64,000 bases of DNA. It comes from an uncultured bacterium (GTDB lineage Bacteria > Omnitrophota > Omnitrophia > Omnitrophales > Aquincolibacteriaceae). The stretch is taken from positions 15,985 through 79,984 of the forward strand of contig CAZLTL010000012.1 in NCBI GenBank assembly GCA_964562525.1, given 5' to 3'. The number at the start of each line of letters is the position of its first letter. Within the stretch, counting starts at the first letter, position 1. The translations under genes were made by a program, and so were the position numbers. This document shows, one piece after another, positions 1 to 64,000 of this stretch. A model generated the notes under the pieces. It was not told where the DNA came from and did not search any database. It saw nothing but the letters and a program-made list of their open reading frames with translations.

Positions 1-764
1 TGATACCAACGGATGCCGTTACGATAATCATTCGGAAACTTATGATGATAGCTGTGATAACCCTCACCGTTTGTCAAAATGGCTCCAAGCCAATGATCGC
101 GTGCGGATTCTTTTTTGTTCCACGCGTTGCTTCCAATCATATGCGCGTAAGAATTAATAAAAAAAGCGGAGTTCATCACAAGAAACATGCGCAGACAAAC
201 GGACATTAAAAAAGCTCCGAGAAGATGACCTGTGGCCCAGCCGATTGCAAGCGGAACAAAAATACCGGCTGTGACCGACCACAAATCAATGTACTTATGC
301 TGATGCATAACCAATTTGCTTTGCATCAAATCTTTCGCGTTGTCCCAGTTCACGGCGTGTTTATAAAAAATAATCCAGCCGACATGGCAATACCAAAATC
401 CGCGCAAAGAATTATGCGGATCGAGATTCGTATCCGTAAACTGATGATGCTGCCGATGCTGAGAAGACCATTTGAGAGCGGACTCTTCATAAGTCGCGGC
501 ACCGAAAAAAAGCAGCCAAAAGCGCACAAAGTTGTTTGCCTTAAATGTCACATGCGAAAAATGACGATGATAGCCGACCGTAATCGCAAAGCTGGTGGCA
601 AAAAAATAAAAAATAAAAAGCAGAATTTCAGACAGAGCTAACCCGTTGTAATAGATATAGATAGGTGTCCCGAAGACGCCGCATGAAATCAGCACCGTAA
701 AAAGCACCACGCCGGCCCATTTTGTAACCCTTTTTGGGGGTCCGTACTCGCCCATAAACCGCAT
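1..764 (-). CDS. acyl-CoA/acyl-lipid delta-9 fatty-acid desaturase, partial (C-terminal part beyond the window edge)
   Basis: Not in the ORF track because there is no stop codon in the window. Minus-strand translation from the ATG at 762-764 reads MRFMGEYGPPKRV... and contains the three histidine boxes GYHRHFSH, HRQHHQFTD..DPHN and HSYHHKFP that define the stearoyl-CoA desaturase family. The + strand ORF 225..641 is its low-complexity shadow. Confidence 0.8.
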   Translation of the reverse strand, partial: MRFMGEYGPPKRVTKWAGVVLFTVLISCGVFGTPIYIYYNGLALSEILLFIFYFFATSFAITVGYHRHFSHVTFKANNFVRFWLLFFGAATYEESALKWSSQHRQHHQFTDTNLDPHNSLRGFWYCHVGWIIFYKHAVNWDNAKDLMQSKLVMHQHKYIDLWSVTAGIFVPLAIGWATGHLLGAFLMSVCLRMFLVMNSAFFINSYAHMIGSNAWNKKESARDHWLGAILTNGEGYHSYHHKFPNDYRNGIRWY

Positions 765-839
765 TTATTTGGTTAAAATCGCATGCAGAATAGCCGTCTC
801 AAGCCCAAATAGCAAGTAAAGACACAGCTCTGTTTCCAC

Positions 840-3455
840 TTAACGGGCTTTGCTTTTTAGATGCCGTCCGCCTTGATATCGACGGAAAGCTTTTTCGATT
901 TCAACCGCAATAAAAACGGTAGAAGCAATCATCAAAACCACCCCCAATTCTTTTAAGCTCAAGGGCGAAGTTTCAAAAACTTGGTTTAAGAAAGGAACAT
1001 AAAGCGTCGCGAGCTGAAGCGCAAAGGTGACAGCGACCGCGCCCAACAAAGGCAAATTAGAAAAAATTCCCTGATTAAATAGCGACTCGGTATCGGAGCG
1101 AATCGCGATCACGTGCGCGAGCTGACAAAGACAAAGCACGGTAAAAACAATCGACCGCCAATTTTCATATTCATGCGCAAGGAGCCAAGCTTGACTTCCC
1201 AAAGTCAGCGCCGCCATCAAAGCGCCCATTACAATCACATGCCAGCCGAGTCCGCGCGCAAAAATACCTTCATCCGGCTTGCGCGGCAAACGGCGCATTG
1301 CATTGGCTTCCCCCAGTTCTGCAACCAAAGCCAACCCCGGCAAACCATCCGTCAGCAAATTGATCCATAAAATTTGAATCGGAATAAAAGGAATCGGAAG
1401 ACCGATCAGCGGCGCGATAAAAATAATACACACCTCCGCTGAGTTGGTCGTAACGGCATATTTAATAAACCGCCGCATATTGTCATAAATCTTACGGCCT
1501 TCTTCCACGGCATGCACAATCGTCGCGAAGTTATCATCCAAAAGCACCATCGAGCTGGCTTCTTTGGCGACATCTGTCCCTGTTACACCCATCGCAACCC
1601 CAATGTCCGCGCGCTTTAGCGCCGGTGCGTCATTCACCCCGTCGCCGGTCATTGCGACAAATTCTCCTTGCGATTGCAAAGCCTCAATTATTTTTAATTT
1701 TTGATCGGGTGAAACCCGCGCGTAAACCCGAATATTTTTAACGCGCCGGGCAAACTCCTCCGTTGAAATCTGCGACAACTCGGGACCGGCCATCACCTCA
1801 TCCCCCTCCGCTAAAATTCCAAGACGCGCTGCGATTGTTTTAGCCGTGCTGGGATGATCTCCGGTAATCATAACCGGAACAATTCCTGCCGTTTTACAAG
1901 CCGCAACCGCCGTCTTGGCTTCTTCGCGTGGCGGATCAAAAATTCCGACTAATCCCAAAAAAACAAGATTCGATTCAACGTTTTGAATTAATTTTAAATC
2001 AGGTAAGGCATCCCAGGTTCTCATCCCAAGCGCCAAAACCCGCAATCCATCCTCCGCCATTTTTTCAGAAATAGGATTAAGCAGGCTTTGGCTCACAAGC
2101 GGCCCTGGATTGGATTTTTCAATAATCATCTCAGCCGCGCCTTTGGTGTAGGAAATAATTTTTCCATCCGCGGCTTTGTGAAAGGTGGTCATACATTTGC
2201 GCTCAGAATCGAAAGGCAGCTCCGCAATGCGGGGAAATTTTTTATCCACCTCTGTTTTTTCAAACCCGCCGGCGCGCGCGGCTTCAAACAAAGCCACCTC
2301 CGTCGGATCTCCTAAAACCGCGCCTTTCTCTTGCTCGACCGCATCATTACAAAGTGCCATGGCCGTCAGAAAATCCGCAGAAAGTCCGGCAACACTTCCG
2401 CCTTTTATCAGTTTTCCTTCCGCGTAAAACTCTTCGGCCCGCATGCGGTTGAGTGTCAGCGTCCCCGTCTTATCCGTGCAGATATAAGTCACTGATCCCA
2501 GCGTTTCAACCGCAGGCAATTTTTTAACCAAAGCTTTTTTGCTAACCAAGCGTTTGGCGCCAAGGGCCAATGAAATCGTAATAACGGCAGGCAGTGACTC
2601 GGGAATCGCCGCGACAGCCAAACTAATCGCGGTCATCAGCATCAGAAAAAATTCTTCGCCGCGCAGCATTCCCGTAATAAAAACAACGGCACAAATCACC
2701 ATGGCCGCCCATGACAAGCTTTTCCCGAGACGGGTTAATCTTTTCTGAAGCGGTGTCGGCATTCTTTCGGTCGATCCCAGCGATGCCGCAATTTTGCCAA
2801 ACTCCGTCTTCATCCCCGTGTCCGCGACAACGCCCAATCCGCGGCCATAAGTCACGGTCGTGCCCTTGTAAGCCATGTTCTTTCTGTCACCAATCGGAAT
2901 CTCGCCCTCAGCGTGAATCGATTCTGTTTTCTTTTCGACGGGCATCGATTCGCCCGTCAGCGCGGACTCATCCGCTTTCAACTGCGCCACCTCCATCAGC
3001 CGAAGATCCGCCGGAACAATGCGTCCGGCTTCAAGCATCACAATATCGCCCGGAACAAGTTCCGCGGCGGGAATCACTTTTTTTTGATTGGCGCGCAAAA
3101 CATCCGCCGTGGGTGATGACATGGCTTTCAATGCTTCCATTGCACGTTCGGCGCGATACTCTTGAACAAAGCCGATCACCGCATTTAAAACAACGATAAT
3201 CAAAATAACGATGGAATCTTTGTAATGCCCAAGAAATGCGGATAAAAGAGCCGCGCCTAAAAGCACGAGAATCATAAAGTCCGTAAACTGATCAAAAAAC
3301 ATCCGCAAGGGGCTGTGTTTTTTCCCTGAGAGCAGGGAGTTTGATCCGTGGATTTTGGTGCGGCGGACAACCTCGTCGGGATGAAGCCCTTGGGGCGTCG
3401 CTTCCAAATGCGAGAGAACTTCTTGGTGAGTTGCGGAATGCCAGCCTTGTTTCAT
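840..3455 (-). CDS. cation-transporting P-type ATPase (P2-type, Ca2+/Mg2+ family)
   Basis: 871 aa. Has the phosphorylation motif ICTDKTGTLT, the hinge motif TGDGVNDAPAL, a PESLP (PEGL-like) TM4 motif, and 10-TM topology. Confidence 0.9.
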   Translation of the reverse strand: MKQGWHSATHQEVLSHLEATPQGLHPDEVVRRTKIHGSNSLLSGKKHSPLRMFFDQFTDFMILVLLGAALLSAFLGHYKDSIVILIIVVLNAVIGFVQEYRAERAMEALKAMSSPTADVLRANQKKVIPAAELVPGDIVMLEAGRIVPADLRLMEVAQLKADESALTGESMPVEKKTESIHAEGEIPIGDRKNMAYKGTTVTYGRGLGVVADTGMKTEFGKIAASLGSTERMPTPLQKRLTRLGKSLSWAAMVICAVVFITGMLRGEEFFLMLMTAISLAVAAIPESLPAVITISLALGAKRLVSKKALVKKLPAVETLGSVTYICTDKTGTLTLNRMRAEEFYAEGKLIKGGSVAGLSADFLTAMALCNDAVEQEKGAVLGDPTEVALFEAARAGGFEKTEVDKKFPRIAELPFDSERKCMTTFHKAADGKIISYTKGAAEMIIEKSNPGPLVSQSLLNPISEKMAEDGLRVLALGMRTWDALPDLKLIQNVESNLVFLGLVGIFDPPREEAKTAVAACKTAGIVPVMITGDHPSTAKTIAARLGILAEGDEVMAGPELSQISTEEFARRVKNIRVYARVSPDQKLKIIEALQSQGEFVAMTGDGVNDAPALKRADIGVAMGVTGTDVAKEASSMVLLDDNFATIVHAVEEGRKIYDNMRRFIKYAVTTNSAEVCIIFIAPLIGLPIPFIPIQILWINLLTDGLPGLALVAELGEANAMRRLPRKPDEGIFARGLGWHVIVMGALMAALTLGSQAWLLAHEYENWRSIVFTVLCLCQLAHVIAIRSDTESLFNQGIFSNLPLLGAVAVTFALQLATLYVPFLNQVFETSPLSLKELGVVLMIASTVFIAVEIEKAFRRYQGGRHLKSKAR

Positions 3456-3509
3456 AACCCCTCCGTAAGCCTGCGTTAAACCGATCCGCGGCCGGATGAT
3501 CGGGTTAGT

Positions 3510-4733
3510 TTACTCGGGAAGTAAACCTGTTTTGCAAACTTCGGCGTATTTTTTCGCGCTTTCGCGAACCGTGCGTTTCTGAGTTTTGTAGTCCATTTCA
3601 ATCAAACCGAAACGCGGACCATAGCCATGCGCCCATTCAAAGTTATCAAGCAGCGACCAATAAAGATATCCCACAACCTTCGCGCCTTTTTGCATCGCGT
3701 CATGAATGGTCTTAAGGTGAATCTGAATAAATTGCCAGCGCTGACTGTCTTCCGCTGCGCAGATTCCGTTCTCGGTAATCATAATAGGAATATCATATTT
3801 CCGAAGCTGCAAAAGAAGCTCATGCAAACCTTGCGGATAAATGTCCCAACCCAAAAAGTTTTTATCGGATGGAAAATCAGGATGGCCCGCGCTGCACTCC
3901 ATCACAAACTTTTTCGGGCACCAGCTTTTCAAATCAACGAGCTGCCGCGAATAATAATTAACTCCGATAAAATCAAGCGTGTTCGCATTTTGAAGCGCAT
4001 TTAAAATTCTCAAGTTAAACCAATAATTGCGAAATTTTGCCGAAACACGATTGATCCATTTTTTATTGCAAGCCACAACGGATGTCACGTGCTGGGAAAT
4101 ACTAATCGCCGGTTTTTTCAAACCCTGCTCTTGATAAATTTTATTCATCGCGCGGTAAGCCGCGATATGCCCGGCAATCATATTGTGTTCAACTGCCCAA
4201 GCCGCTAAGAAAGATGTTTTCTGGGGAGGCCACCAGCCCAAAATAAAGGAATGTGAAATATAAATCGTGGGTTCGTTGATCGTGATCCAATAATGAACAT
4301 GCTTCGCGAGGCCTTTGACGACAAATTCTGTGTAACGCTGAAAAAGAGCAACGACTTTTTTGTTCTCCCAGCCGCCTTTTTCGCTCAGCCAAATCGGATT
4401 GGTAAAATGATGCAAAGTCACCATCGGTTCAATGCCGCGCGCGCGCAAAGCTAAAATAACATCAATATAGTGCTTGAGCTCTTTTTCAGAAAACTCGCCT
4501 TCTTTAGGCTCAATGCGCGCCCACTCAATCGACAAGCGATGCGCTTTGTGGTTCATCTCTTTGGCAAGGTCAAAATCCTGCTCATAAACCTGATAGTGAT
4601 TGCAAGCAACCCCTGAAGGCTCTTTGCCGGCCTTGATTTCCCATGGCCACCAATCGGAATTGGAATTACCGCCCTCAACCTGATAAGCAGCCGCAGCCGC
4701 GCCCCAAATAAAATCTTTCGGAAACTGAATCAT
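3510..4733 (-). CDS. glycoside hydrolase family 1 beta-glucosidase
   Basis: 407 aa. Has the GH1 acid/base motif TINEPTIY and the nucleophile motif ITENG (MITENGICAAED). The N-terminus MIQFPKDFIWGAAAAAYQVEG is typical of GH1. Confidence 0.85.
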   Translation of the reverse strand: MIQFPKDFIWGAAAAAYQVEGGNSNSDWWPWEIKAGKEPSGVACNHYQVYEQDFDLAKEMNHKAHRLSIEWARIEPKEGEFSEKELKHYIDVILALRARGIEPMVTLHHFTNPIWLSEKGGWENKKVVALFQRYTEFVVKGLAKHVHYWITINEPTIYISHSFILGWWPPQKTSFLAAWAVEHNMIAGHIAAYRAMNKIYQEQGLKKPAISISQHVTSVVACNKKWINRVSAKFRNYWFNLRILNALQNANTLDFIGVNYYSRQLVDLKSWCPKKFVMECSAGHPDFPSDKNFLGWDIYPQGLHELLLQLRKYDIPIMITENGICAAEDSQRWQFIQIHLKTIHDAMQKGAKVVGYLYWSLLDNFEWAHGYGPRFGLIEMDYKTQKRTVRESAKKYAEVCKTGLLPE

Positions 4734-4795
4734 ATCTAAAGCCCTTTAAAATATAAAATATCGAGAAATAAGACGATTAAGCCGAAAATAATGGC

Positions 4796-6082
4796 ATGAG
4801 ATTTCTATTTAATCAAATCAAAAAAACATACGGCCTAGCAGAGCCCGAAGAACGCAAAGCTGTCCTTAATAATTTTGCCTTTCTTTCAGCATTACAGATC
4901 ATTACTTATCTTTTACCAATCTTTATCTTGCCCTATTTGTTCCGGGTGATCGGCCCCGGAAAATTCGGTCTTTTAGCCTTCGCTCAGGCTTTTACTCAGT
5001 ACTTTGTTATTTTAACCGACTACGGCTTTAATGTTTCAGCCACCAAGGAAATCTCGGTCCGGCATCAAGAGCCGGAACTATTGCACCGAACTTTTCACGC
5101 GGTTATGACAATCAAAGTCGCTCTCTTAGCTTTGAGCGCGGTCATATTCTGCGCGGCCGTTTATTGGGTTCCTCGATTTCACGCGGATTGGCAAGTTTAC
5201 GCGCTCAGCTTTGGAGCGGTGATTGGCAACACCCTTTTCCCGCATTGGTTTTTTCAAGGCATTGAAAAAATGAAGCCTATCGCGGATCTTAATATTTTTG
5301 GGGGAGTTTTAAGCTCCGTGCTTATTTTTGCGCTTGTTAAAAATCCGGATGATTATTTATTGGTTCCGCTGATTCAATCAGCGGTTTTACTCACAACCGG
5401 ATTATGGGGGCAATATCTTGTTCTGCAAATCTTGCAAGTCCCCTTCCGTTTTCCGAGCCTCAAAGATTTAAAAAAAGAACTGGTCGCGGGTTGGCATGTT
5501 TTTATTTCAATTGTCGCGATCAATGCCTACACCACCACCCGCATTTTCGCGGTTGGGCTATTCACAAACAATGTGATTACCGGATTTTATTCCGCCGGAG
5601 AAAAAATCGCGGGGCTTTTTCAAACCTTTCCGCTTGTTCCTTTTTCACAGGCGCTCTTTCCAAGGCTCATTAAAATTTTCCACAAAAGCAAAACGCGAGC
5701 TTTTGATTTCATGGAACGCATTCAGCGCATCACTGTTACGGTCTCCTTGATTTGCCTGCCATTGGGATTCATCTTCGCGCCTGCCATTGTGCGCATTCTC
5801 TGCGGAGATTATTTTACGGAAGTCATTTGGACACTACGGCTGATCTTGATTTCGGTTCTTTGTGTGGGCTCAAACGCCTTCCGCGTGCAGTTTCTTCTTA
5901 TCGCAGGGAGGCCGGATCTTTACGCTAAAATTCACATCCTGGCAGCGGGATTTGGGCTGCCGCTTCTTATCGCGCTGACCATTACGCATTCGTATTTGGG
6001 CGCCGCGCTCTCAACCATCGCGATCGAACTCGGCATCTTTTTACTGACGCTCATCGCAATTAAAAAAGTTCATCTCAAGTAA
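4796..6082 (+). CDS. polysaccharide biosynthesis / Wzx-like flippase family membrane protein (MOP/PST superfamily)
   Basis: 428 aa polytopic membrane protein. The N-terminal region resembles oligosaccharide flippases (..NFAFLSALQIITYLLPIFILPYLFRVIGPGKFGLL..). Confidence 0.55.
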   Translation: MRFLFNQIKKTYGLAEPEERKAVLNNFAFLSALQIITYLLPIFILPYLFRVIGPGKFGLLAFAQAFTQYFVILTDYGFNVSATKEISVRHQEPELLHRTFHAVMTIKVALLALSAVIFCAAVYWVPRFHADWQVYALSFGAVIGNTLFPHWFFQGIEKMKPIADLNIFGGVLSSVLIFALVKNPDDYLLVPLIQSAVLLTTGLWGQYLVLQILQVPFRFPSLKDLKKELVAGWHVFISIVAINAYTTTRIFAVGLFTNNVITGFYSAGEKIAGLFQTFPLVPFSQALFPRLIKIFHKSKTRAFDFMERIQRITVTVSLICLPLGFIFAPAIVRILCGDYFTEVIWTLRLILISVLCVGSNAFRVQFLLIAGRPDLYAKIHILAAGFGLPLLIALTITHSYLGAALSTIAIELGIFLLTLIAIKKVHLK

Positions 6083-6854
6083 GTGTTTCCCTAAGCCATT
6101 TCAGAATCGGCTCAACAGTTTCTTTTTTGTTTTTTAGCAAAAGATACTCCGCGTGGGGGCCGCCCTCAATCATCACCAAACTCTTCTTACTCTTCGCGGC
6201 TTTAAACAACTCCGATGAGTGATTGGGTTTAATCAGCCAATCTTTGGTCCCATGGATAAAAAGGATGGGGGCTTTTACTTTTTCAACGCAAACAATCGGT
6301 TTATCTTTTTTCAGCCAAAAAGGCCCGGGACGAACGCCTTTGCCATAACGCCCTTCGCCGACCAAGTTGTAAAAAATATCCTGATCGGGATCCAACTCCC
6401 AAAAATGATATTCGATTTTCTCAAACTCCGTGGGAGGGCTGATCGCGACCAAGCTTTGAATTTTTTCCGAGCGTGACGCCGTAATAATACTGGTCGCGGC
6501 ACCCAGAGAAAATCCGATCAATCCGATTGCGGCATAGTTTCGTTCCATTAAATCAATCACGGCTTCCAAATCGAGATATTCTTTCGTGGTCCAATAAAAC
6601 AACCCCGGGCTTTGCCCATGACCGCGGAAATCAAGTATGGCCACGTCATATTCATCCAAAAGCGAGTCCGCCAAAACCTTGATCAGCACGGAGGACTTGC
6701 TGTTAAAAAAACCATGCGCAATGATAATGACTTTTCTGTGGCCATTTTGATAATGATCCAAATAAACTTTTTGCCCGTCCGCGCTTAAAACACTCAGATT
6801 TTGAACTTTGCATTTCTTAGTCATGCCATTGTGCCTCGGGCGCTTTCTTCTCAA
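6075..6854 (-). CDS. alpha/beta-fold hydrolase
   Basis: 259 aa. Has the GXSXG nucleophile elbow (IGFSLGA) and length and layout typical of alpha/beta hydrolases. Confidence 0.7.
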   Translation of the reverse strand: MRRKRPRHNGMTKKCKVQNLSVLSADGQKVYLDHYQNGHRKVIIIAHGFFNSKSSVLIKVLADSLLDEYDVAILDFRGHGQSPGLFYWTTKEYLDLEAVIDLMERNYAAIGLIGFSLGAATSIITASRSEKIQSLVAISPPTEFEKIEYHFWELDPDQDIFYNLVGEGRYGKGVRPGPFWLKKDKPIVCVEKVKAPILFIHGTKDWLIKPNHSSELFKAAKSKKSLVMIEGGPHAEYLLLKNKKETVEPILKWLRETLT

Positions 6855-8052
6855 TTAATTTCTGTATCGTCATTTGCAAATCGTCTGTCAGCTTCCGGCA
6901 AGCGTCTTTTGAGTCTTTAACATACGCCCCCATCAACGGCCCTAAATCCACAAGTTCCCCCGTTTGAATCCGGACCGCGCGGCGGCCCAAGGGCTTAGGC
7001 CGGGGTTTTCCCAATATCTCACGCTCAAGTTTCATCACACTTTCAGCCAATCTTTCCGACGAGGGATTTTTCTCATGATACTGCGGCGCCCAGCTGGCAA
7101 ACCAAACCGTACGCTTCAAAGCGCCTAAATCACGGCGAAGCTCCCTTTGACGGTCACTGCTCATTTCCGCTCCATTATCCATGCGCTCGCGAATCTGTGC
7201 GATTAATCGGTAGGCGCGATCCATCAGCTGTTGTGAGGGTCGCCCCCAAATTTGAGCGTATTTTCTCTCCAGCTGGCTCAAAACCGAAGTCCGCCACGCA
7301 CTGATATCCTCCGAAATTTTACTCCAGTTCGACGCAATATTACGTGACGTCGTTTTCATGTCATACCGCTCCACGACATGCTTCATCAAAAGCGTGAGTC
7401 GCGTCTGAATTTCCTGCGTGTGCGGTTTAAGATTAATTTTTTTCTCAAGGTGGCGAAGCCGCTGCTTCAAAGCCCCGCGAATCGAATCGGAGTAAGAGTA
7501 TTTCAACGCGACAGGTAAAATATAAACTGCAGCACCGGGATTCAGCCGACGTAAATCCTGAAGCGCTTCAAACCCCATACGCACCGCACCGGTTTTAAAA
7601 GGCTGAACATGGTCGTTTAAATAATAAATCTCTCCCTCTGGGAACATGACCAACGCTTCTTTTCCATTTTTAATCGTCTGAGAGGCTTGCTCGCGCGCTT
7701 CCGCGTCCGACGCGCCGCGTTCAACGGAGAAACAACCCACCCGCGTCATCCAAAACCCCGCAAATCCCCGCATCTCCTCAAAGGCTTCGGCATTCACCAT
7801 AAACCGGAATCTTTTTTGAGCGCGCCGCGCGAATTCCATCATGACGCGGATATCCATTTCATCCGCATGATTAGACACAATGATCAAATGGGTTCCCGAC
7901 GGAATGGATTTTAGCTGATCAAGGGTATCAGGCTCTAAAACAAGCTCGCAACGACATGCCAACTCAATGGCGTTGTAAATGCCATAAGGAATAATCGACC
8001 AAAGCTGCGGATTTGCGGAATAAAAACGCGACATAGCCAACCCTTTTTTCAT
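6817..8052 (-). CDS. lysophospholipid acyltransferase (PlsC family) with C-terminal extension
   Basis: 411 aa. Has the HX4D motif (VSNHADEMD) and the FPEGE motif of glycerolipid acyltransferases. Confidence 0.65.
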   Translation of the reverse strand: MKKGLAMSRFYSANPQLWSIIPYGIYNAIELACRCELVLEPDTLDQLKSIPSGTHLIIVSNHADEMDIRVMMEFARRAQKRFRFMVNAEAFEEMRGFAGFWMTRVGCFSVERGASDAEAREQASQTIKNGKEALVMFPEGEIYYLNDHVQPFKTGAVRMGFEALQDLRRLNPGAAVYILPVALKYSYSDSIRGALKQRLRHLEKKINLKPHTQEIQTRLTLLMKHVVERYDMKTTSRNIASNWSKISEDISAWRTSVLSQLERKYAQIWGRPSQQLMDRAYRLIAQIRERMDNGAEMSSDRQRELRRDLGALKRTVWFASWAPQYHEKNPSSERLAESVMKLEREILGKPRPKPLGRRAVRIQTGELVDLGPLMGAYVKDSKDACRKLTDDLQMTIQKLIEKKAPEAQWHD

Positions 8053-8211
8053 TCTGAAAAGAAAGGCCGCTATTCTAGCAGAAAATCATCTCACGTAACT
8101 GTGGTGACAAACATCAAAGCGATCTGATTAGATCGCAAAAAAAGAAATGAAAAAGCCATTATCTTATGGTTAGTTTTTCATGCGGCTTATGAAAAAATGA
8201 TGTTCCGAAAT

Positions 8212-10002
8212 TTAGCGGCGCCAAACTTTCCAGTCGGTTCGCTCGCCACGGTTATTCCAAAGCTGGTCTTCCTTATATATCCGTTGGCCGGCCGCGTTGT
8301 AACGGATAATCGTTTGGTTATAAATCTGCCCATTAGCATGCCACCCACGCTCCCTGAAGTACTCCAATTTTCCGCTAATGCGATAATCATACTTAAGGTC
8401 ATAACTCAAAACCCCGTATCGATACTGAACCTTGTAGATTGAACGGACTGCTCCATTACCGTAGTAGCTTCTTGTTTCTGTAAAGTTATACTTAGCTTTA
8501 CCGGCGGCATCATAGGTCACGTCATTAAAATAGGTCATTCGCTCCGCGCCGTCAAAACGGGTCTGAGATACGCTGGTTAATTTACCTGCAGGCGAATAAC
8601 TAAAGGTTTTATCAAATTCCTTGTTGCCGTTCGCATGATAAAGAATGGATGAAACCGTGGACCTGCCGTTCACATAAACAATGGTCTGCTTGGCAGATAC
8701 TTTTGTTGTTCCATTAGCGGCATACACCGCTTCATCGAGCCAGCGGTAAGAGAGCTTCCCATTCGGAAAATAATGATAGTCGCTAAAATGGGTCACAGCC
8801 CCCTGCGCATTGTAATGAGCGGAAGAAACCCGGCTGACCGGACCGCCGGGAATATAGTAATCGGTGCGCACATCGCGGACTTTGACGTCACCGGTAAAAA
8901 AGATACTCGTAACAGCCGTACTCTCTATTTTGGTTTGCACATGCCCTGCCAGCGTTTTTCCGTCAGAGCCATAAGCAAGCTCATCGATCCAAGTTTCAAC
9001 TAAAACTCCCGCCGGGCTGTATGTTTTTGCCTCAAAACGGGTTATCGATTCCTGAGCATTAAATTGGGAACTGATGATTTTAACAACTGCGCCATTCGTG
9101 CCATACTCTGTCCTGACTTCGCCGGTTTTAAAACTTCCGTCATAAGAGATAACCGTTTTCGCGTCCGGCACTGTTTTGGTTTGAGTTCGCGTAATAACCG
9201 TTGTGCCATTTGAAGCATAAACCACCTCTTCTTTCCAGCCATCGACGACCGTACCGTTAGCATCATACTGATCATCCAAAAAAACCGTGATCGAGCCTGC
9301 AAAGTTAAACTGAATATCCATTTGGCGACGAACATTGGACGCGGAATAATAGTAAGTCGTCGTTTCCTGAGTCACTTTACCTGACACGTCTTTTAAAACG
9401 CGAACACTCGTACCATCCGTCAAAACAACTTCAACCTCGGATCCCTGCGCGTCAACCGCGCTGTTTAAAACACTTATCTGAGCCCCGTTAAATGATTCAG
9501 GAACTTCTTTTGTCAACGCTTGAAGATCGAGCAGATCGAGAAAAGTTAGCTTTTTGTTTTCATGCTGAATGACCATTTTCTTTCCATCCGCGCTGAAATT
9601 GCCGGAAGCAATGCGCTCAATATCCGGAAGCTCGAGAGAAAAAACTAATCCGTTAACATCGATCAATTCCAATTTCGTTGCGGCTCCTGTTCCGGAAATC
9701 ACCACATCCAGATTTGATCCTTGCCGCACAAGCGTTCCTTCACATTGCGAGACAAAAGAACATGTGCCCGCTTGAAACGGCGCGCTCGCCGTCGCGGACG
9801 ACAAAGGGCTTTCATCAAAAAAATCAGCCGGGGCATTTTCTTCCGCGGAAGAAGACGCTGAAGTAAAAGGGTCAGCCGTGGGCTGCTCTACCGTAGAAGC
9901 CGCAGGCAATAAAGCACTTTGCCCAAAAGCAGTCATGGGCAAAAGCTGGGCCGCCAATAAAACCAATATAATTGCGATATATATTTTCTTTTGAGTTTTC
10001 AT
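8212..10002 (-). CDS. secreted YD-repeat-like beta-rich protein of unknown function
   Basis: The ORF-track start (10023) is a TTG. The in-frame ATG at 10000-10002 has a GAGGA Shine-Dalgarno 7 nt upstream and yields the signal peptide MKTQKKIYIAIILVLLAAQLLPMTAFGQ. The body carries recurring Y-x-x-x-G / YD-like repeats (AYGSDGKTLAG, VYAANGTTKV, RYNAAGQRIYKED, YDLKYDYRISGKLEY). Confidence 0.5.
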   Translation of the reverse strand: MKTQKKIYIAIILVLLAAQLLPMTAFGQSALLPAASTVEQPTADPFTSASSSAEENAPADFFDESPLSSATASAPFQAGTCSFVSQCEGTLVRQGSNLDVVISGTGAATKLELIDVNGLVFSLELPDIERIASGNFSADGKKMVIQHENKKLTFLDLLDLQALTKEVPESFNGAQISVLNSAVDAQGSEVEVVLTDGTSVRVLKDVSGKVTQETTTYYYSASNVRRQMDIQFNFAGSITVFLDDQYDANGTVVDGWKEEVVYASNGTTVITRTQTKTVPDAKTVISYDGSFKTGEVRTEYGTNGAVVKIISSQFNAQESITRFEAKTYSPAGVLVETWIDELAYGSDGKTLAGHVQTKIESTAVTSIFFTGDVKVRDVRTDYYIPGGPVSRVSSAHYNAQGAVTHFSDYHYFPNGKLSYRWLDEAVYAANGTTKVSAKQTIVYVNGRSTVSSILYHANGNKEFDKTFSYSPAGKLTSVSQTRFDGAERMTYFNDVTYDAAGKAKYNFTETRSYYGNGAVRSIYKVQYRYGVLSYDLKYDYRISGKLEYFRERGWHANGQIYNQTIIRYNAAGQRIYKEDQLWNNRGERTDWKVWRR

Positions 10003-10030
10003 GCCTTTTCCTCTACAGCTCAAGTTATTT

Positions 10031-10050
10031 AAAACATATTAATATGTTTT
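10031..10050. promoter_or_regulatory. perfect 20-bp palindrome AAAACATATTAATATGTTTT in the promoter region of the secreted YD-like gene
   Basis: Read directly from the sequence, about 30 nt upstream of the start codon at 10002. Likely an operator. It lies in a 370-nt AT-rich gap. Confidence 0.4.
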
Positions 10051-10180
10051 AATTATGTAATTAATATAACCATTCCTTGTCAAGAATCAAGGGGAGTATC
10101 GGAAATTGAGGGTATTATATCAATGTAAATCTTTTATTCAAAATGAGTTAAGAGTTATTAAATATTTTTAAAATTTAGCT

Positions 10181-10266
10181 AAAAAAAAGAGGCTTTTGGC
10201 GGCTAAGCAAAACGCCCCAAGGTAAAACCTCGAGGCTTCTTTTCATATGCTCCCCCCGTGTGGGAC
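10181..10266 (-). repeat. degenerate copy of the tRNA-Asn 3' end (about 20 nt) plus downstream terminator-like hairpins
   Basis: The minus strand reads GTCCCACACGGGGGGAGCATATGAAAAGAAGCCTCGAGGTTTT.., followed by a hairpin and a T8 run. About 45 nt are near-identical to the copy at 15666..15726 and to the acceptor/T-stem 3' end of the intact tRNA at 15889. Confidence 0.6.
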
Positions 10267-10396
10267 GTGTTTTGACACCCATCTGAGACCTTCAAAATAG
10301 AGCTTTCTTCCATTCGTATTCTTTTTGAAAATACCAACATTGCTTTGGTGACATAAAATCAATGCTTTTACAGGTCAGGTTCGAAATAGTATTAAA

Positions 10397-11176
10397 TCAG
10401 CCAATTTGTATCGTAAGCATAGAAATAGAGCCGCCGTCAAATCCCTCAATGGGAAAGCTAACTGTTTCATCCTGATCTTGTGCGGCAATCACATAAAGTA
10501 AGGGCAAATAATGCTCAGGCGTGGGCGCTGCAAGCAATGATTCTTTCCCCAACTTTTCATAGTTAATTAGCGTTTCGTGATCATTTGATTGCAGGCACCG
10601 GCGAACTGTTCCCTCAAAGCTTAGCGCCCATTCAAAGGGCTCAACATTGTGATTTCCCCAAGCATAGGTATGCAGATTATGAACAACATTGCCGCTGCCC
10701 ATGATGAGCACTCCTTCGCTGCGAAGTGCCGCAAGCTTTTTTCCCAACTCATAGTGAAATTGAGGCGGTTTTGTTTCATCGATGCTGAGCTGGACAACCG
10801 GAATATCCGCTTCCGGAAAAACGCGACATAGTACCGACCATGTTCCATGGTCCAACCCCCAGCTTTCATCAAGTTTTACCGGAGAAGGTGAAAGTAAACT
10901 CTGGACCCGTCTTGCGAGATCTAAGCTTCCTGGCGCGGGATATTGAACTTGGTAAAGCGCTTCAGGAAATCCGCCGAAATCGTGAATCGTACGCGGATTA
11001 AGATTTGCCGTCACGGCAGTGAAAGGAAGATACCAGTGCGCAGAAACACAAAGAATTGCTTTGGGGCGGGGAATATTTTTTCCGATACGCGACCACTCCT
11101 CAGTATAGTTATTCTGCACAATGGCGTTCATTGGATTTCCGTGCCCAAAAAAAATGACCGGCATGCGTTTTTTCAT
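10397..11176 (-). CDS. class III extradiol dioxygenase (YgiD/DOPA 4,5-dioxygenase family)
   Basis: 259 aa. The N-terminus MPVIFFGHGNPMNA..AILCVSAHW.. and overall length match the LigB-type YgiD family. Confidence 0.7.
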   Translation of the reverse strand: MKKRMPVIFFGHGNPMNAIVQNNYTEEWSRIGKNIPRPKAILCVSAHWYLPFTAVTANLNPRTIHDFGGFPEALYQVQYPAPGSLDLARRVQSLLSPSPVKLDESWGLDHGTWSVLCRVFPEADIPVVQLSIDETKPPQFHYELGKKLAALRSEGVLIMGSGNVVHNLHTYAWGNHNVEPFEWALSFEGTVRRCLQSNDHETLINYEKLGKESLLAAPTPEHYLPLLYVIAAQDQDETVSFPIEGFDGGSISMLTIQIG

Positions 11177-11188
11177 GTTAGATCCGAT

Positions 11189-12691
11189 TTATTGCATTGG
11201 ATTACTTGTGTTTTTCTTTTCGTCTTTAGCGGCACTTAGAATTGCCTGAATCTTTTTTGAGTTTGCCTGATTCGTAAGCGTAAGCACAACGTCACCGCCT
11301 TCGAGCACGGTTCTGCCGTTTGCGACAATGAATTTTTCGCCTCTTCCGATCATCGTAATTAAGCAGTCAGGCGGAAGATTCAGCTGATAGATTGGTTTAC
11401 CCACAGCCGACGAATGGTACGGAACCATAAGTTCGACAAGATCAGCGTCCATCCCTTCCATCTGCTGAAATTCCAGCGGAGAATTTTTTTTAGACTGCAA
11501 GGGCGCGTCGACTTTTAAAATTTTTGCAATGAAAGGAATCGTGGTTCCCTGCAAAAGCACCGACGAAAGCACGATAAAAAATACCATGTTAAAAATCGGC
11601 TCCGACTGAGGGATTTTTTCGATCAGCACAAAGGTCGCTAGAATAATGGGCGCCGCGCCGCGCAGTCCCACCCAAGAAATCATCAGCTTCTCAGACAGTT
11701 TGAACTTGAATGGAATCAGGCATAAAAAAACACTCAAAGGCCGTGCGACAAACATGAGAAACAAGGAAACTAAAACACCCGGCACAATCACGGAGATTAA
11801 ATGGCTCGGAAACACAAGAAGGCCCAGCGTTAAAAACATTGCGATTTGCATGAGCCAGGCAAGCCCGTCATGAAACCGAAGAAGATTCTTTTTATTAAAA
11901 ATATTCTCGCGTGATAATAAAAGGCCGGCAATATAGACAGCTAAAAATCCGTTACCTTCAAAGAAGGCCGTCACTCCATAAGTGAACAAAACCAAAGAAA
12001 GAGAAAGAACGGGATAGAGGCCTTCGTTTTCCAGGTTTAATCGATTCATGGTGAGGGCGATCACGCGGCTCATTAGATATCCGAAGAAGATGCCTAAAAG
12101 CATTTGTTTTGCGAAGAAGAAACTGAGCGACGCAAGATCCAGATGGGCGCTTTCAATCACCGAGAGTGTGCCAATCGTCAAAAAAATAGCCATCGGGTCA
12201 TTGCTTCCCGATTCGAGCTCAAGAAGCGGTTTGAGCCTTTTCTTCAGGCTTATATTTCTCGAACGCAGAATTGAAAAAACAGCTGCCGCATCCGTCGAAG
12301 AAACGACCGCCCCCAGAAGAAATCCTTCGAGCGGAGAAAATTTGAGCGCGTAAACCGCAAATAAACCCAAGCAGACAGCCGTAATCAAAGTGCCGAGCAT
12401 CGACAGCGTAACAGCCGGCGCCATAACCGGGCGCACTGACTGCCACTCCGTATCAAAGCCGCCCGCAAAAAGGATGTAAACAAGCGCTAAGATTCCCAAA
12501 GACTTTGCCACCGAGGCATTATCGAAATAGATGCCCCCCAGCCCTTCCGAACCGGCAAGCATACCTACGCCCAGATAAAGCAAAAGCGCGGGTAAGCCGA
12601 ATCTTCCCAGCAGCTTATTGGAAATAATACTCAATAAAAAAAGTGCGGAGCCGGCAAAAAAAACAAAATCAATATTTACGTTTTCAAACAT
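11189..12691 (-). CDS. K+/H+ antiporter, CPA1 family (NhaP2/CvrA-like) with C-terminal TrkA-C domain
   Basis: 500 aa. The first roughly 390 aa form a polytopic Na+/H+-exchanger-family domain (..ELESGSNDPMAIFLT..). A soluble RCK_C-like tail follows. Confidence 0.8.
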   Translation of the reverse strand: MFENVNIDFVFFAGSALFLLSIISNKLLGRFGLPALLLYLGVGMLAGSEGLGGIYFDNASVAKSLGILALVYILFAGGFDTEWQSVRPVMAPAVTLSMLGTLITAVCLGLFAVYALKFSPLEGFLLGAVVSSTDAAAVFSILRSRNISLKKRLKPLLELESGSNDPMAIFLTIGTLSVIESAHLDLASLSFFFAKQMLLGIFFGYLMSRVIALTMNRLNLENEGLYPVLSLSLVLFTYGVTAFFEGNGFLAVYIAGLLLSRENIFNKKNLLRFHDGLAWLMQIAMFLTLGLLVFPSHLISVIVPGVLVSLFLMFVARPLSVFLCLIPFKFKLSEKLMISWVGLRGAAPIILATFVLIEKIPQSEPIFNMVFFIVLSSVLLQGTTIPFIAKILKVDAPLQSKKNSPLEFQQMEGMDADLVELMVPYHSSAVGKPIYQLNLPPDCLITMIGRGEKFIVANGRTVLEGGDVVLTLTNQANSKKIQAILSAAKDEKKNTSNPMQ

Positions 12692-12708
12692 AAATCACCT
12701 TACACCCT

Positions 12709-13626
12709 CTAGGCTGCCATTTTTTCCAAAAGCGGCCGCCCTTCGGAAGCCGCCGGACTTAACTCTCCGTGTTTCAATGCAAATACTGAACCGCGCACTT
12801 GCTCGAGTATTTTTTCCGCGGTATTACCTATAAGCATACTCGCAATTCCTGTTCTGGCCGCGTTTCCCATGACAATCACATCAATACCAAGCCGGGCAGC
12901 AACGATGGGAATCATCTGCTGTGCGTTTCCTTCATGAATGTGCATCCGGTATTTTGTGAAATCCTGAGCTTTTAAAAAAGCCTCTAATTCGAGACGCTTG
13001 CCGGCCTTCGCCTGCTTCACAAATTTTTTGTGATCCGATGAAGGAAGCAACGCGCGTACCGATCCCCAAACATCACATACGTGAAGAACATGCAATTCAC
13101 TTTTACCAAAACGGGCTAAAGCACCGGCTGATTCCATAATCCGCTGGTTCAGCACAACCTGAGTCGGATCAGATATGTTTAAATCGACCGCCGCGAGAAT
13201 TTTTTTTAAGTGTTTATGGTTTTTAAGCATCCACACAGGCGCGGGACACTCCCGCATTAATTTTACCACCGATGCTCTGGAGTGCCCCTCATTAAAAATG
13301 ATGACGAGGTCATGTTTGCAGCGGAGCACTTCCGCAATCATGCTGCCGGTTTCATTTCCCACAACCGTCTTAGCCTTCAGCAACACACCTTCTTTGGCAA
13401 AACATTCGAGCTGGCGGCGCAGCTCACTCCACGCCTCATGCACCAATCGAAACCGCAACGCCAATTCGGGAGGACCCCCTTGAGCGCCGGAGCCGTGCCA
13501 TGGAATCACGCGCAGCACAGTCACTTTTCCCTGACTGGCTTTTGCCAAACCGAGCGCGATTTTCACAGCCTTCATGCCTTCAGGCAAAGGGCTCCATAAC
13601 ACTAAAATATTTTTAAAATTTGTCAT
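12709..13626 (-). CDS. tandem-domain universal stress protein (UspE-like)
   Basis: 305 aa. Two Usp-like halves each end in the G-x-x-G-(9)-G-S/N ATP-binding-type motif (VMGNAARTGIASMLIGNTAEKIL). Confidence 0.7.
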   Translation of the reverse strand: MTNFKNILVLWSPLPEGMKAVKIALGLAKASQGKVTVLRVIPWHGSGAQGGPPELALRFRLVHEAWSELRRQLECFAKEGVLLKAKTVVGNETGSMIAEVLRCKHDLVIIFNEGHSRASVVKLMRECPAPVWMLKNHKHLKKILAAVDLNISDPTQVVLNQRIMESAGALARFGKSELHVLHVCDVWGSVRALLPSSDHKKFVKQAKAGKRLELEAFLKAQDFTKYRMHIHEGNAQQMIPIVAARLGIDVIVMGNAARTGIASMLIGNTAEKILEQVRGSVFALKHGELSPAASEGRPLLEKMAA

Positions 13627-13649
13627 AAATCACCTCTTGAAAAAGCCGC

Positions 13650-14066
13650 TTATAAATGAAAGGCGCCGTCCGCTTCGGGCTGATAAAGAACTTCTTCTAT
13701 TTGCAGTCGCCGAATGCCCGCAGGCACGGGCCACTCCACAACATCGCTCACACGATATCCGAGAAGCGCGGTTCCTATCGGTGCCAACACGGAAACGCGG
13801 CTTTTTTCAGGGTCAGCATTTCCGGGATAAACAATCCAATACGTAAATGTTTCTTTTGTTTCCAAATCCTTAAATTTGACGCGCGTATTCATGGTCACCA
13901 CGTCCGAAGGAACCATTTCAGGCTTCACGATTTCTGCTTTATTAAGCTCCGCGCGAAGCTGGCTAAGATAGGCGCTGTGATGCCCGTAAGAATTAACTCC
14001 CGATGCAATCAGCGCCTGAAGTTTTTCCATATCCTGAGTTGTTATATAAAGTTTTTTTGTGTCCAT
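13650..14066 (-). CDS. rnk: regulator of nucleoside diphosphate kinase Rnk (GreA/GreB C-terminal domain family)
   Basis: 138 aa, matching Rnk in size. Carries a GreA/B-like FKBP-type C-terminal region (..VYPGNADPEKSRVSVLAPIGTALLGYRVSDVVEW..). Confidence 0.7.
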   Translation of the reverse strand: MDTKKLYITTQDMEKLQALIASGVNSYGHHSAYLSQLRAELNKAEIVKPEMVPSDVVTMNTRVKFKDLETKETFTYWIVYPGNADPEKSRVSVLAPIGTALLGYRVSDVVEWPVPAGIRRLQIEEVLYQPEADGAFHL

Positions 14067-14086
14067 GGTGCACCTCTTGTTGTCTT

Positions 14087-14602
14087 TTAAGCTACCGCCG
14101 CCATAAACGCGCCGTGCTCTCCGTTTAAAAGTTCATTAAATATTTCCAGAATTCTTTCCGACTCTTCCGGAATCACATTTCGAATGACCCTTTTCAGCGG
14201 CCTAAAACTCCTGAGAAACTCATGATCAAACCGGGTCAAGTTTCGGCCGGACGCGGACAAAGTTTTAAGCATGGCCTCATAAGCAAGGGCGACAAAAAAA
14301 GCGTCGTCTAAATAGCCGAACAACTTGCCTTTTTCGTCCGGCAAAATGTCCATCGGATGATAAAAATAAGTCAGCGTAAAACTGACCAGCTTTTTTAAAT
14401 CCGGCGACACCTCCCTGCGATTGCAGTGCTTGTAGGATTCAGCCAGCAGTTTAGGCATCAGAAGAATAATGTTTCTGAGCCTTTGTTCCAGAATCAAAGT
14501 CGCCCTTTTGCCGATTCTTCTTCGCAGCTGCACGCGAAAGTCATCTTCCGCGCCCACTGCTACATGCTTTAAATGGTCTTCGATAATCATAAGCATATGC
14601 AC
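14087..14602 (-). CDS. DUF1232 (YkvA-like) domain protein
   Basis: 171 aa. Carries the DUF1232 signature ..YFYHPMDILPDEKGKLFGYLDDAFFVALAY... Confidence 0.5.
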   Translation of the reverse strand: MHMLMIIEDHLKHVAVGAEDDFRVQLRRRIGKRATLILEQRLRNIILLMPKLLAESYKHCNRREVSPDLKKLVSFTLTYFYHPMDILPDEKGKLFGYLDDAFFVALAYEAMLKTLSASGRNLTRFDHEFLRSFRPLKRVIRNVIPEESERILEIFNELLNGEHGAFMAAVA

Positions 14603-14686
14603 CTCCTGTTCCTCATGAGGTAATTATGGCCTCGCATCGACAGTAAATAAAATATATAATGATTACGAATACTATAAAGGAAAGTT

Positions 14687-15580
14687 ATGATACCTTTTAA
14701 TTTCCACCATCTTTATTACTTCTATGTGGTCGCGAATGAAGGCTCTTTTACCCGCGCCGCTAAAATCCTGCGTGTGTCGCAGCCCGCGCTCAGCGCGCAA
14801 CTTAAGCAGTTTCAAGCTTATTGGGATATGGAACTCTTTACCCGCGACAGTAAACAAGTACGCCTGACCGAGCACGGTAACTTAATTTTTAATTACGCGA
14901 AAGCAATTTTTGATTTGGGACATGAGCTGAATGACAGCTTGATAAGCCGTAATCTCAGAGGGAAATTGAAACTGCGGCTGGGTGTTTCCGTGGCCGTGCC
15001 ACGCGCCATCGTTCAAGCGCTTTTAAAATATATCTATATTGATTTTCCGGAAATTCATCTTGTTTTAAAGCAAGAGCCCATCGATAACATGATTGAGTCT
15101 TTGATGGCGCACAAACTTGATCTTGTAATGAATGATTTCGCATATGACACTGAAATCCAAGAGGGCCTGCAAAACCACCTCGTCGCCACTATCCCCATGG
15201 TTTTTTGCGCCGGAAAATCAATCGCACAAAAATATAAAAACATTCCGAAAGATTTGGACGGAGCTCCTCTGATTCTGCCCACCTCGCCCGACCGCACTTA
15301 TCACGCACTTCAAAACTTTATCCACATGAACAAGGTAAGGCCGGACATTATCGCGGAAGTTCAAGATCTGGAACAAGTACGCGTGCTCGTCGCTATGGGA
15401 AAAGGCGTCGGGCTTTTAAATTCATATGCCGTGGCACACTCGCCAGAACGCACCAAACTGGTTATTCTTAAAGATACCTCAAGGCAAAAAATCCACGATA
15501 CGATTTATCTTATTAAGCGTGAGCGTAAAATTTCACACCCTGTAATAGATCGCGTCATCGAAAGTTTCAAAATCATCTAG
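14687..15580 (+). CDS. LysR-family transcriptional regulator (NhaR-like subfamily)
   Basis: 297 aa. The N-terminal helix-turn-helix (..HLYYFYVVANEGSFTRAAKILRVSQPALSAQLKQFQ..) resembles the NhaR HLYYF motif. It is divergent from the antiporter/Usp/Rnk gene block. Confidence 0.8.
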   Translation: MIPFNFHHLYYFYVVANEGSFTRAAKILRVSQPALSAQLKQFQAYWDMELFTRDSKQVRLTEHGNLIFNYAKAIFDLGHELNDSLISRNLRGKLKLRLGVSVAVPRAIVQALLKYIYIDFPEIHLVLKQEPIDNMIESLMAHKLDLVMNDFAYDTEIQEGLQNHLVATIPMVFCAGKSIAQKYKNIPKDLDGAPLILPTSPDRTYHALQNFIHMNKVRPDIIAEVQDLEQVRVLVAMGKGVGLLNSYAVAHSPERTKLVILKDTSRQKIHDTIYLIKRERKISHPVIDRVIESFKII

Positions 15581-15627
15581 CAATTTCGACTTAAACGATC
15601 CGGCATGCACCTTCCTTCTTTGCGACA

Positions 15628-15726
15628 TCGTCTCGCTTCGCTCCCACTTGGGTTTAGGACAGAATGAAAAAAGCCCCGAGGATAAACCTCGAGGCTTCTT
15701 TTCATATGCTCCCCCGCGTGGGATCC
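15628..15726 (-). repeat. tandem partial duplicate of the tRNA-Asn 3' end plus its downstream flank and terminator (period about 187 bp)
   Basis: The unit cgtctcgcttcgNtNccacNttgg ... aaaaaagcc-hairpin-tttt ... atgctcccccgcgtgggatc occurs at 15628-15726 and again at 15815-15905. The second copy is fused to the intact tRNA. The first copy contains the terminator hairpin GCCTCGAGG..CCTCGGGGC followed by T6 on the minus strand. Confidence 0.65.
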
Positions 15727-15843
15727 CTTCCGCTTTTACGAAAAAAGCTCCAGGCCCCTCGGCGGCTTCCGACCATCTAAATTATTATTTTAGAATGGTT
15801 TCGTTCCTGCGGCGCCGTCTCGCTTCGATTCCACATTGGAAGA

Positions 15844-15877
15844 AAATAAAAAAGCCGCAGGTATAAATACCTACGGC
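15844..15877 (-). terminator. rho-independent terminator of the tRNA-Asn gene
   Basis: Minus strand reads GCCGTAGGTATTTATACCTGCGGC followed by TTTTTTTATTTT, immediately 3' of the tRNA. Confidence 0.7.
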
Positions 15878-15888
15878 CTTTTTTAATG

Positions 15889-16163
15889 CTCCCCCGCGTG
15901 GGATCGAACCACGGACACGGTGATTACTTTCTGACTTCAGTTGCCTGAAGAGTCGGACTTTATCTTTACCCATCTGTTTCTAGATTAGGGTAGTGGGTGT
16001 AGAGTCTCTGCACTTGCCCGTTCGTTTTCACGAACTGCTAGCTCAGGATTGCCCTATTACTAGGGTTTCCCTGAATTAGCCCACTTATTCACTCACACAT
16101 TACTGCGTGAGGCTGCTAATTAAAGTACACAGTCACCTGCTCTACCAGCTGAGCTACAGGGGA
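15889..16163 (-). tRNA. tRNA-Asn(GUU) interrupted in the anticodon loop by a 202-nt group I intron
   Basis: The 5' exon (16163..16129) reads UCCCCUG-UA-GCUC-AGCUGGUA-GAGC-A-GGUGA-CUGU. The 3' exon (15926..15889) reads UAA-UCACC-GUGUC-CGUGG-UUCGAUC-CCACG-CGGGGGA-G. Spliced, these give a canonical cloverleaf: 7-bp acceptor stem with U1-A72 and G73, 8-nt D-loop, 5-bp anticodon stem GGUGA/UCACC, loop CUGUUAA, 5-nt variable loop, and T-loop UUCGAUC. It is near-identical in layout to E. coli tRNA-Asn. Confidence 0.8.
15927..16128 (-). ncRNA. group I (self-splicing) intron, trnL(UAA)-intron-like core
   Basis: It is inserted after U35. The 5' exon ends in U and the intron ends in G (..CAGAAAG|UAA). 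P1 can pair exon CUGU with intron GCAG, and P10 can pair exon UAAU with intron AUUA just upstream. The core segment AUUCAGGGAAACCCUAGUAAUAGGGCAAUCCUGAGCUAGCAG closely matches the conserved region UUCAGAGAAACCCUGGAAUUAAAAAUGGGCAAUCCUGAGCCAA of cyanobacterial/chloroplast trnL introns. It contains no ORF. Confidence 0.7.
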
Positions 16164-16375
16164 ATAAAATTTTCTTCGAAATTTTATTCAAAGAATCTGT
16201 TTTATTTTGCTTTGTTTCAACAAGCGAAACAAAGCAGCTGATATTAATCCAAATTTTAAAGAACAATTCGCTTCTCAGGAAGCGTCATTATAAGAAACTC
16301 GCCTTATCGGTCAACAGCCTTTTCAACAACCTAAAACCTCTCAAAAATGCTTAGCCGCGAGGCGTGTCAAGCAAC

Positions 16376-16440
16376 CGCGGAGGCGTATGTGGCTAATACG
16401 CCGCACAAGGAACGCGCAGACACAACGAAGCGGATAACTT
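16376..16440 (-). repeat. conserved 3'-flank hairpin element of about 60 nt (copy 1), REP-like or terminator/sRNA-like
   Basis: The sequence ccgcggaGGCGTATgtggctaATACGCCgcacaaggaacgcgcagacacaacgaagcggataa starts 13 nt after the gltD stop. It is 80-85% identical to 40836..40897. Confidence 0.5.
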
Positions 16441-16452
16441 TTTTCAGAGGTT

Positions 16453-17949
16453 TTACACCGTGACGGTCTGGGCAAGCTTGTGCTTTACAGTCAAATACGA
16501 ATCAACGGCTGTTGCTGCGGCACGGCCTTCGTTAATCGCCCACACCACAAGACTTTGGCCGCGGCGCATATCACCCGCCGAGAAAACGCCGTCCACATTG
16601 GTCGCGAATTTGCCGTACTCAGCATTCACATTTGAACGCGCGTCCTGCGCAACGCCAAGTGGTTTTAAAACTGTGTCTTCAGGCCCGAGAAAACCCATCG
16701 CGATCAAAACAAGTTCGGCAGGCACAACTTTTTCAGAACCCGCGATTTCTTTAGGAATAAATTGGCCTTTGTCATTTTTGGCCCATTCAATATTCACAAG
16801 ATGCGCTTCTTTTAAATTACCACCCGCATCGCCGACAAGCTTTTTAACCGTCGTGAGATAAACGCGCGGATCAGCGCCAAATTTCGCAGCAGCTTCTTCC
16901 TGGCCGTAATCCATGCGATAAATTTTCGGCCATTCGGGCCAAGGATTGTTCGGCGCGCGTTCCGCCGGCGGCTTGGGCATAATTTCAATTTGAATCAAAC
17001 TCTTACAGCCATGACGAATCGAAGTTCCAACGCAATCGGTTCCTGTATCGCCGCCGCCGACAACGATTACATTTTTGCCTTTGGCAGAAATCAAATCAGC
17101 ATCGGAAATTGTTTTCAGAACATGCTTGGTGTTCTTGGTCAAAAATTCCATCGCATAATGCACACCCTTGAGCTGACGGCCCTCAACAGTAAGATCGCGC
17201 GGCTTGGTCGCGCCGCAAGTAAGCAATACCGCATGAAAATTTTTCTTCAAATCTTCCGCGGGATAATTTTTACCGACTTCGGTTTTCGTGACAAACTTCA
17301 CACCGGCTTCAGCCATGAGATCAACGCGACGCTGAACAATGCTCTTGTCGAGCTTCATGTTCGGAATACCGTACATCAAAAGTCCGCCGATACGATCTTC
17401 GCGTTCAAACACAGTCACTTCATGGCCAGCGCGATTCAGCTGCTCAGCAGCGGAAAGACCCGCGGGACCGGAGCCGACCACGGCAACTTTTAAACCGGTA
17501 CGCTTTTCGGGCTTCTCAGCAACAATCCAGCCTTCATCAAACGCTTTGTCGACAATGGAACATTCAATGTTTTTGATGGTGACCGGCGGTTCGATAATAC
17601 CGAGAACACAGGAACCTTCGCAAGGCGCCGGGCAAACACGGCCGGTAAATTCGGGAAAGTTGTTTGTTTTATGGAGGCGCTGGCTGGCTTCTTTCCAAAG
17701 CCCTTTGTAAACCAGGTCATTCCATTCAGGAATAATATTATTGATGGGACAACCTGACGCCATACCCGCAACTAAATTTCCGGTATGGCAAAAAGGAACG
17801 CCGCAATCCATGCAGCGCGCGCCCTGCTTCTGCAGATCCGCTTCGGGCATATGATCGTGAAATTCGTTGTAGTTCTTAATACGGTCGAGCGGAGCGGTGT
17901 CCGTCGGCAGCGTGCGCTTGAATTCTTTGAAGCCCGTGGGTTTGCCCAT
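16453..17949 (-). CDS. gltD: glutamate synthase (NADPH) small subunit
   Basis: 498 aa. Has the N-terminal Fe-S cysteine cluster ([12 protein letters not shown]) and the FAD/NAD(P) Rossmann motif [17 protein letters not shown]. Its start abuts the gltB stop (17951). Confidence 0.9.
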
Positions 17950-17950
17950 A

Positions 17951-20900
17951 TCAGTTCCCCCCCACGCGTGATGTGCTTCGAATGTTCTCTTCGAAAGCAG
18001 CCATAACGGCTTCGTCGCCCGTTAAGCCCTGGCTTTCAACTTTCGCCATCGCAAGCAATACATTTTTATAATCTTTCGGAATCACTTTGACAAAACGGCC
18101 AAGCGCTTTGTCCCAGTCTTTTAAAATGCGATCGCCGAGCTTACTCTTCGTGTATTTCACATGTTTTTCAATCAGACCTTTTAATTCAGCAATATCTTTT
18201 TTATCTTCAACAGCTTCCAATAAAACCATCTGCTTGTTGCAACGATTTGGGAAAGTGCCGTCCGTGTCATAAACATAAGCGATACCGCCCGACATACCAG
18301 CCGCAAAGTTGCGCCCTGCTGGACCGAGAATCACCGCGACGCCGCCCGTCATATATTCGCAGCCATGATCGCCCACGCCTTCAACAACCGCTTTCACGCC
18401 GCTGTTGCGCACACAGAAACGTTCACCGGCCATACCGTTCAAATAAGCTTCGCCACTGGTTGCGCCGTAAAACGCGACATTGCCGAGAATCATGTTTTTT
18501 TCAGCTTCAAAAGTTGATTTCTTCGAAGGATAAATAATAATTTTTCCGCCCGAAAGACCTTTGCCGACATAGTCATTCGCGTCGCCTTCAAGCTCAAGCG
18601 TAATCCCCTTCGGCACGAACGCGCCGAGACTTTGTCCCGCGGAACCGTGAAAATTCAAATGAATCGTATCTTCCGGCAACCCTTCCGCACCGTAGCGACG
18701 TGTGACTTCACTGCCGAGAATCGTACCGACTACGCGGTTAATATTGTGAATTGCGACGCCGGCTTTTACTTTTTTGCCTTCGGAAAGCGCGGGTTCGCAA
18801 AGATCAAGCAACACTTGATTATCGAGAGCGTTAATCAAACCGTGATCTTGTTCAATTTGCTGATAGCGTCCAACATTCGCGGGCACCTTGGGGCTATAGA
18901 GAATCTTCGAATAATCCAACCCTTTGGCTTTCCAATGAGTTACGGCTTTTTTGAAGTCGAGCAAATCCGTGCGTCCGACCATTTCGTTGATCGTGCGGAA
19001 ACCCAGCTGAGCCATCAATTCGCGAACTTCTTGCGCGATGAAAAGCATAAAATTCACAACATGTTCGGGTTTGCCCATAAATTTTTTACGAAGTTCAGGA
19101 TCCTGTGTCGCGACACCAACCGGGCAAGTGTTCAAATGGCAGACGCGCATAAGAATACAGCCCAATGTAACAAGCGGCGCTGTTGCGAAACCGAATTCTT
19201 CGGCGCCAAGCAACGCAGCAATAATCACATCGCGGCCGGTTTTAAGCTGACCATCCGTTTCAACCACAACGCGGCTGCGCAGATTGTTGAGCAAAAGAGT
19301 TTGATGCGTTTCGGCAAGTCCGAGTTCCCAAGGACCGCCGGCATGCTTAATCGAAGATAAAGGCGAAGCACCTGTGCCGCCGTCATGACCGCTGATCAAA
19401 ATCACATCGGCATGCGCTTTCGCCACACCCGCCGCAATCGTACCAACGCCGATTTCGGAAACCAACTTCACATTGATACGCGCTTTCGTGTTGGCGTTTT
19501 TCAAATCGTGAATCAACTCGGCCAAATCTTCGATGGAATAAATATCGTGATGCGGCGGCGGCGAAATGAGTCCCACGCCCGGCGTAGAAAGACGAACCTT
19601 CGCAACCCAAGGATAAACTTTACTGCCGGGAAGCTGTCCGCCTTCACCCGGTTTCGCGCCTTGCGCCATCTTGATCTGAATTTCCTGCGCGTTCACAAGA
19701 TAATGACTGGTGACGCCGAAACGGCCGGAAGCAACCTGCTTAATCGCACTCTTCTTGGAATCGCCGTTGGCTTCAGGCGTAAAACGCGCGGGATCTTCTC
19801 CGCCTTCGCCGGTATTCGATTTGCCGCCGAGACGGTTCATCGCAATCGCCAAAGTTTCATGCGCTTCTTTTGAAATCGAGCCGTAAGACATCGCGCCGGT
19901 TTTGAAGCGTTTTACAATCGCTTCAACTGATTCCACTTCTTCGATCGGAACGGGTTTACCCGGAAATTTAATATCCATCAAACTGCGCAAAGTGCAAAGC
20001 GATTCCGCCTGTTCATTCACCAGCTTGGAATATTCCTGAAAAACCTTGTAATTATTGTTGCGAACCGAAGCCTGAAGTTTGTGAATCGTTTCAGGATTAA
20101 AAAGATGGTATTCGCCGTCTTTGCGCCATTGATATTGACCGCCTGAAGCAAGCGCATGCGAATCAATTTGGCGGTCGGGAAAAGCATCTCGTTGGCGCGC
20201 GCGTACTTCTTCATGCACGGTTTCAAGACTGATACCCTCAATGCGTGTCGCGGTACCGGTAAAATATTTATCGACTAATTTTTGATTGATGCCGACCGCT
20301 TCAAAAATTTGCGCGCCGCGATAACTCTGAATCGTGGAAATACCCATTTTCGACATCGTCTTCACGACGCCTTTGGAAACGGCTTTTACATAATTTTTTA
20401 CGGTCACCTTATGTTCAATGCCCTTGAGCAATCCCTGGCGGATCATATCGTCCATCGACTCAAAAGCGAGATAAGGATTGATGGCACCGGCACCGTAACC
20501 GAGAAGCAAGGCAAAGTGATGTACTTCGCGCGGTTCGCCTGATTCAAGAATCAAACCGATTTTGGTGCGTGTCCCTTCGCGAATTAAATGATGATGCGTT
20601 CCTGAAACCGCGAGCAAGGCCGGGATCGCGGCATTGTCATGATTGATACCGCGGTCGGAAAGTACAATTAAATTACAGCCGTTTTTAATCGCGGCGTCGC
20701 ACTCCTTGAAAACGCGATCCATCGCAGCTTCGAGACCTTTCGCGCCTTTTTCAATTTCATAAAGAATTGAAACGGTCGCGGACTTAAAATCAGGATGATT
20801 GATGTGACGCAATTTTTCAAAATCTTCATTCGAAAGAATCGGGCTGTCGATTTGAATCTGGCGGCAGCTTTTCGCTTCCGGCTCCAGAAGATTGCGCTCG

Positions 20901-22582
20901 GTACCAAGCGTCGTCAAAGTGGAAGTTACGATTTCTTCGCGAATACAGTCAATCGGCGGATTCGTTACCTGCGCGAAAAGCTGTTTGAAATAATTGTATA
21001 AAAGCTGAGGTTTATTCGATAACACGGCAAGCGGTGTATCCGTTCCCATGGAACCGATCGGCTCTACGCCGTCGCGGCCCATCGGAGTCAAAATCAAACG
21101 CAAATCTTCAAAGGTATAACCAAATGCTTTTTGGCGCTGTAAAACCGTTTCATGATCGGGTTCATGCACATGCGGTGCATCCGGCAACTTATCGAGCAAA
21201 ATTAAATTGTCATTCAGCCAGGTGCGGTAAGGTTTCTCGCCGACGATTTTCTTTTTGATTTCTTCGTCGGAAATGATGCGGCCTTCTTTTGTGTCGATCA
21301 AAAACATGCGGCCCGGCTGAAGGCGTCCTTTTTCTAAAACATTTTCCGGAGCTACCGGCAATACTCCGACTTCGGAAGCCATAATAACGCGGTCGTCTTT
21401 GGTTACATAATAACGGTTAGGGCGCAGTCCGTTGCGGTCGAGGATGGCGCCGATTTGCGTACCATCGGTAAACGCAATGGCCGCGGGGCCGTCCCACGGT
21501 TCCATCAAACAGCTGTGATATTGATAAAACGCTTTTTTCTCATCAGACATGGATTCATGCATCGACCATGGCTCGGGAATCATCATCATCACCGAATGCG
21601 GCAAAGAACGGCCCGAAAGAACCAAGAACTCAAGACAGTTGTCAAACATTGCGGAGTCAGAACCGTCTTGATTGATAACCGGCATCAACTTTTTAATATC
21701 ATCGCCCCATACGCCGGACGCACAAAGTGCCTGGCGCGCATTCATCCAGTTCACGTTACCGCGCAAAGTGTTGATTTCGCCGTTATGCGCGACAAAGCGA
21801 TAAGGATGGGCGCGATCCCAACTCGGAAACGTGTTCGTGCTGAAACGGGAATGCACAAGACCGATGGCGCTTTCCATCGCGGGATCATTCAGCTCAGGGA
21901 AGAAATCTTCAACCTGTTCGGGTAACAACATACCTTTGTAAATAATGGTGCGGCTAGAAAGGCTTGATACATAAAAAAACTCGCGGCCTTTAACATCTTT
22001 GGAATAACGGATTTCGTTTTCGACACGGCAGCGGATGACATACAGTTTGCGCTCAAACGCCATTTGATCTTTGAGGTTGGCGGATTTGCCGATAAAGATC
22101 TGGCTGACATACGGCTCGCTGGCTTTAGCTGTTTCACCCATCGAACGGTTCGTAGTCTGCACTTTGCGCCAGCCGAGAACCTGCTGACCTTCTTCTTTGA
22201 CAATTTTTTCGAAAATTTTTACGAAGTTCTTATATTCTTTTTCTTTCACCGGCATAAAAACCATGCCGACACCGTATTCACCTTCGGCCGGAAGATTGAT
22301 ACCGAAGCCCGGACAGTTTTCCTGAAAATATTTGTGCGGAAGCTGAAACAAAATACCGGCGCCGTCACCCGTGTTGTATTCACAGCCGCAAGCGCCGCGA
22401 TGGCGGAGGTTCTTTAAAATCGTGAGCGCGTCCTGAACAATTTGATGGGATTTCTGACCTTTAATATGCGCGACAAACCCGACACCGCAGGCATCATGCT
22501 CTTGGCGCGGATCATAAAGGCCTTGAGCTTCAGGGCGTTTCCAAAGAGGCTGCTTTTCCATTTTTCGCTGAGTGTCCGTCAT
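17951..22582 (-). CDS. gltB: glutamate synthase large subunit
   Basis: Has the N-terminal amidotransferase Cys (..[14 protein letters not shown]..), then FMN-binding and GXGXG C-terminal domains, about 1540 aa. The ORF track extends to 22699. The ATG at 22580-22582 ([14 protein letters not shown]..) gives the expected N-terminus; an upstream start cannot be excluded. Confidence 0.85.
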
Positions 22583-22778
22583 GTTTTTATGATTAATCGG
22601 TAAAATTCCGGCTATTGTGCCCAAAAACCCGCACAATGTAAACTCTTGGTTTTGGGGTGAAGATATTACAACCTGAATCGGTTTTTGAGAAGAGCCCATT
22701 TTAATAATTGAGCTGATTAAGAACTAATCCGAACAAAGCCGTTGATAAGCGGTTGCAAACCAACGCTATTAAAATAGA

Positions 22779-24551
22779 ATGCTGAGCGAAGCACCGCCCC
22801 TTCCGGAGCGGTTTTTCCTCGCGGAGCACCCAAAAATAGGCAGAAACATTCAAACTGTGACTCAAACTCAAACCCAGCCAGGTCTTTTTAAAAAAAATCT
22901 GGTTCTTATCTTTTTATTTGCCGTCCTGACTATGGGGATAACCGCCCGTTTTTGGGATTTGTCACAGCACTTCACCAATACCGACGACCTAGGTATCATC
23001 GAAGTGACCTTTGAAGCGCAAAAGGCGGGGAACCTCTTCCATCTGCCGACGATTTTAACGAACGCGCCTTTTCAATACGTTCTCACCTATTTTCTTCTCA
23101 CTGAAAAAATGTCTTATGAGGAACTCCTCTTTTGGTGCCGCCTCCCTTCGTGTCTGTTCGGCGGCGGCGCATTGGCTATTCTTCTGCTCTTTTATTTTGA
23201 TTACGCGCGCAAACAAATCACGAAAGCTTTGCTTGGCCTCACGCTGCTCGCCTGTTCATGGGAAGCAATTATCTTTTCAAAGCAAACGCATAGTTATTCC
23301 ATCGGCGTCTTGGCATCCGCATTGCTCTGCTTGCTTTTGATCGATCAAATGAAGCGCCGTCCGCAAATTTCGCCGGCATGGCTGGGCGTCTTTTTGGCGT
23401 TGATCGCGTCCATGCAGTATCAAGCGCTTGTTTTTTTACCCGCCCTTCTAATCAGTCTCTACTTTTATCGCCGGCCTTTTGCCGGATCGCAATTGGCTCT
23501 AATCAAACCGTTGGGAATCACCACAGCTGTGTGCGGGCTGGTTTTTTATCCCGTATGGAAATTTTTTCTCCGCAACAAACCGGACAACTTTCACGCAACA
23601 TTAGATTGGACATTGGGCGCTAACCGCGAATTTGCTTTCCCCAATCTGGAAGCAATCAATCTCTTGCAGGCTATTTTAAAATCCGTTTGGTTTTACATTA
23701 AAAATTTCCACTTTATTTTCGAATCAAAAATCAGTTTCATTCCCGATAATTTCTTTTTATTTCAGCCCATCACTTTTTGTCTTTTTGTGCTTTTCTGCTT
23801 AGGGGTAATTCATTTCTTTATCACACCCAACCGCAAAACGCGCCACATCGGTATTTTTTTTGGAGGCTGTCTTTTAACCTGGTGGATACTTGTCCCTCTT
23901 AAACAATTTCCTTACACCCCTTCGCGCCACACGCTGATTCTTCTGCCCTTCTTCTGCATCACAATCGCGGAAGGACTAGATGGGCTGCGCCGATTACTCA
24001 AAAAGGCTTCCTTGAAATATCCTCGTTTTTTATTTGATCGAAGCGCTATCGCGATAAGCTTCACGATCCTGATTTTATTTATTATTTTTTATCCGCATTT
24101 TCTTGCCGAAAGAAAAAATCCCATTCAGGAAAAAGAAGTTTGCGGGCTGATCGATAAATACAAAGTGGACTCCATGCTCTTTGACCGCCGCAGCCTGCAC
24201 TTGGAATACATGGCTTGTGTTCGCGCGCTGGCCGACAAACAAGACAAGCCGGGCGAGGTCAGAACTTTTGCGACTGTCAGCCGTTACCCCGGCGTCAGCG
24301 CGCAAGACCGCTGTGAAATTTTCAAGCAAATGAATAATGTCGGAGCCATTGACCAGCTTCGCGCTACAGGCACCTTACCCATGGTAATGAAACGGGAATG
24401 CGCTGACTATAAAACGGTTTATCAAAAAGAGGTCGATACCGGCGTCATGGAGGGATTTGATCGTAATCTCAAAGCGGATATTTACGGCAACAGGCTGTAC
24501 TTTTACATTCTTTCATTGGATCCTCCGCCCGCCGAGCCCTCTGTTTCCTGA
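22779..24551 (+). CDS. polytopic membrane protein, putative GT-C-fold (ArnT/PMT-like) glycosyltransferase with C-terminal soluble domain
   Basis: 590 aa, roughly 11 predicted TM segments with an acidic first loop (..HFTNTDDLGIIEV..). Its layout resembles the 51877 and 59042 proteins. The start is uncertain. Confidence 0.4.
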   Translation: MLSEAPPLPERFFLAEHPKIGRNIQTVTQTQTQPGLFKKNLVLIFLFAVLTMGITARFWDLSQHFTNTDDLGIIEVTFEAQKAGNLFHLPTILTNAPFQYVLTYFLLTEKMSYEELLFWCRLPSCLFGGGALAILLLFYFDYARKQITKALLGLTLLACSWEAIIFSKQTHSYSIGVLASALLCLLLIDQMKRRPQISPAWLGVFLALIASMQYQALVFLPALLISLYFYRRPFAGSQLALIKPLGITTAVCGLVFYPVWKFFLRNKPDNFHATLDWTLGANREFAFPNLEAINLLQAILKSVWFYIKNFHFIFESKISFIPDNFFLFQPITFCLFVLFCLGVIHFFITPNRKTRHIGIFFGGCLLTWWILVPLKQFPYTPSRHTLILLPFFCITIAEGLDGLRRLLKKASLKYPRFLFDRSAIAISFTILILFIIFYPHFLAERKNPIQEKEVCGLIDKYKVDSMLFDRRSLHLEYMACVRALADKQDKPGEVRTFATVSRYPGVSAQDRCEIFKQMNNVGAIDQLRATGTLPMVMKRECADYKTVYQKEVDTGVMEGFDRNLKADIYGNRLYFYILSLDPPPAEPSVS

Positions 24552-24580
24552 AAACAGGTTCTGGTGCTATCATATTCGCC

Positions 24581-25801
24581 ATGCCTCAATCTTCTTCCAA
24601 TCGATTTGAAATCGCACAAAATGTTTTTCGCTGGGCGCTGATTTCGATTTTAATCGGATTACTGGCCGGAAGCGCTTCCGCGCTTTTTTTGGTTTCACTC
24701 GACAAAGCGACGAGTCTCCGCGAAAATCATGGCTGGATTTTATTTCTTCTCCCGCTGGGCGGGCTTCTGATCGGCTGGGTTTATCACAAAATCGGCAAAG
24801 CGGTTGAAGGCGGAAACAACTTGCTGCTGGAAGAAATTCACGACCCCAAAAGCGTCATTCCTTTGCGCATGAGCCTGCTTGTTCTCGCGGGCACATTAGC
24901 AACGCATTTGTTCGGCGGCTCCGCGGGCCGCGAAGGAACCGCGGTACAAATGGGCGGCTCACTCGCGGATCAACTCACAACACCTCTCAAGCTTTCACCC
25001 GATGATCGCCGCATTTTACTCATGGCCGGAATCAGCGCGGGCTTTGCCTCAGTTTTTGGAACGCCTCTGGCAGGCGCGATTTTCGGACTGGAAGTTTTAG
25101 CGATCGGACGATTGCGCTATGAAGCGATTTTCCCTTGTTTTATTTCCGCACTCATCGCGCATTTAGTCACACTCGCTTGGGGCGTTCAGCACATCGTTTA
25201 TCAAGTGCCGTTTGTGCCTGCCATGACTTGGTTTCATCTGCTTCAAATTGCAATCGCGGGAGCTTTGTTCGGACTTGCCGGATCAGGTTTCAGCTGGGTC
25301 ATTCATAAAATGGCCGGCTTATTTAAAAAATATATCGCCTATGCTCCGCTCCGACCTTTTGTAGGCGGCATCATTCTTGTTTTGCTCGCGGGCGCGTTTC
25401 AAACGCATCGCTATTTGGGTCTTGGAATTCCGACCATGCAAGCCGCATTTGAAGGCTATTTACCGCCGCAAGATTTTCTCGCCAAAACTTTATTTACCGG
25501 CATCACGCTCGGCGCGGGATTTAAAGGCGGCGAGGTGACGCCTCTTTTTTTCATCGGCGCAACCATGGGAAATGCTCTCAGTTACGTGATGACATTACCC
25601 ACGGCGGTCTTGGCAGGAGTGGGATTCGTCGCGGTTTTTGCGGGCGCGGCCAACACGCCGCTTTGCTGTATTTTACTCGCCATGGAAATGTTCGGATCTG
25701 AAATCGGAGTTTATGCCGGAATCGGTTGCGTGATGAGCTATCTATTTTCAGGCCATACCGGCATTTACCACTCGCAACGAATTGCTCACTCTAAGCAGTA
25801 A
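24581..25801 (+). CDS. CLC-family channel of the fluoride-specific CLC-F (EriC-F) subclade
   Basis: 406 aa. Carries the three CLC-F selectivity-region variants GNNLL, GREGTAVQ and GGEVTPLF in place of the canonical GSGIP/GK(R)EGP/GxFxP. Confidence 0.7.
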   Translation: MPQSSSNRFEIAQNVFRWALISILIGLLAGSASALFLVSLDKATSLRENHGWILFLLPLGGLLIGWVYHKIGKAVEGGNNLLLEEIHDPKSVIPLRMSLLVLAGTLATHLFGGSAGREGTAVQMGGSLADQLTTPLKLSPDDRRILLMAGISAGFASVFGTPLAGAIFGLEVLAIGRLRYEAIFPCFISALIAHLVTLAWGVQHIVYQVPFVPAMTWFHLLQIAIAGALFGLAGSGFSWVIHKMAGLFKKYIAYAPLRPFVGGIILVLLAGAFQTHRYLGLGIPTMQAAFEGYLPPQDFLAKTLFTGITLGAGFKGGEVTPLFFIGATMGNALSYVMTLPTAVLAGVGFVAVFAGAANTPLCCILLAMEMFGSEIGVYAGIGCVMSYLFSGHTGIYHSQRIAHSKQ

Positions 25802-26057
25802 CATTCTCGCTCTGCGCCTGCGGCGCAACCGCGCAATCTGAGCTGTATTGTTCTGCTTAACTGCGCCTTACCTTTTGATAAGCTGACTGACTTAACCCGT
25901 AACCGTTTTCGTCCAGAACGAACAGGGACAAGGCGGGAACAGTCGGCAAAAGACGCAGCCGCAACAGCAAAGAACCGGATATTTTTCTTAATTTTTGTTT
26001 CGGTTGTTTTTTATTTTTGTTTTTCATAATCTCTCTCCACCTGACAAGCTGCCCGAT

Positions 26058-26091
26058 AACCGCCCCCGATCTGTGGGGGCGGTTATTTTTT
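26058..26091 (+). terminator. rho-independent terminator after the CLC-F gene
   Basis: AACCGCCCCC-GATCTG-TGGGGGCGGTT followed by ATTTTTT. Confidence 0.7.
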
Positions 26092-26156
26092 CGCTTTGAC
26101 TCTTCTGATTTGGCGTCCAATCTTTTTTGTCATGGAGCTTTTTCACTTACTCAACG

Positions 26157-29100
26157 TTAGAAAGCCATCACAACATTGGATAAAATCGGCTGTTTCTTTT
26201 TATCTTTATCTTCACGGTCATCATAAGCGATCGAAATATTTTGACCGCGGATTTGCTCCCACATGCTCCAAAATGCGGTGTGATACTCCGCATTACGGCC
26301 TGCGAGCAATTCTTGAACAATCTTTAGCTCATCCGGATCTTCAACCAATTCCAATACCTGCTTCACATTGCCAAGTTTGTCTTTAAATTCAATGCGATCT
26401 TCAAAGATCCATTTTGACCCGACAAATCCCACCGTGTCAGAATAAATATTTTCTATCACAATGGTTTTAGTCGAATAGCCTTCTTGATGAACAAAGATCA
26501 GGATTTTAGAAGAAGTTTTGGATAAAACCCCAAACCCTTCGGGATTAAGTCCCAAAGCGCTCACAGCCAAATCCTTTTCAGCATCTAACAATACTTCTCC
26601 TGCGCGAAAATCTGGATCAAAAGTATGCGCAATCTCATTACCCTGCGCATCTTTCCAGATATTGGCGGAATACAACCAGCTTGAAGTAATTTTACTCCCC
26701 AAAAACTGTCCATTCTCATCAAAAAACTCTGTCAGTCCGCCGAGTCGACAACCTATCGCCTGACAAATGTTGACGTAAAAAGGAGTCAGTGTTTTATAAG
26801 CAAAGGAAGGGGTCTTTCCAAAAATCATTGCCGCGATTTGATTTTCACCAATATCACTAGCTTGCATCAAAATTACCTGTCCCTCCTGCAGACGTTTTGC
26901 CAAATAGCTAATTCCGTTGTAGCCAAAAAACACACTCGCCTGTCCGGGGTGAGAAAAATTCTCAACCACTCTCGAGATATTGATATTTTTCATTGCAACC
27001 AACAAAGCAACCATGTCGCCCAAGCGGCTTATTTTAGGGCGCAGAGGCATCATATATTCAGGAAGTTTAATGCCCCTCCCATTCACAGGATCTCCCATTA
27101 ACATATCATCCCCAAGAATGAGATCAGCTTCAAAAATTGGTTCGGGTCCAGGCCATACACTTGCCTTACCTGGAAGAATTTGTTCCATGATTGCGAGCAT
27201 GAATCCAAAATCAACCGACACCGAGCCTGCCCCTGCACCAGAATAATTCACAAATCCAGTATTTCTTAAAATGTTTCCGTCAGCGGTCATTGAAAAGCTC
27301 AAACTCACTAAGTTGGAAGGCCACATAAGTGCCGAGACATCAATTATGTAATTACCCTGTTTGTCTTTACTAAGGCTGACAAGGTACTGTTCACCAAAAG
27401 CGACTTTTAATGCGGCTATCATTTCACGCACAGCCGAGGGAAGCATCTTTTGTTCGCCATGCGCAACAGCCTTTAAAAGCTGTTCGAGAGTTGAAAAATC
27501 CATTTTTTCTTCCGATCCATCCGCAAACGTAATTAAGGCTTCATAAACACTAAGATCAGTAACGGATTCTTCCGCAGGCTCGCGTTCGACTGGAACCGTA
27601 TACCACGATATTTTTCGTGACACACGGATGGTCGAAAGAATATTTCCCTGAACATCGGTTCGTGTAATCGTCATTACATTAGGGTTAATTTCATACACAT
27701 CCGCCCAGATTTTTTTTGGCTCAGGATAAGAAAACTGGCTAATTACCGCCAAATTACCCTGTTCATCATATTCTCTGACTTCAGCAATGCGATAGGTTCC
27801 AAATGAGTCTTGCTCAAGAATCACGTCTTTTTTGTCACCGCCAAATCTTTCTCCGTACTCCGTTCCTATACCGAATAAAATCTCAACTCGTTTACCGTCT
27901 TCGGAGTATCGATATGCCATTTGGGCGACTACCACTTCAATGTATTGCGCTGTGCATACGTCGCCAGTGCAATTATTCACAACTTGTGTCACAAAAACCG
28001 ACTGAAGCCGATTGTTGCCCGGTCCTTCGAGTCGAATAACACCTGTGTCCGTATTAAGTTCTGTCAAATAATTTGCCAAGAACCGTTTATCCCCCACAGA
28101 AAAATAAGCCGCCTTTAAAAAATAGGTCGACTCCGGTTCTTTCGCACAATCGGTCACACCCTCTGCAGAAACAGAACACGGAACACCCATCATAAGTGGC
28201 TGACTTTTGCCAAGCGTATAATTAATTTGACTGGGCAATTGATTGCTCCCAAGCGGATCCATCAAGCTTACCGCTCTTTGAGGAACCCTAACACTGGGAT
28301 CGATGTGAACCGTCGCGCTTAAAGACTGTAAATCAACTTCAATTTTGATTAAGCCATCGCGCATCAAATAAAGTACTGTTTTAAAATAGAACCCGAAATC
28401 ATTGACCAAACTCTGAACTAAAGTGCGCTCAGCCAACTTAACCTGACTAGGCTGAATGGCTTCATGCCACTTCACTTCCGTTTTGCTTTCATAACCCGAA
28501 TAAGTCGTCACCGTGGTTTTCTTTCCGAGATAAATACCGTTTTCATCGTAATAGTCGGTTTCAGACGCATCTGTTCCGCTGCATGAAGGCGGAAAACTCA
28601 TCGTACAAAGTGCATTTGATGTATTTTTTTGATGTGTATATTTTGCTTTACCCAAATGAAAATCAGCTTCAACATCGTCATAAGCCGGCTTGAGCGGCAA
28701 GGATGATGTATAAGTTCCATCATCATTTTTCTGAATGGCATAAAAATAACCATCACGTTCAATGACAAAATTTTTATCAAGCAGACTTCCGCTCACAAAG
28801 CGAACGGTCTCGCCATCCGCAGTTTGCCAAAGCTGCCCGGCACTCGCATCACGGGAGTCATGTTTTCTCGTTCCCAAAACTGTTCCGTCTTCGGCATAGT
28901 AAGTATCGGTTGTATCAAAGCACGGCGCGATAACGCATTCGACTTCTTCGCGAACGGTTGTTTTATAAATCGGTGATTGTGTCTGAGTGTTATCCGTTAA
29001 AACAACATGGACTTGCGCTGTTTCTTCAGGATCCGCCGGACTAATCAATGAGTTTTCAACCGGTGGATTAACAATCACTTCCACCGGAACATCATAACCA

Positions 29101-29390
29101 CATTCGCGAGTATAGGCATGGCATTGAACGGCAATTTCTTCCGCTTCAACCACCGGGCTAAGAGGGCTTCCGCTTTCAAATTGATCCGCTGCCGAAACTT
29201 GGCCCAGCTGAGCACCGAAGTTACGATCGTAGAACTGGTTATCAGGATCCACCACAGCAACGAATTGGCCGCTTCCATCCTGTTGAATCGGCTGAGCATC
29301 CGCCGCAAGAAGCGGTGTCACATTTGTAAAAAAATAAATGATGACGGTAACAACGCTATAAATTTTTACATTCAGTTTTAAAGTATTCAT
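26157..29390 (-). CDS. large secreted YD/RHS-like repeat protein (1077 aa), function unknown
   Basis: Has the signal peptide MNTLKLNVKIYSVVTVIIYFFTNVTPLLAADA and a GGGAGG Shine-Dalgarno 8 nt upstream. Recurring YD-type repeats are present (YYAEDGTVLG, YYDENGIYLG, FFDENGQFLG, YDEQGNLAV). No recognisable C-terminal toxin domain and no downstream immunity-like ORF. Confidence 0.55.
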   Translation of the reverse strand: MNTLKLNVKIYSVVTVIIYFFTNVTPLLAADAQPIQQDGSGQFVAVVDPDNQFYDRNFGAQLGQVSAADQFESGSPLSPVVEAEEIAVQCHAYTRECGYDVPVEVIVNPPVENSLISPADPEETAQVHVVLTDNTQTQSPIYKTTVREEVECVIAPCFDTTDTYYAEDGTVLGTRKHDSRDASAGQLWQTADGETVRFVSGSLLDKNFVIERDGYFYAIQKNDDGTYTSSLPLKPAYDDVEADFHLGKAKYTHQKNTSNALCTMSFPPSCSGTDASETDYYDENGIYLGKKTTVTTYSGYESKTEVKWHEAIQPSQVKLAERTLVQSLVNDFGFYFKTVLYLMRDGLIKIEVDLQSLSATVHIDPSVRVPQRAVSLMDPLGSNQLPSQINYTLGKSQPLMMGVPCSVSAEGVTDCAKEPESTYFLKAAYFSVGDKRFLANYLTELNTDTGVIRLEGPGNNRLQSVFVTQVVNNCTGDVCTAQYIEVVVAQMAYRYSEDGKRVEILFGIGTEYGERFGGDKKDVILEQDSFGTYRIAEVREYDEQGNLAVISQFSYPEPKKIWADVYEINPNVMTITRTDVQGNILSTIRVSRKISWYTVPVEREPAEESVTDLSVYEALITFADGSEEKMDFSTLEQLLKAVAHGEQKMLPSAVREMIAALKVAFGEQYLVSLSKDKQGNYIIDVSALMWPSNLVSLSFSMTADGNILRNTGFVNYSGAGAGSVSVDFGFMLAIMEQILPGKASVWPGPEPIFEADLILGDDMLMGDPVNGRGIKLPEYMMPLRPKISRLGDMVALLVAMKNINISRVVENFSHPGQASVFFGYNGISYLAKRLQEGQVILMQASDIGENQIAAMIFGKTPSFAYKTLTPFYVNICQAIGCRLGGLTEFFDENGQFLGSKITSSWLYSANIWKDAQGNEIAHTFDPDFRAGEVLLDAEKDLAVSALGLNPEGFGVLSKTSSKILIFVHQEGYSTKTIVIENIYSDTVGFVGSKWIFEDRIEFKDKLGNVKQVLELVEDPDELKIVQELLAGRNAEYHTAFWSMWEQIRGQNISIAYDDREDKDKKKQPILSNVVMAF

Positions 29391-29460
29391 TTGCGCATCC
29401 TCCCTTGTTATTTCCTAATAGAAAGATGGCGGAAGTCTTTATCAAAGTCTAAACAAACTC

Positions 29461-29511
29461 GATAAGAGGTCGAAAAGCGGCGATAAGCGGTAAAATCTTT
29501 GAATAAGCGGT
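29461..29511 (-). promoter_or_regulatory. three direct repeats GATAAGAGGT / GATAAGCGGT / AATAAGCGGT at 21/20-bp phasing; candidate LytTR-family response-regulator binding site
   Basis: The repeats start at 29461, 29482 and 29502, between the LytTR regulator gene and the YD-repeat gene, 70-120 bp upstream of the latter's start. LytTR regulators are known to bind about 9-bp direct repeats spaced 12-13 bp apart. Confidence 0.5.
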
Positions 29512-29559
29512 AAACCGAAAAATCCGCTATTTTGGACTTTATTCAGCCAGGTTTTTTCT

Positions 29560-30333
29560 TTACCAGCCGCCAAGCTGAGAACGGACATGGCCGGCATAGC
29601 GCCGGGAAAGAGGAACTTTGGGGGCATCGGAGGTTTTAAGAATAATTTGATAATTCCCGCTAAAGAGAGGGCTGATTTTCTGAACGCGCGATAAGTTCAC
29701 AAGATAAGCTTTGTGGCATTGCGCAAATCCGCGGGATTCAAGCCCCTCAGCCAATTCTTTTAAAGTCAGACTCACGATAAAGTCTTGTCCTTTGATGTGC
29801 GCAAAAACCTCGGCTGATTCCGCGTGAAAAAAATCAATTTCAGCGGGGTCGAGAACCATTTTCTCTTTGGAATTCTTTTGCCTTGCGGCAATCTTCTGAA
29901 TCAATCCTTTCTTTAAAAAAGATCCTTCCAGCTTCCCTAGCCCGTTTTGTTTTTGGCCGGCAGAAAAATGAGTCTTGATTTTTTCGAGAGCTTTTTTGAG
30001 ACGGTCTTGACGGCAGGGCTTCAAAATATAGTCCAGAGCATTGGCTTCAAAAGCATCCACCGCATACTGATCAAAAGCCGTTGAAAAAACAACCCTGGGC
30101 GGTGAAGGATCTTGCGCGAGCTCAAGCGCGACTTCTATGCCGGTTAAAAAAGGCATATCAATATCCAGAAAAACAACATCCGGCTTTAAGCGGCGCGCGA
30201 GCTCAAGCGCTTGCTTACCATCGCTTGCTTGTCCGATGACTTCAAAGTCAGCCTCACTCGCGAGCATTCGCATCAGATCTTCGCGTGCCAACGATTCATC
30301 ATCAGCAAGGACCAATTTAATTTTTTGCATCAT
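29560..30333 (-). CDS. two-component response regulator, LytTR family (receiver + LytTR DNA-binding domain)
   Basis: 257 aa. Has a receiver domain (KLVLADDE..DIDMP) and a C-terminal LytTR domain. Confidence 0.85.
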   Translation of the reverse strand: MMQKIKLVLADDESLAREDLMRMLASEADFEVIGQASDGKQALELARRLKPDVVFLDIDMPFLTGIEVALELAQDPSPPRVVFSTAFDQYAVDAFEANALDYILKPCRQDRLKKALEKIKTHFSAGQKQNGLGKLEGSFLKKGLIQKIAARQKNSKEKMVLDPAEIDFFHAESAEVFAHIKGQDFIVSLTLKELAEGLESRGFAQCHKAYLVNLSRVQKISPLFSGNYQIILKTSDAPKVPLSRRYAGHVRSQLGGW

Positions 30334-31900
30334 CCCTCTCCATCGGCAATTTTAAAACCACGCGAGCTCCCGCAGCAGAAGACTCAAAAATGATTTCGGC
30401 TTTTTTTCCGAAAGTTTGACGCAATCTTTGCCGGATATTACCCAGTCCAATTCCCAGCCCCTCGCCCCGAACCGCTTCGCCTTTTTGCAAAGCAGCAAGT
30501 TTCTCAGGCTGTATCCCGGGACCGTTGTCCCGCACTGAAATTTCAACGTTATCTTCCGCTTCAATAATATCGATAGCAACCGTGCCTTGCTCTGTTTTTT
30601 TTCGAGCACCATACCGGATCGCGTTTTCAACCAAAGGCTGAACCAAAAGCGCGGGTATTTTTAAATCTCGGGAGCGGGATGACCATTGAAGATTTTTTTC
30701 TATTTTCAGGCTGTCACCAAACCGGGCTTTTTCCAAATCAAGGTAGGCATCCACAAAATCCATTTCTTCACTCAATGTAATTTGATCGCGCCCATGCTGC
30801 AATGAAAGCCTGAAAAAATCAGCCAGCTTTTCAATTAATCCTCGTGTTTGCGCCGCCGCCTCTCTTGAACTGACCGCCGCGATTGTATTTAAAGCATTAA
30901 AAAGAAAATGCGGCTTGATTTGGGTTTGAAGCAATAACAAGCGGCTTTGCAGCAACTCCTTTTCAGCGGCTTTTTGTTTTTCATCACGCAAAAGAACGAG
31001 TGCAACCGCGGTAAAAAGAATAATTCCGCAAGCCTCAGCAAAGCCGGTCCAGCCGGCGGCTAATAAAGCATATTCCCGCGGCCAATCCGGACCGATGAAA
31101 ACAACCGCAGCGTGCGTGGCTCCGGCAAAAATTCCGGCGAAGACAGACCAAAGCAGTCTCTTTCCGAAGCGTTTTGCTCCATAAAAGAAAACCGCTCCCA
31201 ATAAGCCTGAACCGATTAACGCCGCCGCAATCATCCAGCTCTGCGGCTGCAGAAGGAAGCGCATTACGGAAAAAATGACTCCGCAAACAAGTCCGGGCAA
31301 TAATCCGCCGGCAAACCCGGCACACGCCGCAAAAACAATTTGTAAATCAAAGTAACTGGAAGCCGCCGAGCCATAGCGAATGAGGTCATAAGTTCCGAAT
31401 AAAAAACCGGCTATGGTAAGCCAAAATACTGTCGGCCATTTTGCAAGTACCGCCACGGCACTTTCTTTTTTTCGGAAAAATGAAAGCTTTACGGAAATGA
31501 GCGCCAGAATCGCGATTAAGACAGAGCTGCGCAAAAGATCAAAAATAATCTCAAGCCATGCCTGACGCGGCCAAAACTGATCCGAATCAAAAGCAAGCTG
31601 ACTTTCAATTAAGTTTAAATCAAATCGGCATGACTTCAAAAGTTCAAATGCCAGAGCTTTATTTCCCTGCTCTTCAGCCGCAGAGGCCTGCTCTATTCGC
31701 GGAAAAATGAGCAGGGTATCATTGGTGGACTCAATATTCAATTTTTGCAATGTCTGTGAAATTTCCGTGCGCAAGCCTTCTAAATCAGCCTCCTGAGGAA
31801 AAGAAACCAGGACGGGAACAAATACAAGAACCGCGAAAAAAAAGAAGATTCGAAGAGTTTGAGGACGTCCGTTAAATTGCGGGTGAAGGTGTTTCAGCAT
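30317..31900 (-). CDS. LytS/YehU-family sensor histidine kinase
   Basis: 527 aa. Has an N-terminal signal/TM segment and an extracytoplasmic segment of about 100 aa, then a multi-TM 5TMR-LYT-like block, the His_kinase (PF06580-type) motif ..IKPHFLFNALNTIAAV.., and a HATPase_c domain (DNGPGI..GLGIGLGNIRQRL). Confidence 0.8.
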   Translation of the reverse strand: MLKHLHPQFNGRPQTLRIFFFFAVLVFVPVLVSFPQEADLEGLRTEISQTLQKLNIESTNDTLLIFPRIEQASAAEEQGNKALAFELLKSCRFDLNLIESQLAFDSDQFWPRQAWLEIIFDLLRSSVLIAILALISVKLSFFRKKESAVAVLAKWPTVFWLTIAGFLFGTYDLIRYGSAASSYFDLQIVFAACAGFAGGLLPGLVCGVIFSVMRFLLQPQSWMIAAALIGSGLLGAVFFYGAKRFGKRLLWSVFAGIFAGATHAAVVFIGPDWPREYALLAAGWTGFAEACGIILFTAVALVLLRDEKQKAAEKELLQSRLLLLQTQIKPHFLFNALNTIAAVSSREAAAQTRGLIEKLADFFRLSLQHGRDQITLSEEMDFVDAYLDLEKARFGDSLKIEKNLQWSSRSRDLKIPALLVQPLVENAIRYGARKKTEQGTVAIDIIEAEDNVEISVRDNGPGIQPEKLAALQKGEAVRGEGLGIGLGNIRQRLRQTFGKKAEIIFESSAAGARVVLKLPMERDDAKN

Positions 31901-32756
31901 TTTGTTGACGCAACATCATCGCACGCAAGCGGCTGAAACGCAAATCACGGGCCTTTTTTGAAACCGATAAATACCAGCTGCGGTAAATTGCGCGAGAAAC
32001 AGCCGGCGACTGAGAATCAATAGCCCCTTTACGCAGAATTTCCAAAACCTGCTCCATAACCTGTTCGCGCCGCTTCGATCTTTCCGGGGAATCAACCGTT
32101 TCTGCCTGCTGATCCAAGGAAGAATCCACGGACATCTCAGAACGATTTTGTTCATCACTTTCGTAATCCAAAAGATTCTGCAGCAAGTTTTCATTCTTAG
32201 GTAAAGCCGAATCATTGAGGCTCTCAGTCGGAGAAGCGGTCCTCTTTGCCGCTTGCTCAAAAAAAGAATTGATGACCGCGGTTACGGCTTTGATAACATT
32301 TTCATTAGCGCTATGCTTGGATGCAAAGCTCGTCAATCTTTCAAACTGCTTTTCCACAGCCTCATAATTCGCCGGAGAAGCGACATTAGAGTTCAAAACT
32401 TTATCGATGCTTTGCAAAGCAGATTCGGTATAGTTTAAGAAAGTTTGAGTTTCCTTTTCATTCAAACCAATACCGTCCAAAATCTCTTTCACGCGCGGGT
32501 CTTTTTTTTCATCTTCAATAATCACGACATCTCCGGGCAATGTGATAACCGCCGCATTTTCTAAACTGCGCTGTGGTAAAACATTGTTTTCAGATTGGGA
32601 ATCTGAAATATTCTCCGCGCTAATTACCGGCACAAAATTTCCGCTCCCTGGCCCGGCTTGCGTTGCAACGTCTTCTGCCCAAAGAGGCAGGGGCATCCCC
32701 GCAACAAGAAGAAGTAAGCCCAAAACGCATTGAATAAGTTTTTTATCTTTTTTCAT
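31872..32756 (-). CDS. secreted (signal-peptide) protein of unknown function, co-oriented with the LytS/LytTR genes
   Basis: Start is set at the internal ATG 32754-32756 (MKKDKKLIQCVLGLLLLVAGMPLPLWAED, a typical Sec signal). The rest is acidic/Ser-rich with no recognisable domain. Confidence 0.5.
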   Translation of the reverse strand: MKKDKKLIQCVLGLLLLVAGMPLPLWAEDVATQAGPGSGNFVPVISAENISDSQSENNVLPQRSLENAAVITLPGDVVIIEDEKKDPRVKEILDGIGLNEKETQTFLNYTESALQSIDKVLNSNVASPANYEAVEKQFERLTSFASKHSANENVIKAVTAVINSFFEQAAKRTASPTESLNDSALPKNENLLQNLLDYESDEQNRSEMSVDSSLDQQAETVDSPERSKRREQVMEQVLEILRKGAIDSQSPAVSRAIYRSWYLSVSKKARDLRFSRLRAMMLRQQNAETPSPAI

Positions 32757-32883
32757 AAGTATTCCGCTAGTTATAAAGATACTTGGTTCAAAGCACAGAA
32801 CCAAAATATTATTTATAGCATAAACATCCAAAACATAGCTTGATTGGCTTTTTCAGCTAAGTTTAAGGCAAAAAGAGCGCGGA

Positions 32884-34215
32884 CTAAAGCAAAGTTCCCT
32901 TGAGGACAAGCGCGGCGATCGAGAAGTAAATCACGATTCCAAAAACATCGACGAGCGTCGCAACAAAAGGCGCGGAAGCGCTGGCCGGATCAAAACCGAA
33001 CTTTTTCAGAATAAAAGGTAAGAGCGAACCAATCGCGGTTCCCCAGACGACAATTCCGATAAGACTCGCTGCAACGACAAAACCGATTAAAAAAGTATGT
33101 TCACCGTAAGAATGAAACAAATAACCGGCGGTCAAAATACGTAGCAACCCTAAAAGCGCGAGAATCAAACCCAGCCCCAGCCCGATTAATATTTCACGCT
33201 GAACAATGCGCCACCAGTCCCGCAGCTGAAATTCTCCCAGCGCCATCGCGCGGATCACCAGCGTCGCGGCCTGCGAGCCGGAGTTTCCGCCGCTTGAGAT
33301 AATCAGCGGGACAAACAGCGCCAGCACCACAGCCTGCGCAATCTCATGTTCAAAAAAAGCCATCGCGGTCGCGGTGAGCATGCTGCCAAAAAAAAGAACC
33401 ACAAGCCAGACACCGCGTTTCTTAAGCATTTCCCAAAAACCAATTTGCATGTAAGGCTTATCCAAAGCCTCCATACCGCCCAACTTTTGAATATCTTCGG
33501 TGGCTTCATCCTGAACCGCGTGCAAAATGTCATCCGCGGTGATAATACCTTTGAGACGGTGAAAGTCGTCCACAACCGGAAGCGCAAAAAATTTCCTCTG
33601 AGAAAAAATTTTCGCTACGGCTTCTTGATCTTGGTTTTCAGTAACCGTGGTAACTTCAACCTTCATGATGTCGCGCACTTTTTTATCCGGGGTAGCTTTG
33701 AATAAATCACGGAAAGAAACCACGCCCAAAAGTTTTTGAGCCTCGTCCAAGACATAAACGTAATAAATGTTTTCTAAATGCTTTTGAACCTGAAGACGCA
33801 AATAACGTATCGCTTCATCCGCGGTTAAATCGGGCGGCACGCGCGCGAAATGCGGGTTCATCAGTCCGCCCGCGACATCCTGCTTATAAGTCAGCAATAC
33901 ATTCACTTCACGCCGATTCTGATCATCCAATAAATTAAGCAACACGCTTCGTTCTTCATCGGGAGAATGTTGAATTAAATCAGCGGCATCGTCCGGCGCC
34001 AAAAGCCTCAGCCAAAGCCGTTTCTCACCCTCGGGTAAGCGGCGGATAATTTGCGCACGGTCATCCACGGAAATCTTAAGAAAAAAATCCTGCGCTTCTT
34101 CACGGCCGATTAGGGAAAAAGCTTCCGCCCGCTCATCGGCGGAAAGCACCGACCAGGTATCTTCAATTTCACTTTCACTGAGTTTTTCTGCGGGATCAAA
34201 ATTCATAAGCGGCAT
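32884..34215 (-). CDS. mgtE: magnesium transporter MgtE
   Basis: 443 aa. Has the MgtE N-domain, tandem CBS domains and a C-terminal 5-TM pore domain (..PLIISSGGNSGSQAATLVIRA..). Confidence 0.85.
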   Translation of the reverse strand: MPLMNFDPAEKLSESEIEDTWSVLSADERAEAFSLIGREEAQDFFLKISVDDRAQIIRRLPEGEKRLWLRLLAPDDAADLIQHSPDEERSVLLNLLDDQNRREVNVLLTYKQDVAGGLMNPHFARVPPDLTADEAIRYLRLQVQKHLENIYYVYVLDEAQKLLGVVSFRDLFKATPDKKVRDIMKVEVTTVTENQDQEAVAKIFSQRKFFALPVVDDFHRLKGIITADDILHAVQDEATEDIQKLGGMEALDKPYMQIGFWEMLKKRGVWLVVLFFGSMLTATAMAFFEHEIAQAVVLALFVPLIISSGGNSGSQAATLVIRAMALGEFQLRDWWRIVQREILIGLGLGLILALLGLLRILTAGYLFHSYGEHTFLIGFVVAASLIGIVVWGTAIGSLLPFILKKFGFDPASASAPFVATLVDVFGIVIYFSIAALVLKGTLL

Positions 34216-34330
34216 TTTAATCTATCCAAACACCACTATCCACCTTTCACTTTAAAAATGAGGTTTTAAATCGGCGCATTTTTGGTTAGGCTATGCGTCA
34301 TTGCAATCTTATTTATCAAAGGAGAAAACC

Positions 34331-34714
34331 ATGAGCAGACAAAATATTTCTACGGGCGGAAAATGGGAGCCGATTATCGGTTATTCCCGCGCGGTCAAAA
34401 TCGGCAACCTCGTGCATGTTTCAGGCACAACCGCATCTTCACCGGATGGGCTTGTAGGCAAAGGTGATCCTTACGCGCAAACCGTTCAAACCCTCAAAAA
34501 CATCGAATCCGCTTTAAAGCAAGCCGGCGCGAAGTTAACCGACGTTGTTCGTACACGCATGTACCTGAAGGATATTTCACAATGGGAACAAGTCGGAAAA
34601 GCTCACGGCGAATTTTTTGCGGCCGCGCGTCCCGCGACCACCATGGTTGAAGTCAGCAAACTCATTGACCCGGATATGCTGATTGAAATTGAGGCCGAAG
34701 CAATCATCGGCTGA
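34331..34714 (+). CDS. ridA: RidA/YjgF/TdcF-family reactive-intermediate deaminase
   Basis: The ORF-track start (34301) is a TTG. The ATG at 34331 has an AAGGAG Shine-Dalgarno upstream. The 127-aa product has the Rid-family fold signature (..[20 protein letters not shown]..). Confidence 0.8.
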
Positions 34715-34718
34715 TTTT

Positions 34719-35039
34719 ATGGCGTGGCTTTTTTTGCTTGGCGCGGGCATTCTCGAAATCGCTTGGGCCGTCGGACTCAAATATACCGAAGGTTTTACAA
34801 AGTGGCTGCCGTCGCTGATTGTTATCACTCTTATGGCTGTCAGCTTCTGGATGCTTGCCCAAGCCGCTAAAACAATTCCTATCGGTACTGCTTATGCGGT
34901 TTGGGGCGGCATCGGTACGGCAGGAACTGCGATTGTCGGTATTTTCTTTTTGAATGAACCTGCTCATGCGCTGCGCATTGCCTGTATCAGCTTAATTCTG
35001 CTAGGGGCGGCAGGTTTAAAACTGCTGCCTTCATCTTAA
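34719..35039 (+). CDS. sugE: SMR-family Gdx/SugE guanidinium (quaternary ammonium) exporter
   Basis: The ATG at 34719 gives a 106-aa 4-TM protein MAWLFLLGAGILEIAWAVGLKYTEGFT.. that is highly similar to E. coli SugE/Gdx. It sits 5 nt after the ridA stop. Confidence 0.8.
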   Translation: MAWLFLLGAGILEIAWAVGLKYTEGFTKWLPSLIVITLMAVSFWMLAQAAKTIPIGTAYAVWGGIGTAGTAIVGIFFLNEPAHALRIACISLILLGAAGLKLLPSS

Positions 35040-35137
35040 CCCGGTTTCTATTACAGAAAAGCAGATAAAGGCCGAAAATAGGGCTTAGGCTTCTGAGTTA
35101 GCAGGAAACACTTTAATAGGGTAAACTTATTCCAACA

Positions 35138-36730
35138 ATGAATCAGCCCACTCCCAAAAAGCGGGATCTCGCCATGCTGGTCGATCACCAGCAGACTTCT
35201 TTTTTTAAACATCGCCCTTCGCTTTTAATATTAGGTATCAGTCTGCTGGTAACGGTATTAACTTTTATGAAAATGCAGGAGCTTGAAAAAGCTCGTCTGC
35301 AAAATGAATTTGAACGCATATCCAACAACATCGTCGTCACTCTCAAAGACTCGATTGAAAGCAACCTTGAGGTCCTGAACGAACTGAGCGGGCTTTATGT
35401 GGCAAGCGATTCGGTTGAACGTTCCGAATTCAAACAATTTGCCGATCATATTTTCGGACGACGCCCCGATATTTATATGCTCGGCTGGTCTCCGAGGGTT
35501 GCGCATGAAGATTTACCAAAACTGATTCAGTCCGCCAATAACGACGCTATTTCTGATTACACAATCAAACAATATGATCATCGCGGACTCATGGTTCCCG
35601 CTCAGGAGCGCGAAGAATATTTTCCGGTTCTTTACGTTGAGCCGCTCGAACGCAACAGACATGTTTTGGGACTAGATGAAGCTTCTTACGCCATCACGCA
35701 GCCCGCGATCAGAAAGGCTCTTGAAACAGGCCGGCCCGCGGCAACGATCGTCATGAATTTGCCGCAATTTGAAAATGAGCCGGCGGCTTCGCGCAACGGC
35801 TTTCAGGTGTTCGCCCCGATCTATGAAAAAAATGCCGAGCTTCTCTCATTTGAGGATCGAAAAAAAAATCTGCGCGGTTATGCCGTAGCGGCTTTTCATA
35901 TTCGTAAAATGTTGGAATCCGTTCTCAGAAATTTTAAAACTTCGGAGTTGGAGCTTCGAATTTACGCTCAAGCCGTAAGAAACAAAGAAAAACTCATCTA
36001 CACTTACAACCCGCAGTCGGAGGGCAAAGCCGAAGACAGCTGGCAAGTTGAGTCTGAAATCAAAGTCGCGGGACATTATTGGAAAGTCGTTTGCACGAGT
36101 ACAAAAATATTCAAAAAAAATCATTACCGCTGGGAAGCTCCCGCGGTTTTCGTCATCGGTGTTTTGCTAGGATTTTTACTGGCCATTTATATTTTCTCTT
36201 TTGAGCGCAATCGCATTCGGGAAATTATGGTGGCGTTATCGCTGACCGACGAACTCACCCAGCTTTACAACCGCCGCGGTCTTTGGCTGCTCGCGGATGA
36301 GCAAATCCGACTCTCTCTGCGGCACAAGCGGGGCTTTTGGCTGTTCGTGCTGGATATGGATGAGCTGAAAAAAGTCAATGACACCATGGGTCACCCCGAA
36401 GGCGACCGCGCCATCAAGAGGCTTTCCCAGCTATTACAGAACACATTCCGCAAATCGGACATTATTTCGCGTATTGGGGGCGATGAATTTGCTGTTGTGG
36501 CTCTTGAAGCCGCGCAAACCAGCTTGCCGGACCTTTTAGAACATTTTCAAACGCAGCTTAAAAAAAATAACGCCTCAAAAGAATACGACTATAAATTACG
36601 CGTCAGTGTTGGTTCAGCCTATTTTGACCCAACGAATCCTTGCTCAATCGACGAGCTCATCGCCCGCGCCGACAAAGAACTCTACGCGCAAAAGACACTG
36701 CACCGCGCACAAAAAACAACAGCAAATTAA
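35138..36730 (+). CDS. CHASE-domain sensor diguanylate cyclase (GGDEF)
   Basis: 530 aa. Has a TM segment, a periplasmic CHASE domain, a second TM segment, and a GGDEF domain with an intact RIGGDEF active site. Confidence 0.8.
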   Translation: MNQPTPKKRDLAMLVDHQQTSFFKHRPSLLILGISLLVTVLTFMKMQELEKARLQNEFERISNNIVVTLKDSIESNLEVLNELSGLYVASDSVERSEFKQFADHIFGRRPDIYMLGWSPRVAHEDLPKLIQSANNDAISDYTIKQYDHRGLMVPAQEREEYFPVLYVEPLERNRHVLGLDEASYAITQPAIRKALETGRPAATIVMNLPQFENEPAASRNGFQVFAPIYEKNAELLSFEDRKKNLRGYAVAAFHIRKMLESVLRNFKTSELELRIYAQAVRNKEKLIYTYNPQSEGKAEDSWQVESEIKVAGHYWKVVCTSTKIFKKNHYRWEAPAVFVIGVLLGFLLAIYIFSFERNRIREIMVALSLTDELTQLYNRRGLWLLADEQIRLSLRHKRGFWLFVLDMDELKKVNDTMGHPEGDRAIKRLSQLLQNTFRKSDIISRIGGDEFAVVALEAAQTSLPDLLEHFQTQLKKNNASKEYDYKLRVSVGSAYFDPTNPCSIDELIARADKELYAQKTLHRAQKTTAN

Positions 36731-36750
36731 TTCTGCAATCAAAGGTCCGT

Positions 36751-37560
36751 ATGAATTTAAAAATAATCTGCCTTGGTTTTATTTTGGCTTTTCCAGCAAC
36801 CCCTGCTCTTTCCGCGCTCAACGTTGAGAAACTTACTGATCAAGACGCGCGAACGGTGGATTCCTTTTTGGAAAAATTAACGCCGCTAATTGAAAAGAAA
36901 AAGGCGCAAAGCAACGCCAACTTGCTTACGTTTGACGAACTGTATGCTCCGCTCAATAAAAATGAAAAGAAGTTGCTAAAAAAAATTCAACACCTTAAAC
37001 CTCATCAACTCAAGGTCAAGACTCCACGGCAAAAACAAGAAAGAAACGCCAAGCCTTTCATCGAAGTTACGGGACAAAAAATCAGATTAAACGGAGAGCG
37101 CACATCTCTGCCGCCCCAAGCTGTTTCTCCGGAAGCCTATGAAGCTTACGAAAAAATGATGCAAGCGATGGAAAAAGATATCGGAAAAAGACTTTATATT
37201 GAATCGGCGCATCGCGGCAAACCTTATCATCTTTACAATTTCATCAAGTACCTTCGTGAGCACGGCTACTCCTTGATTGAAACCGCAAAGCTGAATGCTT
37301 TGCCGGGTTACAGCGAACACAACTTGCTGACTTATCACGCGATTGATTTGATTAACGAGGAAGGCATTAACGGCGAACCGAATGTAAAAGACTACGAAGC
37401 TTTGCCGGAATATCAGTGGATGCTGAAGAACGCGCAGAAATACGGATTTACGCTTTCCTATCCGCGCGGAAATCCTTACGGAATTTCATTTGAACCTTGG
37501 CATTGGCGCTATCATCCCGGGCTCGCGAAAAAGATGCGGACAGAAAAAAAGCCCGGTTAA
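36751..37560 (+). CDS. secreted peptidase M15 family D-Ala-D-Ala carboxypeptidase (VanY-like)
   Basis: The start at 36751 (MNLKIICLGFILAFPATPALSA, a signal peptide) avoids overlap with the upstream gene. The C-terminal half carries the zinc-ligand motifs SAHR...HAIDL...EPWHWRY. Confidence 0.75.
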   Translation: MNLKIICLGFILAFPATPALSALNVEKLTDQDARTVDSFLEKLTPLIEKKKAQSNANLLTFDELYAPLNKNEKKLLKKIQHLKPHQLKVKTPRQKQERNAKPFIEVTGQKIRLNGERTSLPPQAVSPEAYEAYEKMMQAMEKDIGKRLYIESAHRGKPYHLYNFIKYLREHGYSLIETAKLNALPGYSEHNLLTYHAIDLINEEGINGEPNVKDYEALPEYQWMLKNAQKYGFTLSYPRGNPYGISFEPWHWRYHPGLAKKMRTEKKPG

Positions 37561-37785
37561 AAGTAACCGGGCTTAAAATCACTTGATCGGAAAATTAATT
37601 TCCGACGTAAGAAATAAAATGTCTGTACAAAAAAGCGATTACGACGAAAAACAAAGTAATTTGAAATATTTTTTGGATGCTCATACGGCCTCCCGTGTTA
37701 TCTTTCTACGTCAATTTTAGGTAAAGCCTTAACAAAGAAATAGTTATTTAATGTTTTATAAAAAGCTTTCAATTAAAAAGCCCTT

Positions 37786-38970
37786 ATGAAAAGGTTTTTT
37801 CGAGGTCTTTCGACCAATGTCATCGTCTTTGGTTTTGTCAGCTTTTTGACGGATGTTTCTGCCGAAATGATTTATCCTCTCTTACCTCTCTTTTTAACCC
37901 AAACACTCGGCGCCAGCGCGCTTTTCCTCGGCCTAATCGAAGGGTTCGCCGAATCCACCTGTTCTTTTCTTAAACTTTATTCGGGCATTCACGCCGACCG
38001 TACTCGCGACCGCAGCAAAATGGTTTTATTCGGCTATACGCTCTCATCTTTTTCACGTCCCCTCATGGCACTGGCACAAAGCCCGTGGACGGTGATGCTG
38101 ATCCGCGCCATTGACCGAACGGGCAAAGGATTGCGCACATCTCCTCGTGACGCCTTAATTGCTGACGCCACTGCCGCCGAACATCAAGGCCGCGCTTTTG
38201 GATATCAACGCTCGATGGACAACGCGGGTTCCGTTGTCGGCCCGCTCATTTCAGCCGTTCTTTTGGCTTATTTCATCCAAGACCTCCGAATTATTTTTTG
38301 GCTGGCAGCCATCCCGGGAACAGCCGCTATCGCACTTATTCTTTGGAAAGTCCGCGAAACACATCAACGTGAGCCTGCTGTTTTCAAAAAATTTTCATGG
38401 TCCTTACCGCAGGGAAAATTACGCCACTATTTAGTCATTTTATTTGTCTTTATTCTCAGCAACTCTTCTGATGCTTTTTTACTGCTGCACGCGCAAGCCT
38501 GCGGCGTACCCACCGCGCAAATTCCTCTGCTTTGGGTTGCGCTGCACATCATTAAAAGCTCCACGATTCTGCCGCTCGGAATTCTTTCCGATAAAATCGG
38601 ACGGCGGCATTTGATTTTATTGGGGTGGATTATTTACGCGGCGGTTTACGTTTTATTCGGGTACGCTCAATCCCCTTCGCAGATTTGGGTGATCTTTATG
38701 GTTTACGGCCTTTTCTCCGGATTAACAGAAGGGACGGAGCGCGCTTTCTTGGCTGACATCACAACTGAGGGCGAACGCGGACAAGCGTATGGGTGGTACA
38801 ACTTTATCGTGGGAATTGCCGCGCTTCCGGCAAGTTTGCTCTTCGGCTTGATATGGAAGCTGGGAGGTTCTCAGCTTGCCTTCCACATTGATGCAGCGCT
38901 TTGTTTAACCGCGGCATTAATGTTTGCTTTTTATATCCGCCGCTACGCGCCGTCTCACATCAAAAAATAA
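37786..38970 (+). CDS. MFS transporter
   Basis: 394 aa with 12 predicted TM segments and an MFS-type loop between TM2 and TM3 (..DRTGKGLRTSPRDALIAD..). Confidence 0.8.
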   Translation: MKRFFRGLSTNVIVFGFVSFLTDVSAEMIYPLLPLFLTQTLGASALFLGLIEGFAESTCSFLKLYSGIHADRTRDRSKMVLFGYTLSSFSRPLMALAQSPWTVMLIRAIDRTGKGLRTSPRDALIADATAAEHQGRAFGYQRSMDNAGSVVGPLISAVLLAYFIQDLRIIFWLAAIPGTAAIALILWKVRETHQREPAVFKKFSWSLPQGKLRHYLVILFVFILSNSSDAFLLLHAQACGVPTAQIPLLWVALHIIKSSTILPLGILSDKIGRRHLILLGWIIYAAVYVLFGYAQSPSQIWVIFMVYGLFSGLTEGTERAFLADITTEGERGQAYGWYNFIVGIAALPASLLFGLIWKLGGSQLAFHIDAALCLTAALMFAFYIRRYAPSHIKK

Positions 38971-38976
38971 CGCTTC

Positions 38977-39792
38977 TTATTTCTTTTGAAGGCTTGAAAT
39001 AACGCTAACGCCAAGCAAGATAAGCGCTAAAGTACAAACCACACTGGCGCCCGTCGGGAAATCACCGAAATACGATAGCGCCATTCCTAAAAAACTGCCC
39101 AGCAAACCCACTGCCCAACCGATCAAAAGCCGCGCACGCACGGTTTGCGCGTAAAGCACCGCCACGGAAGCAGGGATTACAAGCAGTGAAAAAACGAGTA
39201 ATACTCCGGCGATTCGCACGGAGCTGGTCACAACTAAGCCAAACGAAGCATAAAAAAGAAAATCCCAAAGGCGAATATTCCATCTACGCTCAGCAGCTTC
39301 ATGCGGTTTTTGGGAAATCAGCAGAAATTTATTGCGAAAAATAAAGTGAAATACACCAACCGCAATATAAAGCGCTAACATTTTAAAAACTTCGCCGGGC
39401 TGGACCAAAAGAACATTGCCGACCAGCGCTTCACGAATATGCTCATCACCCTCTCCCGAACGGCTCAAAAATAAAACCATCAAAGAAGCCGCCACGGCGT
39501 AAGTGATTCCGATCATGGCTTCTTGAGATACTTTCTGCTCTCTCACTCGCAAGAGAGAAAAAACAGCCGCGCCGATTAAAGTGCAAGCCAGAGAAAGCCA
39601 ATAAGACTCAGGTCCATCATGAGCATATCCCGCCACTAGCGCCGCCGCGCATCCCAAAGCTGCGATTTGTGCTAAAGCCAAATCCACAAAAATGACTTGC
39701 CGCTCAAGAACATGCAGTCCCAAGTAGCAATGAATGCCGGCCAATACCAAGCACGCGGCGAAAGGCCAAATCATCATTTGAAAAAATTCCAT
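38977..39792 (-). CDS. metal ABC transporter permease (ABC-3 / ZnuB-MntB-TroCD family)
   Basis: 271 aa polytopic membrane protein, immediately downstream of the TroA-like binding-protein gene. Confidence 0.8.
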   Translation of the reverse strand: MEFFQMMIWPFAACLVLAGIHCYLGLHVLERQVIFVDLALAQIAALGCAAALVAGYAHDGPESYWLSLACTLIGAAVFSLLRVREQKVSQEAMIGITYAVAASLMVLFLSRSGEGDEHIREALVGNVLLVQPGEVFKMLALYIAVGVFHFIFRNKFLLISQKPHEAAERRWNIRLWDFLFYASFGLVVTSSVRIAGVLLVFSLLVIPASVAVLYAQTVRARLLIGWAVGLLGSFLGMALSYFGDFPTGASVVCTLALILLGVSVISSLQKK

Positions 39793-39824
39793 TGTTTTCC
39801 CTCGTTACGATCGCAATATAAAAG

Positions 39825-40730
39825 TTAGGATGCTTGAGTCAATGATTTCACATTGTAATCATAAAAAGCAAGCAGGTCTTCCGTTCCTTTAACTTCCCCC
39901 GGATTTTGAGCGATCGTCACGACTTTGCCCCTAATTTTTTGGGCAAGCTTTTCAGGCAGACGACGGGAATAATAAGATGCCGCTAAAATCAGCTTCACGT
40001 TTTTTTCCGTGGCTACCCTCTCTAATCTTTCCAAGTGCTTGGGCGAAGGGGAAACACCCGGCTTGGGCTCAAGATATTCAATATCTTGAAACCCAAGAAA
40101 CTCAGCTAAATAGGCCACCTCATCATGATATGAAAAAACCGAAATCCCGCGCAGGGCCGCGGACTGATTTTTCCAATCCTGAATTTGAGTGCGCAACTCA
40201 ACCTCTAAATCATCCGCGTTCTTTTGGTATTGCGCGGCATTGACAGCGTCCAACTCTGATAATTTAGCGGCCACGTGCGGAATCATGATCAGCACATTTT
40301 CAGGGTTCATATGATAGTGAGGATTTCCAAAAGCATGCACATCCCCATCCGCACGCGTCAAAACCGAGGGCGGTTTTAAAAGCTGAATACCCAGCGACAT
40401 ATCTAAATTGCGTGCTTGGCCGCGAAAAAGATCATGCCGTCCGGAAGCCTGCAATAACGGATCAGCCCACGCCTCTAAATCCAGTCCCGCAAAAACAAAT
40501 AAATCCGCTTTTGCGGTACGAGCCACATCGCTCGGCTTCGGCTGAATATAGTGCACATTAAATTTAGGTGAAGCCACAGCGCGAACCTCAACGCGATCAC
40601 CGCCAATATGCTCTACCAAACTTTTAAAAAACGTCGTGCTAGCAACAACTTTCAGCGGCTTTTCCGCCGCAAAAACAGATAAAGACCAAAGACTAAAGAC
40701 TAAAGACCAAAGACTGATTAGCTTTCGCAT
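39825..40730 (-). CDS. metal ABC transporter substrate-binding protein (TroA/ZnuA cluster-9 family)
   Basis: 301 aa. Has the signal peptide MRKLISLWSLVFSLWSLSVFAAEKPL and conserved His ligands (..DPHYHMNPENV..). The signal-peptide DNA carries a short tandem repeat (40683-40720, agactaaagac-type). Confidence 0.8.
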   Translation of the reverse strand: MRKLISLWSLVFSLWSLSVFAAEKPLKVVASTTFFKSLVEHIGGDRVEVRAVASPKFNVHYIQPKPSDVARTAKADLFVFAGLDLEAWADPLLQASGRHDLFRGQARNLDMSLGIQLLKPPSVLTRADGDVHAFGNPHYHMNPENVLIMIPHVAAKLSELDAVNAAQYQKNADDLEVELRTQIQDWKNQSAALRGISVFSYHDEVAYLAEFLGFQDIEYLEPKPGVSPSPKHLERLERVATEKNVKLILAASYYSRRLPEKLAQKIRGKVVTIAQNPGEVKGTEDLLAFYDYNVKSLTQAS

Positions 40731-40835
40731 AAATTCCTTATTAAAACTCGATTATTACCAATCCCGAACTGAGCTCGACAACCACTCAACTAAAATTTCG
40801 TCAAAATGATTCAGATGCAAGGAACAGACAAGCGC

Positions 40836-40897
40836 CCGCGGAGGCGTATTTAGAAATACGCCGCACAAGGAAGCACCGTCTGTGACGAAGCAGATGA
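40836..40897 (-). repeat. conserved 3'-flank hairpin element of about 60 nt (copy 2)
   Basis: cccgcggaGGCGTATTTagAAATACGCCgcacaaggaagcaccgtctgtgacgaagcagatgaa lies 8 nt downstream of the stop of the outer-membrane protein gene. It matches the element at 16376..16440. Confidence 0.5.
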
Positions 40898-40904
40898 ATT
40901 ATTT

Positions 40905-42278
40905 TCACGAAATTTTGTGTTTGTGTTCGCCGATTGCAAAGGTGCCTTGAATCATTCCCTCCAACACAGGATCTTTGCCGTCCGTCAGATTCTTATGATT
41001 GAGCTGTATGCGCCAGCGGGCAAATTCGCTTTGATAAAAAGTAAGATAAGCCGCCCAGCCTAAATCATACCCATCGCTATTTTGAAGCGTAACGCCTCTG
41101 ACTAAGTTCACATAATCTAAACGGCTACCAACGGCCCATTTAGGATTAAAGCGCCAATCGGCAAGGAAATAGCTTCCCCAAAAGTTTTGGCTGTCATCCA
41201 CTTCAGGAAAAGTAGTTAACTCTACTTCTTCAGTATCTTCGTCATCACCAAGAGCTTCTCCACGCTGTTCGGAACGACGACCAAAATAGTTTTCATTCTG
41301 AAGCTTGACATGCCGCTGATCCGCGTAATTCCAAGTCCAAGTTAGGTCAGAACCAATCACATGCGTTCCAAAGGAAGGATTTTTGGTTTCGCTGCCGCCG
41401 GTTAAATACGAAAGCCCAGCTTCAATGCCCGTGTTCTGAGTTAACTCGAGGTAGTTTTTCAGATTAGCAAATAGAGTCGGATGACGGCGTGATTCGCCAA
41501 ACATGCGCGCGTCCTCTTCGCCCTCTTCCTCGGCATGACCATGATCTTCACCTGACCCACCCTCTAAAATACCAAATGCAAAAGAATGGCTTACCTTATC
41601 CGTAAAGCTAAATGGCTTAGTCAGCTCGGCACCAGACTTACTGTAGCCTTCCGGACCAAAGAAACGCTGAATCACAAGTGGCACATCAACCGTATCTAAA
41701 GTATCGCGATGAACCGGAATCACTTTACCAATGCGCGGCTTCAAACGACCCAAACGACCTGTAACACCCAGCGGCAAAGCATGATTGGTATAATACGCTT
41801 CTTCTAAATGCACATCTTCAAAGTCAGAGAAAGCAATCGTCGCATCAAGCCTCGAATAAGCATCAATCGCGCTGCCAAAGGCAAGCTCTAAATGGCGGGC
41901 GCTAATGCGATCGCGGCCTTCTTCATCTTCACGACCGGGAGAATCGACTTGTCCGACGATGTCGGCTATGACGCCAATTTCGGGATTCCATTTACCAGAG
42001 CCCGCACGGTCTAATCCGCCGGACATCACCGGTGTTGAGCTTCCGTTTGGACCCGTAATAGCCACATTGGCTTTACTCTCAATCGCGTTAATCTGCATTT
42101 GCTGCTTTTGAATCAGCTCATTTTGCTGAGCGATGGTCTGCTGCAACTGCTGCATATTTTTTTGCATCTCCATCATGCTCTTTTGCAGCATTTCAAATCC
42201 CGCATCTTGCGCGTGAACCGGCATTACCGATTCAAAGATAAAAGACAAAGTTAAGAGAAATAAAAAAAACTTTCGCAT
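40905..42278 (-). CDS. outer-membrane beta-barrel (porin-like) protein with N-terminal periplasmic coiled coil
   Basis: The ORF extends to 42509 but the ATG at 42276-42278 has an AAGGAG Shine-Dalgarno 7 nt upstream and yields the signal peptide MRKFFLFLLTLSFIFESVMPVHAQD. This is followed by a Gln-rich coiled coil (MLQKSMMEMQKNMQQLQQTIAQQNELIQKQQMQINAIESK), then alternating amphipathic beta-strand sequence. The architecture resembles DcaP-type porins. Confidence 0.5.
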   Translation of the reverse strand: MRKFFLFLLTLSFIFESVMPVHAQDAGFEMLQKSMMEMQKNMQQLQQTIAQQNELIQKQQMQINAIESKANVAITGPNGSSTPVMSGGLDRAGSGKWNPEIGVIADIVGQVDSPGREDEEGRDRISARHLELAFGSAIDAYSRLDATIAFSDFEDVHLEEAYYTNHALPLGVTGRLGRLKPRIGKVIPVHRDTLDTVDVPLVIQRFFGPEGYSKSGAELTKPFSFTDKVSHSFAFGILEGGSGEDHGHAEEEGEEDARMFGESRRHPTLFANLKNYLELTQNTGIEAGLSYLTGGSETKNPSFGTHVIGSDLTWTWNYADQRHVKLQNENYFGRRSEQRGEALGDDEDTEEVELTTFPEVDDSQNFWGSYFLADWRFNPKWAVGSRLDYVNLVRGVTLQNSDGYDLGWAAYLTFYQSEFARWRIQLNHKNLTDGKDPVLEGMIQGTFAIGEHKHKIS

Positions 42279-42343
42279 ACACACTCCTTGAATAGAAAGA
42301 AAAAAAGCCCGGGTAAAAAATCCGAACTTAGAAAGAAATGGTT

Positions 42344-42640
42344 TTAAGCGAAAGTCGGAGGGGCACGATTGGCAAGGATCGCGCCATGAAAGAAAGAAAA
42401 GAGCGGTGCCGGCTCTGAGCGACACGCGCGCCAAGGTCGGACGGACGCGATCCACACGAAGAAAATAAGTCCCGCAACTTGAACGATCAAGCTCTGCACG
42501 GCGTGACAAACGGAACAGTCATGGCCATGACCCGCTTCGTGATGGTGGGCCCACAAACCCAAAAAGCTCAAGACAATCAGCGCGGCAAACAAAATACGCG
42601 CGAGCTTGTTTTTTCTTAAGAATGAAATTAAGTTTTGCAT
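42344..42640 (-). CDS. small single-TM protein with His-rich / CXXCH metal-binding motif (DUF2946-like)
   Basis: Start is set at the ATG 42638-42640 (MQNLISFLRKNKLARILFAALIVLSFLGLWAHHHEAGHGHDCSVCHAV...). Its stop is 65 nt upstream of the outer-membrane protein start, in the same orientation as the metal ABC genes. Confidence 0.4.
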   Translation of the reverse strand: MQNLISFLRKNKLARILFAALIVLSFLGLWAHHHEAGHGHDCSVCHAVQSLIVQVAGLIFFVWIASVRPWRACRSEPAPLFSFFHGAILANRAPPTFA

Positions 42641-42694
42641 AGTTGGAAGTATAGCAACTGCGTCAAGCCGTTTCGGCCTATGGTAGAATAGGCT

Positions 42695-43882
42695 ATGCAA
42701 ATTAATTACCCGCGCTGTATTCTGAAAAAAGGCAAGGAAAAGCCTGTTTTAGGCTTTCACCCTTGGATTTTCTCCGGTGCGATTGATTCCGTCGAAGAGG
42801 GCTTGCAGCCTGGTGACCTGGTGCAAGTTGTGGCGGACAACGGATATTTCCTGGGCGTCGGTTATTTTAATCCCAATTCCCAGATCACAGTCCGTATGCT
42901 GGCCTTTGAGCCGCGCTGGATTGACGGTGGATTCTTTGACGATAAAATTGGTCAAGCCGTTACTCTTCGCAAGGAACGCGTATTGAACGCAAAAACAAAT
43001 GCCTGCCGCATCATTAATTCGGACGGTGATTTTTTACCCGGCCTTGTTGCCGACCTTTATCACGATATCCTTGTCGTGCAATTTTTAACACTCGGCATGG
43101 AAAAGCAGAAAAGCCTAATTCTCCCTTTGCTTGAAAAACATTTTTCACTCCGTGCCGTTTACGAAAAAATTTCGCTTGCGGAATGCAAAATCGAGGGCAT
43201 GGAAAAAGAAAGCAGAGTCCTTGCCGGTCGATTACCCGTAGACGGCCAAACCGAAATCATGGAAAACGGCATGCGTTTTCTTATTCGCTGGGAGAGCACG
43301 CAAAAAACAGGTTTCTTCTTAGATCAACGCGAAAACCGCAAACTGATCCGCAAAATTGCCGCGGGAAAAGATGTGCTCGATTGCTTTTGTTATAACGGCG
43401 GCTTTTCCGTCGCGGCCGCGCTCGGCGGAGCGAAACAAATTATGTCCGTGGATATTTCTGAGCATGCGATTGAAGCAGCAAAGCAAAACATGACGCTCAA
43501 CACTCCGCAGACTCCCCATTTTGCCGAAAAACGCGATGTGTTTGAGTTTTTACGCGAAGACTCGTTTGAACCTAACTTGATTATTTTGGACCCGCCGGCT
43601 TTTTGTAAAAACAAAAGTCAAATTCAGCAATCCGCGCGTGGCTATAAAGACATTAATTTAGCAGCCATCAAAAAACTGCCGGTAGGAGGATTGCTTTATA
43701 CCGCGTCCTGCTCTTCATTCATCACACCGGATTTATTTCAAAAAATTATCTTCGGCGCAGCCAAAGACGCGAAACGCGAAGTCAAAATACTCGCCAAAAC
43801 CGCCAATGCCATAGATCACCCTATTTCGCTATACCATCCCGAAGGCGAATACCTCAAAGGATTGCTGCTGCAAGTAAATTAG
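42695..43882 (+). CDS. rlmI: 23S rRNA (cytosine1962-C5)-methyltransferase RlmI (PUA + SAM-MTase)
   Basis: 395 aa. Has an N-terminal PUA-like domain (..KPVLGFHPWIFSGAIDSVEEGLQPGDLVQVV..) and a class-I SAM-methyltransferase core (..VLDCFCYNGGFSVAAA..ILDPPAF..). Confidence 0.75.
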   Translation: MQINYPRCILKKGKEKPVLGFHPWIFSGAIDSVEEGLQPGDLVQVVADNGYFLGVGYFNPNSQITVRMLAFEPRWIDGGFFDDKIGQAVTLRKERVLNAKTNACRIINSDGDFLPGLVADLYHDILVVQFLTLGMEKQKSLILPLLEKHFSLRAVYEKISLAECKIEGMEKESRVLAGRLPVDGQTEIMENGMRFLIRWESTQKTGFFLDQRENRKLIRKIAAGKDVLDCFCYNGGFSVAAALGGAKQIMSVDISEHAIEAAKQNMTLNTPQTPHFAEKRDVFEFLREDSFEPNLIILDPPAFCKNKSQIQQSARGYKDINLAAIKKLPVGGLLYTASCSSFITPDLFQKIIFGAAKDAKREVKILAKTANAIDHPISLYHPEGEYLKGLLLQVN

Positions 43883-44231
43883 ATTGCTAACCACAGACCG
43901 ACGACTAAAGACGGAAGACTAAAGAAATAGCGCCAAAAGCGAGATTTCGAGCGTGAGGCGCTATCTAAAACGGGAAACGCCGCAGGCAAACTTGCCAAGG
44001 CTTTCTCCGATGACAGCCCCACCCCACCTTAGCGCGAAAGGTTCAAGTCCATTCTTTCGAGATGCGAGTTTTGCGCCGTCAGGACGCAGCTGTCTGAGCA
44101 GATCGGAAGAATGGATTGAACCCGAGTCTCATTGCTTCGTAGAGTTCAACTTGAGCTTAACCGAAAGACTAATAACAATTAATCAGGCATGGCGATGAGC
44201 AGATTGCCGAGCACAACCCTAATGCCATCCG

Positions 44232-44594
44232 TCACGGCAAGTCTAAATATTTTCGAAATGGCAGCGTAAAATCTTCTTCAGGAAAAAGAGGCGAACCTTG
44301 ATGACGCTTCCCCGAAAGGGACAGAATATGGTCTTGAACATCTTTTCCAAAAAGAAACGCGGCTTCCTTCGCGAAAGGAATTAAGTCTTCCAATGTCGGC
44401 GCGTGATTGTTTTTATTCTGCGTCAAAAGCCAAAACTCTTTAACTCTTTTATAAAAATCGTACCGCCGATCAAAAAACTCGTCTTTCTGCTTTTTGTGAT
44501 TGATCTTCGCCCAAGCAAAAGCTATGGCAAAAATTAAAACCGCAGGAGCTAACGACGTCACGACAACATCTACCCAATCTTCCCAGTTGACCAT
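44232..44594 (-). CDS. hypothetical small membrane-anchored protein
   Basis: 120 aa with one N-terminal TM helix and no recognisable domain. Confidence 0.35.
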   Translation of the reverse strand: MVNWEDWVDVVVTSLAPAVLIFAIAFAWAKINHKKQKDEFFDRRYDFYKRVKEFWLLTQNKNNHAPTLEDLIPFAKEAAFLFGKDVQDHILSLSGKRHQGSPLFPEEDFTLPFRKYLDLP

Positions 44595-44639
44595 CTGATT
44601 TATCCCCTCTGTCTTAAAATCTTATCCTTGCCCTCAGGC

Positions 44640-45668
44640 TTAAAGGCTTCCGGATACTAACCAGGCCCCATCACGATAAATCACTTCTCCATCTAAAGTC
44701 ACTTCTTTTGTTTCAGCAAACACATCCACATGGTGGCGAGCTTGATTGATAGTGAATTGCGGTTTTTTATAAATCGTATGCTTAGCGCCCATCGATAAAT
44801 GCACGCCGCACATGCGCTCATAAGTTCCGATGTCATCTACGCGCCGTTCACGCGTAAAAGCGCGATTCATACCCAAGCCAAGCTCACGAATCCACACCTC
44901 GCCTTCTTCAGCCCGAATTTGCTCAAGAACCTTGTCAAACTCCGGCGTCGAATCGAGCGCCCGAACTACTCGGCCTTTTTCAATCACAAGCGTAATATGT
45001 TTTCCAGGTGTATTCACACTGAATGAAGAATCACCAAAAGCAAAAATGCGCACTTTGCCATTCACATGTTCTAAGTCTTTGGCTTCAGTAAAAACTTCGC
45101 CGATAGGAAATTGCCCGCCGATATTTTTCATGCCGGTGTAATCGCCTACATTCAACTTTGCTGATTCAAAACCCGATTCAAAAACAAGCTGTTCGCCATC
45201 GGAATCCACAACACCGACAGCCGCTTGATCAATTTTTCTTTTCAGTGCCGCTCCGACACCACGGTAATATTTGGCATCATAGGCCAGTGAATCAATATAC
45301 CGCTCCGCCTGACACCCTGGCATGCGCGCCAGATGCACATGCTCAATCGCTTTGATTTCGCGTTTAAAAAGCTCCACACGAATCCGAAAAGCATTAAGTC
45401 GAAAATTAGTCGATTGAATTAAGACCACTAAATCCAGCGGCTTTAAGGTTTCAAAGGCGGCCAAAATAGCCTCGGGCGGCGTGGAATCAAAATCAATAAA
45501 CTGCGCCTTGGGAAGGCTGACTCGATAAGCACGGGTCAAAGCAACCGCCAGCTCACATTGGGAATCAAACACCACAATCGCGGCATGCGAATCATCGTGT
45601 TGAAATGACAAGGCGAGAATATCGCGGATATGTTTTTCAGCGATGGGTTGAAACTCAGATAAACTCAT
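44640..45668 (-). CDS. hypothetical protein, possibly M29-type aminopeptidase-like
   Basis: 342 aa. A weak resemblance to thermophilic metalloprotease (M29) around ..GGQFPIGEVFTEA..; the call is tentative. Confidence 0.35.
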   Translation of the reverse strand: MSLSEFQPIAEKHIRDILALSFQHDDSHAAIVVFDSQCELAVALTRAYRVSLPKAQFIDFDSTPPEAILAAFETLKPLDLVVLIQSTNFRLNAFRIRVELFKREIKAIEHVHLARMPGCQAERYIDSLAYDAKYYRGVGAALKRKIDQAAVGVVDSDGEQLVFESGFESAKLNVGDYTGMKNIGGQFPIGEVFTEAKDLEHVNGKVRIFAFGDSSFSVNTPGKHITLVIEKGRVVRALDSTPEFDKVLEQIRAEEGEVWIRELGLGMNRAFTRERRVDDIGTYERMCGVHLSMGAKHTIYKKPQFTINQARHHVDVFAETKEVTLDGEVIYRDGAWLVSGSL

Positions 45669-45701
45669 GCACTATTTTAAGCCGAAGACTCAAAGGGAGG
45701 G

Positions 45702-46031
45702 TTAGATTTTTTTGGACAGCGTCAAAAAATAAACTGCGGTCGAAATATCAATGAGCATCCAAAACTCGCGGGACAATAAAATCGGTGCAACCGGATTGAA
45801 AAGCAAAGCAAGAATAGCAAAAGGAATGAAGTGCGCTTTTAAAGCTTCGCGCCCGCGCAAAATAACCGCGGTATAAATACAGGCCGCGCAAACGACAAGT
45901 CTCAAAAAACCGTAGTACCCATACGGAATATTCGGCAAAACCGCCACGCAAAGCATGAGCGCCGAAACCAATAGAGCAATTTTTAAATTTTTGGATTCTT
46001 GTTGAGAGCTCAATTGAGCCTTTTCATTCAA
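45702..46031 (-). CDS. hypothetical small integral membrane protein
   Basis: 109 aa with 3 predicted TM helices. Confidence 0.35.
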   Translation of the reverse strand: MNEKAQLSSQQESKNLKIALLVSALMLCVAVLPNIPYGYYGFLRLVVCAACIYTAVILRGREALKAHFIPFAILALLFNPVAPILLSREFWMLIDISTAVYFLTLSKKI

Positions 46032-46045
46032 AATAAACTGTTTTA

Positions 46046-49000
46046 CTAAACCGAAGACGGGTCCATTTCAGTGGCTTGATAATCACGCTTTTCAAACCTA
46101 GAGAAAATTTCATAAGCGCAAGGAACAACAAAAAGCGTAAGCAGAGTTGAAATTGTCACGCCGCCGACAATCGCTGTGGCCATGGGTACTACGGTTTCAG
46201 ATCCCGCGCCTTTAGATAAAGCTTCGGGAATAGCTGCGGCCACGGTCGCAACCGAAGTCATCAAAATCGGACGGAGCCGAATCGGACAAGCCTCAAGCAA
46301 TGCGCCGCGCACATCTTTGCCTTGCCGTCGCAATTCATTTGTAAAGTCCACCAACAAAATCGAATTCTTTTTCACAATTCCCATCAAAAGAATCAGCCCG
46401 ATCATGCTGTAAAGATTGAGCGTGTTACCGCTAACATAAAGCGCTACATAAGCTCCGGTTAAACTGAAAGGCAAGGCCAATAAAACCGTAAAGGGATGAA
46501 TAAAACTATTAAACTGCGTCGCTAAAACCATATACGCCACAAAAACACCCAACACTAAAGCATAAATCAAACTTTTGTTCGATTCTTCAAATGCCTGAGA
46601 GCCCCCTGAGAAAACAAGCTGATAATCTTTGGGCAAAATCTCTTTGGCGATATCGTTCACCTTAGCTAAAGCTTCTTGCTGCGAGTGCCCCTGCGCGGGA
46701 TTCGCGTAAATACTCACAGCACGGGCGCGGTTTTTTCGCGTAATTGAAAAAAGCGTCGGTTTGACTTCGCTCGTAATGACTTGTGAAAGTTGTACCGCTT
46801 CACCTTGCTGGTTGCGCACCCAAATGCTCTCAATATCTTTGACATTCGTACGGTCCGATTCGGCAAGACGAACGCGAATATCATAACGCTTACCATTACT
46901 TGTGAACTTACCGATGCGCACACCGCCCATGGTCGCGTTGATGGTGTTTGCGATTGAAAGAACACTCACGCCGCGAGCGCCTGCTTTTTCGCGATCGGGA
47001 TAAATTTTCAGCTCCGGCATTCCCAGCTGATAATCTGTATCCACGTCCGTCATCAACCCCGACGCTTTCATTTTTTCCATCATTTGTGCGCCCAACTCGC
47101 CGAGTTTATCCCAATTCGGTCCGCGAATCGTAAACTCCACAGGGTAGCCGCGCTGAGCTGTAAAACCCGACTGAGATAAATCCTGTACACCCGCCCGTTC
47201 AATGCCTGGAATTTGATTGAGCCCTTTGCGGACAATTTGCATAAAATCTTTTTGCGTCATTCGCTTTCCGTTTACCAGAGGACGATCTTTTTTGGGCTTC
47301 ATCGTTACAAAAACTTGCCCTGTGTTTACCTGCCCGCCGCCGAATCCGCCGATGGCGCAATAATAGCTTTCAAGCGCAGGCTGAGCGGTTAAAAAGACTT
47401 CGGCTTGCTTAAAAACTTCATCCGTTTTTTCAAGCGAAGTTCCCAACGGCAGCGTCACGCGCGCAAGAAATCGGCTTTGATCTTGATGCGGTACAAATTC
47501 TTTTTTAAGAAGCGCTTGAAAAATAAATGAAGAAGCAAAAATAAATAACGCAGCAATTAAAACCAAATAGCGGAAGCGCAAACACTTCTCTAAAACCCGG
47601 CTATAGCCTTGGGTTAAGCCATGCATACCCTGATCCACCCATTTACCCAAACGGGTGGAATGCCCCACTTCTAAAAACTGCGAGCAGCGCATCGGTGCAA
47701 TCGTTAATGCCTCAAGCAGCGAAAGCGCCACCGCGGCAGAAATGGTTACGCCGAATTGAAAAAAGAATTTTCCGATAACGCCTTCCATAAAAATAACCGG
47801 AATAAAAATCGCGAGAATCGCAATCGTGGCAGCGAGCGCGGCAAACGTAATTTCACGCGCGCCGATAAACGCGGCAGCCATCTTGGATTTACCTTTTTCG
47901 AGATAACGCGAAATATTTTCAAGCACCATGATCGCGTCATCGACGATGATGCCGACCACGAGCGCGAGACCCAACATCGTAAATGTATTGAGCGTAAAGC
48001 CGCATAAATAAATGATGAAAAAAGCACCGAGAATCGAAGTTGGGATGGCGAGCAAAACATTAAATGTCGCGCTCCAGGAACCCAAAAATAAATAACAAAC
48101 AACCGCGGTCAAAATACAGGAAAGTAAAAGCACCATCGTAAGATGATGTACGGAGTTTTTGATAAATTTAGTCGGATCAAAAACAACCGACAAACGCATT
48201 CCCTCGGGCAAATTGGGTTCAATTTCCTTAACGCGCGCCTTCACGGCATCGGCCACGGCCGTGGCATTAGAACCTCTTTGTTTAATAATTCCGATACCGA
48301 CCGCCCGTTCACCCATCGTGCGGGAAATACGGCGAACATCAGCAAGCCCATCTTCTACTGTACCAACTTCACCCAATCTAATCGGTTTCCAAACCGGCCC
48401 GCCGCGCACACGATTGGGAATCAAAATTTTTTCAAATTCTTCAGGTGTTGTTGCTTCACCATAAATGCGCAGATTAATTTCTTGCGGTCCCGCGCTTAAA
48501 TAGCCCGCCGGCGCATCCGCGTGCTGACTGCTGATGGTATTGAGAATATCCTCCACCGTAAGTTCTTGTGCTTGCATTTTTTTAGCATCAAGCCAAACCC
48601 GCAAGTTTGGATCCACCAAACCGCCGAAACGAATATCACCCACGCCTTGAACCGTGGTGAATTGATCACGCAAATGTTCGGTAACATGTCGCGTTAACTC
48701 CTTAAAAGGACGATCCCCCGAAAGCGCCACCCAGAGAATCGGCTGATCTTCAGGGTTCGTTTTGGTGACAACCGGCGGGTCAATATCTTGCGGTAAATTT
48801 CTCTGCGCCTGCGCGATTTTGGTTTGAACATCTTGTAACGCTGAATCAATATCACGCTTTAAATCGAGCTCGATCGTAATACTCGCCTGCCCTTGTCGCG
48901 ACACAGAGCTCACTTCTTTGACGCCTTCGACACTCATAACCGCATCTTCGATAATATCGGTCACTTCCGTTTCAATGACTTCCGGCGCAGCGCCTTCCCA

Positions 49001-49150
49001 CGTCACCGAAACACTCACTACGGGAAAATCCACATCGGGCAATTGGCTCACACCCAAACGTGTGTAACCAATCCAGCCGAATACGATCAGACCGATCATG
49101 AGCATCCACGCGAATACCGGATTTTTAATCGATAAATCAGAAAGCGTCAT
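46046..49150 (-). CDS. RND-superfamily efflux transporter permease (AcrB/HAE1-like)
   Basis: 1034 aa with 12 TM segments and two large periplasmic loops. The N-terminus MTLSDLSIKNPVFAWMLMIGLIVFGWIGYTRLGVSQLPDVDFP is typical of AcrB. No adaptor or outer-membrane-factor gene is adjacent. Confidence 0.85.
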   Translation of the reverse strand: MTLSDLSIKNPVFAWMLMIGLIVFGWIGYTRLGVSQLPDVDFPVVSVSVTWEGAAPEVIETEVTDIIEDAVMSVEGVKEVSSVSRQGQASITIELDLKRDIDSALQDVQTKIAQAQRNLPQDIDPPVVTKTNPEDQPILWVALSGDRPFKELTRHVTEHLRDQFTTVQGVGDIRFGGLVDPNLRVWLDAKKMQAQELTVEDILNTISSQHADAPAGYLSAGPQEINLRIYGEATTPEEFEKILIPNRVRGGPVWKPIRLGEVGTVEDGLADVRRISRTMGERAVGIGIIKQRGSNATAVADAVKARVKEIEPNLPEGMRLSVVFDPTKFIKNSVHHLTMVLLLSCILTAVVCYLFLGSWSATFNVLLAIPTSILGAFFIIYLCGFTLNTFTMLGLALVVGIIVDDAIMVLENISRYLEKGKSKMAAAFIGAREITFAALAATIAILAIFIPVIFMEGVIGKFFFQFGVTISAAVALSLLEALTIAPMRCSQFLEVGHSTRLGKWVDQGMHGLTQGYSRVLEKCLRFRYLVLIAALFIFASSFIFQALLKKEFVPHQDQSRFLARVTLPLGTSLEKTDEVFKQAEVFLTAQPALESYYCAIGGFGGGQVNTGQVFVTMKPKKDRPLVNGKRMTQKDFMQIVRKGLNQIPGIERAGVQDLSQSGFTAQRGYPVEFTIRGPNWDKLGELGAQMMEKMKASGLMTDVDTDYQLGMPELKIYPDREKAGARGVSVLSIANTINATMGGVRIGKFTSNGKRYDIRVRLAESDRTNVKDIESIWVRNQQGEAVQLSQVITSEVKPTLFSITRKNRARAVSIYANPAQGHSQQEALAKVNDIAKEILPKDYQLVFSGGSQAFEESNKSLIYALVLGVFVAYMVLATQFNSFIHPFTVLLALPFSLTGAYVALYVSGNTLNLYSMIGLILLMGIVKKNSILLVDFTNELRRQGKDVRGALLEACPIRLRPILMTSVATVAAAIPEALSKGAGSETVVPMATAIVGGVTISTLLTLFVVPCAYEIFSRFEKRDYQATEMDPSSV

Positions 49151-49161
49151 AAAGCTCCCAT

Positions 49162-49195
49162 AAAAAAGGCGGCAGAAAGCATCTTTCTGCCGCCG
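49162..49195 (-). terminator. rho-independent terminator after dps, 12 nt upstream of the RND start codon
   Basis: Minus strand reads GGCGGCAGAAAG-ATGC-TTTCTGCCGCC followed by TTTTTTATGGGAGCTTT then ATG. It has a 12-bp GC-rich stem. Confidence 0.65.
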
Positions 49196-49242
49196 ATATT
49201 ATGACTCATGGCCACCGAAGCCCCAAGTAAAACCTAAATCGA

Positions 49243-49710
49243 TTAAGAAATAAGACTCCGTAACATCCAAGCCGTCTTTTCATGCGTCTGCATGCGCTGA
49301 GTAAGAAGGTCCGCAGTCGGCTCATCGCTTGCTTTTTCCACCGCTGGAAAAACCGCGCGCGCGGTACGAACAACAGCCTCCTGCCCTTCCACTAGCTGCC
49401 GAATCATGTCCTCTGCCTTGGGAACTCCATCAGCTTCTTGGATTGAAGTCAGCTTGGCGAATTCTTTATAAGAACCGGGCGCGGTAAAACCAAGCGCGCG
49501 AATCCGCTCCGCGATTAAGTCCACCGCCAGCGCGAGTTCGTTATATTGCGTTTCAAACATAAGATGCAAAGTTTGAAACATAGGCCCCGTCACATTCCAA
49601 TGAAAGTTATGCGTCTTCAAATAAAGCGTATAGGTATCCGCCAAAAGCTTGGACAAACCTTCCGCGATTTGTTTGCGTTCTGTTTCAGCAATTCCGATAT
49701 CAATTTTCAT
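49243..49710 (-). CDS. dps: DNA-binding ferritin-like protein Dps
   Basis: Start is set at the ATG 49708-49710 (MKIDIGIAE..), which has a GGAGG Shine-Dalgarno upstream. The ferroxidase-centre motifs ..[29 protein letters not shown].. are typical of Dps. Confidence 0.85.
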
Positions 49711-49822
49711 AATGCCTCCATTCATTTACCGTAATTTAAAATGCCTTTTAACTGACACCATTATACCCCGATTGTTCAATCTCACTAAGATTGTCGCTCA
49801 TCTTGCGTGTTTTTTAAAATCG

Positions 49823-49854
49823 ATTGTTTTTATTAAACAATAGCTTTAAGCTAT
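49823..49854. promoter_or_regulatory. overlapping palindromes ATTGTTTTTATTAAACAAT and ATAGCTTTAAGCTAT (ATAG-N7-CTAT, OxyR half-site-like) in the dps-oxyR divergent region
   Basis: Read directly from the sequence. The OxyR consensus is ATAGnTnnnAnCTAT tetrads. Confidence 0.4.
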
Positions 49855-49861
49855 ATTCATA

Positions 49862-50821
49862 ATGCCCAGCCTAACTCAGATTGAATATATTGTTGCCGTA
49901 GAAAAACTGCGCCATTTTGGCAAGGCCGCGAAGTCGTGTCATATTTCGCAGCCCACGCTCAGCATGCAGATTCAAAAGGTAGAAGAAGAGCTCAGCTTTC
50001 CGATTTTTGACCGTATGCAAAAACCAGTGCTCCCCACCGAAAAAGGACGCCGCTTTATTGAGCAAGCTAAAGTCTTGCTGCATGAGCATCAAAAGCTGCT
50101 GCAAATCAGCAAACAGGATGAAAACACGATCAGCGGAGAGTTCCGGCTCGGCATCATTCCCACGCTAACGCCCTACGTGATCCCTTTATTTATTGAGGAG
50201 TTTTCACAGCGCTATCCCAGCGTCCAGCTCACCATCGATGAACTGAAAACAGACTCGATCGTGCAAGCTTTGCGCGAAGACCGCTTAGACGCGGGGATTC
50301 TCGCCACCCCGCTGCATGAAGAAGGGCTTAAAGAGAAACCTCTTTTTTATGAACCCTTTCTGCTTTATCTCTCGCCGGGTCACCCGCTTTTGAAAAAGAA
50401 AGCGATTACGCAAGACGACCTCGACGGAAACGAAATGTGGCTACTGCAAGACGGTCATTGCTTCCGCAATCAAATGATTCGTTTTTGCTCTCTGAATAAA
50501 AAACAGGGAATATTTAAAAATATCCATTTTGAAGGCGGAAATCTGGAAACTTTAAAACAAATCGTCAAAAACAGCCGTGGCTACACTTTAATCCCTTGGC
50601 TTCTGGGACTTACTTTATCTCCGGCTGAAAGACAAAATCACGTCAGGGAGTTTGAAAAGCCAATTCCAACAAGAGAAATCAGCCTCATTTACCGGCGCAA
50701 TCAATGGAAGCTGGACATTCTTCAGGCATTGGAAAAAACATTGCTTAAAAAAACTCCGGCCGAACTACGTAATACTTCAAAACAACAAACCATCCTCAAA
50801 ATCCATAAGAAGGGCGCTTGA
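49862..50821 (+). CDS. oxyR: LysR-family peroxide-sensing regulator OxyR
   Basis: 319 aa. Has the LysR helix-turn-helix and the redox cysteines in the OxyR context ..QDGHCFRNQMIRFC.. (equivalents of C199/C208). It is divergent from dps. Confidence 0.75.
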   Translation: MPSLTQIEYIVAVEKLRHFGKAAKSCHISQPTLSMQIQKVEEELSFPIFDRMQKPVLPTEKGRRFIEQAKVLLHEHQKLLQISKQDENTISGEFRLGIIPTLTPYVIPLFIEEFSQRYPSVQLTIDELKTDSIVQALREDRLDAGILATPLHEEGLKEKPLFYEPFLLYLSPGHPLLKKKAITQDDLDGNEMWLLQDGHCFRNQMIRFCSLNKKQGIFKNIHFEGGNLETLKQIVKNSRGYTLIPWLLGLTLSPAERQNHVREFEKPIPTREISLIYRRNQWKLDILQALEKTLLKKTPAELRNTSKQQTILKIHKKGA

Positions 50822-50854
50822 TTCCGGAGCGAAGTCCCTTTATGATCTTGCCTC

Positions 50855-51787
50855 ATGACTTGGAATAACCTTTGGCCTTGGATCGCTTTTAACGCCGCCG
50901 TTGTCTTTATGCTTTGGCTGGACCTCACGGTCCTGCATAAGAAATCGCATGAAGTCAAAATCAAAGAAGCCCTTTGGCAGTCTTTGCTTTGGATCACGAT
51001 CGCCCTGATTTTTAACGCGGGCATTTATTTCGTCAAAGGGTCGCAGCTAGCGCTCGAATTCTTCACGGCCTACCTGCTTGAAAAATCATTGAGCATCGAC
51101 AACCTTTTCGTCTTTATTATTGTTTTTGAATATTTCCATATCCCGCCCCGCTTTTACCATCGCGTTCTGTTTTGGGGTATTTTGGGTGCGCTCATCATGC
51201 GCGCACTCTTTATCCTGACCGGAATTTGGCTTATCGAAAAATTCCACTGGCTGATTTATGTTTTTGGCGCCTTCCTCATCTATACCGGCATCAAGCTTGC
51301 CTTCAGCCATGACAACGAAATCAAACCCGACCAGAATCCAATTTTGAAACTAATCAGAAAGTTTTTTCCCGTTTCCTCCAACGTGGAAGACGAGCGGTTC
51401 GCATTCAAAAGCGGCGGCGTTGTTCACCTCACCCCCGCTTTTGTTTGCTTGATTTTTATCAACATTATCGATCTGGTTTTCGCGATGGACTCCATACCCG
51501 CCGTCATGGCTGTGAGCCGCGACTCTTTTATCGTTTACACGTCGAATATTTTCGCGATTTTGGGATTACGCGCGCTTTTCTTCGCAATCGCAGGACTGAT
51601 GAAAATGTTTGAATATCTAAATTATGGTTTATCCGCGGTGCTTGTTTTCATCGGTGGCAAAATGCTTATTTCACATTACTATCATATCCCGATCGGTCTC
51701 TCGCTGGGTGTCGTCGCGGGGCTTTTAGGTCTTTCCATCGCAATTTCTTTGCTTCACAAAACCAAAGAAGAACAAAGTCCGGCCTGA
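50855..51787 (+). CDS. TerC-family integral membrane protein (Alx/YkoY-like)
   Basis: 310 aa. Has the TerC signature ..FTAYLLEKSLSIDNLFVF.. and a duplicated layout. Confidence 0.8.
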   Translation: MTWNNLWPWIAFNAAVVFMLWLDLTVLHKKSHEVKIKEALWQSLLWITIALIFNAGIYFVKGSQLALEFFTAYLLEKSLSIDNLFVFIIVFEYFHIPPRFYHRVLFWGILGALIMRALFILTGIWLIEKFHWLIYVFGAFLIYTGIKLAFSHDNEIKPDQNPILKLIRKFFPVSSNVEDERFAFKSGGVVHLTPAFVCLIFINIIDLVFAMDSIPAVMAVSRDSFIVYTSNIFAILGLRALFFAIAGLMKMFEYLNYGLSAVLVFIGGKMLISHYYHIPIGLSLGVVAGLLGLSIAISLLHKTKEEQSPA

Positions 51788-51876
51788 TTTTGGCATTCAT
51801 TTAATCCTGTCCGTCAGCTCAAGGTTATTTTTAAAATCTGTTTAAGCTTCATTCTCATTGAGGATTTGCTTTAAAA

Positions 51877-53493
51877 ATGTCCGCACGTCAAAGATTCATC
51901 TCCTCGATAAACCTCTCTCTCAAAGCTTTCCCCTGGGATTATTTTTTACTTGGGCTTGTGCTTTTGTTTACTGCGCTCATTCGCATCCGGCTTCTCGATA
52001 TTCCGCTTGAGCGGGACGAAGGCGAATACGCCTATATGGGACAATTAATCTTACAAGGTATTCCGCCTTATCAAATGGCTTATAACATGAAGCTGCCGGG
52101 CGCCTATGTTCTCTTCGCAATTATTGAAGCGGTTTTCGGTCAAACTACACGCGGCGTTCACCTCGGTCTGCTTTGCGCTAACTTAACTGCGATAACGCTT
52201 TTATTTTTTATCGGAAAAAAAATGATTAGTAGCTTAGCGGGCTTCGTCGCGGCAGCCTCCTATGCCGCTATGTCACTTAACTTTGCGGTGCTTGGTTTTG
52301 CTGCACACGCAACTCAATTTATTGTTCCTTTTGTTTTGGGCGGTTTTTTATTGCTGCTTCGCGCTTTTGAACGGCAGCGCGCGATTCTTTTCTTTTTAGC
52401 GGGTCTTTTCTTTGGTTTTGCTTTTTTGATTAAGCAGTCGGCCATGCCTCTTTGCGTCTGGGGCGTAGGAATTGTTTTTTTTACTGCACTCAGCCGTTCT
52501 TCATGGCGCAACAACCTTTTTAATGCGACGCTCGTAGCAACCGGCAGCGCAGTCCCCGTCATAATTACTTGCCTGGCACTCTATGGTGCGGGTGTTTTTG
52601 ATAAATTTTGGTTTTGGACTGTTACTTATCTTGAAACCTATGCAGCGCAAGTCTCCTGGTTTAAGGGAGTGAAAATTTTTCGAAGCGTTTTTTTATTTAT
52701 CGCGCGTGACTTTATCGGCATATGGATTACCGCCTTGCTCGGACTCGGAGCTATGTGCCACCCATTCCTTAGAACAAAAAGGGGTTTTCTGCTTTCATTT
52801 TGTTTCTTTTCTTTTCTGTCTGTATGCCCCGGGCTCTACTTCCGGCCACATTATTTCGTCACATTCCTACCGGCCGTGGGTTTATCCGTCGGTGTATTTT
52901 TTGCTTTGGTGAACCGTCAGCGTTTTTTTTCTAAGCCCGCCGCTTTAGCCTTATTTTTCGTATTGCTTTCTACGGGACTATTCATGCAACGGGAATATCT
53001 GTTTGAAGAAAAACCGGAAAAGCTATCACACAACATTTACAGCAAAAGCTACTTTCCTGAAATGCAGAAAATCGCGGAGATTGTAAAAGAGATGACACAT
53101 CCGAATGAAAAAATCGCCATTTTAGGCTCGGAGCCTCAAATTTATTTTTACTCAAACCGAAAGTCAGCCACGGGCTATATTTATATGTACAGCCTCATGG
53201 AAAAACAGCGGTACGGCTTAAAAATGCAAGAAGAGATGATTCGTGAAATTGAAACAGCTGATCCCAGAATTATAGTACTCGTCAAAAACCGCGATACCTG
53301 GGGCCGCTGGCCGGGAGCAGAAACCTACATTTTCGACTGGATGGACAAAACACTTACACCGGAAAAATATAAACGCATCGTGGTTGCTGATATTTTCAAA
53401 GACAAAACAGTTTATCTTTTTAATCAAGACGCAGAAAACTACAAGCCGAAATCAAAAGTCCAAGTTCACATCTACGAAAAAAGATTAAGCTAA
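51877..53493 (+). CDS. GT-C-fold membrane glycosyltransferase (ArnT/PMT_2-like)
   Basis: 538 aa. The first extracytoplasmic loop carries the DE motif ..RLLDIPLERDEGEYAYMGQLIL... It has 11-13 TM segments and a C-terminal soluble domain. Confidence 0.55.
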   Translation: MSARQRFISSINLSLKAFPWDYFLLGLVLLFTALIRIRLLDIPLERDEGEYAYMGQLILQGIPPYQMAYNMKLPGAYVLFAIIEAVFGQTTRGVHLGLLCANLTAITLLFFIGKKMISSLAGFVAAASYAAMSLNFAVLGFAAHATQFIVPFVLGGFLLLLRAFERQRAILFFLAGLFFGFAFLIKQSAMPLCVWGVGIVFFTALSRSSWRNNLFNATLVATGSAVPVIITCLALYGAGVFDKFWFWTVTYLETYAAQVSWFKGVKIFRSVFLFIARDFIGIWITALLGLGAMCHPFLRTKRGFLLSFCFFSFLSVCPGLYFRPHYFVTFLPAVGLSVGVFFALVNRQRFFSKPAALALFFVLLSTGLFMQREYLFEEKPEKLSHNIYSKSYFPEMQKIAEIVKEMTHPNEKIAILGSEPQIYFYSNRKSATGYIYMYSLMEKQRYGLKMQEEMIREIETADPRIIVLVKNRDTWGRWPGAETYIFDWMDKTLTPEKYKRIVVADIFKDKTVYLFNQDAENYKPKSKVQVHIYEKRLS

Positions 53494-54836
53494 TCCGGAT
53501 CTCTTCCCGCTAAAGAGCGAATTCCCAAAACGCTGAAGAAAAGCTCCCGGCTCGACATAGGCTGAACTTTTTCGCGAACTTCACGAAAACGGTGAATAGG
53601 AAGCAAATAAAGAAACAGTCGCAAAAGCCCGGAAATTAAAAAAAGGCTCATCGCTGCATAGCCATTCAACTTCGGAAGCATTTCAATCAAAACCCCGCCG
53701 AGTGTCGCGCCGAGAAAAAGAGCCGCTCCGTTAATGAGGTTAAAATAGCTCAGACAACGCACGCGTTTTTCCTGACTTACCGAATCAAAAATGAAGTTTG
53801 CCGCGCAAAGATTAAAACCTCCCCAAACAAATCCCGCGTAGATCTCAACCGCGAGCAAATAATACCAATTCGTTGAAAAAACCCAGAGAATCGGAACAAA
53901 AGGAATCAACGCGCCTGTGATCTTGAGCACGCGCACATTGCCCGTGCGGTCGGCAATGCGCCCCCAAAGCGGCGCTGCGATCAGCGCTGAAACGAGCGCC
54001 ATCAAATGTACCGCCATAAATTGGAAGTAGTTGTAATGAAGATCATCCAGCATATAAACGCTAAAATACGGCGCGGAGAGCTGGGTCGCAAAAGTAATGC
54101 CTGCGGTAAAAACAACAAACTTCACAAAATTACTTTGTCTGAACCGGCGAATAAACATCCAAAAAGTAAATTTGCTTTCGGGTTTTTCTTCATATGGCAA
54201 ATCTTGCATCCGTTTAAAAAGATGCGAAGAGTAAAGCCTGAGACCTCCCGTAAAAACAAAAAGCAATCCAAAGCCCAAGGCTTCCGAATAAGGCTTCAAC
54301 CCATCCAGTAATCCGCTGGCAAAAACAAGTGCCACGATGCCTGCGAGCCCCACAATAAATTGGCGGCTTCCCATATAACGGCCGCGCTCATGCGGCTCAA
54401 GATAATCGCTCATCAAACTGCCCCACGCGGTCGCCACCCAGTTTCCAACAATTCTAAATAAAATAGTTAAGACGGTAAGAACGATTACCGACCAAGGTCC
54501 CTGCCAAAAACAAAGCAAGGCCGCGGCAATCAATAAAAGCCCTTGAACGCGAGTCATGTTGATCAAAAACTGCAAGCGGCTGCCTTCACGCTGAACCATT
54601 TGTGTAGCCGCCAGCTGAAAGATCGATCCCAAGAGGCCGGGCCAACCCACAAGCATTCCAATTGCCGCATGAGGCGCGCCTAAAAAAAGGGCATAAGGCA
54701 CAAGAAAAAAGTCGGTAATAGCTATCATCATATTGCCGGGAATTCCCTCTTTCCAAGAGGCATCCAAGCTTTGACGATGTTTCTCAGGCAACCAAATTTT
54801 GAACAAACTGAATAGCTTCATGTTGAACCATCCCAA
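53490..54836 (-). CDS. MFS transporter
   Basis: 448 aa with 12 TM segments and MFS topology. Confidence 0.75.
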   Translation of the reverse strand: MGWFNMKLFSLFKIWLPEKHRQSLDASWKEGIPGNMMIAITDFFLVPYALFLGAPHAAIGMLVGWPGLLGSIFQLAATQMVQREGSRLQFLINMTRVQGLLLIAAALLCFWQGPWSVIVLTVLTILFRIVGNWVATAWGSLMSDYLEPHERGRYMGSRQFIVGLAGIVALVFASGLLDGLKPYSEALGFGLLFVFTGGLRLYSSHLFKRMQDLPYEEKPESKFTFWMFIRRFRQSNFVKFVVFTAGITFATQLSAPYFSVYMLDDLHYNYFQFMAVHLMALVSALIAAPLWGRIADRTGNVRVLKITGALIPFVPILWVFSTNWYYLLAVEIYAGFVWGGFNLCAANFIFDSVSQEKRVRCLSYFNLINGAALFLGATLGGVLIEMLPKLNGYAAMSLFLISGLLRLFLYLLPIHRFREVREKVQPMSSRELFFSVLGIRSLAGRDPD

Positions 54837-54936
54837 CTCCCCGAGTTAGAAACGGAGACCTACCCCCGGGAGCTTTATTGGGGTAAAACAAAAAGGGCGG
54901 TGTCTTTTTAGACACCGCCCTTTTTTAAAAAAAAGA

Positions 54937-55359
54937 TTACTTTTTCTTCAAAAGATCACGAATTTCCTCGAGAAGAATTTCATTGCGCGGTGCCACAACA
55001 GGAACACCCGGCTTGGCCTCTTCTTTTTTCTTCATGGTGTTCATACCCTTAATCACCATAAAAAGACAGAAAGCCACGATGATAAAGTTAATGATCGTAT
55101 TCAGAAAAACTCCGTAATTGATTGTAGCGGCACCGGCCTTTTGAGCTTCAGCCAAAGAAGCATATCCAACTCCGCTCATATCAATAAAGAGGCTGCTGAA
55201 ATCGACATTTCCGAGCAACTTTCCGATCGGCGGCATGATCACATCATTGACCAATGAGCTTACGATTTTACCGAAAGCACCACCAATGATGACACCCACA
55301 GCCATGTCGACAACATTGCCCTTCATCGCGAAGTCTTTAAATTCCTGCAAAACTTTCAT
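54937..55359 (-). CDS. mscL: large-conductance mechanosensitive channel MscL
   Basis: 140 aa. The N-terminus ..[40 protein letters not shown].. is typical of MscL. Confidence 0.9.
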
Positions 55360-55391
55360 GACTTAATCTCCCTTTACCATTGATTAAAAAT

Positions 55392-56009
55392 TTAAGAAAC
55401 CGAGGCTTCTTCTTTAACCGCAAAGAGGCTGGCACCTTTATAGCCGGGACGGCGCTTCAAACGGTCCCAATATTGGCGCAGCTTCGGAGTGATTCCGACT
55501 TTATCAGTTAATCCGAGAGCTTCTACGGTCGCAAGGCCGGCCATGACTGAGCAATCCGCGAGAGAGAATTTACCGGCGACAAACTCTTGCGTGCCTAAAT
55601 AAGCTTCCACCCGCTTGATTGATTCAGCAACTTTTTCAATCATTTCAGCCGTAATTTCAGTTCCGGCCTTTTTAGCCAAAACAATTTTGATAAGCGCGCG
55701 ATAAAAATGAAGATCGCAATACGCCACCACAATGCGCGCACGGGCGCGAAGAACAGAATCATCCGCAAGCAAAGCCGGTTCCGGATATTCATCGTTCAAA
55801 TATTCAACGATGGCAGTGGATTCATAGATCGCTTGCCCATCGTCTACGATGGTGGGAACTTCCGCGTTCGGATTCAGCTTCAGATACTCAGGCTCTTGAA
55901 ATTTGCCCCACTCAACGGACTTGATCGCGTAGTCCAAATTCTTCTCATCCAAAACAGCTAATACCTTGCGTCCATAAATTGACGGCGCGGCGTAATAAAC
56001 ATCAATCAT
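55392..56009 (-). CDS. glutathione S-transferase
   Basis: 205 aa. Has an N-terminal thioredoxin-like GST domain (..VPTIVDDGQAIYESTAIVEYL..). Confidence 0.75.
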   Translation of the reverse strand: MIDVYYAAPSIYGRKVLAVLDEKNLDYAIKSVEWGKFQEPEYLKLNPNAEVPTIVDDGQAIYESTAIVEYLNDEYPEPALLADDSVLRARARIVVAYCDLHFYRALIKIVLAKKAGTEITAEMIEKVAESIKRVEAYLGTQEFVAGKFSLADCSVMAGLATVEALGLTDKVGITPKLRQYWDRLKRRPGYKGASLFAVKEEASVS

Positions 56010-56121
56010 AAATCCTCCTTCGTTCCATTCATGTTATTCATAAAAGCGGAGGCGTATTATACCGAAGCAAGAAGCGGGAACCAAGAGCCAAGTAATTTTA
56101 TTTTTGAGAAGGAATTTGTAT

Positions 56122-56739
56122 TTAGAAAACGCCGGATTCAGCAATCCCGTTCAGGATAAACTGCACGGCGATCGCGGCGAGCAAAAGCCCCATGAGACGC
56201 GTAAAAATCTTCTGCAAAATAACGCTGATCAGAGAGGCATTCACCGAAATCAGGTAAAAAGAGCCGAAAGTCACCGCCGAAACGGCAACAATAGAGCCCA
56301 AAAGAGTTCCCGCCGAAACCCAATCGGTTACTTTGCCTGAAAGAATCATAACGGTCGTAATCGCTCCGGGGCCTGCCAGCATGGGAATCGCCAACGGAGT
56401 AATCGCGATATCTGTCTTATCCGCTCCGGCGTCCTGCTCCTCGCGTGTTTGCCGAACATTGGTGAGCCGCGCGTTCAGCATATCCATAGCAATAAAAAAA
56501 AGTAAAATTCCTCCGGCAATTTCAAATGCGGGCAGAGTAACGGAAAGAACACTTAAAATCGCTTTCCCAAAAAAAGCAAAAAGCGCCAACACGAAAAAAG
56601 TGATCACGGATGCCAAAATCGAAATACGAATGCGGTCTTGAGTGCTTTTCCCCGGCGTAATCGCTAAAAATGCGGGAATCAGCCCAATCGGGTCGACAAT
56701 CGCAAACAAAGATGAGAAGCAAAGAATTGCGAACTCCAT
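56122..56739 (-). CDS. MarC-family (UPF0056) integral membrane protein
   Basis: 205 aa. The N-terminus MEFAILCFSSLFAIVDPIGLIPAFLAIT matches the MarC family. Confidence 0.75.
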   Translation of the reverse strand: MEFAILCFSSLFAIVDPIGLIPAFLAITPGKSTQDRIRISILASVITFFVLALFAFFGKAILSVLSVTLPAFEIAGGILLFFIAMDMLNARLTNVRQTREEQDAGADKTDIAITPLAIPMLAGPGAITTVMILSGKVTDWVSAGTLLGSIVAVSAVTFGSFYLISVNASLISVILQKIFTRLMGLLLAAIAVQFILNGIAESGVF

Positions 56740-56837
56740 ATACTCCTTTTTCGGCTTTTTCTTATCTAAAGTATAGCATGTAAAAACAGAGCTTTTTTGA
56801 ATGCCTTGCCCGCAAAAACCGCGTTATAATCTCGGCC

Positions 56838-58019
56838 ATGATTACCTCTTTTTTGTTTCTTTTAGCCGGACTCGCAACAGGCCTCACCCTCGCCTATTTT
56901 TTCGGCTTTTACCGCCAAAAAGCCGCCAAGGACATTGCCTTGGAAATGCTTCAGGCTTCCGATACCCGCATGAAAGAAAGCTTCGGAAGCCTCTCGCTGG
57001 ACGCGCTGTCTAAGTTTCTTGAGCTTGCAAAAGAAAAATTGGATGGTCAAACCGCGACCAATGCCGGCGAACTAGAAAAGAAAAAAGAGCTAATCGAAAA
57101 AGATGTTTCTCAAGTCTCCCGCAAGCTCGAAGAAGTCACGCGCCTCATTAGTGCCCTGGAAAAAGACCGCGAGCAGAAATTTGGCGAATTAACCAATCAG
57201 CTCAAAACAGCGAATGAAAAAACAACGGACCTAATCAAAACAACCCGCGTTTTAAATGAAGCGCTTTCCAATAACAAAGTTCGCGGGCAATGGGGTGAGC
57301 GCATTGCTGAAGACATTCTTCAAATTGCCGGTTTTATCGAAAACATCAACTATCTCAAACAGAAAACCATTGAAAGCTCCGGCTCGCGTCCTGACTTTAC
57401 CTTCCTGCTGCCTAAAAACATGAAGCTGAACATGGACGTGAAATTTCCGGCATCCAGCTACTGTAAATATCTGGAAGCCCAAACCGACATCGAGCGCGAA
57501 GGCTATCTCAGTCAATTCTATAAAGACATCAAAGGCCGCATCAAGGAAGTGACCACGCGCGACTATATCAGCCAAGATCAAAATACTTTGGACTATGTCC
57601 TGCTTTTTATTCCGAATGAAACGATTTATTCATTCATCCACGAAAAAAATCAATCCTTGCTCGAAGAGGGTCTAAAAAATAAAGTTGTTTTTTGCTCGCC
57701 CATCACGCTTTTTGCCGTGCTGGCGGTAATACGCCAATCCATCGACAATTTCTCGCTTGAAAAAACCTCGAATGAAATCCTCTCTCTGCTGGGTGAGTTT
57801 AAAAAACAATGGGGCGAATATGTAAAAAAAATGGATAGCCTCGGAGACAAATTAGATAAAGCTAAGGAAGAGTTTGTCGCGATTAAAACCACGCGTCAAA
57901 ACAAACTGGAAAAACCGCTGAATAAGATTGATGCGATCCGAATACAAAAAGGTCTTCCAGCCGCGGATGTAAGCCCGGACGAACCGCTGGAAATCACCGC
58001 CGAAGATTTGTTTAAATAA
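56838..58019 (+). CDS. rmuC: DNA recombination protein RmuC
   Basis: 393 aa. Has an N-terminal TM segment, a long coiled coil, and the RmuC C-terminal domain (..VLLFIPNETIYSFIHEKNQSLLEEG..). Confidence 0.75.
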   Translation: MITSFLFLLAGLATGLTLAYFFGFYRQKAAKDIALEMLQASDTRMKESFGSLSLDALSKFLELAKEKLDGQTATNAGELEKKKELIEKDVSQVSRKLEEVTRLISALEKDREQKFGELTNQLKTANEKTTDLIKTTRVLNEALSNNKVRGQWGERIAEDILQIAGFIENINYLKQKTIESSGSRPDFTFLLPKNMKLNMDVKFPASSYCKYLEAQTDIEREGYLSQFYKDIKGRIKEVTTRDYISQDQNTLDYVLLFIPNETIYSFIHEKNQSLLEEGLKNKVVFCSPITLFAVLAVIRQSIDNFSLEKTSNEILSLLGEFKKQWGEYVKKMDSLGDKLDKAKEEFVAIKTTRQNKLEKPLNKIDAIRIQKGLPAADVSPDEPLEITAEDLFK

Positions 58020-58968
58020 CACAGCCCAGGACGGCTCCCGGGTGCTTTAACTTCCGCTCGATTAACTTATCCAAGAGATCGGCTAAGCGCGGATCATTCC
58101 CCGGTGTAGGCGCGCGAAAAAATCCAATTCCCAATTCCGCGGCAAGATTTTTAGCTTCAATATCCAAATCATAGAGCACTTCCGCGTTATCGCTCAAAAA
58201 CCCCATCGGAATCACGAGCACCGCTTTTTTCCCGGATTCAGCGCTTTGTTTGATGGTATCCAAAATATCAGGCCCCAGCCAAGGTTGGGACGGATCACCG
58301 CTGCGCGATTGATAAACATGCTTCCAACTTTTAAATCTCGCTTTTTCGGCCGTGAGATTGCTGGCGGTTTCATATTCCGCGCTGTAAATACAGCTGGCAC
58401 AAGCCGCGTCCGCGGCGGAAGGAATGGAGTGGCATGAAAATAAAATCTCGGTTTGCTCTCTAACAGAAAGCGGAATGGATTCAAAAGACTGCCGCGCAAG
58501 CGCCGCAAGCAAAGCAATCCATTCGGAATCGCGGTACCACGGATCCAAATATAAATACTGCAATTCTGTAATACCATGCGCATGCAAGGCTTCGTGAATA
58601 TTTTCTTTGTAGCGTCGACAGCTTGCGGTGCTGCGGAAAGGCGCAAGAATAACACCAAGCCCCTTCTTCAATCCCTGTTTATGAATTTCTAAAACTTGTT
58701 CTTGAAGGAATGGCGCCGCATTGCGATGCCCCAAAAAGAGGGGTAATTTGTTTTGCGACAATTCACGAATTTGACGCGCAAGCTTCTTGGCCCAGGCGTT
58801 ATAGGGCGATACTCCGCCGATCATTTCATAATGATGCGCAACCGCAATTAACCTCTGCTCGGGAATACGCCGCCCTGCCGTCACCCTTTTTAAAAAAGGC
58901 AAAACATCTTCCGGAGTTTCCGGTCCGCCAAACCCAATTAAAAGAATATGATCAAAAACATCTTTCAT
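58012..58968 (-). CDS. hemH: ferrochelatase
   Basis: 318 aa. The N-terminus ..ILLIGFGGPETPEDVLPFLKRV.. matches ferrochelatase, as does the overall HemH layout. Confidence 0.85.
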   Translation of the reverse strand: MKDVFDHILLIGFGGPETPEDVLPFLKRVTAGRRIPEQRLIAVAHHYEMIGGVSPYNAWAKKLARQIRELSQNKLPLFLGHRNAAPFLQEQVLEIHKQGLKKGLGVILAPFRSTASCRRYKENIHEALHAHGITELQYLYLDPWYRDSEWIALLAALARQSFESIPLSVREQTEILFSCHSIPSAADAACASCIYSAEYETASNLTAEKARFKSWKHVYQSRSGDPSQPWLGPDILDTIKQSAESGKKAVLVIPMGFLSDNAEVLYDLDIEAKNLAAELGIGFFRAPTPGNDPRLADLLDKLIERKLKHPGAVLGCVI

Positions 58969-59041
58969 AGTCTTTATTGTAATGATTTTTAAAGCGCGGG
59001 ATAAGTTTTATATTTTTAAAATCCGGCCGATAATAGTGAAG

Positions 59042-60223
59042 ATGAATTCAAACTTCCTTTTATCTCGCTGGGTAGTTTTGGCGGCGATTCTCACGGGAAT
59101 CTGCGCGCGCCTTGCATTGCCTTGGCTTGGCCACAACTACGACATTGAGTCGTGGAAAATTGTCGGAGAACTGGTCTATGAAGGCAAAAATGTTTTCGAT
59201 TGGACAGACCGCCATAATTACGGTCCGGGTTTATTCCCCATCTTTGGATTGGTCCAATATCTAACGGTCCTGATCCCATGGAAGCACCCCGAGGTCTTTC
59301 ATTTTCTGATCGCGTGCGTTTTGACTTTGAGTGACACAGCGATTGCCCTCATGCTTTTGAAAAAAACGGGGCGCGCTGCCGCGGTTCTTTTTGCACTGAG
59401 CCCTATTTCTATTTTAATCACAGGCTATCACTCACAGGTGGATTGCCTTGCGATCTCGTTTGCTTTCGGAGCATGGCTACTTTATGAATCAGACGGACGA
59501 TCCAAGCAAAAGCTCCTCTTAAGCGCGGTGTTTCTTAGCCTGTCGCTAATCATCAAACACAGCTTTATCTTTTTCCCAATTTGGCTGATGCTCGATCCTC
59601 GCTGGAAAGACCGCTCCGAAAAAATAACCTATCTCATTATTGTCTTCGGATTATTCCTTATAAGCTTTTTGCCGTTTTGCGGAACAATTGAAGCTCAAAA
59701 TCGAATCCTTAAGAATGTTTTTAAATACATTATGGGAACCGGCAATTCGCTTCTCGCTCATTCATTTCAGGCTTTTTTTCCGCTTCCCTTTCTCGCTAAA
59801 ATTTTGCACGCGGACGCTTTCTTAAAAAACATTTTCATGGGTCTGATGTTGGGGTTCGGTTTTTTCGTTATGAAGCGCGAACCGCACAACAGCTTTTACC
59901 TTTATTTAATCGGACTAGTGGTATTCGCTTCCCAAATGGCGGATCAATATCTAGCTATCCCCATCATTGCTTGCGCTGTGTTCGCTAAAAACCCTTGGTT
60001 GATTTCATACTCCGTTGTCGGCACTCTTTTTATTTTGGGCTCACCCTTCAATCTTTATCTATGGCCTCGCATCACCGGCAACCCCTTATTAACCTCAGTG
60101 AATATGAATGGGCTCTGGTGGTACTATCACTGCCAAATCTGGCTTTTGCTTTTTCTTTTCTTACGCTATTTTCAGCTGCGTACAAATTCAAAAGAAGCTT
60201 TGCCTTCCGCGCAAGCGTGCTAG
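59042..60223 (+). CDS. polytopic membrane protein, DUF2029/GT-C-like putative glycosyl(mannosyl)transferase
   Basis: The ORF begins at 58982. The ATG at 59042 (MNSNFLLSRWVVLAAILTG..) leaves a plausible divergent promoter gap to hemH. About 10 TM segments. Confidence 0.45.
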   Translation: MNSNFLLSRWVVLAAILTGICARLALPWLGHNYDIESWKIVGELVYEGKNVFDWTDRHNYGPGLFPIFGLVQYLTVLIPWKHPEVFHFLIACVLTLSDTAIALMLLKKTGRAAAVLFALSPISILITGYHSQVDCLAISFAFGAWLLYESDGRSKQKLLLSAVFLSLSLIIKHSFIFFPIWLMLDPRWKDRSEKITYLIIVFGLFLISFLPFCGTIEAQNRILKNVFKYIMGTGNSLLAHSFQAFFPLPFLAKILHADAFLKNIFMGLMLGFGFFVMKREPHNSFYLYLIGLVVFASQMADQYLAIPIIACAVFAKNPWLISYSVVGTLFILGSPFNLYLWPRITGNPLLTSVNMNGLWWYYHCQIWLLLFLFLRYFQLRTNSKEALPSAQAC

Positions 60224-60280
60224 AATAACCCTGTTTTACAAATTCGTTTCTTATTTAACCGCTTATTTAAAGGAGGCTTC

Positions 60281-60568
60281 ATGAAAAAGACAATTGCGAC
60301 GCTTTTGCTGGCTTTTACTCTATTGGCTTCTTCATCCAATGCTTGGGCTGAAAATACCGCCAAGCACGGCGAAATTACAGGTAAAAGTGTTGTGAAAGGA
60401 CTCGCTTCATTTATTATTTGGCCTGGATTAGGTCAATATTTAAATGACCAAGAAACCAAGAAGAACGTCACTCATGCTGTTTTGGGTTTGACCGGTATTT
60501 TTCGTTTCTGGTCCGGCTGGGACGCTTTAATTGATCGCGATGGCGGACGCTGGGACGGAAAGATTTAG
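60281..60568 (+). CDS. small secreted protein (signal peptide), unknown function
   Basis: 95 aa. Has the signal peptide MKKTIATLLLAFTLLASSSNAWA and is followed by a strong terminator. Confidence 0.5.
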   Translation: MKKTIATLLLAFTLLASSSNAWAENTAKHGEITGKSVVKGLASFIIWPGLGQYLNDQETKKNVTHAVLGLTGIFRFWSGWDALIDRDGGRWDGKI

Positions 60569-60585
60569 TCGGATCTGAAAAACAC

Positions 60586-60651
60586 AAAACCCCTGAAGCT
60601 CGAACAGCTGCGCGCTTGGCCGCAGAACTCGCTTCAGGGGTTTTTGCTTTT
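60586..60651. terminator. bidirectional rho-independent terminator between convergent genes
   Basis: AAAACCCCTGAAGC ... GCTTCAGGGGTTTTTGCTTTT has a 13-bp stem arm and T-runs on both strands. Confidence 0.7.
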
Positions 60652-60699
60652 AGATCCTCCGTGCATGGAAGCAATCTTTACAAACTTATCTTTCCATTC

Positions 60700-61416
60700 C
60701 TAAACGTTTTCTCGCAAGCCAATAGAATTTCTGCAAATTTCGACAGGTTTTTCGGCTGCCTTGTAATAGTCTTTGCCTAATTCAATCTTAGGCCGGCCTT
60801 TTGACATGCGCCATTCGTTGGTATCACGTAATGAGTACGCGCACCCACAGTATTGCTGGGCATAAAACTCTTCTTTCTTTGCGATTTCAATCATCCGCTC
60901 GGAGCCGCGCTCTTTGCGCCAGTTATAATCCCAATACTTTACGCCCGGATAAAGCGACGCGGCTTTCACGCCGGCTTGCGTAACCTGATCAAAGTTTTTC
61001 CATCTCGAAATTCCAAGGCAGCTGGTGATAATCGCAAAACCGTTTTGTGCGGCATACTCCGCAGTTTTCACGAATCGCATTTCAAAGCACATGGAGCAAC
61101 GCTCGCCCCGCTCAGGGTCTTTTTCATGACCTTTCATCATCGCAAACCAGCGGTCTTTATCATAATCATCATCAACAAAAGGAATGCCCAGCTTTTCGGC
61201 ATAGCGGATATTTTCTTCTTTACGTAAAAGATATTCTTCGATCGGATGAATATTTGGATTATAGAAATAAATCGTAAGATCGAGCCCTGCCTTATGCATA
61301 TCTTCAATCACCGACCCTGAGCACGGCGCGCAACACGAATGAAGCAAAACCTTTTTCTCCCCGTTGGGTGGGATTAAGGGTGATCCTAATTTTCTTTCTT
61401 GTTTCTCATTAGCCAT
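60700..61416 (-). CDS. queH: epoxyqueuosine reductase QueH
   Basis: 238 aa. Has the DUF208 signature ..VLLHSCCAPCS.. with additional conserved Cys residues. Confidence 0.8.
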   Translation of the reverse strand: MANEKQERKLGSPLIPPNGEKKVLLHSCCAPCSGSVIEDMHKAGLDLTIYFYNPNIHPIEEYLLRKEENIRYAEKLGIPFVDDDYDKDRWFAMMKGHEKDPERGERCSMCFEMRFVKTAEYAAQNGFAIITSCLGISRWKNFDQVTQAGVKAASLYPGVKYWDYNWRKERGSERMIEIAKKEEFYAQQYCGCAYSLRDTNEWRMSKGRPKIELGKDYYKAAEKPVEICRNSIGLRENV

Positions 61417-61430
61417 GACGGAAGTATACC

Positions 61431-62561
61431 ATGCGAAACCAAGGTGAACCGCCCCTTGACGGCCTCCTGTATAATATCCGCATGAATTTTATATTTGAAC
61501 TCATCAATGACACAGTCTGGTTTTTAGCGCTTATTTTTGTCATGCTGCTTTGGGCAGATTACCTCAATACACTGACACGCGGCAAAGCGGCAGAATACCT
61601 TAAAAGACATCCTACGCATCAATATTTTTCAGGAACGCTTCTCGGCAGTATTCCGGGCTGCTTTGGCTCCTTTATCAATGTCTCGCTTTATACTCATCGC
61701 CTTTACTCTTTCGGAGCTTTGTTGGCAGGGATGATCGCCACCACGGGTGATGAAGGCTTTTTTATGCTGGCACTTTTCCCGGAACGCGCACTTTTTCTAA
61801 TCGCTTTTTTAGCGATTCTGGGACTGTTTTGTGGATTTATTTTCGATCGCTTTTTCCCGAATTTTGAAAAAAGCTCCCCACTTTTTCATGAACTCCCCAT
61901 GCATGGCGAAGATTCCGGCCATGACCACAACCACTCCCCAACAACCCTAAAAATTTCAACAAGGTCTCTTCGCTGGATTTTGTCGCTGCTTATGCTGCTG
62001 CTCGCCCTAGCGCTGTGGAAAGGATGGATTCATCATCCGGAGTTTATGAATCATGACCACGCTCATAGCCACGCCGAAAACGACGCGTGCCAAAATCATG
62101 AGCAAGGCGAAACCTGGTTTACTCTTTTTGCTTTATTTTCATCGCTTTGGATTTTTATCCGCGCGTCGTCACATTACTTAGAAGAACATATTTGGAACCA
62201 TATTATTCGGCACCATTTGCCCAAATTTGCGCTTTGGACAGCGGGAACTTTGCTCGCGGTAAAAGTCGGCGGCGAGTGGATCGGCATGGGTGAGTGGCTA
62301 AGCCAAAACCCCTGGCAATCGCTGTTCTTTGCCCTGCTCATAGGCCTCTTGCCGGTATCCGGCCCGCATATTACTTTTACGATTCTTTTCTCTCAGGGCG
62401 CCATTCCGTTCTCTGTCCTGCTGGCGAACTCCATTGTTCAAAGCGGACACGGAATCTTGCCTTTGCTGCCCTATCCCAAGCGGGATGTTATTGTTCTGAA
62501 AGTCATCAAACTCGCGCTGGGACTTTTAATTGGCGGGATTGCTTTAGCTTACGGTTTTTAA
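61431..62561 (+). CDS. multi-TM permease with His-rich cytoplasmic loops (putative heavy-metal transporter)
   Basis: 376 aa, about 10 TM segments. Has the loops HGEDSGHDHNHSPT and HHPEFMNHDHAHSHAEND. An alternative start at 61482 (MNFIFELIND) leaves room for a divergent promoter. Confidence 0.45.
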   Translation: MRNQGEPPLDGLLYNIRMNFIFELINDTVWFLALIFVMLLWADYLNTLTRGKAAEYLKRHPTHQYFSGTLLGSIPGCFGSFINVSLYTHRLYSFGALLAGMIATTGDEGFFMLALFPERALFLIAFLAILGLFCGFIFDRFFPNFEKSSPLFHELPMHGEDSGHDHNHSPTTLKISTRSLRWILSLLMLLLALALWKGWIHHPEFMNHDHAHSHAENDACQNHEQGETWFTLFALFSSLWIFIRASSHYLEEHIWNHIIRHHLPKFALWTAGTLLAVKVGGEWIGMGEWLSQNPWQSLFFALLIGLLPVSGPHITFTILFSQGAIPFSVLLANSIVQSGHGILPLLPYPKRDVIVLKVIKLALGLLIGGIALAYGF

Positions 62562-62654
62562 ATGAGCCCATCATTTACGGGGCGCAGCATTCGTAAATGA
62601 TAGGTGCGAATTTATCCTGAGTGAGCAAAGCGAGCCGAAGGATCCCCTACAAAT

Positions 62655-63929
62655 TCAAGCTAGCGGGAAAAACAAAATAAAAGAAGTTCCGTGGCCATTT
62701 TCTCCCGGCTCGCAATGCACGCGCCCATGATGCGCTTCCATAATATGCTTCACGATTGAGAGTCCTAATCCAGTGCCGCCGGTTTCACGTGAACGAGCTT
62801 TATCTTCGCGGAAAAATCTTTGAAATATTTTTTCCTGATTTTCAGGCTGAACACCCAATCCCGAATCTGTCACGCGAATTTCAATTCCCGCATTACCCGA
62901 CTTCTGCGCTGACAAAACAATGGTCCCGTTCTCAGGCGTAAACTTAACGGCATTATCAAGCAGATTGATTAAAACCTGCCTAAATTGGTCGCGATGCGCA
63001 TACACATCCAAACCCGGCTCGATCTGTTCTTTAAAATCTATTTTCTTTTGGCTAAACCGTAATCGAAACAACTCTAAAACCTCGCCGATTTCATGCGAAG
63101 CGTTCAGTTTCTCTTTTTTAAAAATCTGACTTGGATTTTCAATTTTGGAAAGGACCAGCAAGTCCTCAATCAGCCTGCTTAATCTTTCCGTGTCTTTGCG
63201 CATTAATCCCAGAAAATGAAAACGCGCAGCGTCATCATCGCTTGCGCCGTCCAAAAGCGTTTCGACAAAACCCTGAATGGAGGTCAATGGTGTGCGCAGC
63301 TCATGTGAAACATTGGCGACAAAGTCGCGGCGCATATTCTCAAGCCGCTTAATCGCGGTAATATCCGAAAAAATAAAAAGAGCCGCAATGCCGCGGGCGT
63401 TTGAAAGATGCATCATCGTTAACCGGATCCATTTGTCATTCGGAATAACAAACTCAGTTTCAGACACTTCCTCGCCCGCTTTTTTAAAGAAATCCTCCGT
63501 AGCCTGCAATGCGGCGTGAAACCTTAATATTTCAAACAACTTCTTCCCTCGCTGCGGCGCTTCAGGAACATTCATCAGCCGGCAAAAGGCTTTGTTGCAT
63601 ACCTCCACGGTAAAATCAGCGGTGATGGCAACAATACCGTCGGGGAAACCGTTGATTAAACCATGCAACGCTTCATTTTCAACAACGGCTTTTTGATTGC
63701 GTTTAAAAATAAAATTCCGCAAACGCTTCAATTCTTGTTCAGGCGGTTCTTGTGCCAAAATGCGCGTAACAGCGGAAGGTTCTTCTATTATTTTGAAAAT
63801 ACTTTGTAGCGAATCAGAGCATGCATCAAGTGCTTTTTGAACTGAGCGAAAGCGAAGCCAAAAATAATAAGTTGTCGCCGCAAGGATTAAAATAAGAACG
63901 AAACCCAGTGCCGCAAATGGAAAGTTCAT
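62655..63929 (-). CDS. PAS-domain sensor histidine kinase (PhoR-like)
   Basis: 424 aa. Has one N-terminal TM segment, a PAS domain, the HisKA H-box ..SHELRTPLTSIQGF.., and HATPase_c motifs (..DSGLGV.., GGTGLGLSIVK). Confidence 0.8.
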   Translation of the reverse strand: MNFPFAALGFVLILILAATTYYFWLRFRSVQKALDACSDSLQSIFKIIEEPSAVTRILAQEPPEQELKRLRNFIFKRNQKAVVENEALHGLINGFPDGIVAITADFTVEVCNKAFCRLMNVPEAPQRGKKLFEILRFHAALQATEDFFKKAGEEVSETEFVIPNDKWIRLTMMHLSNARGIAALFIFSDITAIKRLENMRRDFVANVSHELRTPLTSIQGFVETLLDGASDDDAARFHFLGLMRKDTERLSRLIEDLLVLSKIENPSQIFKKEKLNASHEIGEVLELFRLRFSQKKIDFKEQIEPGLDVYAHRDQFRQVLINLLDNAVKFTPENGTIVLSAQKSGNAGIEIRVTDSGLGVQPENQEKIFQRFFREDKARSRETGGTGLGLSIVKHIMEAHHGRVHCEPGENGHGTSFILFFPLA

Positions 63930-63941
63930 TGGTTATTGGGC

Positions 63942-64000
63942 TTAATCTTTTTCGCAATTCATGCGGTAGCCAACATTTTTAACCGTAATAATGCGGTCCG
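63942..64000 (-). CDS. OmpR/PhoB-family response regulator, partial (only the C-terminal 19 codons are in the window)
   Basis: The minus-strand frame ends ..DRIITVKNVGYRMNCEKD before the stop at 63942-63944. GYR(M/F) is the winged-helix C-terminus of OmpR-family regulators. It lies 12 nt upstream of the histidine-kinase start. Confidence 0.5.
   Translation of the reverse strand, partial: DRIITVKNVGYRMNCEKD

What the first reader, a model, noticed from the sequence alone, without database searches (positions are those of the whole stretch)
10181..15905. Decayed direct repeats of the tRNA-Asn 3' end and terminator bracket a 5.4 kb integrase-less stress module
Three copies of the tRNA 3' end are present: one in the intact tRNA, one about 190 bp downstream (15706-15726, inside a 187-bp tandem unit that also duplicates the flank cgtctcgcttcg..ccac.ttgg and a terminator), and one 5.6 kb away (10244-10266). 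The two distal copies additionally share an about 45-nt terminator segment (ATGAAAAGAAGCCTCGAGGTTT). Repeats of a tRNA 3' end are the classic scar of site-specific integration (attL/attR). The bracketed segment carries a NhaR-like LysR regulator, DUF1232, Rnk, tandem Usp, a K+/H+ antiporter and a DOPA-dioxygenase, but no integrase. It is bordered at 10024-10180 by an unusually AT-rich gap. This could be a degraded genomic islet, or repeated local duplications at a tRNA hotspot.
Basis: seen in the sequence. Interest (0 to 1): 0.55.

Follow-up and report, generated by a model that had tools for sequence, protein, structure and literature searches.

The report
Integrase-less genomic island at tRNA-Asn
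In an uncultivated Omnitrophota bacterium, a stress-gene block lies in a roughly 9.7-kb region next to a tRNA-Asn gene that differs between related genomes and carries leftover copies of the tRNA's last 19 bases; this is an ordinary kind of genomic island that no longer has its own integrase.

Summary
The 19-nt 3' end of tRNA-Asn(GUU), GATCCCACGCGGGGGAGCA, occurs exactly twice (15887-15905 and 15707-15725) and once in decayed form (10248-10266). Copies B and C share a terminator.

Relatives show that the stretch from the tRNA to the stop codon of a Polysacc_synt gene (6083-15886) is a replaceable region.
- Sister lineages with 86-88% nt identity in gltD carry either 2.8 kb of unrelated genes there, or an element longer than 19.6 kb that starts with a large serine recombinase.
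- Two other assemblies carry the same island at 97-100% nt identity, although their flanking genes are only 82-88% identical.

So there is an island, but it is about 9.7 kb, not 5.4 kb. Copy C lies inside it. The 187-bp A/B unit is an older structure, also present in genomes without the island.

No integrase is present and composition is not deviant. The "intact" tRNA is in fact split by a 202-nt group I intron, so ARAGORN finds no tRNA in the window.

This is a new example of a well-known kind. The side observations (polymorphic intron, serine recombinase at a tRNA gene, conserved inverted-repeat unit) are more unusual than the island itself.

The parts
16129..16163 (-). tRNA-Asn(GUU) 5' exon
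   Evidence: Located by exact string match. Spliced with the 3' exon, it is called tRNA-Asn(gtt) by ARAGORN and is 74/74 identical to the L095 gene.
15927..16128 (-). Group I intron of 202 nt with no ORF, inserted between anticodon nucleotides U35 and U36
   Evidence: Rfam RF00028, 82.7 bits, E = 1.6e-19. Boundaries come from comparison with intron-free genes.
15887..15926 (-). tRNA-Asn 3' exon. Its last 19 nt (15887-15905) are core copy A.
15848..15883 (-). Terminator A (hairpin GCCGTAGGTATTTATACCTGCGGC plus a T run), the tRNA's present terminator
   Evidence: Terminator scan, 16 pairs. The hairpin is identical in L091, L106 and L001.
15726..15847 (-). Unit U: an inverted T-arm piece (GTGGAATCGAAGCGAGACG, 15816-15834) followed by two hairpins, ending at the junction GCGGAAGG|core B
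   Evidence: Homologous units are present in L001, L091, L095 and L101. RNAalifold pairs GTGGGATC with the GATCCCAC of core B, and 8 of 34 pairs show compensatory changes.
15707..15725 (-). Core copy B, identical to the tRNA 3' end (19/19)
15629..15706 (-). Terminator B (hairpin 15673-15695) plus a second inverted T-arm piece (15629-15647). It also lies tail to tail with the LysR gene.
   Evidence: Window 15632-15725 is 97.9% identical to L095 7907-8000, the native tRNA end of an island-free relative. A short inner hairpin on the + strand is picked up.
14687..15580 (+). LysR-family regulator; some homologues are named activator of nhaA by their sources
   Evidence: Pfam HTH_1 + LysR_substrate; source names.
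14087..14602 (-). DUF1232 protein, first gene of the minus-strand operon
   Evidence: Pfam PF06803.
13650..14066 (-). Rnk (GreA/GreB-like)
   Evidence: Pfam Rnk_N + GreA_GreB.
12709..13626 (-). Tandem universal stress protein
   Evidence: Pfam Usp, two stretches.
11189..12691 (-). Cation/proton antiporter with a TrkA_C domain
   Evidence: Pfam Na_H_Exchanger + TrkA_C.
10397..11176 (-). LigB-family extradiol dioxygenase, last gene of the operon
   Evidence: Pfam LigB.
10248..10266 (-). Core copy C, decayed (GTCCCACACGGGGGGAGCA)
   Evidence: 3 edits in 18 nt. The sequence is the same in L001.
10209..10247 (-). Terminator C, a B-type hairpin (GCCTCGAGGTTTTACCTTGGGGC, 10214-10236), placed to end the DUF1232-to-LigB operon
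   Evidence: Terminator scan, 10 pairs; 92% identity to B over 48 nt.
10024..10180 (.). AT-rich gap (21.7% GC); probable promoter region of the 603-aa gene
   Evidence: Lowest-GC stretch of the window. Three sigma-70-like sites on the minus strand, not above the number found in shuffles. Palindrome at 10026-10055 (I10).
8212..10023 (-). 603-aa protein with no Pfam match; part of the island
   Evidence: Absent from L091 and L095.
6817..8052 (-). Acyltransferase; part of the island
   Evidence: Pfam. 64% aa identity to the gene next to the Rnk gene in L091.
6075..6854 (-). Alpha/beta hydrolase, the last gene of the island. Its end overlaps the stop codon of Polysacc_synt (6080-6082), which marks the outer island border.
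   Evidence: Pfam. Homology to L095 stops right after the Polysacc_synt stop codon. Identity to L001 rises from 82-85% to 98% or more across 6000-6700.

Best explanation
The last 19 nt of tRNA-Asn(GUU), from the T-loop to the discriminator, act as an attachment core for integrating DNA in this Omnitrophota genus.

Inferred mechanism. An incoming element carries its own copy of the core followed by its own terminator. Integration therefore rebuilds a complete, terminated tRNA gene and pushes the previous core and terminator to the far side of the insert. Repeated integrations, deletions and recombination between the copies have left three cores:
- A, the working end of the tRNA.
- B, a former working end, 98% identical to the native end of island-free relatives.
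- C, older and decayed, whose terminator now ends the DUF1232-Rnk-Usp-antiporter-LigB operon.

The cargo between the tRNA and the Polysacc_synt gene (6083-15886, about 9.7 kb) is a composite island. Its recombinase has been lost, so it cannot move by itself. It has nevertheless been exchanged recently between lineages, either by an integrase acting in trans or by homologous recombination through the conserved flanks.

Shown: the repeats, the variable content, the identity jump, the absence of an integrase, and a recombinase-bearing element at the same tRNA in relatives.
Inferred: that site-specific integration made the repeats, the order of events, and the route of the recent exchange.
For: 1. 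Core copies are exact or nearly exact, and none is expected by chance.
2. In all copies and genomes the repeat starts at the same T-loop position (GG|GATCCC), while the sequences on both sides differ.
   - On the left: the tRNA T-stem, GCGGAAGG, or GACGGAGAG.
   - On the right: at least six different sequences (terminators A, B, B', B'', the L101 type, and the recombinase-element type). All diverge right after GGGGGAGC.
3. Content downstream of the tRNA differs in every lineage sampled.
   - Window, L001 and L106: the LysR island.
   - L094, L095, L096: a SnoaL-type protein, a 298-aa protein, a deaminase and a 133-aa protein, 2.8 kb in all.
   - L097-L100, L103, L104: a 595-aa large serine recombinase (Resolvase + Recombinase + Zn_ribbon_recom), an HTH_17 protein and more than 19.6 kb of cargo.
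   - L102: other genes.
4. Homology between the window and L095 stops exactly at the tRNA on one side and at the Polysacc_synt stop codon on the other.
5. The island is 97-100% nt identical to L106 and 98-100% to L001. By contrast gltD is 88% (L106) and Polysacc_synt 85% (L001). gltD is 98.8% identical in protein, so its differences are synonymous and selection does not explain the contrast.
6. Window 15632-15725 (B, terminator B and the T-arm piece) is 97.9% identical to the native tRNA end of L095, as expected for a displaced former end.
7. Strain L001 has a 78-nt cassette inserted exactly after core B.
8. The signature of a regenerated tRNA gene plus a displaced 3' fragment, with a T-stem-region attachment site, is the published hallmark of tRNA-integrated islands (PMC4383910).
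Against: - No integrase or remnant of one is found in the island or elsewhere in the window: Pfam on all ORFs of 200 aa or more and tblastn with the relatives' serine recombinase.
- No core copy exists at the outer border (6083), where two genes overlap.
- Only core plus terminator (about 58 nt) is shared by C. The sequence on either side of C shows no similarity to the unit next to B.
- The A/B unit is conserved in island-free genomes (L095, L101) and absent in island-bearing L106. At least that repeat is older than, and independent of, this island.
- The LysR-DUF1232-Rnk core also sits at places without a tRNA in more distant Omnitrophota, so the cargo is not intrinsically mobile.
- GC and tetranucleotide content are not deviant.
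- The only recombinase seen at this tRNA is a serine recombinase, a class not known to target tRNA genes. Its far end lies off the contigs, so no direct demonstration exists that integration here duplicates the core.
- No phage or provirus contig carries the core.
- The left identity transition is patchy, which looks more like homologous recombination than a clean site-specific junction.
Confidence: 0.6

Rival explanations
1. No site-specific integration is involved. The 3' end of the tRNA and its terminator were copied locally by slippage, unequal crossing-over or gene conversion, and kept because the copies serve as terminators: C for the LigB operon, B for LysR. The region between the tRNA and Polysacc_synt varies only because homologous recombination through the conserved flanks swaps whatever lies between them.
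For: - No integrase is present.
- B and C share the terminator beyond the tRNA end, which a minimal attachment core would not require.
- Each copy sits where a terminator is useful.
- L001 carries the C-variant hairpin at both ends of the block, which points to gene conversion between copies.
- L106 appears to have lost one unit by recombination between repeats.
- The left identity transition is patchy.
- Composition is native.
Against: - Random duplication would not give the same T-loop start point in independent copies with unrelated left flanks (window B, L095 copy 2, L101 copy 2, C).
- Six or more unrelated sequences abut the same last base of the tRNA in different lineages.
- A recombinase-bearing element occupies exactly this position in relatives.
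- Homology with L095 ends exactly at the tRNA and at a stop codon, not inside flanking genes.
Confidence: 0.25
2. The block is ancestral at this place, and the other lineages lost it when other DNA replaced it. It is then not an insertion into the window's lineage at all, and the repeats are scars of events unrelated to it.
For: - A diverged version of the same arrangement exists in L091: tRNA-Asn with intron, terminator A, a remnant of B, LysR, DUF1232, Rnk, a terminator copy, acyltransferase and hydrolase. It is about 70% nt identical, so the linkage to tRNA-Asn is old.
- The junction GCGGAAGG|GATCCC is shared by the window and L091.
- Composition is native.
Against: - Vertical inheritance cannot give 97-100% identity in the island next to 82-88% identity in both flanks.
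- L091 lacks Usp, the antiporter, LigB and the 603-aa gene, so content has changed even within this lineage of islands.
Confidence: 0.1
3. Assembly artefact: the contigs are chimeras of co-occurring strains joined at the conserved tRNA or repeats, which creates a false mosaic and false adjacency.
For: - All sequences are metagenome assemblies.
- Several contigs end inside the repeat or intron region: L001 within the 3' exon, L091 in the intron ORF, L096 in copy 2.
Against: - The same order is seen in independent assemblies from different sources: gltD-tRNA-island in the window and L106, and island-Polysacc_synt in the window and L001 (NCBI MAGs and Logan).
- The tRNA exons, 35 and 40 nt, are shorter than usual assembly k-mers.
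- The repeats themselves are identical in the window and L001.
Confidence: 0.04

Closest known systems
Genomic islands integrated in tRNA genes (the 'regenerated tDNA plus displaced 3' fragment' signature used by Islander, PMC4383910)
   Same: - A working tRNA gene at one end.
- Direct copies of its 3' part, starting in the T-arm region, further along.
- Strain-variable cargo between them.
- Several fragments at one tRNA, suggesting successive events.
   Different: - No integrase gene, which Islander requires.
- No fragment at the outer border.
- The copies also carry the terminator downstream of the tRNA.
- One repeat unit is conserved across species with no cargo inside.
- Composition is not deviant.
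asn-tRNA islands of Enterobacteria (Yersinia high-pathogenicity island, ICEKp1), flanked by a short repeat of the asn-tRNA 3' end. This comparison rests on my own knowledge; it was not tested here.
   Same: The same isoacceptor is used as a hot spot. A repeat of about 17-19 nt of the tRNA 3' end marks the border. Degenerate, immobile versions are common.
   Different: Those islands carry a P4-type tyrosine integrase next to the tRNA. The phylum and cargo are unrelated, and nothing suggests homology of the elements.
CIMEs (cis-mobilisable elements) and tandem accretion at one attachment site, described for Streptococcus thermophilus ICESt elements. This comparison rests on my own knowledge.
   Same: A gene block bracketed by attachment-site copies (B and C) but without recombination or transfer genes, lying in an array at a site that intact elements also use.
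   Different: No functional partner element is shown to use the same core. Mobilisation in cis is untested. C is decayed (3 edits), so it may no longer be a substrate.
[quoted passage not shown]
   Same: A group I intron in the anticodon loop, with patchy distribution among close relatives and ORF-containing and ORF-less forms. This concerns the tRNA itself, not the repeats.
   Different: The host gene is tRNA-Asn(GUU) in Omnitrophota. Two full-text searches turned up no bacterial case for this isoacceptor. Splicing was not tested.

Membership tests
tRNA-integrated genomic island (Islander definition) | Functional tRNA gene at one end of the island | tested here: met
   After removal of the group I intron the gene is a standard tRNA-Asn(GUU), identical to the intron-free gene of L095. 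That the intron is actually spliced out is assumed, not shown.
tRNA-integrated genomic island (Islander definition) | Displaced fragment of the same tRNA gene, in direct orientation, at the other end | tested here: inconclusive
   Direct 3' fragments B (19/19) and C (3 edits in 18 nt) exist. However, C lies inside the region that varies between genomes, and the outer border at 6083 has no fragment.
tRNA-integrated genomic island (Islander definition) | Tyrosine integrase gene inside the island | tested here: not met
   All island ORFs have other Pfam assignments or none. No recombinase domain is found in any window ORF of 200 aa or more.
tRNA-integrated genomic island (general concept) | Presence/absence or replacement among closely related genomes at the same site | tested here: met
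   L094/L095 carry 2.8 kb of other genes and L097 and its group carry a serine-recombinase element. The window, L001 and L106 carry the island.
tRNA-integrated genomic island (general concept) | History different from the flanks (evidence of horizontal exchange) | tested here: met
   The island is 97-100% nt identical, against 88% for gltD and 85% for Polysacc_synt. GC and tetranucleotide content are not deviant, so the donor was a close relative.
CIME (cis-mobilisable element) | Block flanked by two attachment-site copies and lacking recombination and transfer genes | tested here: met
   B and C bracket 10267-15706, and no recombinase is present.
CIME (cis-mobilisable element) | Excision or transfer when an intact element integrates alongside | not testable with these tools
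   This needs reads showing circular junctions, or an experiment.
Large-serine-recombinase integrative element (seen in relatives only) | Recombinase with Resolvase + Recombinase + zinc-ribbon domains at one end of the insert, next to the attachment site | tested here: met
   L097 11531-13318 has Pfam Resolvase, Recombinase and Zn_ribbon_recom, and is followed by an HTH_17 protein. It is not present in the window.
Large-serine-recombinase integrative element (seen in relatives only) | Second junction at the far end of the element | tested here: inconclusive
   The contigs end more than 19.6 kb into the element without a second core.
Group I intron (Rfam RF00028) | Match to the covariance model above the gathering score, 5' splice site after U, last intron base G | tested here: met
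   82.7 bits against a cut-off of 50. The exon ends ...CTGT and the intron ends ...AAAG. Self-splicing was not tested.

The most novel reading that the evidence does not exclude
The 19-nt tRNA-Asn core may be the chromosomal target of the large serine recombinase family seen at this tRNA in sister genomes. Such elements would rebuild the tRNA end with their own terminator, although serine integrases are not known to target tRNA genes. The conserved 120-nt unit bounded by inverted T-arm pieces would then be their cargo-free footprint or a landing pad. A related reading is that the endonuclease-carrying group I intron in the same tRNA drives co-conversion that drags the adjacent island into intron-free genomes.
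Probability: 0.12. Interest if true: 0.65.

Novelty: new member of a known kind. Interest (0 to 1): 0.4.

Why it matters
This gives a concrete, well-bounded example of a tRNA-linked recombination hot spot in Omnitrophota, a phylum known almost only from metagenomes. It shows that a salt/pH-type stress module is accessory and is exchanged between lineages.

For annotation, it is a warning on two counts. The tRNA is missed by a standard tRNA finder because of its intron. Integrase-based island finders would also miss the island.

The side observations would add more to what is known about mobile DNA than the island does, if followed up: an intron that is present, absent, or carrying an endonuclease gene within one genus, and a serine-recombinase element seated on a tRNA gene.

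Tried and rejected
- Genome-collection scan with gltD. It returned only hits of about 70% identity from other phyla and was useless for synteny.
- Contexts of LysR homologues at 65-67% identity (L085, L086, L089). The LysR-DUF1232-Rnk core is there, but at places without a tRNA. This is too distant to test insertion.
- L090 (LysR next to tRNA-Gln) and L102 (a LysR next to a peroxidase). These are unrelated arrangements, not the same island.
- Far end of the serine-recombinase element. It is not on any contig.
- Viral contig scans for the tRNA half, the core and the recombinase. All were empty.
- Similarity of the sequences around C to unit U or to the flanks of A and B. Not above shuffles.
- Rfam at a permissive threshold on 15560-15900. 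Only chance-level hits.
- Tandem Repeats Finder. It does not report the 187-bp unit.
- GC and tetranucleotide deviation. None for the island; the only outlier is the gltB gene.
- An apparent link between carrying the intron and carrying the island. Rejected because L102 has the intron without the island.


Full report
**What is in the window**

On the minus strand at 16163-15887 lies a tRNA-Asn(GUU) gene. ARAGORN does not find it because a 202-nt group I intron sits between anticodon nucleotides U35 and U36 (Rfam RF00028, 82.7 bits). With the intron removed, the sequence folds as a normal tRNA-Asn and is 74/74 identical to the intron-free gene of a relative.

The last 19 nt of the gene, GATCCCACGCGGGGGAGCA, are here called the core.
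- Copy A is the end of the tRNA itself (15887-15905).
- Copy B is an exact second copy at 15707-15725.
- Copy C is a decayed copy at 10248-10266, with 3 edits.

None of these is expected by chance.

Each copy is followed by a hairpin terminator. Terminators B and C are the same type, with 22 nt exact and 92% identity over 48 nt. Terminator A is a different hairpin. A and B also share a downstream piece, GTGG(A/G)A(T/G)CGAAGCGAGACG, which is an inverted copy of the tRNA's T-loop and stem.

Between B and C lie a LysR regulator on the plus strand and, on the minus strand, a tight operon of DUF1232, Rnk, tandem Usp, a Na_H_Exchanger/TrkA_C antiporter and a LigB dioxygenase. No recombinase is present. 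The one correction is that the tRNA is split by an intron.

**The organism**

Source names of LysR and gltD homologues place the window in Candidatus Omnitrophota. All relatives used below come from metagenome assemblies.

**Relatives**

Close relatives were reached through a DNA pattern scan, the 90% cluster of the adjacent gltD gene and look-ups of their contigs. By gltD nucleotide identity there are three sister lineages at 86-88%: the window; L106; and L094-L100 (within that group, L095 and L097 are 96.8% identical). Two more distant lineages lie at about 80% (L101 and L102).

All have gltB-gltD-tRNA-Asn. What follows the tRNA differs in every lineage:
- Window and L001 (L001 lacks the gltD side): terminator A, unit U, core B, then the LysR block, core C, a 603-aa gene, an acyltransferase and a hydrolase.
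- L106: the same island, but with a single core.
- L094, L095, L096: the native terminator is B-type. It is followed by unit U, a second core, and four unrelated genes (2.8 kb).
- L097, L098, L099, L100, L103, L104: a 595-aa large serine recombinase, convergent with and overlapping the tRNA, then an HTH_17 protein and more than 19.6 kb of cargo including HSP70-like, kinase and FHA genes.
- L101: its own terminator, unit U, a truncated second core, then the contig ends.
- L102: no second core and other genes.

Homology between the window and L095 ends at the tRNA on one side and immediately after the stop codon of the Polysacc_synt gene (window 6082) on the other. The replaceable region in the window is therefore 6083-15886, about 9.7 kb. 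It includes the 603-aa gene, the acyltransferase and the hydrolase. Copy C lies in the middle of it.

**Evidence for recent exchange**

Window against L106:
- The LysR-to-LigB block is 97-100% identical in nucleotides.
- gltD, a few hundred bases away, is 88.0% identical in nucleotides but 98.8% in protein.
- The switch lies at about 15725-15800, that is, at core B and unit U.

Window against L001:
- 6706-15205 is mostly 98-100% identical. One bin, 9206-9705 inside the 603-aa gene, is 94%.
- Polysacc_synt (4706-5705) is 82-85% identical.
- The transition between 6000 and 6700 is patchy.

Synonymous divergence in the flanks is thus roughly ten times that in the island. Selection cannot produce this pattern, so the island has moved between backbones, or been replaced in them, recently. 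GC content and tetranucleotide usage of the island equal the rest of the window. This fits exchange among close relatives rather than a distant donor.

A much more diverged version (about 70% nt) sits at an intron-bearing tRNA-Asn in L091. Its order is terminator A, a remnant of B with the same GCGGAAGG|GATCCC junction, LysR, DUF1232, Rnk, a copy of terminator A, then the acyltransferase/hydrolase. It has no Usp, antiporter, LigB or 603-aa gene. The association of this kind of island with tRNA-Asn is therefore old, and its content has changed over time.

**What the repeats are**

Across all genomes the repeat always begins at the same T-loop position (...GG|GATCCCAC), whatever lies to its left. 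To its right, at least six unrelated sequences abut the same last bases (GGGGGAGC). Strain L001 differs from the window by a 78-nt cassette inserted exactly after core B.

A short conserved core with interchangeable arms on both sides is the pattern expected of an attachment site. A regenerated tRNA gene plus displaced 3' fragments, with a T-stem-region site, is the published signature of tRNA-integrated islands (PMC4383910).

B, its terminator and the following T-arm piece are 97.9% identical to the native tRNA end of island-free L095. B therefore looks like a former working end of the gene. C, carrying the same terminator type, looks like an older one. Its hairpin now stands where the LigB operon needs a terminator.

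**What does not fit a simple attL/attR picture**

- The stretch from terminator A to core B (unit U, about 120 nt) is conserved in the window, L001, L091, L095 and L101, so it is also present in genomes without the island. It is missing in L106, which has the island. It is an old resident of the locus, not the scar of this island's arrival.
- Unit U is bounded by inverted copies of the T-arm piece (GTGGGATC ... GATCCCAC) and contains two hairpins that keep pairing through compensatory changes. Rfam has nothing like it. It could be the fused arms of a cargo-free element or a structured RNA. I cannot tell which.
- The outer island border at 6083 has no core copy, and the sequences next to C resemble nothing next to A or B.
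- The only recombinase seen at this tRNA is a serine recombinase, a class stated not to be known to target tRNA genes. Its far junction is off the contigs. There is therefore no direct demonstration that integration here duplicates the core.
- The window has no recombinase, and no viral contig carries the core.

**Most likely mechanism (confidence about 0.6)**

The tRNA-Asn 3' end is an attachment core. Incoming elements bring core plus terminator, rebuild the gene and displace the earlier end. Accretion, internal deletion and recombination between copies produced A, B and C. Examples of recombination between copies are the loss of one unit in L106 and the C-variant hairpin at both ends of the block in L001.

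The present 9.7-kb island is a composite that has lost its recombinase. Its latest spread may have been by an integrase in trans or simply by homologous recombination through gltD/tRNA and Polysacc_synt. The patchy left transition favours the latter for at least that side.

The cargo is probably an ion/pH/osmotic stress module: an NhaR-type regulator facing an operon with a cation/proton antiporter, Usp and Rnk. This rests on family names only.

**Rivals**

- Local duplication and gene conversion of a tRNA-end/terminator module, with homologous replacement of the region and no site-specific step (about 0.25). This explains the shared terminators and the missing integrase. It does not explain the constant start point of the repeat, or the many unrelated sequences that join at one base.
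- The block is ancestral and was lost elsewhere (about 0.1). This is contradicted by the identity jump.
- Assembly chimeras (about 0.04). This is unlikely because independent assemblies give the same order.

**Comparison with known systems and verdict**

The locus behaves like a tRNA-integrated genomic island and like an integrase-less, att-flanked block (a CIME) in a tandem array. It fails the formal Islander membership test because it has no integrase and no fragment at its outer border. It is best filed as a degraded member of that well-known kind, newly seen in Omnitrophota. Interest is moderate to low for the island itself.

Three side observations are less ordinary:
- A group I intron in tRNA-Asn(GUU). 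It is absent in L094-L101, present without an ORF in the window and L102, and present with a 105-aa HNH-like ORF in L106. L091 appears to carry the same ORF.
- A serine-recombinase element seated on the tRNA gene.
- The conserved inverted-repeat unit U.

Noticed in passing
window 15927-16128 (- strand); L102 11701-11934; L106 2680-3190; L091 4154-4419: tRNA-Asn(GUU) carries a group I intron between U35 and U36, which hides the gene from ARAGORN. The intron is polymorphic within one genus. It is absent in L094-L101, present without an ORF in the window and L102, and present with a 105-aa HNH-like ORF in the P1 loop in L106 (Pfam HNH E = 0.0011, below the cut-off). L091 appears to have the same ORF. 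Two full-text literature searches turned up no bacterial tRNA-Asn case.
   Followed up: partly
L097 11531-13622 (also L098, L099, L100, L103, L104): A 595-aa large serine recombinase plus an HTH_17 (excisionase-like) gene begin an element longer than 19.6 kb exactly at the 3' end of tRNA-Asn. The recombinase ORF reads antisense through the whole tRNA gene. The Islander paper states that serine integrases are not known to target tRNA genes. The far end of the element was not recovered.
   Followed up: partly
window 15726-15847; L095 7965-8099; L101 10815-10949; L091 3957-4075: A roughly 120-nt unit between the tRNA terminator and the second core is conserved in five assemblies. It is bounded by inverted copies of the T-arm piece (GTGGGATC...GATCCCAC) and has two hairpins that keep pairing through compensatory changes. 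There is no Rfam match and its function is unknown.
   Followed up: partly
L101 10260-10690: An 87-aa GIY-YIG nuclease gene lies between gltD and the intron-free tRNA-Asn. It is flanked by direct repeats of about 75 nt that begin with the tRNA's 5' end (TTATTCCCCTGT), as if a second kind of mobile gene uses the 5' side of the same tRNA.
   Followed up: no
window 10024-10180: This is the most AT-rich stretch of the window (21.7% GC). It has sigma-70-like hexamers upstream of the 603-aa gene (not more than shuffles give) and a 15-nt perfect-spacing palindrome at 10026-10055. It is 100% identical in strain L001.
   Followed up: partly
window 22779-24551: There is a second variable spot. Between gltB and the CLC channel gene the window has a 590-aa ORF with no Pfam match, where L096/L097 have an ECF sigma factor, a 121-aa protein and DUF4890.
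   Followed up: no
window 9206-9705 and 6400-6600: Inside the otherwise 98-100% identical island, two patches drop to 94% and 85-88% identity against L001 (in the 603-aa gene and the hydrolase gene). This suggests small recombination tracts within the island.
   Followed up: no
L001 11000-11080 (corresponds to window ~15706): Strain L001 has a 78-nt cassette, with its own terminator hairpin, inserted exactly after core B. Its next hairpin is the C-variant sequence, so the same hairpin stands at both ends of the LysR-LigB block in that strain.
   Followed up: partly

What the first reader, a model, noticed from the sequence alone, without database searches (positions are those of the whole stretch)
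15889..16163. tRNA-Asn(GUU) gene split by a self-splicing-type group I intron in the anticodon loop
The two exon halves are separated by 202 nt. Spliced, they form a textbook tRNA-Asn (U1-A72, G73, anticodon loop CUGUUAA), with the intron sitting after U35. Three group I hallmarks are present: the exon-terminal U can pair with an intron G in a P1 helix (CUGU/GCAG); the intron ends in omega-G; and the internal sequence AUUCAGGGAAACCCUAGUAAUAGGGCAAUCCUGAGC is close to the conserved P4-P6/P7 region of cyanobacterial/plastid trnL(UAA) introns. Bacterial tRNA group I introns are known mainly in tRNA-Leu(UAA), fMet, Ile(CAU) and Arg(CCU). I do not recall one at position 35/36 of a tRNA-Asn, so this may be a new insertion site or lineage of the IC3 intron family. 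It has no homing-endonuclease ORF.
Basis: partly seen in the sequence, partly recalled or inferred. Interest (0 to 1): 0.8.

Follow-up and report, generated by a model that had tools for sequence, protein, structure and literature searches.

The report
Group I intron splitting a tRNA-Asn gene
A tRNA-Asn gene in an uncultured Omnitrophota bacterium is interrupted in its anticodon by a small, intact-looking self-splicing group I intron; this is real, but it belongs to an intron class described in 2020 and 2026 that is common in environmental genomes.

Summary
On the minus strand, 16163..15889 holds a tRNA-Asn(GUU) gene split after U35 by a 202-nt group I intron. Rfam RF00028 scores it 82.7 bits (E 1.6e-19). 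ARAGORN in intron mode calls Asn(gtt) with the intron at 35/36.

Three results settle it:
- Sister Omnitrophota genomes (GltD 92-98% identical) carry an uninterrupted tRNA-Asn at the same gltBD-linked locus. It matches the predicted spliced product at 73 of 73 bases.
- Two other relatives keep a diverged copy of the intron at that locus.
- In 36 related introns, 90% of proposed pairs form, against 33-47% in slid controls. P2, P3, P5, P6, P8 and P9 show compensatory changes, and the window keeps the conserved core.

The novelty claim fails. tRNA-Asn 35/36 introns were catalogued by Williams (2020, "Asn.4Ug"). Nakagawa et al. (2026) showed that two 35/36 introns (one tRNA-Asn, one tRNA-Asp) self-splice in vitro. 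My two truncated scans found over 100 more across many phyla.

What is modestly new:
- the host phylum;
- a compact, IC3-like core without P7.1/P7.2, whereas 25 of 28 published 35/36 introns are IA;
- patchy presence and absence among close relatives.

Verdict: new member of a known kind, with low to moderate interest.

The parts
16129..16163 (-). tRNA-Asn 5' exon (tRNA positions 1-35, ending C32 U33 G34 U35)
   Evidence: ARAGORN in intron mode. Identical to the first 35 nt of the intron-less orthologues L242, L245, L247 and L248.
15927..16128 (-). Group I intron, 202 nt, no ORF. Intron position i corresponds to window coordinate 16129-i.
   Evidence: Rfam RF00028 82.7 bits, E 1.6e-19. MFE z-score -4.84. 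70-79% BLAST identity, mostly over nearly the full length, to more than 40 other tRNA-Asn introns. Absent exactly at these boundaries in sister genomes.
15889..15926 (-). tRNA-Asn 3' exon (U36 to discriminator G73). CCA is not encoded; the next bases are CAT.
16111..16120 (-). Internal guide sequence (intron 9-18). AUUA (9-12) pairs with the 3' exon UAAU to form P10. GCAGCC (13-18) pairs with the 5' exon GACUGU to form P1, with U35.G13 as the wobble and A31xC17 as a mismatch.
   Evidence: Read from the sequence. In alignment A1, P1 is 97.7% paired. The P10 base opposite tRNA position 39 is A-U in four sequences including the window and G-C in 19.
16092..16110 (-). P2 hairpin (intron 19-24 / 31-36, loop AGUAAU)
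   Evidence: All 6 pairs show changes on both sides across 36 sequences; 95.4% paired. Reproduced by the MFE fold.
16080..16084 (-). P3 5' strand (GUGGG, intron 45-49)
   Evidence: Pairs with 15993-15997. 100% paired, with 2 of 5 pairs changed on both sides; the window's U-A is one of the compensated variants.
16043..16074 (-). P4-J4/5-P5(GUAA loop)-J5/4-P4' (intron 55-86).
   Evidence: P4 is 100% paired. P5 is 88% paired, with 4 of 5 pairs covarying. Rfam alignment.
16016..16038 (-). P6/P6a hairpin (intron 91-113)
   Evidence: All 7 pairs change on both sides, with 78% paired in a region of variable length. MFE fold.
16003..16010 (-). P7 5' strand within the invariant GUGCAGAGACU (intron 119-126). 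P7 normally holds the guanosine-binding site.
   Evidence: Invariant in 36 of 36 sequences. Pairs with 15954-15959 at 95.8%. The role as G-binding site is inferred from established group I structure.
15993..15997 (-). P3 3' strand (CCCAC, intron 132-136). Only 5 nt (CUACA) separate it from P7, so there is no P7.1/P7.2.
   Evidence: The Nitrospirota 'IA1' Asn introns carry about 40 extra nt at this point.
15967..15992 (-). P8 hairpin (intron 137-162)
   Evidence: The proximal 5 pairs are 78-100% paired and covary (for example C-G 20, U-A 16). In L121 the distal stem AUCU/AGAU has become AUCC/GGAU.
15954..15966 (-). J8/7 and P7 3' strand (AAGAUAAAGUCCG, intron 163-175)
   Evidence: Almost invariant across the family. 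Matches the Rfam consensus AAGAUAUAGUC.
15935..15950 (-). P9 hairpin with GCAA (GNRA) tetraloop (intron 179-194)
   Evidence: 100% paired, with 5 of 6 pairs changed on both sides.
15927..15927 (-). Omega-G, the last intron nucleotide
   Evidence: G in all 36 aligned family members. Its position is fixed by the intron-less allele.
16287..16314 (-). Promoter-like site TTGACC-16 nt-TATAAT, about 125 nt upstream of the tRNA
   Evidence: 11 of 12 consensus matches. The same TTGAC...TATAAT block is conserved upstream of the tRNA in L121, L242 and L245. This is a consensus match only, not shown to be active.
15848..15883 (-). Terminator-like hairpin plus T-run directly after the tRNA
   Evidence: 16-pair stem followed by TTTTTT.

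Best explanation
This is a functional tRNA-Asn(GUU) gene of an uncultured Omnitrophota bacterium, interrupted between anticodon positions 35 and 36 by a compact, ORF-less group I ribozyme of 202 nt.

Likely mechanism:
1. The gene is probably transcribed from its own promoter-like site to its own terminator-like hairpin.
2. [quoted passage not shown]
3. The P3-P9 core folds, including the P3/P7 pseudoknot.
4. An exogenous guanosine bound in P7 attacks after U35.
5. Omega-G202 then takes the G site, and the freed U35 3'-OH attacks after G202. This ligates the exons into a 73-nt tRNA-Asn, which still needs CCA addition.

Shown here: the boundaries, the structure, its conservation and covariation, and the identity of the ligated product with a natural intron-less allele.
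Inferred: catalysis itself. This rests on two relatives at the same insertion site that self-splice in vitro (Nakagawa 2026) and on general group I chemistry.

Evolution: the intron belongs to the large tRNA-Asn 35/36 family. Longer members carry an HNH homing-endonuclease ORF in the P1 loop. This copy has no ORF. It appears to be inherited vertically in its clade and is absent from some close relatives, most simply through precise loss.
For: - Rfam RF00028 at 82.7 bits, E 1.6e-19, full-length model match.
- ARAGORN intron mode calls tRNA-Asn(gtt) with a 202-nt intron at 35-36.
- The intron-less tRNA-Asn at the orthologous gltB-gltD-tRNA locus in sister genomes is 73/73 identical to the predicted spliced product. 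This holds for L242-244 and L245-247 (GltD 98% aa identity). L248 (92%) is also uninterrupted and, read by eye, has the same sequence.
- A homologous intron sits at the same locus in L121 (231 nt, 79% identity, compensatory changes in P2 and P8) and in L249.
- Covariation in 36 introns: 90.3% of cells paired against 33-47% in slid controls, 34 of 60 pairs changed on both sides, and 0 of 500 shuffles reached the observed score.
- The window deviates at only 1 of 85 columns that are at least 90% conserved, and that position is a compensated P3 pair.
- P10 covaries with tRNA position 39.
- The MFE fold reproduces P2, P3, P4, P5, P6a, P8 and P9, with z = -4.84.
- Promoter-like and terminator-like sites flank the gene, and the promoter block is conserved in all alleles.
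- HNH-like ORFs occur in about 35-40 longer family members.
Against: - There are no expression or splicing data for this organism.
- P1 is short in this copy: 4 contiguous pairs, then an A31xC17 mismatch, because this tRNA has A31-U39 and the guide sequence did not compensate (helix 1).
- L2 is a hexaloop rather than a GNRA tetraloop, so one tertiary contact typical of IC3 introns may be missing.
- Only 64 kb of the genome is visible, so I cannot tell whether this is the only tRNA-Asn gene or whether splicing is therefore essential.
- The introns tested in vitro by Nakagawa et al. are IA-type Patescibacteria introns, not this compact form.
Confidence: 0.88

Rival explanations
1. Splicing-dead relic: the intron has lost activity, the split gene is a pseudogene, and the cell uses another tRNA-Asn gene elsewhere in the genome.
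For: The genome beyond the 64-kb window cannot be inspected. P1 contains an A-C mismatch. Close relatives do well with an intron-less allele.
Against: The window matches the family consensus at 84 of 85 highly conserved columns, and the one exception is compensated. All helices are intact. The exons are 100% identical to functional-looking orthologues. The intron has persisted, with compensatory substitutions, in lineages whose GltD has diverged to 88%. That pattern indicates purifying selection on the fold.
Confidence: 0.05
2. Protein-assisted rather than autonomous splicing: the ribozyme core is real but needs a host or intron-family protein (a chaperone or maturase-like factor) to fold in vivo.
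For: The P1 is minimal and L2 is not a GNRA loop, so stabilising contacts may be missing. Many group I introns depend on proteins in vivo (established knowledge).
Against: No intron ORF is present and I noticed no obvious candidate factor in the adjacent genes I looked at. Similarly small bacterial tRNA introns, and the two tested 35/36 introns, self-splice in vitro without protein. The predicted fold is very stable: -65 kcal/mol, z = -4.84.
Confidence: 0.06
3. Different boundaries or a different tRNA identity, for example a tRNA-Thr with the intron at 33/34. ARAGORN and tFind often report this for members of the family.
For: ARAGORN labelled 73 of the roughly 100 metagenomic intron-bearing tRNAs as Thr(cgt) or Thr(tgt). 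The same mislabelling is documented by Nakagawa et al..
Against: For this copy the shifted alternative would need an intron ending in A and would give anticodon AGU. ARAGORN itself prefers Asn at 35/36. The natural intron-less allele reads ...GACTGTTAATCACC... exactly. P1 and P10 align the exons at 35/36.
Confidence: 0.01

Closest known systems
tRNA-Asn(GUU) group I introns at position 35/36 ('Asn.4Ug' of Williams 2020; Nakagawa et al. 2026, mSystems, PMC13011429)
   Same: - Same host gene, same insertion site, U-1 and omega-G, and the same GCAG guide sequence.
- The 5' part (P1-P4) is clearly homologous to the Nitrospirota examples in their Table S5.
- Longer relatives carry the same HNH ORF family.
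- Standard annotation misses or mislabels the gene.
   Different: - Published cases are mostly Patescibacteria, and 25 of 28 at 35/36 are classed IA. The Nitrospirota examples I could read have a P7.1/P7.2 insert of about 40 nt between P7 and P3'.
- This copy has only 5 nt there and an IC3-like compact core.
- The host is Omnitrophota. The single Omnitrophota genome I could see in the readable part of their Table S5 carried an fMet intron.
- Splicing of this compact form has not been tested.
Cyanobacterial/plastid tRNA-Leu(UAA) IC3 intron (e.g. Nostoc PCC 7120)
   Same: - Same helix inventory: P1-P10, with no P5abc and no P7.1/7.2.
- About 70% identity over 114 nt spanning P5' to P9, including GUGCAGAGACUC, CUACCCUAA and GGGUAAAGA-A-AGUCC.
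   Different: The insertion site is 34/35 of tRNA-Leu and the guide sequence differs. Those introns are longer (224-249 nt) with larger P6 and P9 regions. No shared 5' part was found.
Azoarcus tRNA-Ile(CAU) IC3 intron (205 nt by my recollection; cited from established knowledge, with PMC13168695 listed but not read)
   Same: A very small (about 200 nt) ORF-less bacterial tRNA anticodon-loop intron with a minimal P2-P9 core and a GNRA L9 loop.
   Different: The insertion site is 36/37 of tRNA-Ile, the sequence lineage differs, and L2 there is a tetraloop. I did not align the Azoarcus sequence here.

Membership tests
Group I intron (Rfam RF00028) | Covariance-model match above the curated gathering score | tested here: met
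   82.7 bits against a gathering score of 50, E 1.6e-19, model positions 1-253 of 253.
Group I intron (Rfam RF00028) | 5' splice site after a U that forms a U.G wobble in P1 with the internal guide sequence | tested here: met
   U35.G13. This pair is U-G in 36 of 36 aligned relatives.
Group I intron (Rfam RF00028) | Terminal omega-G and a P10 pairing that aligns the 3' exon | tested here: met
   G202 is G in all 36 aligned relatives. P10 is AUUA/UAAU, and it covaries with tRNA position 39.
Group I intron (Rfam RF00028) | Conserved P3-P9 core with the P3/P7 pseudoknot, supported by covariation | tested here: met
   90.3% paired against 33-47% in slid controls, and 34 of 60 pairs changed on both sides. 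P7 never varies, so it gives no covariation evidence, but it is 95.8% paired.
Group I intron (Rfam RF00028) | Guanosine-dependent self-splicing activity | not testable with these tools
   Shown in vitro only for two Patescibacteria introns at 35/36, one in tRNA-Asn and one in tRNA-Asp (PMC13011429).
tRNA-Asn(GUU) gene | Ligated exons form a canonical cloverleaf with anticodon GUU and Asn-type features (U1-A72, G73) | tested here: met
   ARAGORN on the spliced sequence. 73/73 identity with intron-less orthologues that Rfam RF00005 scores at 61.7 bits.
tRNA-Asn 35/36 intron family (Asn.4Ug) | Insertion between nucleotides 35 and 36 of tRNA-Asn, with U-1 and omega-G | tested here: met
tRNA-Asn 35/36 intron family (Asn.4Ug) | Sequence homology to other members of the family | tested here: met
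   BLAST identity of 70-79%, over nearly the full length for more than 40 members. The published Nitrospirota members share the 5' part.
Subgroup IC3 | Architecture: P2 present; no P2.1, P5abc or P7.1/P7.2; GNRA loop on P9 | tested here: met
   Helix inventory. Only 5 nt lie between P7 and P3'. L9 is GCAA.
Subgroup IC3 | Assignment by subgroup-specific covariance models or by phylogeny with reference IC3 introns | not tested
   No subgroup models were available. Pairwise comparison gives about 70% identity over 114 nt to tRNA-Leu IC3 introns, but the 5' part resembles Asn introns labelled IA1. Membership of the IC3 lineage, as opposed to the architecture, therefore stays open.
Mobile (homing) group I intron | Intron-encoded homing endonuclease | tested here: not met
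   The 202-nt intron has no ORF. Relatives of 510-610 nt carry an HNH-like ORF in the P1 loop.

The most novel reading that the evidence does not exclude
The window's intron may represent an undescribed compact lineage of the tRNA-Asn 35/36 family. This lineage would have an IC3-type architecture and differ from the IA-labelled Asn introns by a P7.1/P7.2 insertion or deletion. It would share their HNH homing endonuclease. It would be abundant in Omnitrophota and in environmental metagenomes. It would also be repeatedly lost, or gained, with single-nucleotide precision among genomes whose GltD is 92-98% identical. If so, it links the IA and IC3 structural classes within one homologous family and offers a natural system for studying precise intron loss in bacteria.
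Probability: 0.45. Interest if true: 0.4.

Novelty: new member of a known kind. Interest (0 to 1): 0.3.

Why it matters
The practical value is in annotation. Default tRNA finders miss this gene entirely, and they mislabel most of its relatives as tRNA-Thr. Omnitrophota and similar MAGs can therefore appear to lack tRNA-Asn, and genome-completeness estimates suffer.

The biological value is modest.
- It adds a phylum and a compact structural form to a recently described intron class.
- The intron-plus and intron-minus alleles at one orthologous locus are a clean natural experiment on intron loss or gain.

It does not change what is known about group I introns or tRNA biology.

Tried and rejected
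- ARAGORN in default mode found no tRNA in the window. Intron mode run in a script was needed.
- A BLAST search of the region against phage genomes gave only short matches to tRNA-Asn exons or generic group I core segments. Nothing informative came of it.
- Exact-sequence look-ups of the window's GltD and of its 100%-identical cluster representative P0001 found no contig. The host was instead inferred from cluster members named Candidatus Omnitrophota and from relatives.
- Searching the stored part of the supplementary tables of PMC13011429 for this exact intron or exon sequence found nothing. The file is truncated after the first Patescibacteria row, so absence there means little.
- My genome contigs pattern was too loose.
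- I considered whether the 20-nt second copy of the tRNA 3' end marks the arrival of the intron-bearing allele on an integrated element. I rejected this because the intron-less sister L242 has the same two-module layout.
- The alternative Thr boundary was rejected (see rival explanations).
- More distant GltD relatives (76% identity; L250, L251) have lost the gltD-tRNA-Asn synteny and gave no information.

Full report
**What is in the sequence**

The feature lies on the minus strand. Reading 16163 down to 15889 gives three parts:
- a 35-nt 5' exon, TCCCCTGTAGCTCAGCTGGTAGAGCAGGTGACTGT;
- a 202-nt insert, from GTACTTTAATTAGCAGCC to GTCAGAAAG;
- a 38-nt 3' exon, TAATCACCGTGTCCGTGGTTCGATCCCACGCGGGGGAG.

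ARAGORN in default mode reports no tRNA anywhere in the 64-kb window. With introns allowed it reports tRNA-Asn(gtt) with a 202-nt intron at 35-36. It gives the same cloverleaf for the joined exons.

A scan of the whole window against Rfam returns one hit above threshold. It is RF00028, the group I catalytic intron, at 16138..15934 (-), scoring 82.7 bits with E 1.6e-19 over the full length of the model.

**Anatomy**

Intron position i corresponds to window coordinate 16129-i.

| Element | Intron positions | Notes |
|---|---|---|
| P1 | exon GACUGU with GCAGCC (13-18) | U35.G13 wobble; A31xC17 mismatch |
| P10 | 3' exon UAAU with AUUA (9-12) | directly adjacent to P1 in the guide sequence |
| P2 | 19-24 / 31-36 | loop AGUAAU |
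| P3 | 45-49 / 132-136 | |
| P4 | 55-60 / 81-86 | |
| P5 | 64-68 / 73-77 | GUAA loop |
| P6/P6a | 91-113 | |
| P7 | 119-126 / 170-175 | lies in the invariant GUGCAGAGACU and AAGUCC |
| P8 | 137-162 | |
| P9 | 179-184 / 189-194 | GCAA loop |
| omega-G | 202 | |

The helix assignments were checked. Only five nucleotides separate P7 from the 3' strand of P3, so there is no P7.1/P7.2. There is also no P5abc and no P2.1. This is the compact inventory typical of IC3 introns.

An unconstrained MFE fold reproduces P2, P3, P4, P5, P6a, P8 and P9. Its energy is -65.4 kcal/mol, which is 4.8 standard deviations below shuffled sequences.

A promoter-like site (TTGACC-16 nt-TATAAT, 16314..16287) lies upstream of the gene. 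A terminator-like hairpin with a T-run (15883..15848) lies directly after it. CCA is not encoded.

**Host and the decisive comparison**

The tRNA sits directly downstream of gltB and gltD, which encode glutamate synthase. The closest named GltD relatives, including members of the same 90%-identity cluster, are from Candidatus Omnitrophota MAGs.

I fetched the orthologous locus from relatives:

| Locus | GltD identity to window | tRNA-Asn downstream of gltD |
|---|---|---|
| L242-L244 (e.g. GCA_002344825.1) | 98% | uninterrupted |
| L245-L247 (e.g. GCA_003535755.1) | 98% | uninterrupted |
| L249 | 94% | intron present (contig ends inside it) |
| L248 | 92% | uninterrupted |
| L121 (GCA_043732705.1) | 88% | 231-nt intron, identical exons |

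In L242, L245 and L247 the uninterrupted gene is identical at 73 of 73 bases to the exons joined exactly as predicted. L248 is also uninterrupted and reads the same by eye. This fixes both boundaries to the nucleotide, and no shifted alternative gives the same product.

The L121 intron is 79% identical by BLAST. It has enlarged P5 and P6 and compensatory changes in P2 and P8. The L249 intron has an L121-like P6. The promoter block is conserved in all alleles.

Intron divergence (79%) is close to gltD nucleotide divergence (81%) between the window and L121. The simplest history is therefore vertical inheritance with precise loss in some sublineages. Repeated gain is not excluded.

**The wider family**

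The genome scan for tRNA-Asn-like 5' halves followed by a non-T base gave at least 27 complete tRNA-Asn(GUU) genes:
- All have a U|...G insert at 35/36, from 211 to 561 nt long.
- The MAGs are labelled Omnitrophota, Nitrospirota, Planctomycetia, Delta- and Gammaproteobacteria, Methylomirabilota, Patescibacteria and others.

The metagenome scan for the compact core signature GTGCAGAGACTnTAYACC...AnAGTCC gave at least 77 tRNA-Asn 35/36 introns. ARAGORN labels most of them Thr(cgt) or Thr(tgt) at 33/34. This is the two-base-shift error described by Nakagawa et al..

The window's intron aligns at 70-79% identity, mostly over nearly its full length, with more than 40 of these introns.

About 35-40 members of 510-610 nt carry an ORF of roughly 80-130 aa in the P1 loop. 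Its motif is ...CxxCGY...EFHH...CANCHRE.H. The match to Pfam HNH is weak (E 5e-4 to 4e-3, below the gathering score). The ORF is 66% identical between a compact-core host (L196) and an IA-like host (L016). The two core types therefore belong to one homologous family.

**Covariation**

I made a MAFFT alignment of 36 ORF-less compact introns with short exon flanks. It was not fitted to any structure. I scored it against my helix assignment for the window.

- 90.3% of cells form standard pairs, against 33-47% when partners are slid by 1-3 columns.
- 34 of 60 pairs show changes on both sides.
- None of 500 shuffles reaches the observed covariation score.
- P2, P5, P6, P8 and P9 covary strongly. 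P3 shows two compensated pairs. P4 and P7 are almost invariant.
- The P10 base opposite tRNA position 39 is A-U in four sequences with a U39 tRNA, including the window, and G-C in 19 of the others.
- The window departs from the consensus at only 1 of 85 columns that are at least 90% conserved. That position is a compensated P3 pair.

The structure was derived from one of the aligned sequences, which favours it somewhat over the slid controls. The margin and the number of double changes are too large for that to explain the result. The ribozyme fold is under selection, and this copy looks intact.

**Comparison with what is known**

- Williams (2020) extended the four classical bacterial tRNA intron classes to 21. 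Nakagawa et al. cite the class 'Asn.4Ug' from that work.
- Nakagawa et al. (2026) describe tRNA-Asn and tRNA-Asp 35/36 introns. They show precise in-vitro self-splicing that an omega-G to C mutation abolishes. They found 28 such introns in 4,934 complete genomes: 19 in Patescibacteria, 3 each in Cyanobacteriota and Nitrospirota, and 1 each in three other phyla. Twenty-five of the 28 were classed IA. HNH genes were seen only in the Patescibacteria copies.

The insertion site is therefore not new.

Against reference sequences from their Table S5:
- The window's core (P5' to P9) is about 70% identical over 114 nt to cyanobacterial tRNA-Leu IC3 introns.
- Its 5' part (P1-P4) resembles the Nitrospirota Asn introns labelled IA1. 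Those carry an extra 40 nt or so between P7 and P3'.

I could not run subgroup models, so I leave membership of the IC3 lineage open.

A full-text search found no paper linking Omnitrophota with tRNA group I introns beyond an incidental mention. The one Omnitrophota genome in the readable part of Table S5 carried an fMet intron.

**Verdict**

The finding is a real and almost certainly functional group I intron in tRNA-Asn. It is a new member of a published class. What it adds is a new host phylum, a compact core and a clear presence/absence polymorphism.

Two questions remain open. Catalysis by this particular form is untested. Whether this is the cell's only tRNA-Asn gene is unknown.

Noticed in passing
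window 15660-15726 (-), compared with 15848-15906 (-): A second, partial copy of the tRNA-Asn 3' end (GATCCCACGCGGGGGAGCAT, 15726..15707) with its own terminator hairpin lies 180 nt downstream of the real one. The tRNA-end plus terminator plus flank module is tandemly duplicated at about 80-89% identity (repeat finder families D1, D2 and D4). The intron-less sister L242 has the same two-module layout. This looks like an old att-site footprint of integration at the tRNA 3' end and is not linked to the intron.
   Followed up: partly
L245 4531-6622 and L246 (sister Omnitrophota genomes): In L245 a large serine recombinase (Resolvase, Recombinase and Zn_ribbon_recom domains) sits directly after the intron-less tRNA-Asn. 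An HTH_17 excisionase-like gene and a 901-aa ORF follow in both L245 and L246. The tRNA-Asn 3' end seems to be an integration hotspot for mobile elements in this clade.
   Followed up: no
L248 4142-4405: An 87-aa GIY-YIG domain ORF is inserted between gltD and the intron-less tRNA-Asn. It is flanked by repeats that resemble the tRNA 5' end (TTATTCCCCTGT...). It may be a free-standing selfish nuclease.
   Followed up: no
L016, L028, L032, L065, L099, L111, L119 (genome-contig loci): tRNA-Asn 35/36 introns of about 550 nt carrying an HNH-like ORF or its remnant occur in MAGs labelled Nitrospirota, Delta- and Gammaproteobacteria and Omnitrophota. Among complete genomes, Nakagawa et al. found endonuclease-bearing 35/36 introns only in Patescibacteria.
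   Followed up: partly
L108 (contig CAYIBB010000024.1, labelled Woesearchaeota), about 60-650 (-): A tRNA-Asn-like gene with G1-C72 carries a 511-nt HNH-bearing group I intron at 35/36 (Rfam 97.2 bits). The same 8.9-kb contig encodes MCM with an archaeal winged helix, TBP and a Pno1-like KH protein, so it appears to be archaeal. All 39 archaeal group I introns reported by Nawrocki et al. 2018 were in rRNA genes. A group I intron in an archaeal tRNA gene would be worth a proper look. L005 (labelled Pacearchaeota) also has an 83-bit hit, but its neighbouring genes are ambiguous.
   Followed up: partly
L130 and L223 (metagenome loci): The same compact core, in both cases 202 nt long, interrupts a tRNA-Tyr(GUA) at 35/36 (L130; 75% identity to the window over 104 nt) and a tRNA-Met(CAU) at 36/37 (L223). 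This suggests transposition of the family between tRNA genes.
   Followed up: partly
L214 5533-5835: The P1 loop of this ORF-less 286-nt intron still reads ...ttatgtgcaaattgccatagaaaaattcatgcc..., which translates to LCANCHRKIHA. This is a decayed remnant of the HNH gene and fits a cycle of endonuclease gain and loss in the family.
   Followed up: no
L249 about 3400-3470: Just upstream of the intron-containing tRNA-Asn lies an inverted copy of the tRNA 5' end (cagctgagctacagggga). Its meaning is unknown.
   Followed up: no

Follow-up and report, generated by a model that had tools for sequence, protein, structure and literature searches.

Gene order at the locus

Within the window (the whole stretch of 64,000 nucleotides that was analyzed), five genes lie collinearly on the minus strand. 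A called mgtE gene (32884-34215) is followed by an open reading frame for a secreted accessory protein (31872-32831, from a TTG at 32831; ORF calling and hydropathy), a LytS-like histidine kinase (30317-31900; Pfam and hydropathy), a BtsR-like response regulator with REC and LytTR domains (29560-30333; Pfam and NCBIfam), and a 1077-aa secreted modular protein (26157-29390), which is the likely regulated target. This order from the accessory gene to the 1077-aa ORF, with mgtE upstream, was re-derived as originally predicted. The neighboring gene past the 1077-aa ORF is convergent and encodes a CLC channel. In the Omnitrophota loci compared, mgtE had no conserved place in the cassette.

The accessory protein had been described as a secreted protein of 319 aa. 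Its single hydrophobic segment (residues 5-28, by hydropathy) is N-terminal and signal-like, in agreement with secretion, but the probable start, an ATG at 32756, reduces its length to 294 aa. Pfam returned no known domain for this protein. The stop of its gene overlaps the start of the kinase gene by 29 nt, which suggests that the two are translationally coupled. An accessory gene occupies the same position in every related cassette; close relatives have homologous versions of the encoded protein, and between some distant ones the homology is weak.

The kinase matched three Pfam domains: 5TM-5TMR_LYT (27.2 bits, with a cutoff of 24.6), His_kinase PF06580 (88 bits), and HATPase_c (58 bits). 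According to its hydropathy profile, an N-terminal transmembrane segment (aa ~13-38) is followed by ~75 aa outside the membrane and then by a 5TMR-LYT block of 5-6 transmembrane segments (aa 114-306). No GAF domain was matched in Pfam, and there is no room for one, since only ~50 residues separate 5TMR-LYT (to residue 268) from His_kinase (from residue 320). The regulator gene begins within the end of the kinase gene. Its product scored above the Pfam cutoffs for Response_reg (86 bits) and LytTR (79 bits), and its Asp57, found in the sequence FLDIDMP, is invariant in 15 relatives.

Phased boxes upstream of the 1077-aa gene

Three 10-mers of the form [G/A]ATAAG[A/C]GGT had been reported in the gap between the regulator and the 1077-aa gene, and we located them exactly at 29461, 29482, and 29502. 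The window contains 5 matches to this pattern, compared with 0.46 expected. Read on the gene strand (minus), the repeats contain a distal box ACCGCTTA (29504-29511), a central box ACCGCTTA (29484-29491), and a proximal box ACCTCTTA (29463-29470), which form the array ACCGCTTA-N12-ACCGCTTA-N13-ACCTCTTA with spacings of 20 and 21 bp. The array starts 48 bp past the regulator stop codon; relative to the start codon (ATG) of the 1077-aa gene, it lies 73-121 bp upstream. The paired pattern ACCGCTTA-N13-ACCNCNTA was found once in the window, as opposed to 0.00 times expected from 100 shuffles. LytTR sites generally consist of 9- to 11-nt repeats separated by 11- to 13-nt spacers (PMC4847170). The repeats at this locus fit that architecture in length, spacing, and direct orientation, as had been proposed.

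A candidate promoter, TTGATA (29445-29440) and TCTATT (29422-29417) separated by 17 nt, could be discerned by eye on the minus strand immediately downstream of the boxes (29417-29445). It sits in a block that is ~98% identical to the related locus L001. A consensus scan of the gap found no sigma-70 promoter and no terminator; the scan demands an A at the second position of the -10 element and so does not pick up TCTATT. A Shine-Dalgarno-like sequence, GGGAGGA (29398-29404, minus strand), precedes the ATG at 29390 by 7 nt. Transcription of the large gene by read-through from the regulator gene may also occur.

Conservation of the boxes in Omnitrophota

The boxes recurred in the same place in seven further Omnitrophota lineages, whose regulators were 46-89% identical to that of the window. 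The eight box-bearing lineages were the window, L001/L004, L084, L085/86, L090, L091, L092, and L173/174. Conservation of the repeats in orthologous loci, which the original prediction had named as a check, was therefore found at regulator identities down to 46%, with place, orientation, and 20- to 22-bp phasing retained. The central box was invariant (8/8 lineages), while the spacers drifted. In 7/8 lineages, the distal box took the form [A/G/T]CC[G/T]CTTA and preceded the central box by 20-22 bp; the proximal box followed the family form ACC[G/T/A]C[T/C][T/C][A/G], always at +21. In the eight-lineage alignment, the mean information content was 1.80 bits for box columns and 1.03 bits for spacer columns.

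The window and L001 were 100% identical over a 60-nt stretch covering the boxes. The nucleotide identity between the same two loci was 86% for the regulator gene, 76% for the kinase gene, and 66% for the large gene; the intergenic DNA immediately upstream of the boxes was 75-80% identical. A search of both strands of 14 Omnitrophota loci revealed no phased box pairs elsewhere, and none of ~85 loci with unrelated LytTR regulators contained the strict box pattern.

The lineages compared were few, and every one was metagenome-derived. In 9 of the 11 Omnitrophota lineages examined, a large or giant gene comes after the regulator. The combination of sensor, boxes, and big gene was found again across Omnitrophota, where the giant genes reach 6,396 codons. 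The conserved unit consists of the secreted accessory protein, the GAF-less LytS-like kinase, the LytTR regulator, the boxes, and the large or giant secreted protein.

Similarity to BtsS/BtsR and other LytTR systems

The best NCBIfam model for the regulator was BtsR NF008677, at 179 bits, which is below the 246-bit equivalog cutoff (the score for LytR was 120). The regulator is 34% identical to Escherichia coli BtsR over its full length, and the kinase shares 36% identity with E. coli BtsS, confined to DHp/CA. The two systems share a REC plus LytTR regulator, a kinase composed of 5TMR-LYT, PF06580, and HATPase_c, and three direct copies of an 8-mer upstream of a single target gene. An E. coli oligonucleotide from upstream of btsT (yjiY) that binds YehT has the layout GCCGCTCA-N12-ACCGCTTA-N13-ACCACTCA (PMC4847170). 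Its central word is identical to the central box of the window, and its 20/21 phasing is the same. In 2012, Kraxenberger et al. reportedly defined the BtsR motif as ACC[G/A]CT[C/T]A, directly repeated across a 13-bp spacer. The window sequence ACCGCTTA-N13-ACCTCTTA fits this motif, with the proximal copy having a T where E. coli allows G or A.

The differences from BtsS/BtsR lie in the sensor and the target. E. coli BtsS carries a GAF_2 domain (residues 243-352) between the transmembrane block and DHp, a placement of GAF shared with LytS and YpdA, whereas the window kinase lacks GAF and has an added N-terminal transmembrane segment with an extracytoplasmic portion; beyond the 5TM block, its sensor region is unrelated to that of BtsS. 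The overlap of the kinase gene with a secreted accessory gene also distinguishes the window system. The BtsR target, btsT, is an unlinked gene, controlled in response to external pyruvate, for a CstA-family pyruvate/H+ symporter, as opposed to the adjacent gene for a large secreted modular protein, in which Pfam found no transporter domain. Since the regulator scores too low for the BtsR model and the sensor portion of the kinase is unlike that of BtsS, the identity of the box word with that of E. coli could be a case of convergence.

The AgrA/ComE-type systems employ peptide-sensing kinases of the HPK10 type (AgrC, ComD), whereas the window kinase is of the LytS type. No peptide-pheromone gene was found in the window cassette. 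AgrA, ComE, PlnC/D, VirR, and YpdB share the site architecture, that is, phased direct repeats next to an activated promoter (PMC4847170). The YpdB word is GGCATTTCAT (PMC4847170), and the window word is that of BtsR. We found no paper that describes the cassette, in line with the claim that it is not a described module; its regulatory logic, however, is that of BtsS/BtsR. The locus thus presents a known regulatory logic with an undescribed target class.

The 1077-aa protein and its module family

The N-terminal leader of the 1077-aa protein (29154-29390, minus strand) contains a hydrophobic segment at aa 10-31 and an F-E-x-x-S-P-L-S-P motif at aa 71-79. Its first ~60 aa are almost invariant in comparison with the related protein P0002, and an FFxDxSPLS-type motif is common to all box-linked large proteins. 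Searches with the 1077-aa protein yielded no Pfam families (E<=0.01), no NCBIfam families, and no PDB sequence match.

An exhaustive HMM search and AlphaFold2 delineated a family module of ~320-370 aa at aa 310-680 (27351-28463, minus strand). The profile built from this region matched 56 proteins in a set of 1.84 billion representatives (E<=0.001), and for 20 of these the match reached E<=1e-30. These proteins carry 1-6 copies of the module and reach 6396 aa, and the named ones are Omnitrophota hypothetical proteins only. The 1077-aa protein is the smallest member of this uncharacterized family. The AlphaFold2 model of the module, based on 32 module sequences (pLDDT 82.7, pTM 0.80), predicts a helix pair, a long antiparallel beta-hairpin sheet, and a second helix pair; the full-length model of the 1077-aa protein (pLDDT 34) was unusable. 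Two observations count against the proposed wiring. The large proteins of L090 and L173 had no module at E<1e-3, so that the proteins downstream of the boxes are heterogeneous, and one module-family member (P0003, locus L002) adjoins neither a two-component system nor boxes.

Giant proteins of Omnitrophota, of at least 30,000 aa and classed as Archaeovorin-type and Dockerin-type, have been described in a preprint (West-Roberts et al., bioRxiv 10.1101/2023.11.21.568195). They have SecA-like, transmembrane, HEAT, or GT domains, are associated with loci for type II secretion and sugar import, and contain repeating beta-rich units joined by paired helices (bioRxiv 10.1101/2023.11.21.568195). Judged by description, these units resemble the predicted module. 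Like the window family, the giants belong to Omnitrophota and are extracellular, repetitive, and largely unannotated. In contrast, the cassette proteins are 1,077-6,396 aa long, begin with a signal peptide and the FFxDxSPLS leader, and are encoded after a two-component system; LytTR or two-component linkage is not mentioned in the preprint (bioRxiv 10.1101/2023.11.21.568195). Dockerin/EF-hand domains were present in some relatives of the window protein (Dockerin_1 in P0136) and in some accessory proteins (Dockerin_1 in those of L091 and L092), whereas Pfam matched neither Dockerin nor EF-hand in the window 1077-aa protein. [quoted passage not shown]

A probable sensory cassette and its alternatives

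The locus is quite probably a self-contained Omnitrophota sensory cassette, in which the sensor and the boxes would activate the gene for a large secreted protein. The wiring of the two-component system to the large gene via the boxes is strongly supported, at the level of sequence, by the conservation of the boxes in eight lineages and by the match to the BtsR word and phasing. That the regulator binds the boxes, and that it activates and does not repress, is inferred, as are the signal and what the protein does. The LytS-like membrane kinase, with its extra extracytoplasmic segment, no GAF, and a gene overlapping the accessory gene, would sense an external cue and phosphorylate the BtsR-like regulator on Asp57. 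The phosphorylated regulator would then bind the three 8-bp boxes cooperatively on one helix face and activate a weak promoter immediately downstream, so that the boxes most likely switch on the large gene. The product would be a signal-peptide-bearing extracellular or surface protein built on the beta-hairpin-sheet module, probably with a structural or adhesive role at the cell surface. In other Omnitrophota, the same position is occupied by giant proteins in which this module is repeated many times, and through the cassette the control of giant genes in Omnitrophota becomes testable.

The collinearity of all four genes, the closeness of the boxes to the regulator stop codon, and the lack of a terminator in the gap would also suit an autoregulatory, operator, or repression site on the kinase-regulator operon (e.g., a 3'-terminal roadblock or an element resembling a terminator) or a large gene that ends one constitutive operon. 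Autoregulatory LytTR sites, however, are normally located ahead of their operon, and neither the accessory nor the kinase gene was found to have a box upstream. The orientation of the boxes and their distance of 60-95 nt to the next start codon are kept even where the gap expands to 300-370 bp (L085 and L091), and downstream of the boxes comes a conserved block that contains hexamers resembling -35/-10 elements and a ribosome-binding site. The boxes are absent precisely from the lineages that have no large gene immediately after the regulator, L087/88 and L175/176. These observations make such an arrangement unlikely. Binding of the repeats by another factor, or a leader RNA or recombination site next to the LytTR gene by coincidence, is very improbable. 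A weak half-phase copy, CCGCTTTTCG (29471-29480), creates a 10- to 11-bp sub-period that could suit other binders. This copy is only partly conserved, resembles a T-rich spacer, and is not kept as a word in the lineage alignment. The gap had no Rfam match and a folding z-score of 0.01; the repeats have the length, spacing, and direct orientation of LytTR sites, the box word is that of an experimentally used BtsR site, and eight lineages have inherited the boxes together with the regulator gene.

The cassette reading leaves the class of the large protein to be considered. It had been labeled a YD/RHS-repeat protein, and one could regard it as a divergent Rhs/YD polymorphic toxin or an ABC-toxin-like shell deployed under the two-component system. 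The protein has three YYDENG-x-LG motifs, i.e., YD-like turns; Rhs (8qja) and teneurins, whose shells are beta-hairpin-rich like the module, were among the top PDB matches of the module in Foldseek; and the giant-gene preprint reports that beta-helical parts of other Omnitrophota giants show Rhs-like features. The family searches did not support the label, however. Neither RHS_repeat (PF05593) nor YD-repeat (TIGR01643) was matched in the 1077-aa protein, and relaxing the threshold to E<=10 gave DUF4998 and MORN_2 only. The Foldseek TM scores were 0.07-0.15 for Rhs/teneurin (e.g., 0.14), a weak and generic beta-hairpin-sheet likeness, and 0.07-0.25 overall, with OspA, LolA, porin-like, and MORN matches intermixed. 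Rhs proteins form a closed beta-shell around a toxin, with an autoproteolytic core motif at the C-terminus and a cognate immunity gene. As had been noted earlier, neither a toxin C-terminus nor an immunity gene was seen, and the 1077-aa sequence showed no DPxGL-type cleavage motif. Unlike an Rhs cocoon, the module has flanking helix pairs and occurs in tandem copies, and we consider a toxin of this kind highly improbable.

Three phased direct repeats precede the gene for the large protein

Four genes are collinear on the minus strand of the window, as originally predicted, and the order is confirmed by ORF calls and Pfam matches. They encode a secreted accessory protein (319-aa ORF, 31872-32831), a 527-aa kinase (30317-31900; Pfam 5TM-5TMR_LYT, His_kinase PF06580, and HATPase_c), a 257-aa regulator (29560-30333; Pfam Response_reg and LytTR), and a 1077-aa large protein (26157-29390) with zero Pfam matches. 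The domain search proposed for the 319-aa accessory ORF returned no Pfam match; hydropathy revealed a single hydrophobic segment at its N terminus. Translation most likely starts at the ATG at 32756; the product would then be 294 aa long, which is also how the gene is called in L003, a near-identical contig. At its N terminus the kinase carries a TM segment, followed by ~75 residues outside the membrane and a block of 5-6 TM segments. One hydrophobic segment, at the N terminus of the large protein, ends in LLAAD. The closest relatives are annotated as Candidatus Omnitrophica/Omnitrophota.

Read along the gene strand, the gap that separates the regulator gene from the large-protein gene contains TTT-ACCGCTTA-TTCAAAGATTTT-ACCGCTTA-TCGCCGCTTTTCG-ACCTCTTA-TCGAG. 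Its three direct 8-bp repeats (hereafter boxes), read from the minus strand, lie exactly where they had been placed: the distal box at 29511-29504, the central box 20 bp away at 29491-29484, and the proximal box a further 21 bp away at 29470-29463. The 10-mer repeat pattern occurs 5 times in the window (0.46 expected), and the paired pattern ACCGCTTA-N13-ACCNCNTA occurs once (0.00 expected).

The remaining two 10-mer copies, at 22744-22753 and 60258-60267, stand unpaired and were judged to be chance occurrences. The first is not conserved in L001, the locus of a related Omnitrophica MAG; it looks like chance because it is unpaired and the alignment of the window with L001 ends at the start of gltB, near this copy. 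It is an exact copy (GATAAGCGGT on the plus strand), ~45 bp upstream of the minus-strand gene gltB (glutamate synthase large subunit, 17951-22699) and 26 bp ahead of a divergent plus-strand ORF of 590 aa (22779-24551). This ORF, which has no Pfam match, is flanked by gltB and a gene for a CLC chloride channel (24581-25801); its place in L001 is taken by DUF4890, a 121-aa gene, and an ECF sigma factor. A half-phase copy at 29471-29480 proved to be a T-rich spacer that is just loosely conserved across lineages. The gap was also considered as an RNA element, a reading that we rejected since it had no match in Rfam and no excess RNA structure (folding z = 0.01). A consensus scan of the gap found neither a promoter nor a terminator. 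By eye, a candidate promoter (TTGATA-17 nt-TCTATT, 29445-29417) and a candidate ribosome-binding site (GGGAGGA, 29404-29398) could be placed 3' of the boxes.

The boxes are conserved among Omnitrophota

L001 and its near-twin L004 have a gene order identical to that of the window. Nucleotide identity between L001 and the window is 86% in the regulator gene, 76% in the kinase gene, 66% in the large gene, just 75-80% in the intergenic DNA directly after the regulator stop, and 100% across the 60 nt containing the boxes. More distant loci were reached through homologues of the regulator, whose identity to that of the window is 78% in L084, 53% in L085/86, 49% in L090 and L091, 46% in L092, and 47% in L173/174. 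Conservation in orthologous loci had been set beforehand as the test of the repeats; at each of these loci the boxes occupied the same place, after the regulator stop and before the next gene, and kept their orientation as well as a phasing of 20-22/21 bp.

An anchored alignment covering eight lineages shows the central box, ACCGCTTA, unchanged throughout (8/8) and gives ACC[G/T/A]C[T/C][T/C][A/G] as the proximal box. The mean information content is 1.80 bits for the box columns versus 1.03 bits for the intervening spacer. Phased pairs with up to 2 mismatches occurred just at this position when both strands of 14 Omnitrophota loci were scanned, and the strict pattern was absent from ~85 loci surrounding unrelated LytTR regulators.

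Two lineages, L087/88 and L175/176, have no large gene directly after the regulator, and no boxes were found in either. The regulator of L087/88 neighbors a convergent FecR gene and an IS66 transposase. In L087, the IS66-family transposase and a small accessory ORF (4557-5882) lie near the regulator orthologue, the sole one with neither boxes nor a large gene downstream, a setting consistent with local rearrangement. In L175/176, a tRNA and then ROK and M48 genes come between the regulator and a 7212-aa gene, which has no boxes before it. The tRNA-like sequence (L175 8880-8955), directly 3' of the regulator gene, has the anticodon loop CTGAAAA, consistent with tRNA-Phe, and may mark a rearrangement point in a lineage that lost the boxes. 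A scan of the genome collection returned one close locus, L004. A metagenome scan with the regulator alignment, whose peptide patterns were very generic, gave no new orthologous loci among the matches listed, and all LytTR regulators among them were ≤38% identical.

The boxes resemble the site of E. coli BtsR

In 2012, Kraxenberger et al. reportedly described the motif of E. coli YehT (BtsR) as ACC[G/A]CT[C/T]A with a 13-bp spacer. LytTR sites generally consist of 9-11 nt repeats with spacers of 11-13 nt, and an oligonucleotide named "yjiY YehT binding site" reads GCCGCTCA-N12-ACCGCTTA-N13-ACCACTCA (PMC4847170). Both match the direct repeats and spacing in the window, bearing out their proposed LytTR-type arrangement. 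We located the oligonucleotide sequence ~130 bp upstream of btsT (yjiY). The btsT and window sites share an identical central 8-mer, and both contain three boxes with 20/21 phasing. The boxes of L173 (GCCGCTTA/ACCGCTTA/ACCGCTCA) are closer to the E. coli site than those of the window.

The best NCBIfam model for the regulator is BtsR, at 179 bits, which is below the equivalog cutoff of 246 (LytR, 120 bits), and its full-length identity to E. coli BtsR is 34%. The kinase resembles BtsS (YehU) in DHp/CA alone (36%) and lacks the GAF domain that BtsS has. Thus, sensor architecture and target both differ between the two systems. Judged by the shared site, the low regulator score and identity, and the GAF-less kinase, the window system would work like BtsS/BtsR at the DNA end, yet it is not an orthologue. 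This suggests that a LytTR recognition word can be retained unchanged from phylum to phylum even as signal, kinase architecture, and target change.

Phylogenetic footprinting, together with identity to the experimentally used BtsR site, strongly supports, at the level of sequence, the wiring of the regulator through the boxes to the large gene. Binding by the regulator, the sign of its effect, the signal sensed, and the role of the large protein are inferences.

A recurrent cassette places large and giant genes behind the boxes

A signal-peptide protein of 291-539 aa precedes the kinase in every lineage. These accessory proteins are homologues in close relatives, show weak homology between some of the distant lineages, and contain Dockerin_1 in two cases. 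The accessory gene and the start of the kinase gene share 29 nt in the window, an overlap suggesting that the accessory protein may be a functional partner of the kinase. The mgtE gene (32884-34215, minus strand; Pfam MgtE_N/CBS/MgtE) had been left as a possible operon member. It adjoins the cassette just in close relatives of the window, is separated from it by three opposite-strand genes in L085, and is absent at L090, L091, L092, and L173. Thus, mgtE is not part of the unit.

The gene after the boxes encodes 1077 aa in the window, 1088 and 1090 aa in L001 and L004, 2650 aa in L090, 2702 aa in L091, 6396 aa in L092, and 2428 aa in L173. In L084 and L085 the contig ends inside the gene, leaving at least 1410 and at least 516 aa. 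At the locus of the relative P0032, known from gene order alone, the large gene encodes 2836 aa.

At some loci the giant gene is separated from the regulator gene by one or two small ORFs of 52-93 aa: L090 7984-8142, L092 7985-8146, L091 ~6486-6660, and genes of 93 and 87 aa at the P0032 locus. They belong to the more distant cassettes, lie 3' of the boxes where DNA sequence exists, and overlap the giant-gene start in L090 and L092; none lies between the two genes in the window. A leader peptide and a small partner protein are both possibilities.

The large proteins share a leader and a beta-rich module

The 1077-aa protein had been described as a YD/RHS-repeat protein, and a domain search might have assigned it to a well-known family. 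No sequence relatives were found in Pfam, NCBIfam, or PDB, RHS_repeat was absent even at E≤10, and only three YYDENG-x-LG motifs were present. The YD/RHS label is therefore unsupported.

A word-indexed homologue search gave 3 relatives only; an exhaustive profile/HMM search of 1.84 billion representatives was needed to find 56, essentially all of which align to residues ~310-680 of the window protein. The profile built from this region defines a ~320-aa module. By local iteration, proteins of 465-6396 aa, among them P0137 (the L092 giant), contain between 1 and 6 tandem copies of it. Named members of the family are Omnitrophota hypothetical proteins, and a few relatives contain Dockerin/EF-hand domains. 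The AlphaFold2 model of the module (32 sequences) was confident (pLDDT 82.7, pTM 0.80) and predicts two helices, a long antiparallel beta-hairpin sheet, and two helices; the full-length model (2 sequences) was unusable at pLDDT 34. Foldseek matches of the module model in PDB and BFVD (a porin-like Bacteroides protein, Rhs, teneurin, OspA, LolA-like, and MORN) were weak and mixed (TM≤0.25), so the predicted module is a generic beta-hairpin sheet of no recognizable family. One short unit is recurrent: a helix with ...LxxxLGxGYxV... and then K/Q-x-DG-T/S-Y-x-V/I-x-V, at aa ~652-687 of the window protein. In relatives it is found several times by itself (profile positions ~320-352), and it acts as a separable mini-domain at the module's C-terminal end.

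The proteins behind the boxes are heterogeneous across loci, and no module was found at E<1e-3 in those of L090 and L173. Common to all box-linked large proteins is an N-terminal leader consisting of a signal peptide whose hydrophobic core is TQVxP-like and, 50-110 residues in, an FFxDxSPLS-like motif. Sequence comparison places it at 29154-29390 (minus strand) in the window, L084 8960-9250, L085 9077-9300, L090 8139-8480, L091 6660-6900, L092 8136-8420, L173 8898-9260, and L002 10001-10260. The first ~60-95 residues are near-identical in the window, L001, and L084, and the remainder is 54% identical or unrelated. The box-less giant of L175 lacks the leader. The family member P0003 (L002) has the leader and three modules, with no adjacent two-component system and no boxes upstream. 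The leader could serve specifically for sorting, processing, or anchoring.

Possible control of giant genes

The Omnitrophota, notable for their giant genes, are ultra-small bacteria that have not been cultured and probably depend on hosts or live as predators. Two preprints on the giant genes mention no LytTR, regulator histidine kinases, or two-component systems beside them. The recurrent cassette, which sets large or giant secreted-protein genes behind BtsR-type boxes, ties a sensor-regulator pair and a precise cis-element to such genes in at least eight lineages; it is broader, and more interesting, than a single locus. We regard it as possible, if somewhat short of an even chance, that a phylum-wide dedicated switch of secreted co-sensor, GAF-less LytS-like kinase, BtsR-like regulator, and BtsR-type boxes activates large or giant extracellular proteins, sharing the special leader and the new beta-sheet module, in response to an outside signal, possibly a metabolite from host or prey. 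Expression of giant genes, and perhaps attachment to host or prey, would then be conditionally regulated through a cis-element simple enough for tests in E. coli. Since binding of E. coli BtsR to the word used in this element is already established, giant-gene regulation is testable without culturing. Box scans of genomes offer a route to the regulon, and the ~320-aa module and the leader serve as search profiles for annotating a blank protein family. Dockerin-type Omnitrophota giants consist of repeating beta-rich units joined by paired helices (bioRxiv 10.1101/2023.11.21.568195), and these units may be related to the module.

Neighboring signaling genes

A gene for a CHASE and GGDEF diguanylate cyclase is kept upstream of mgtE in the window (35138-36730, plus strand) and in L084 (1462-3069). 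GGDEF genes flank the cassette in L091, L092, and L175 as well.
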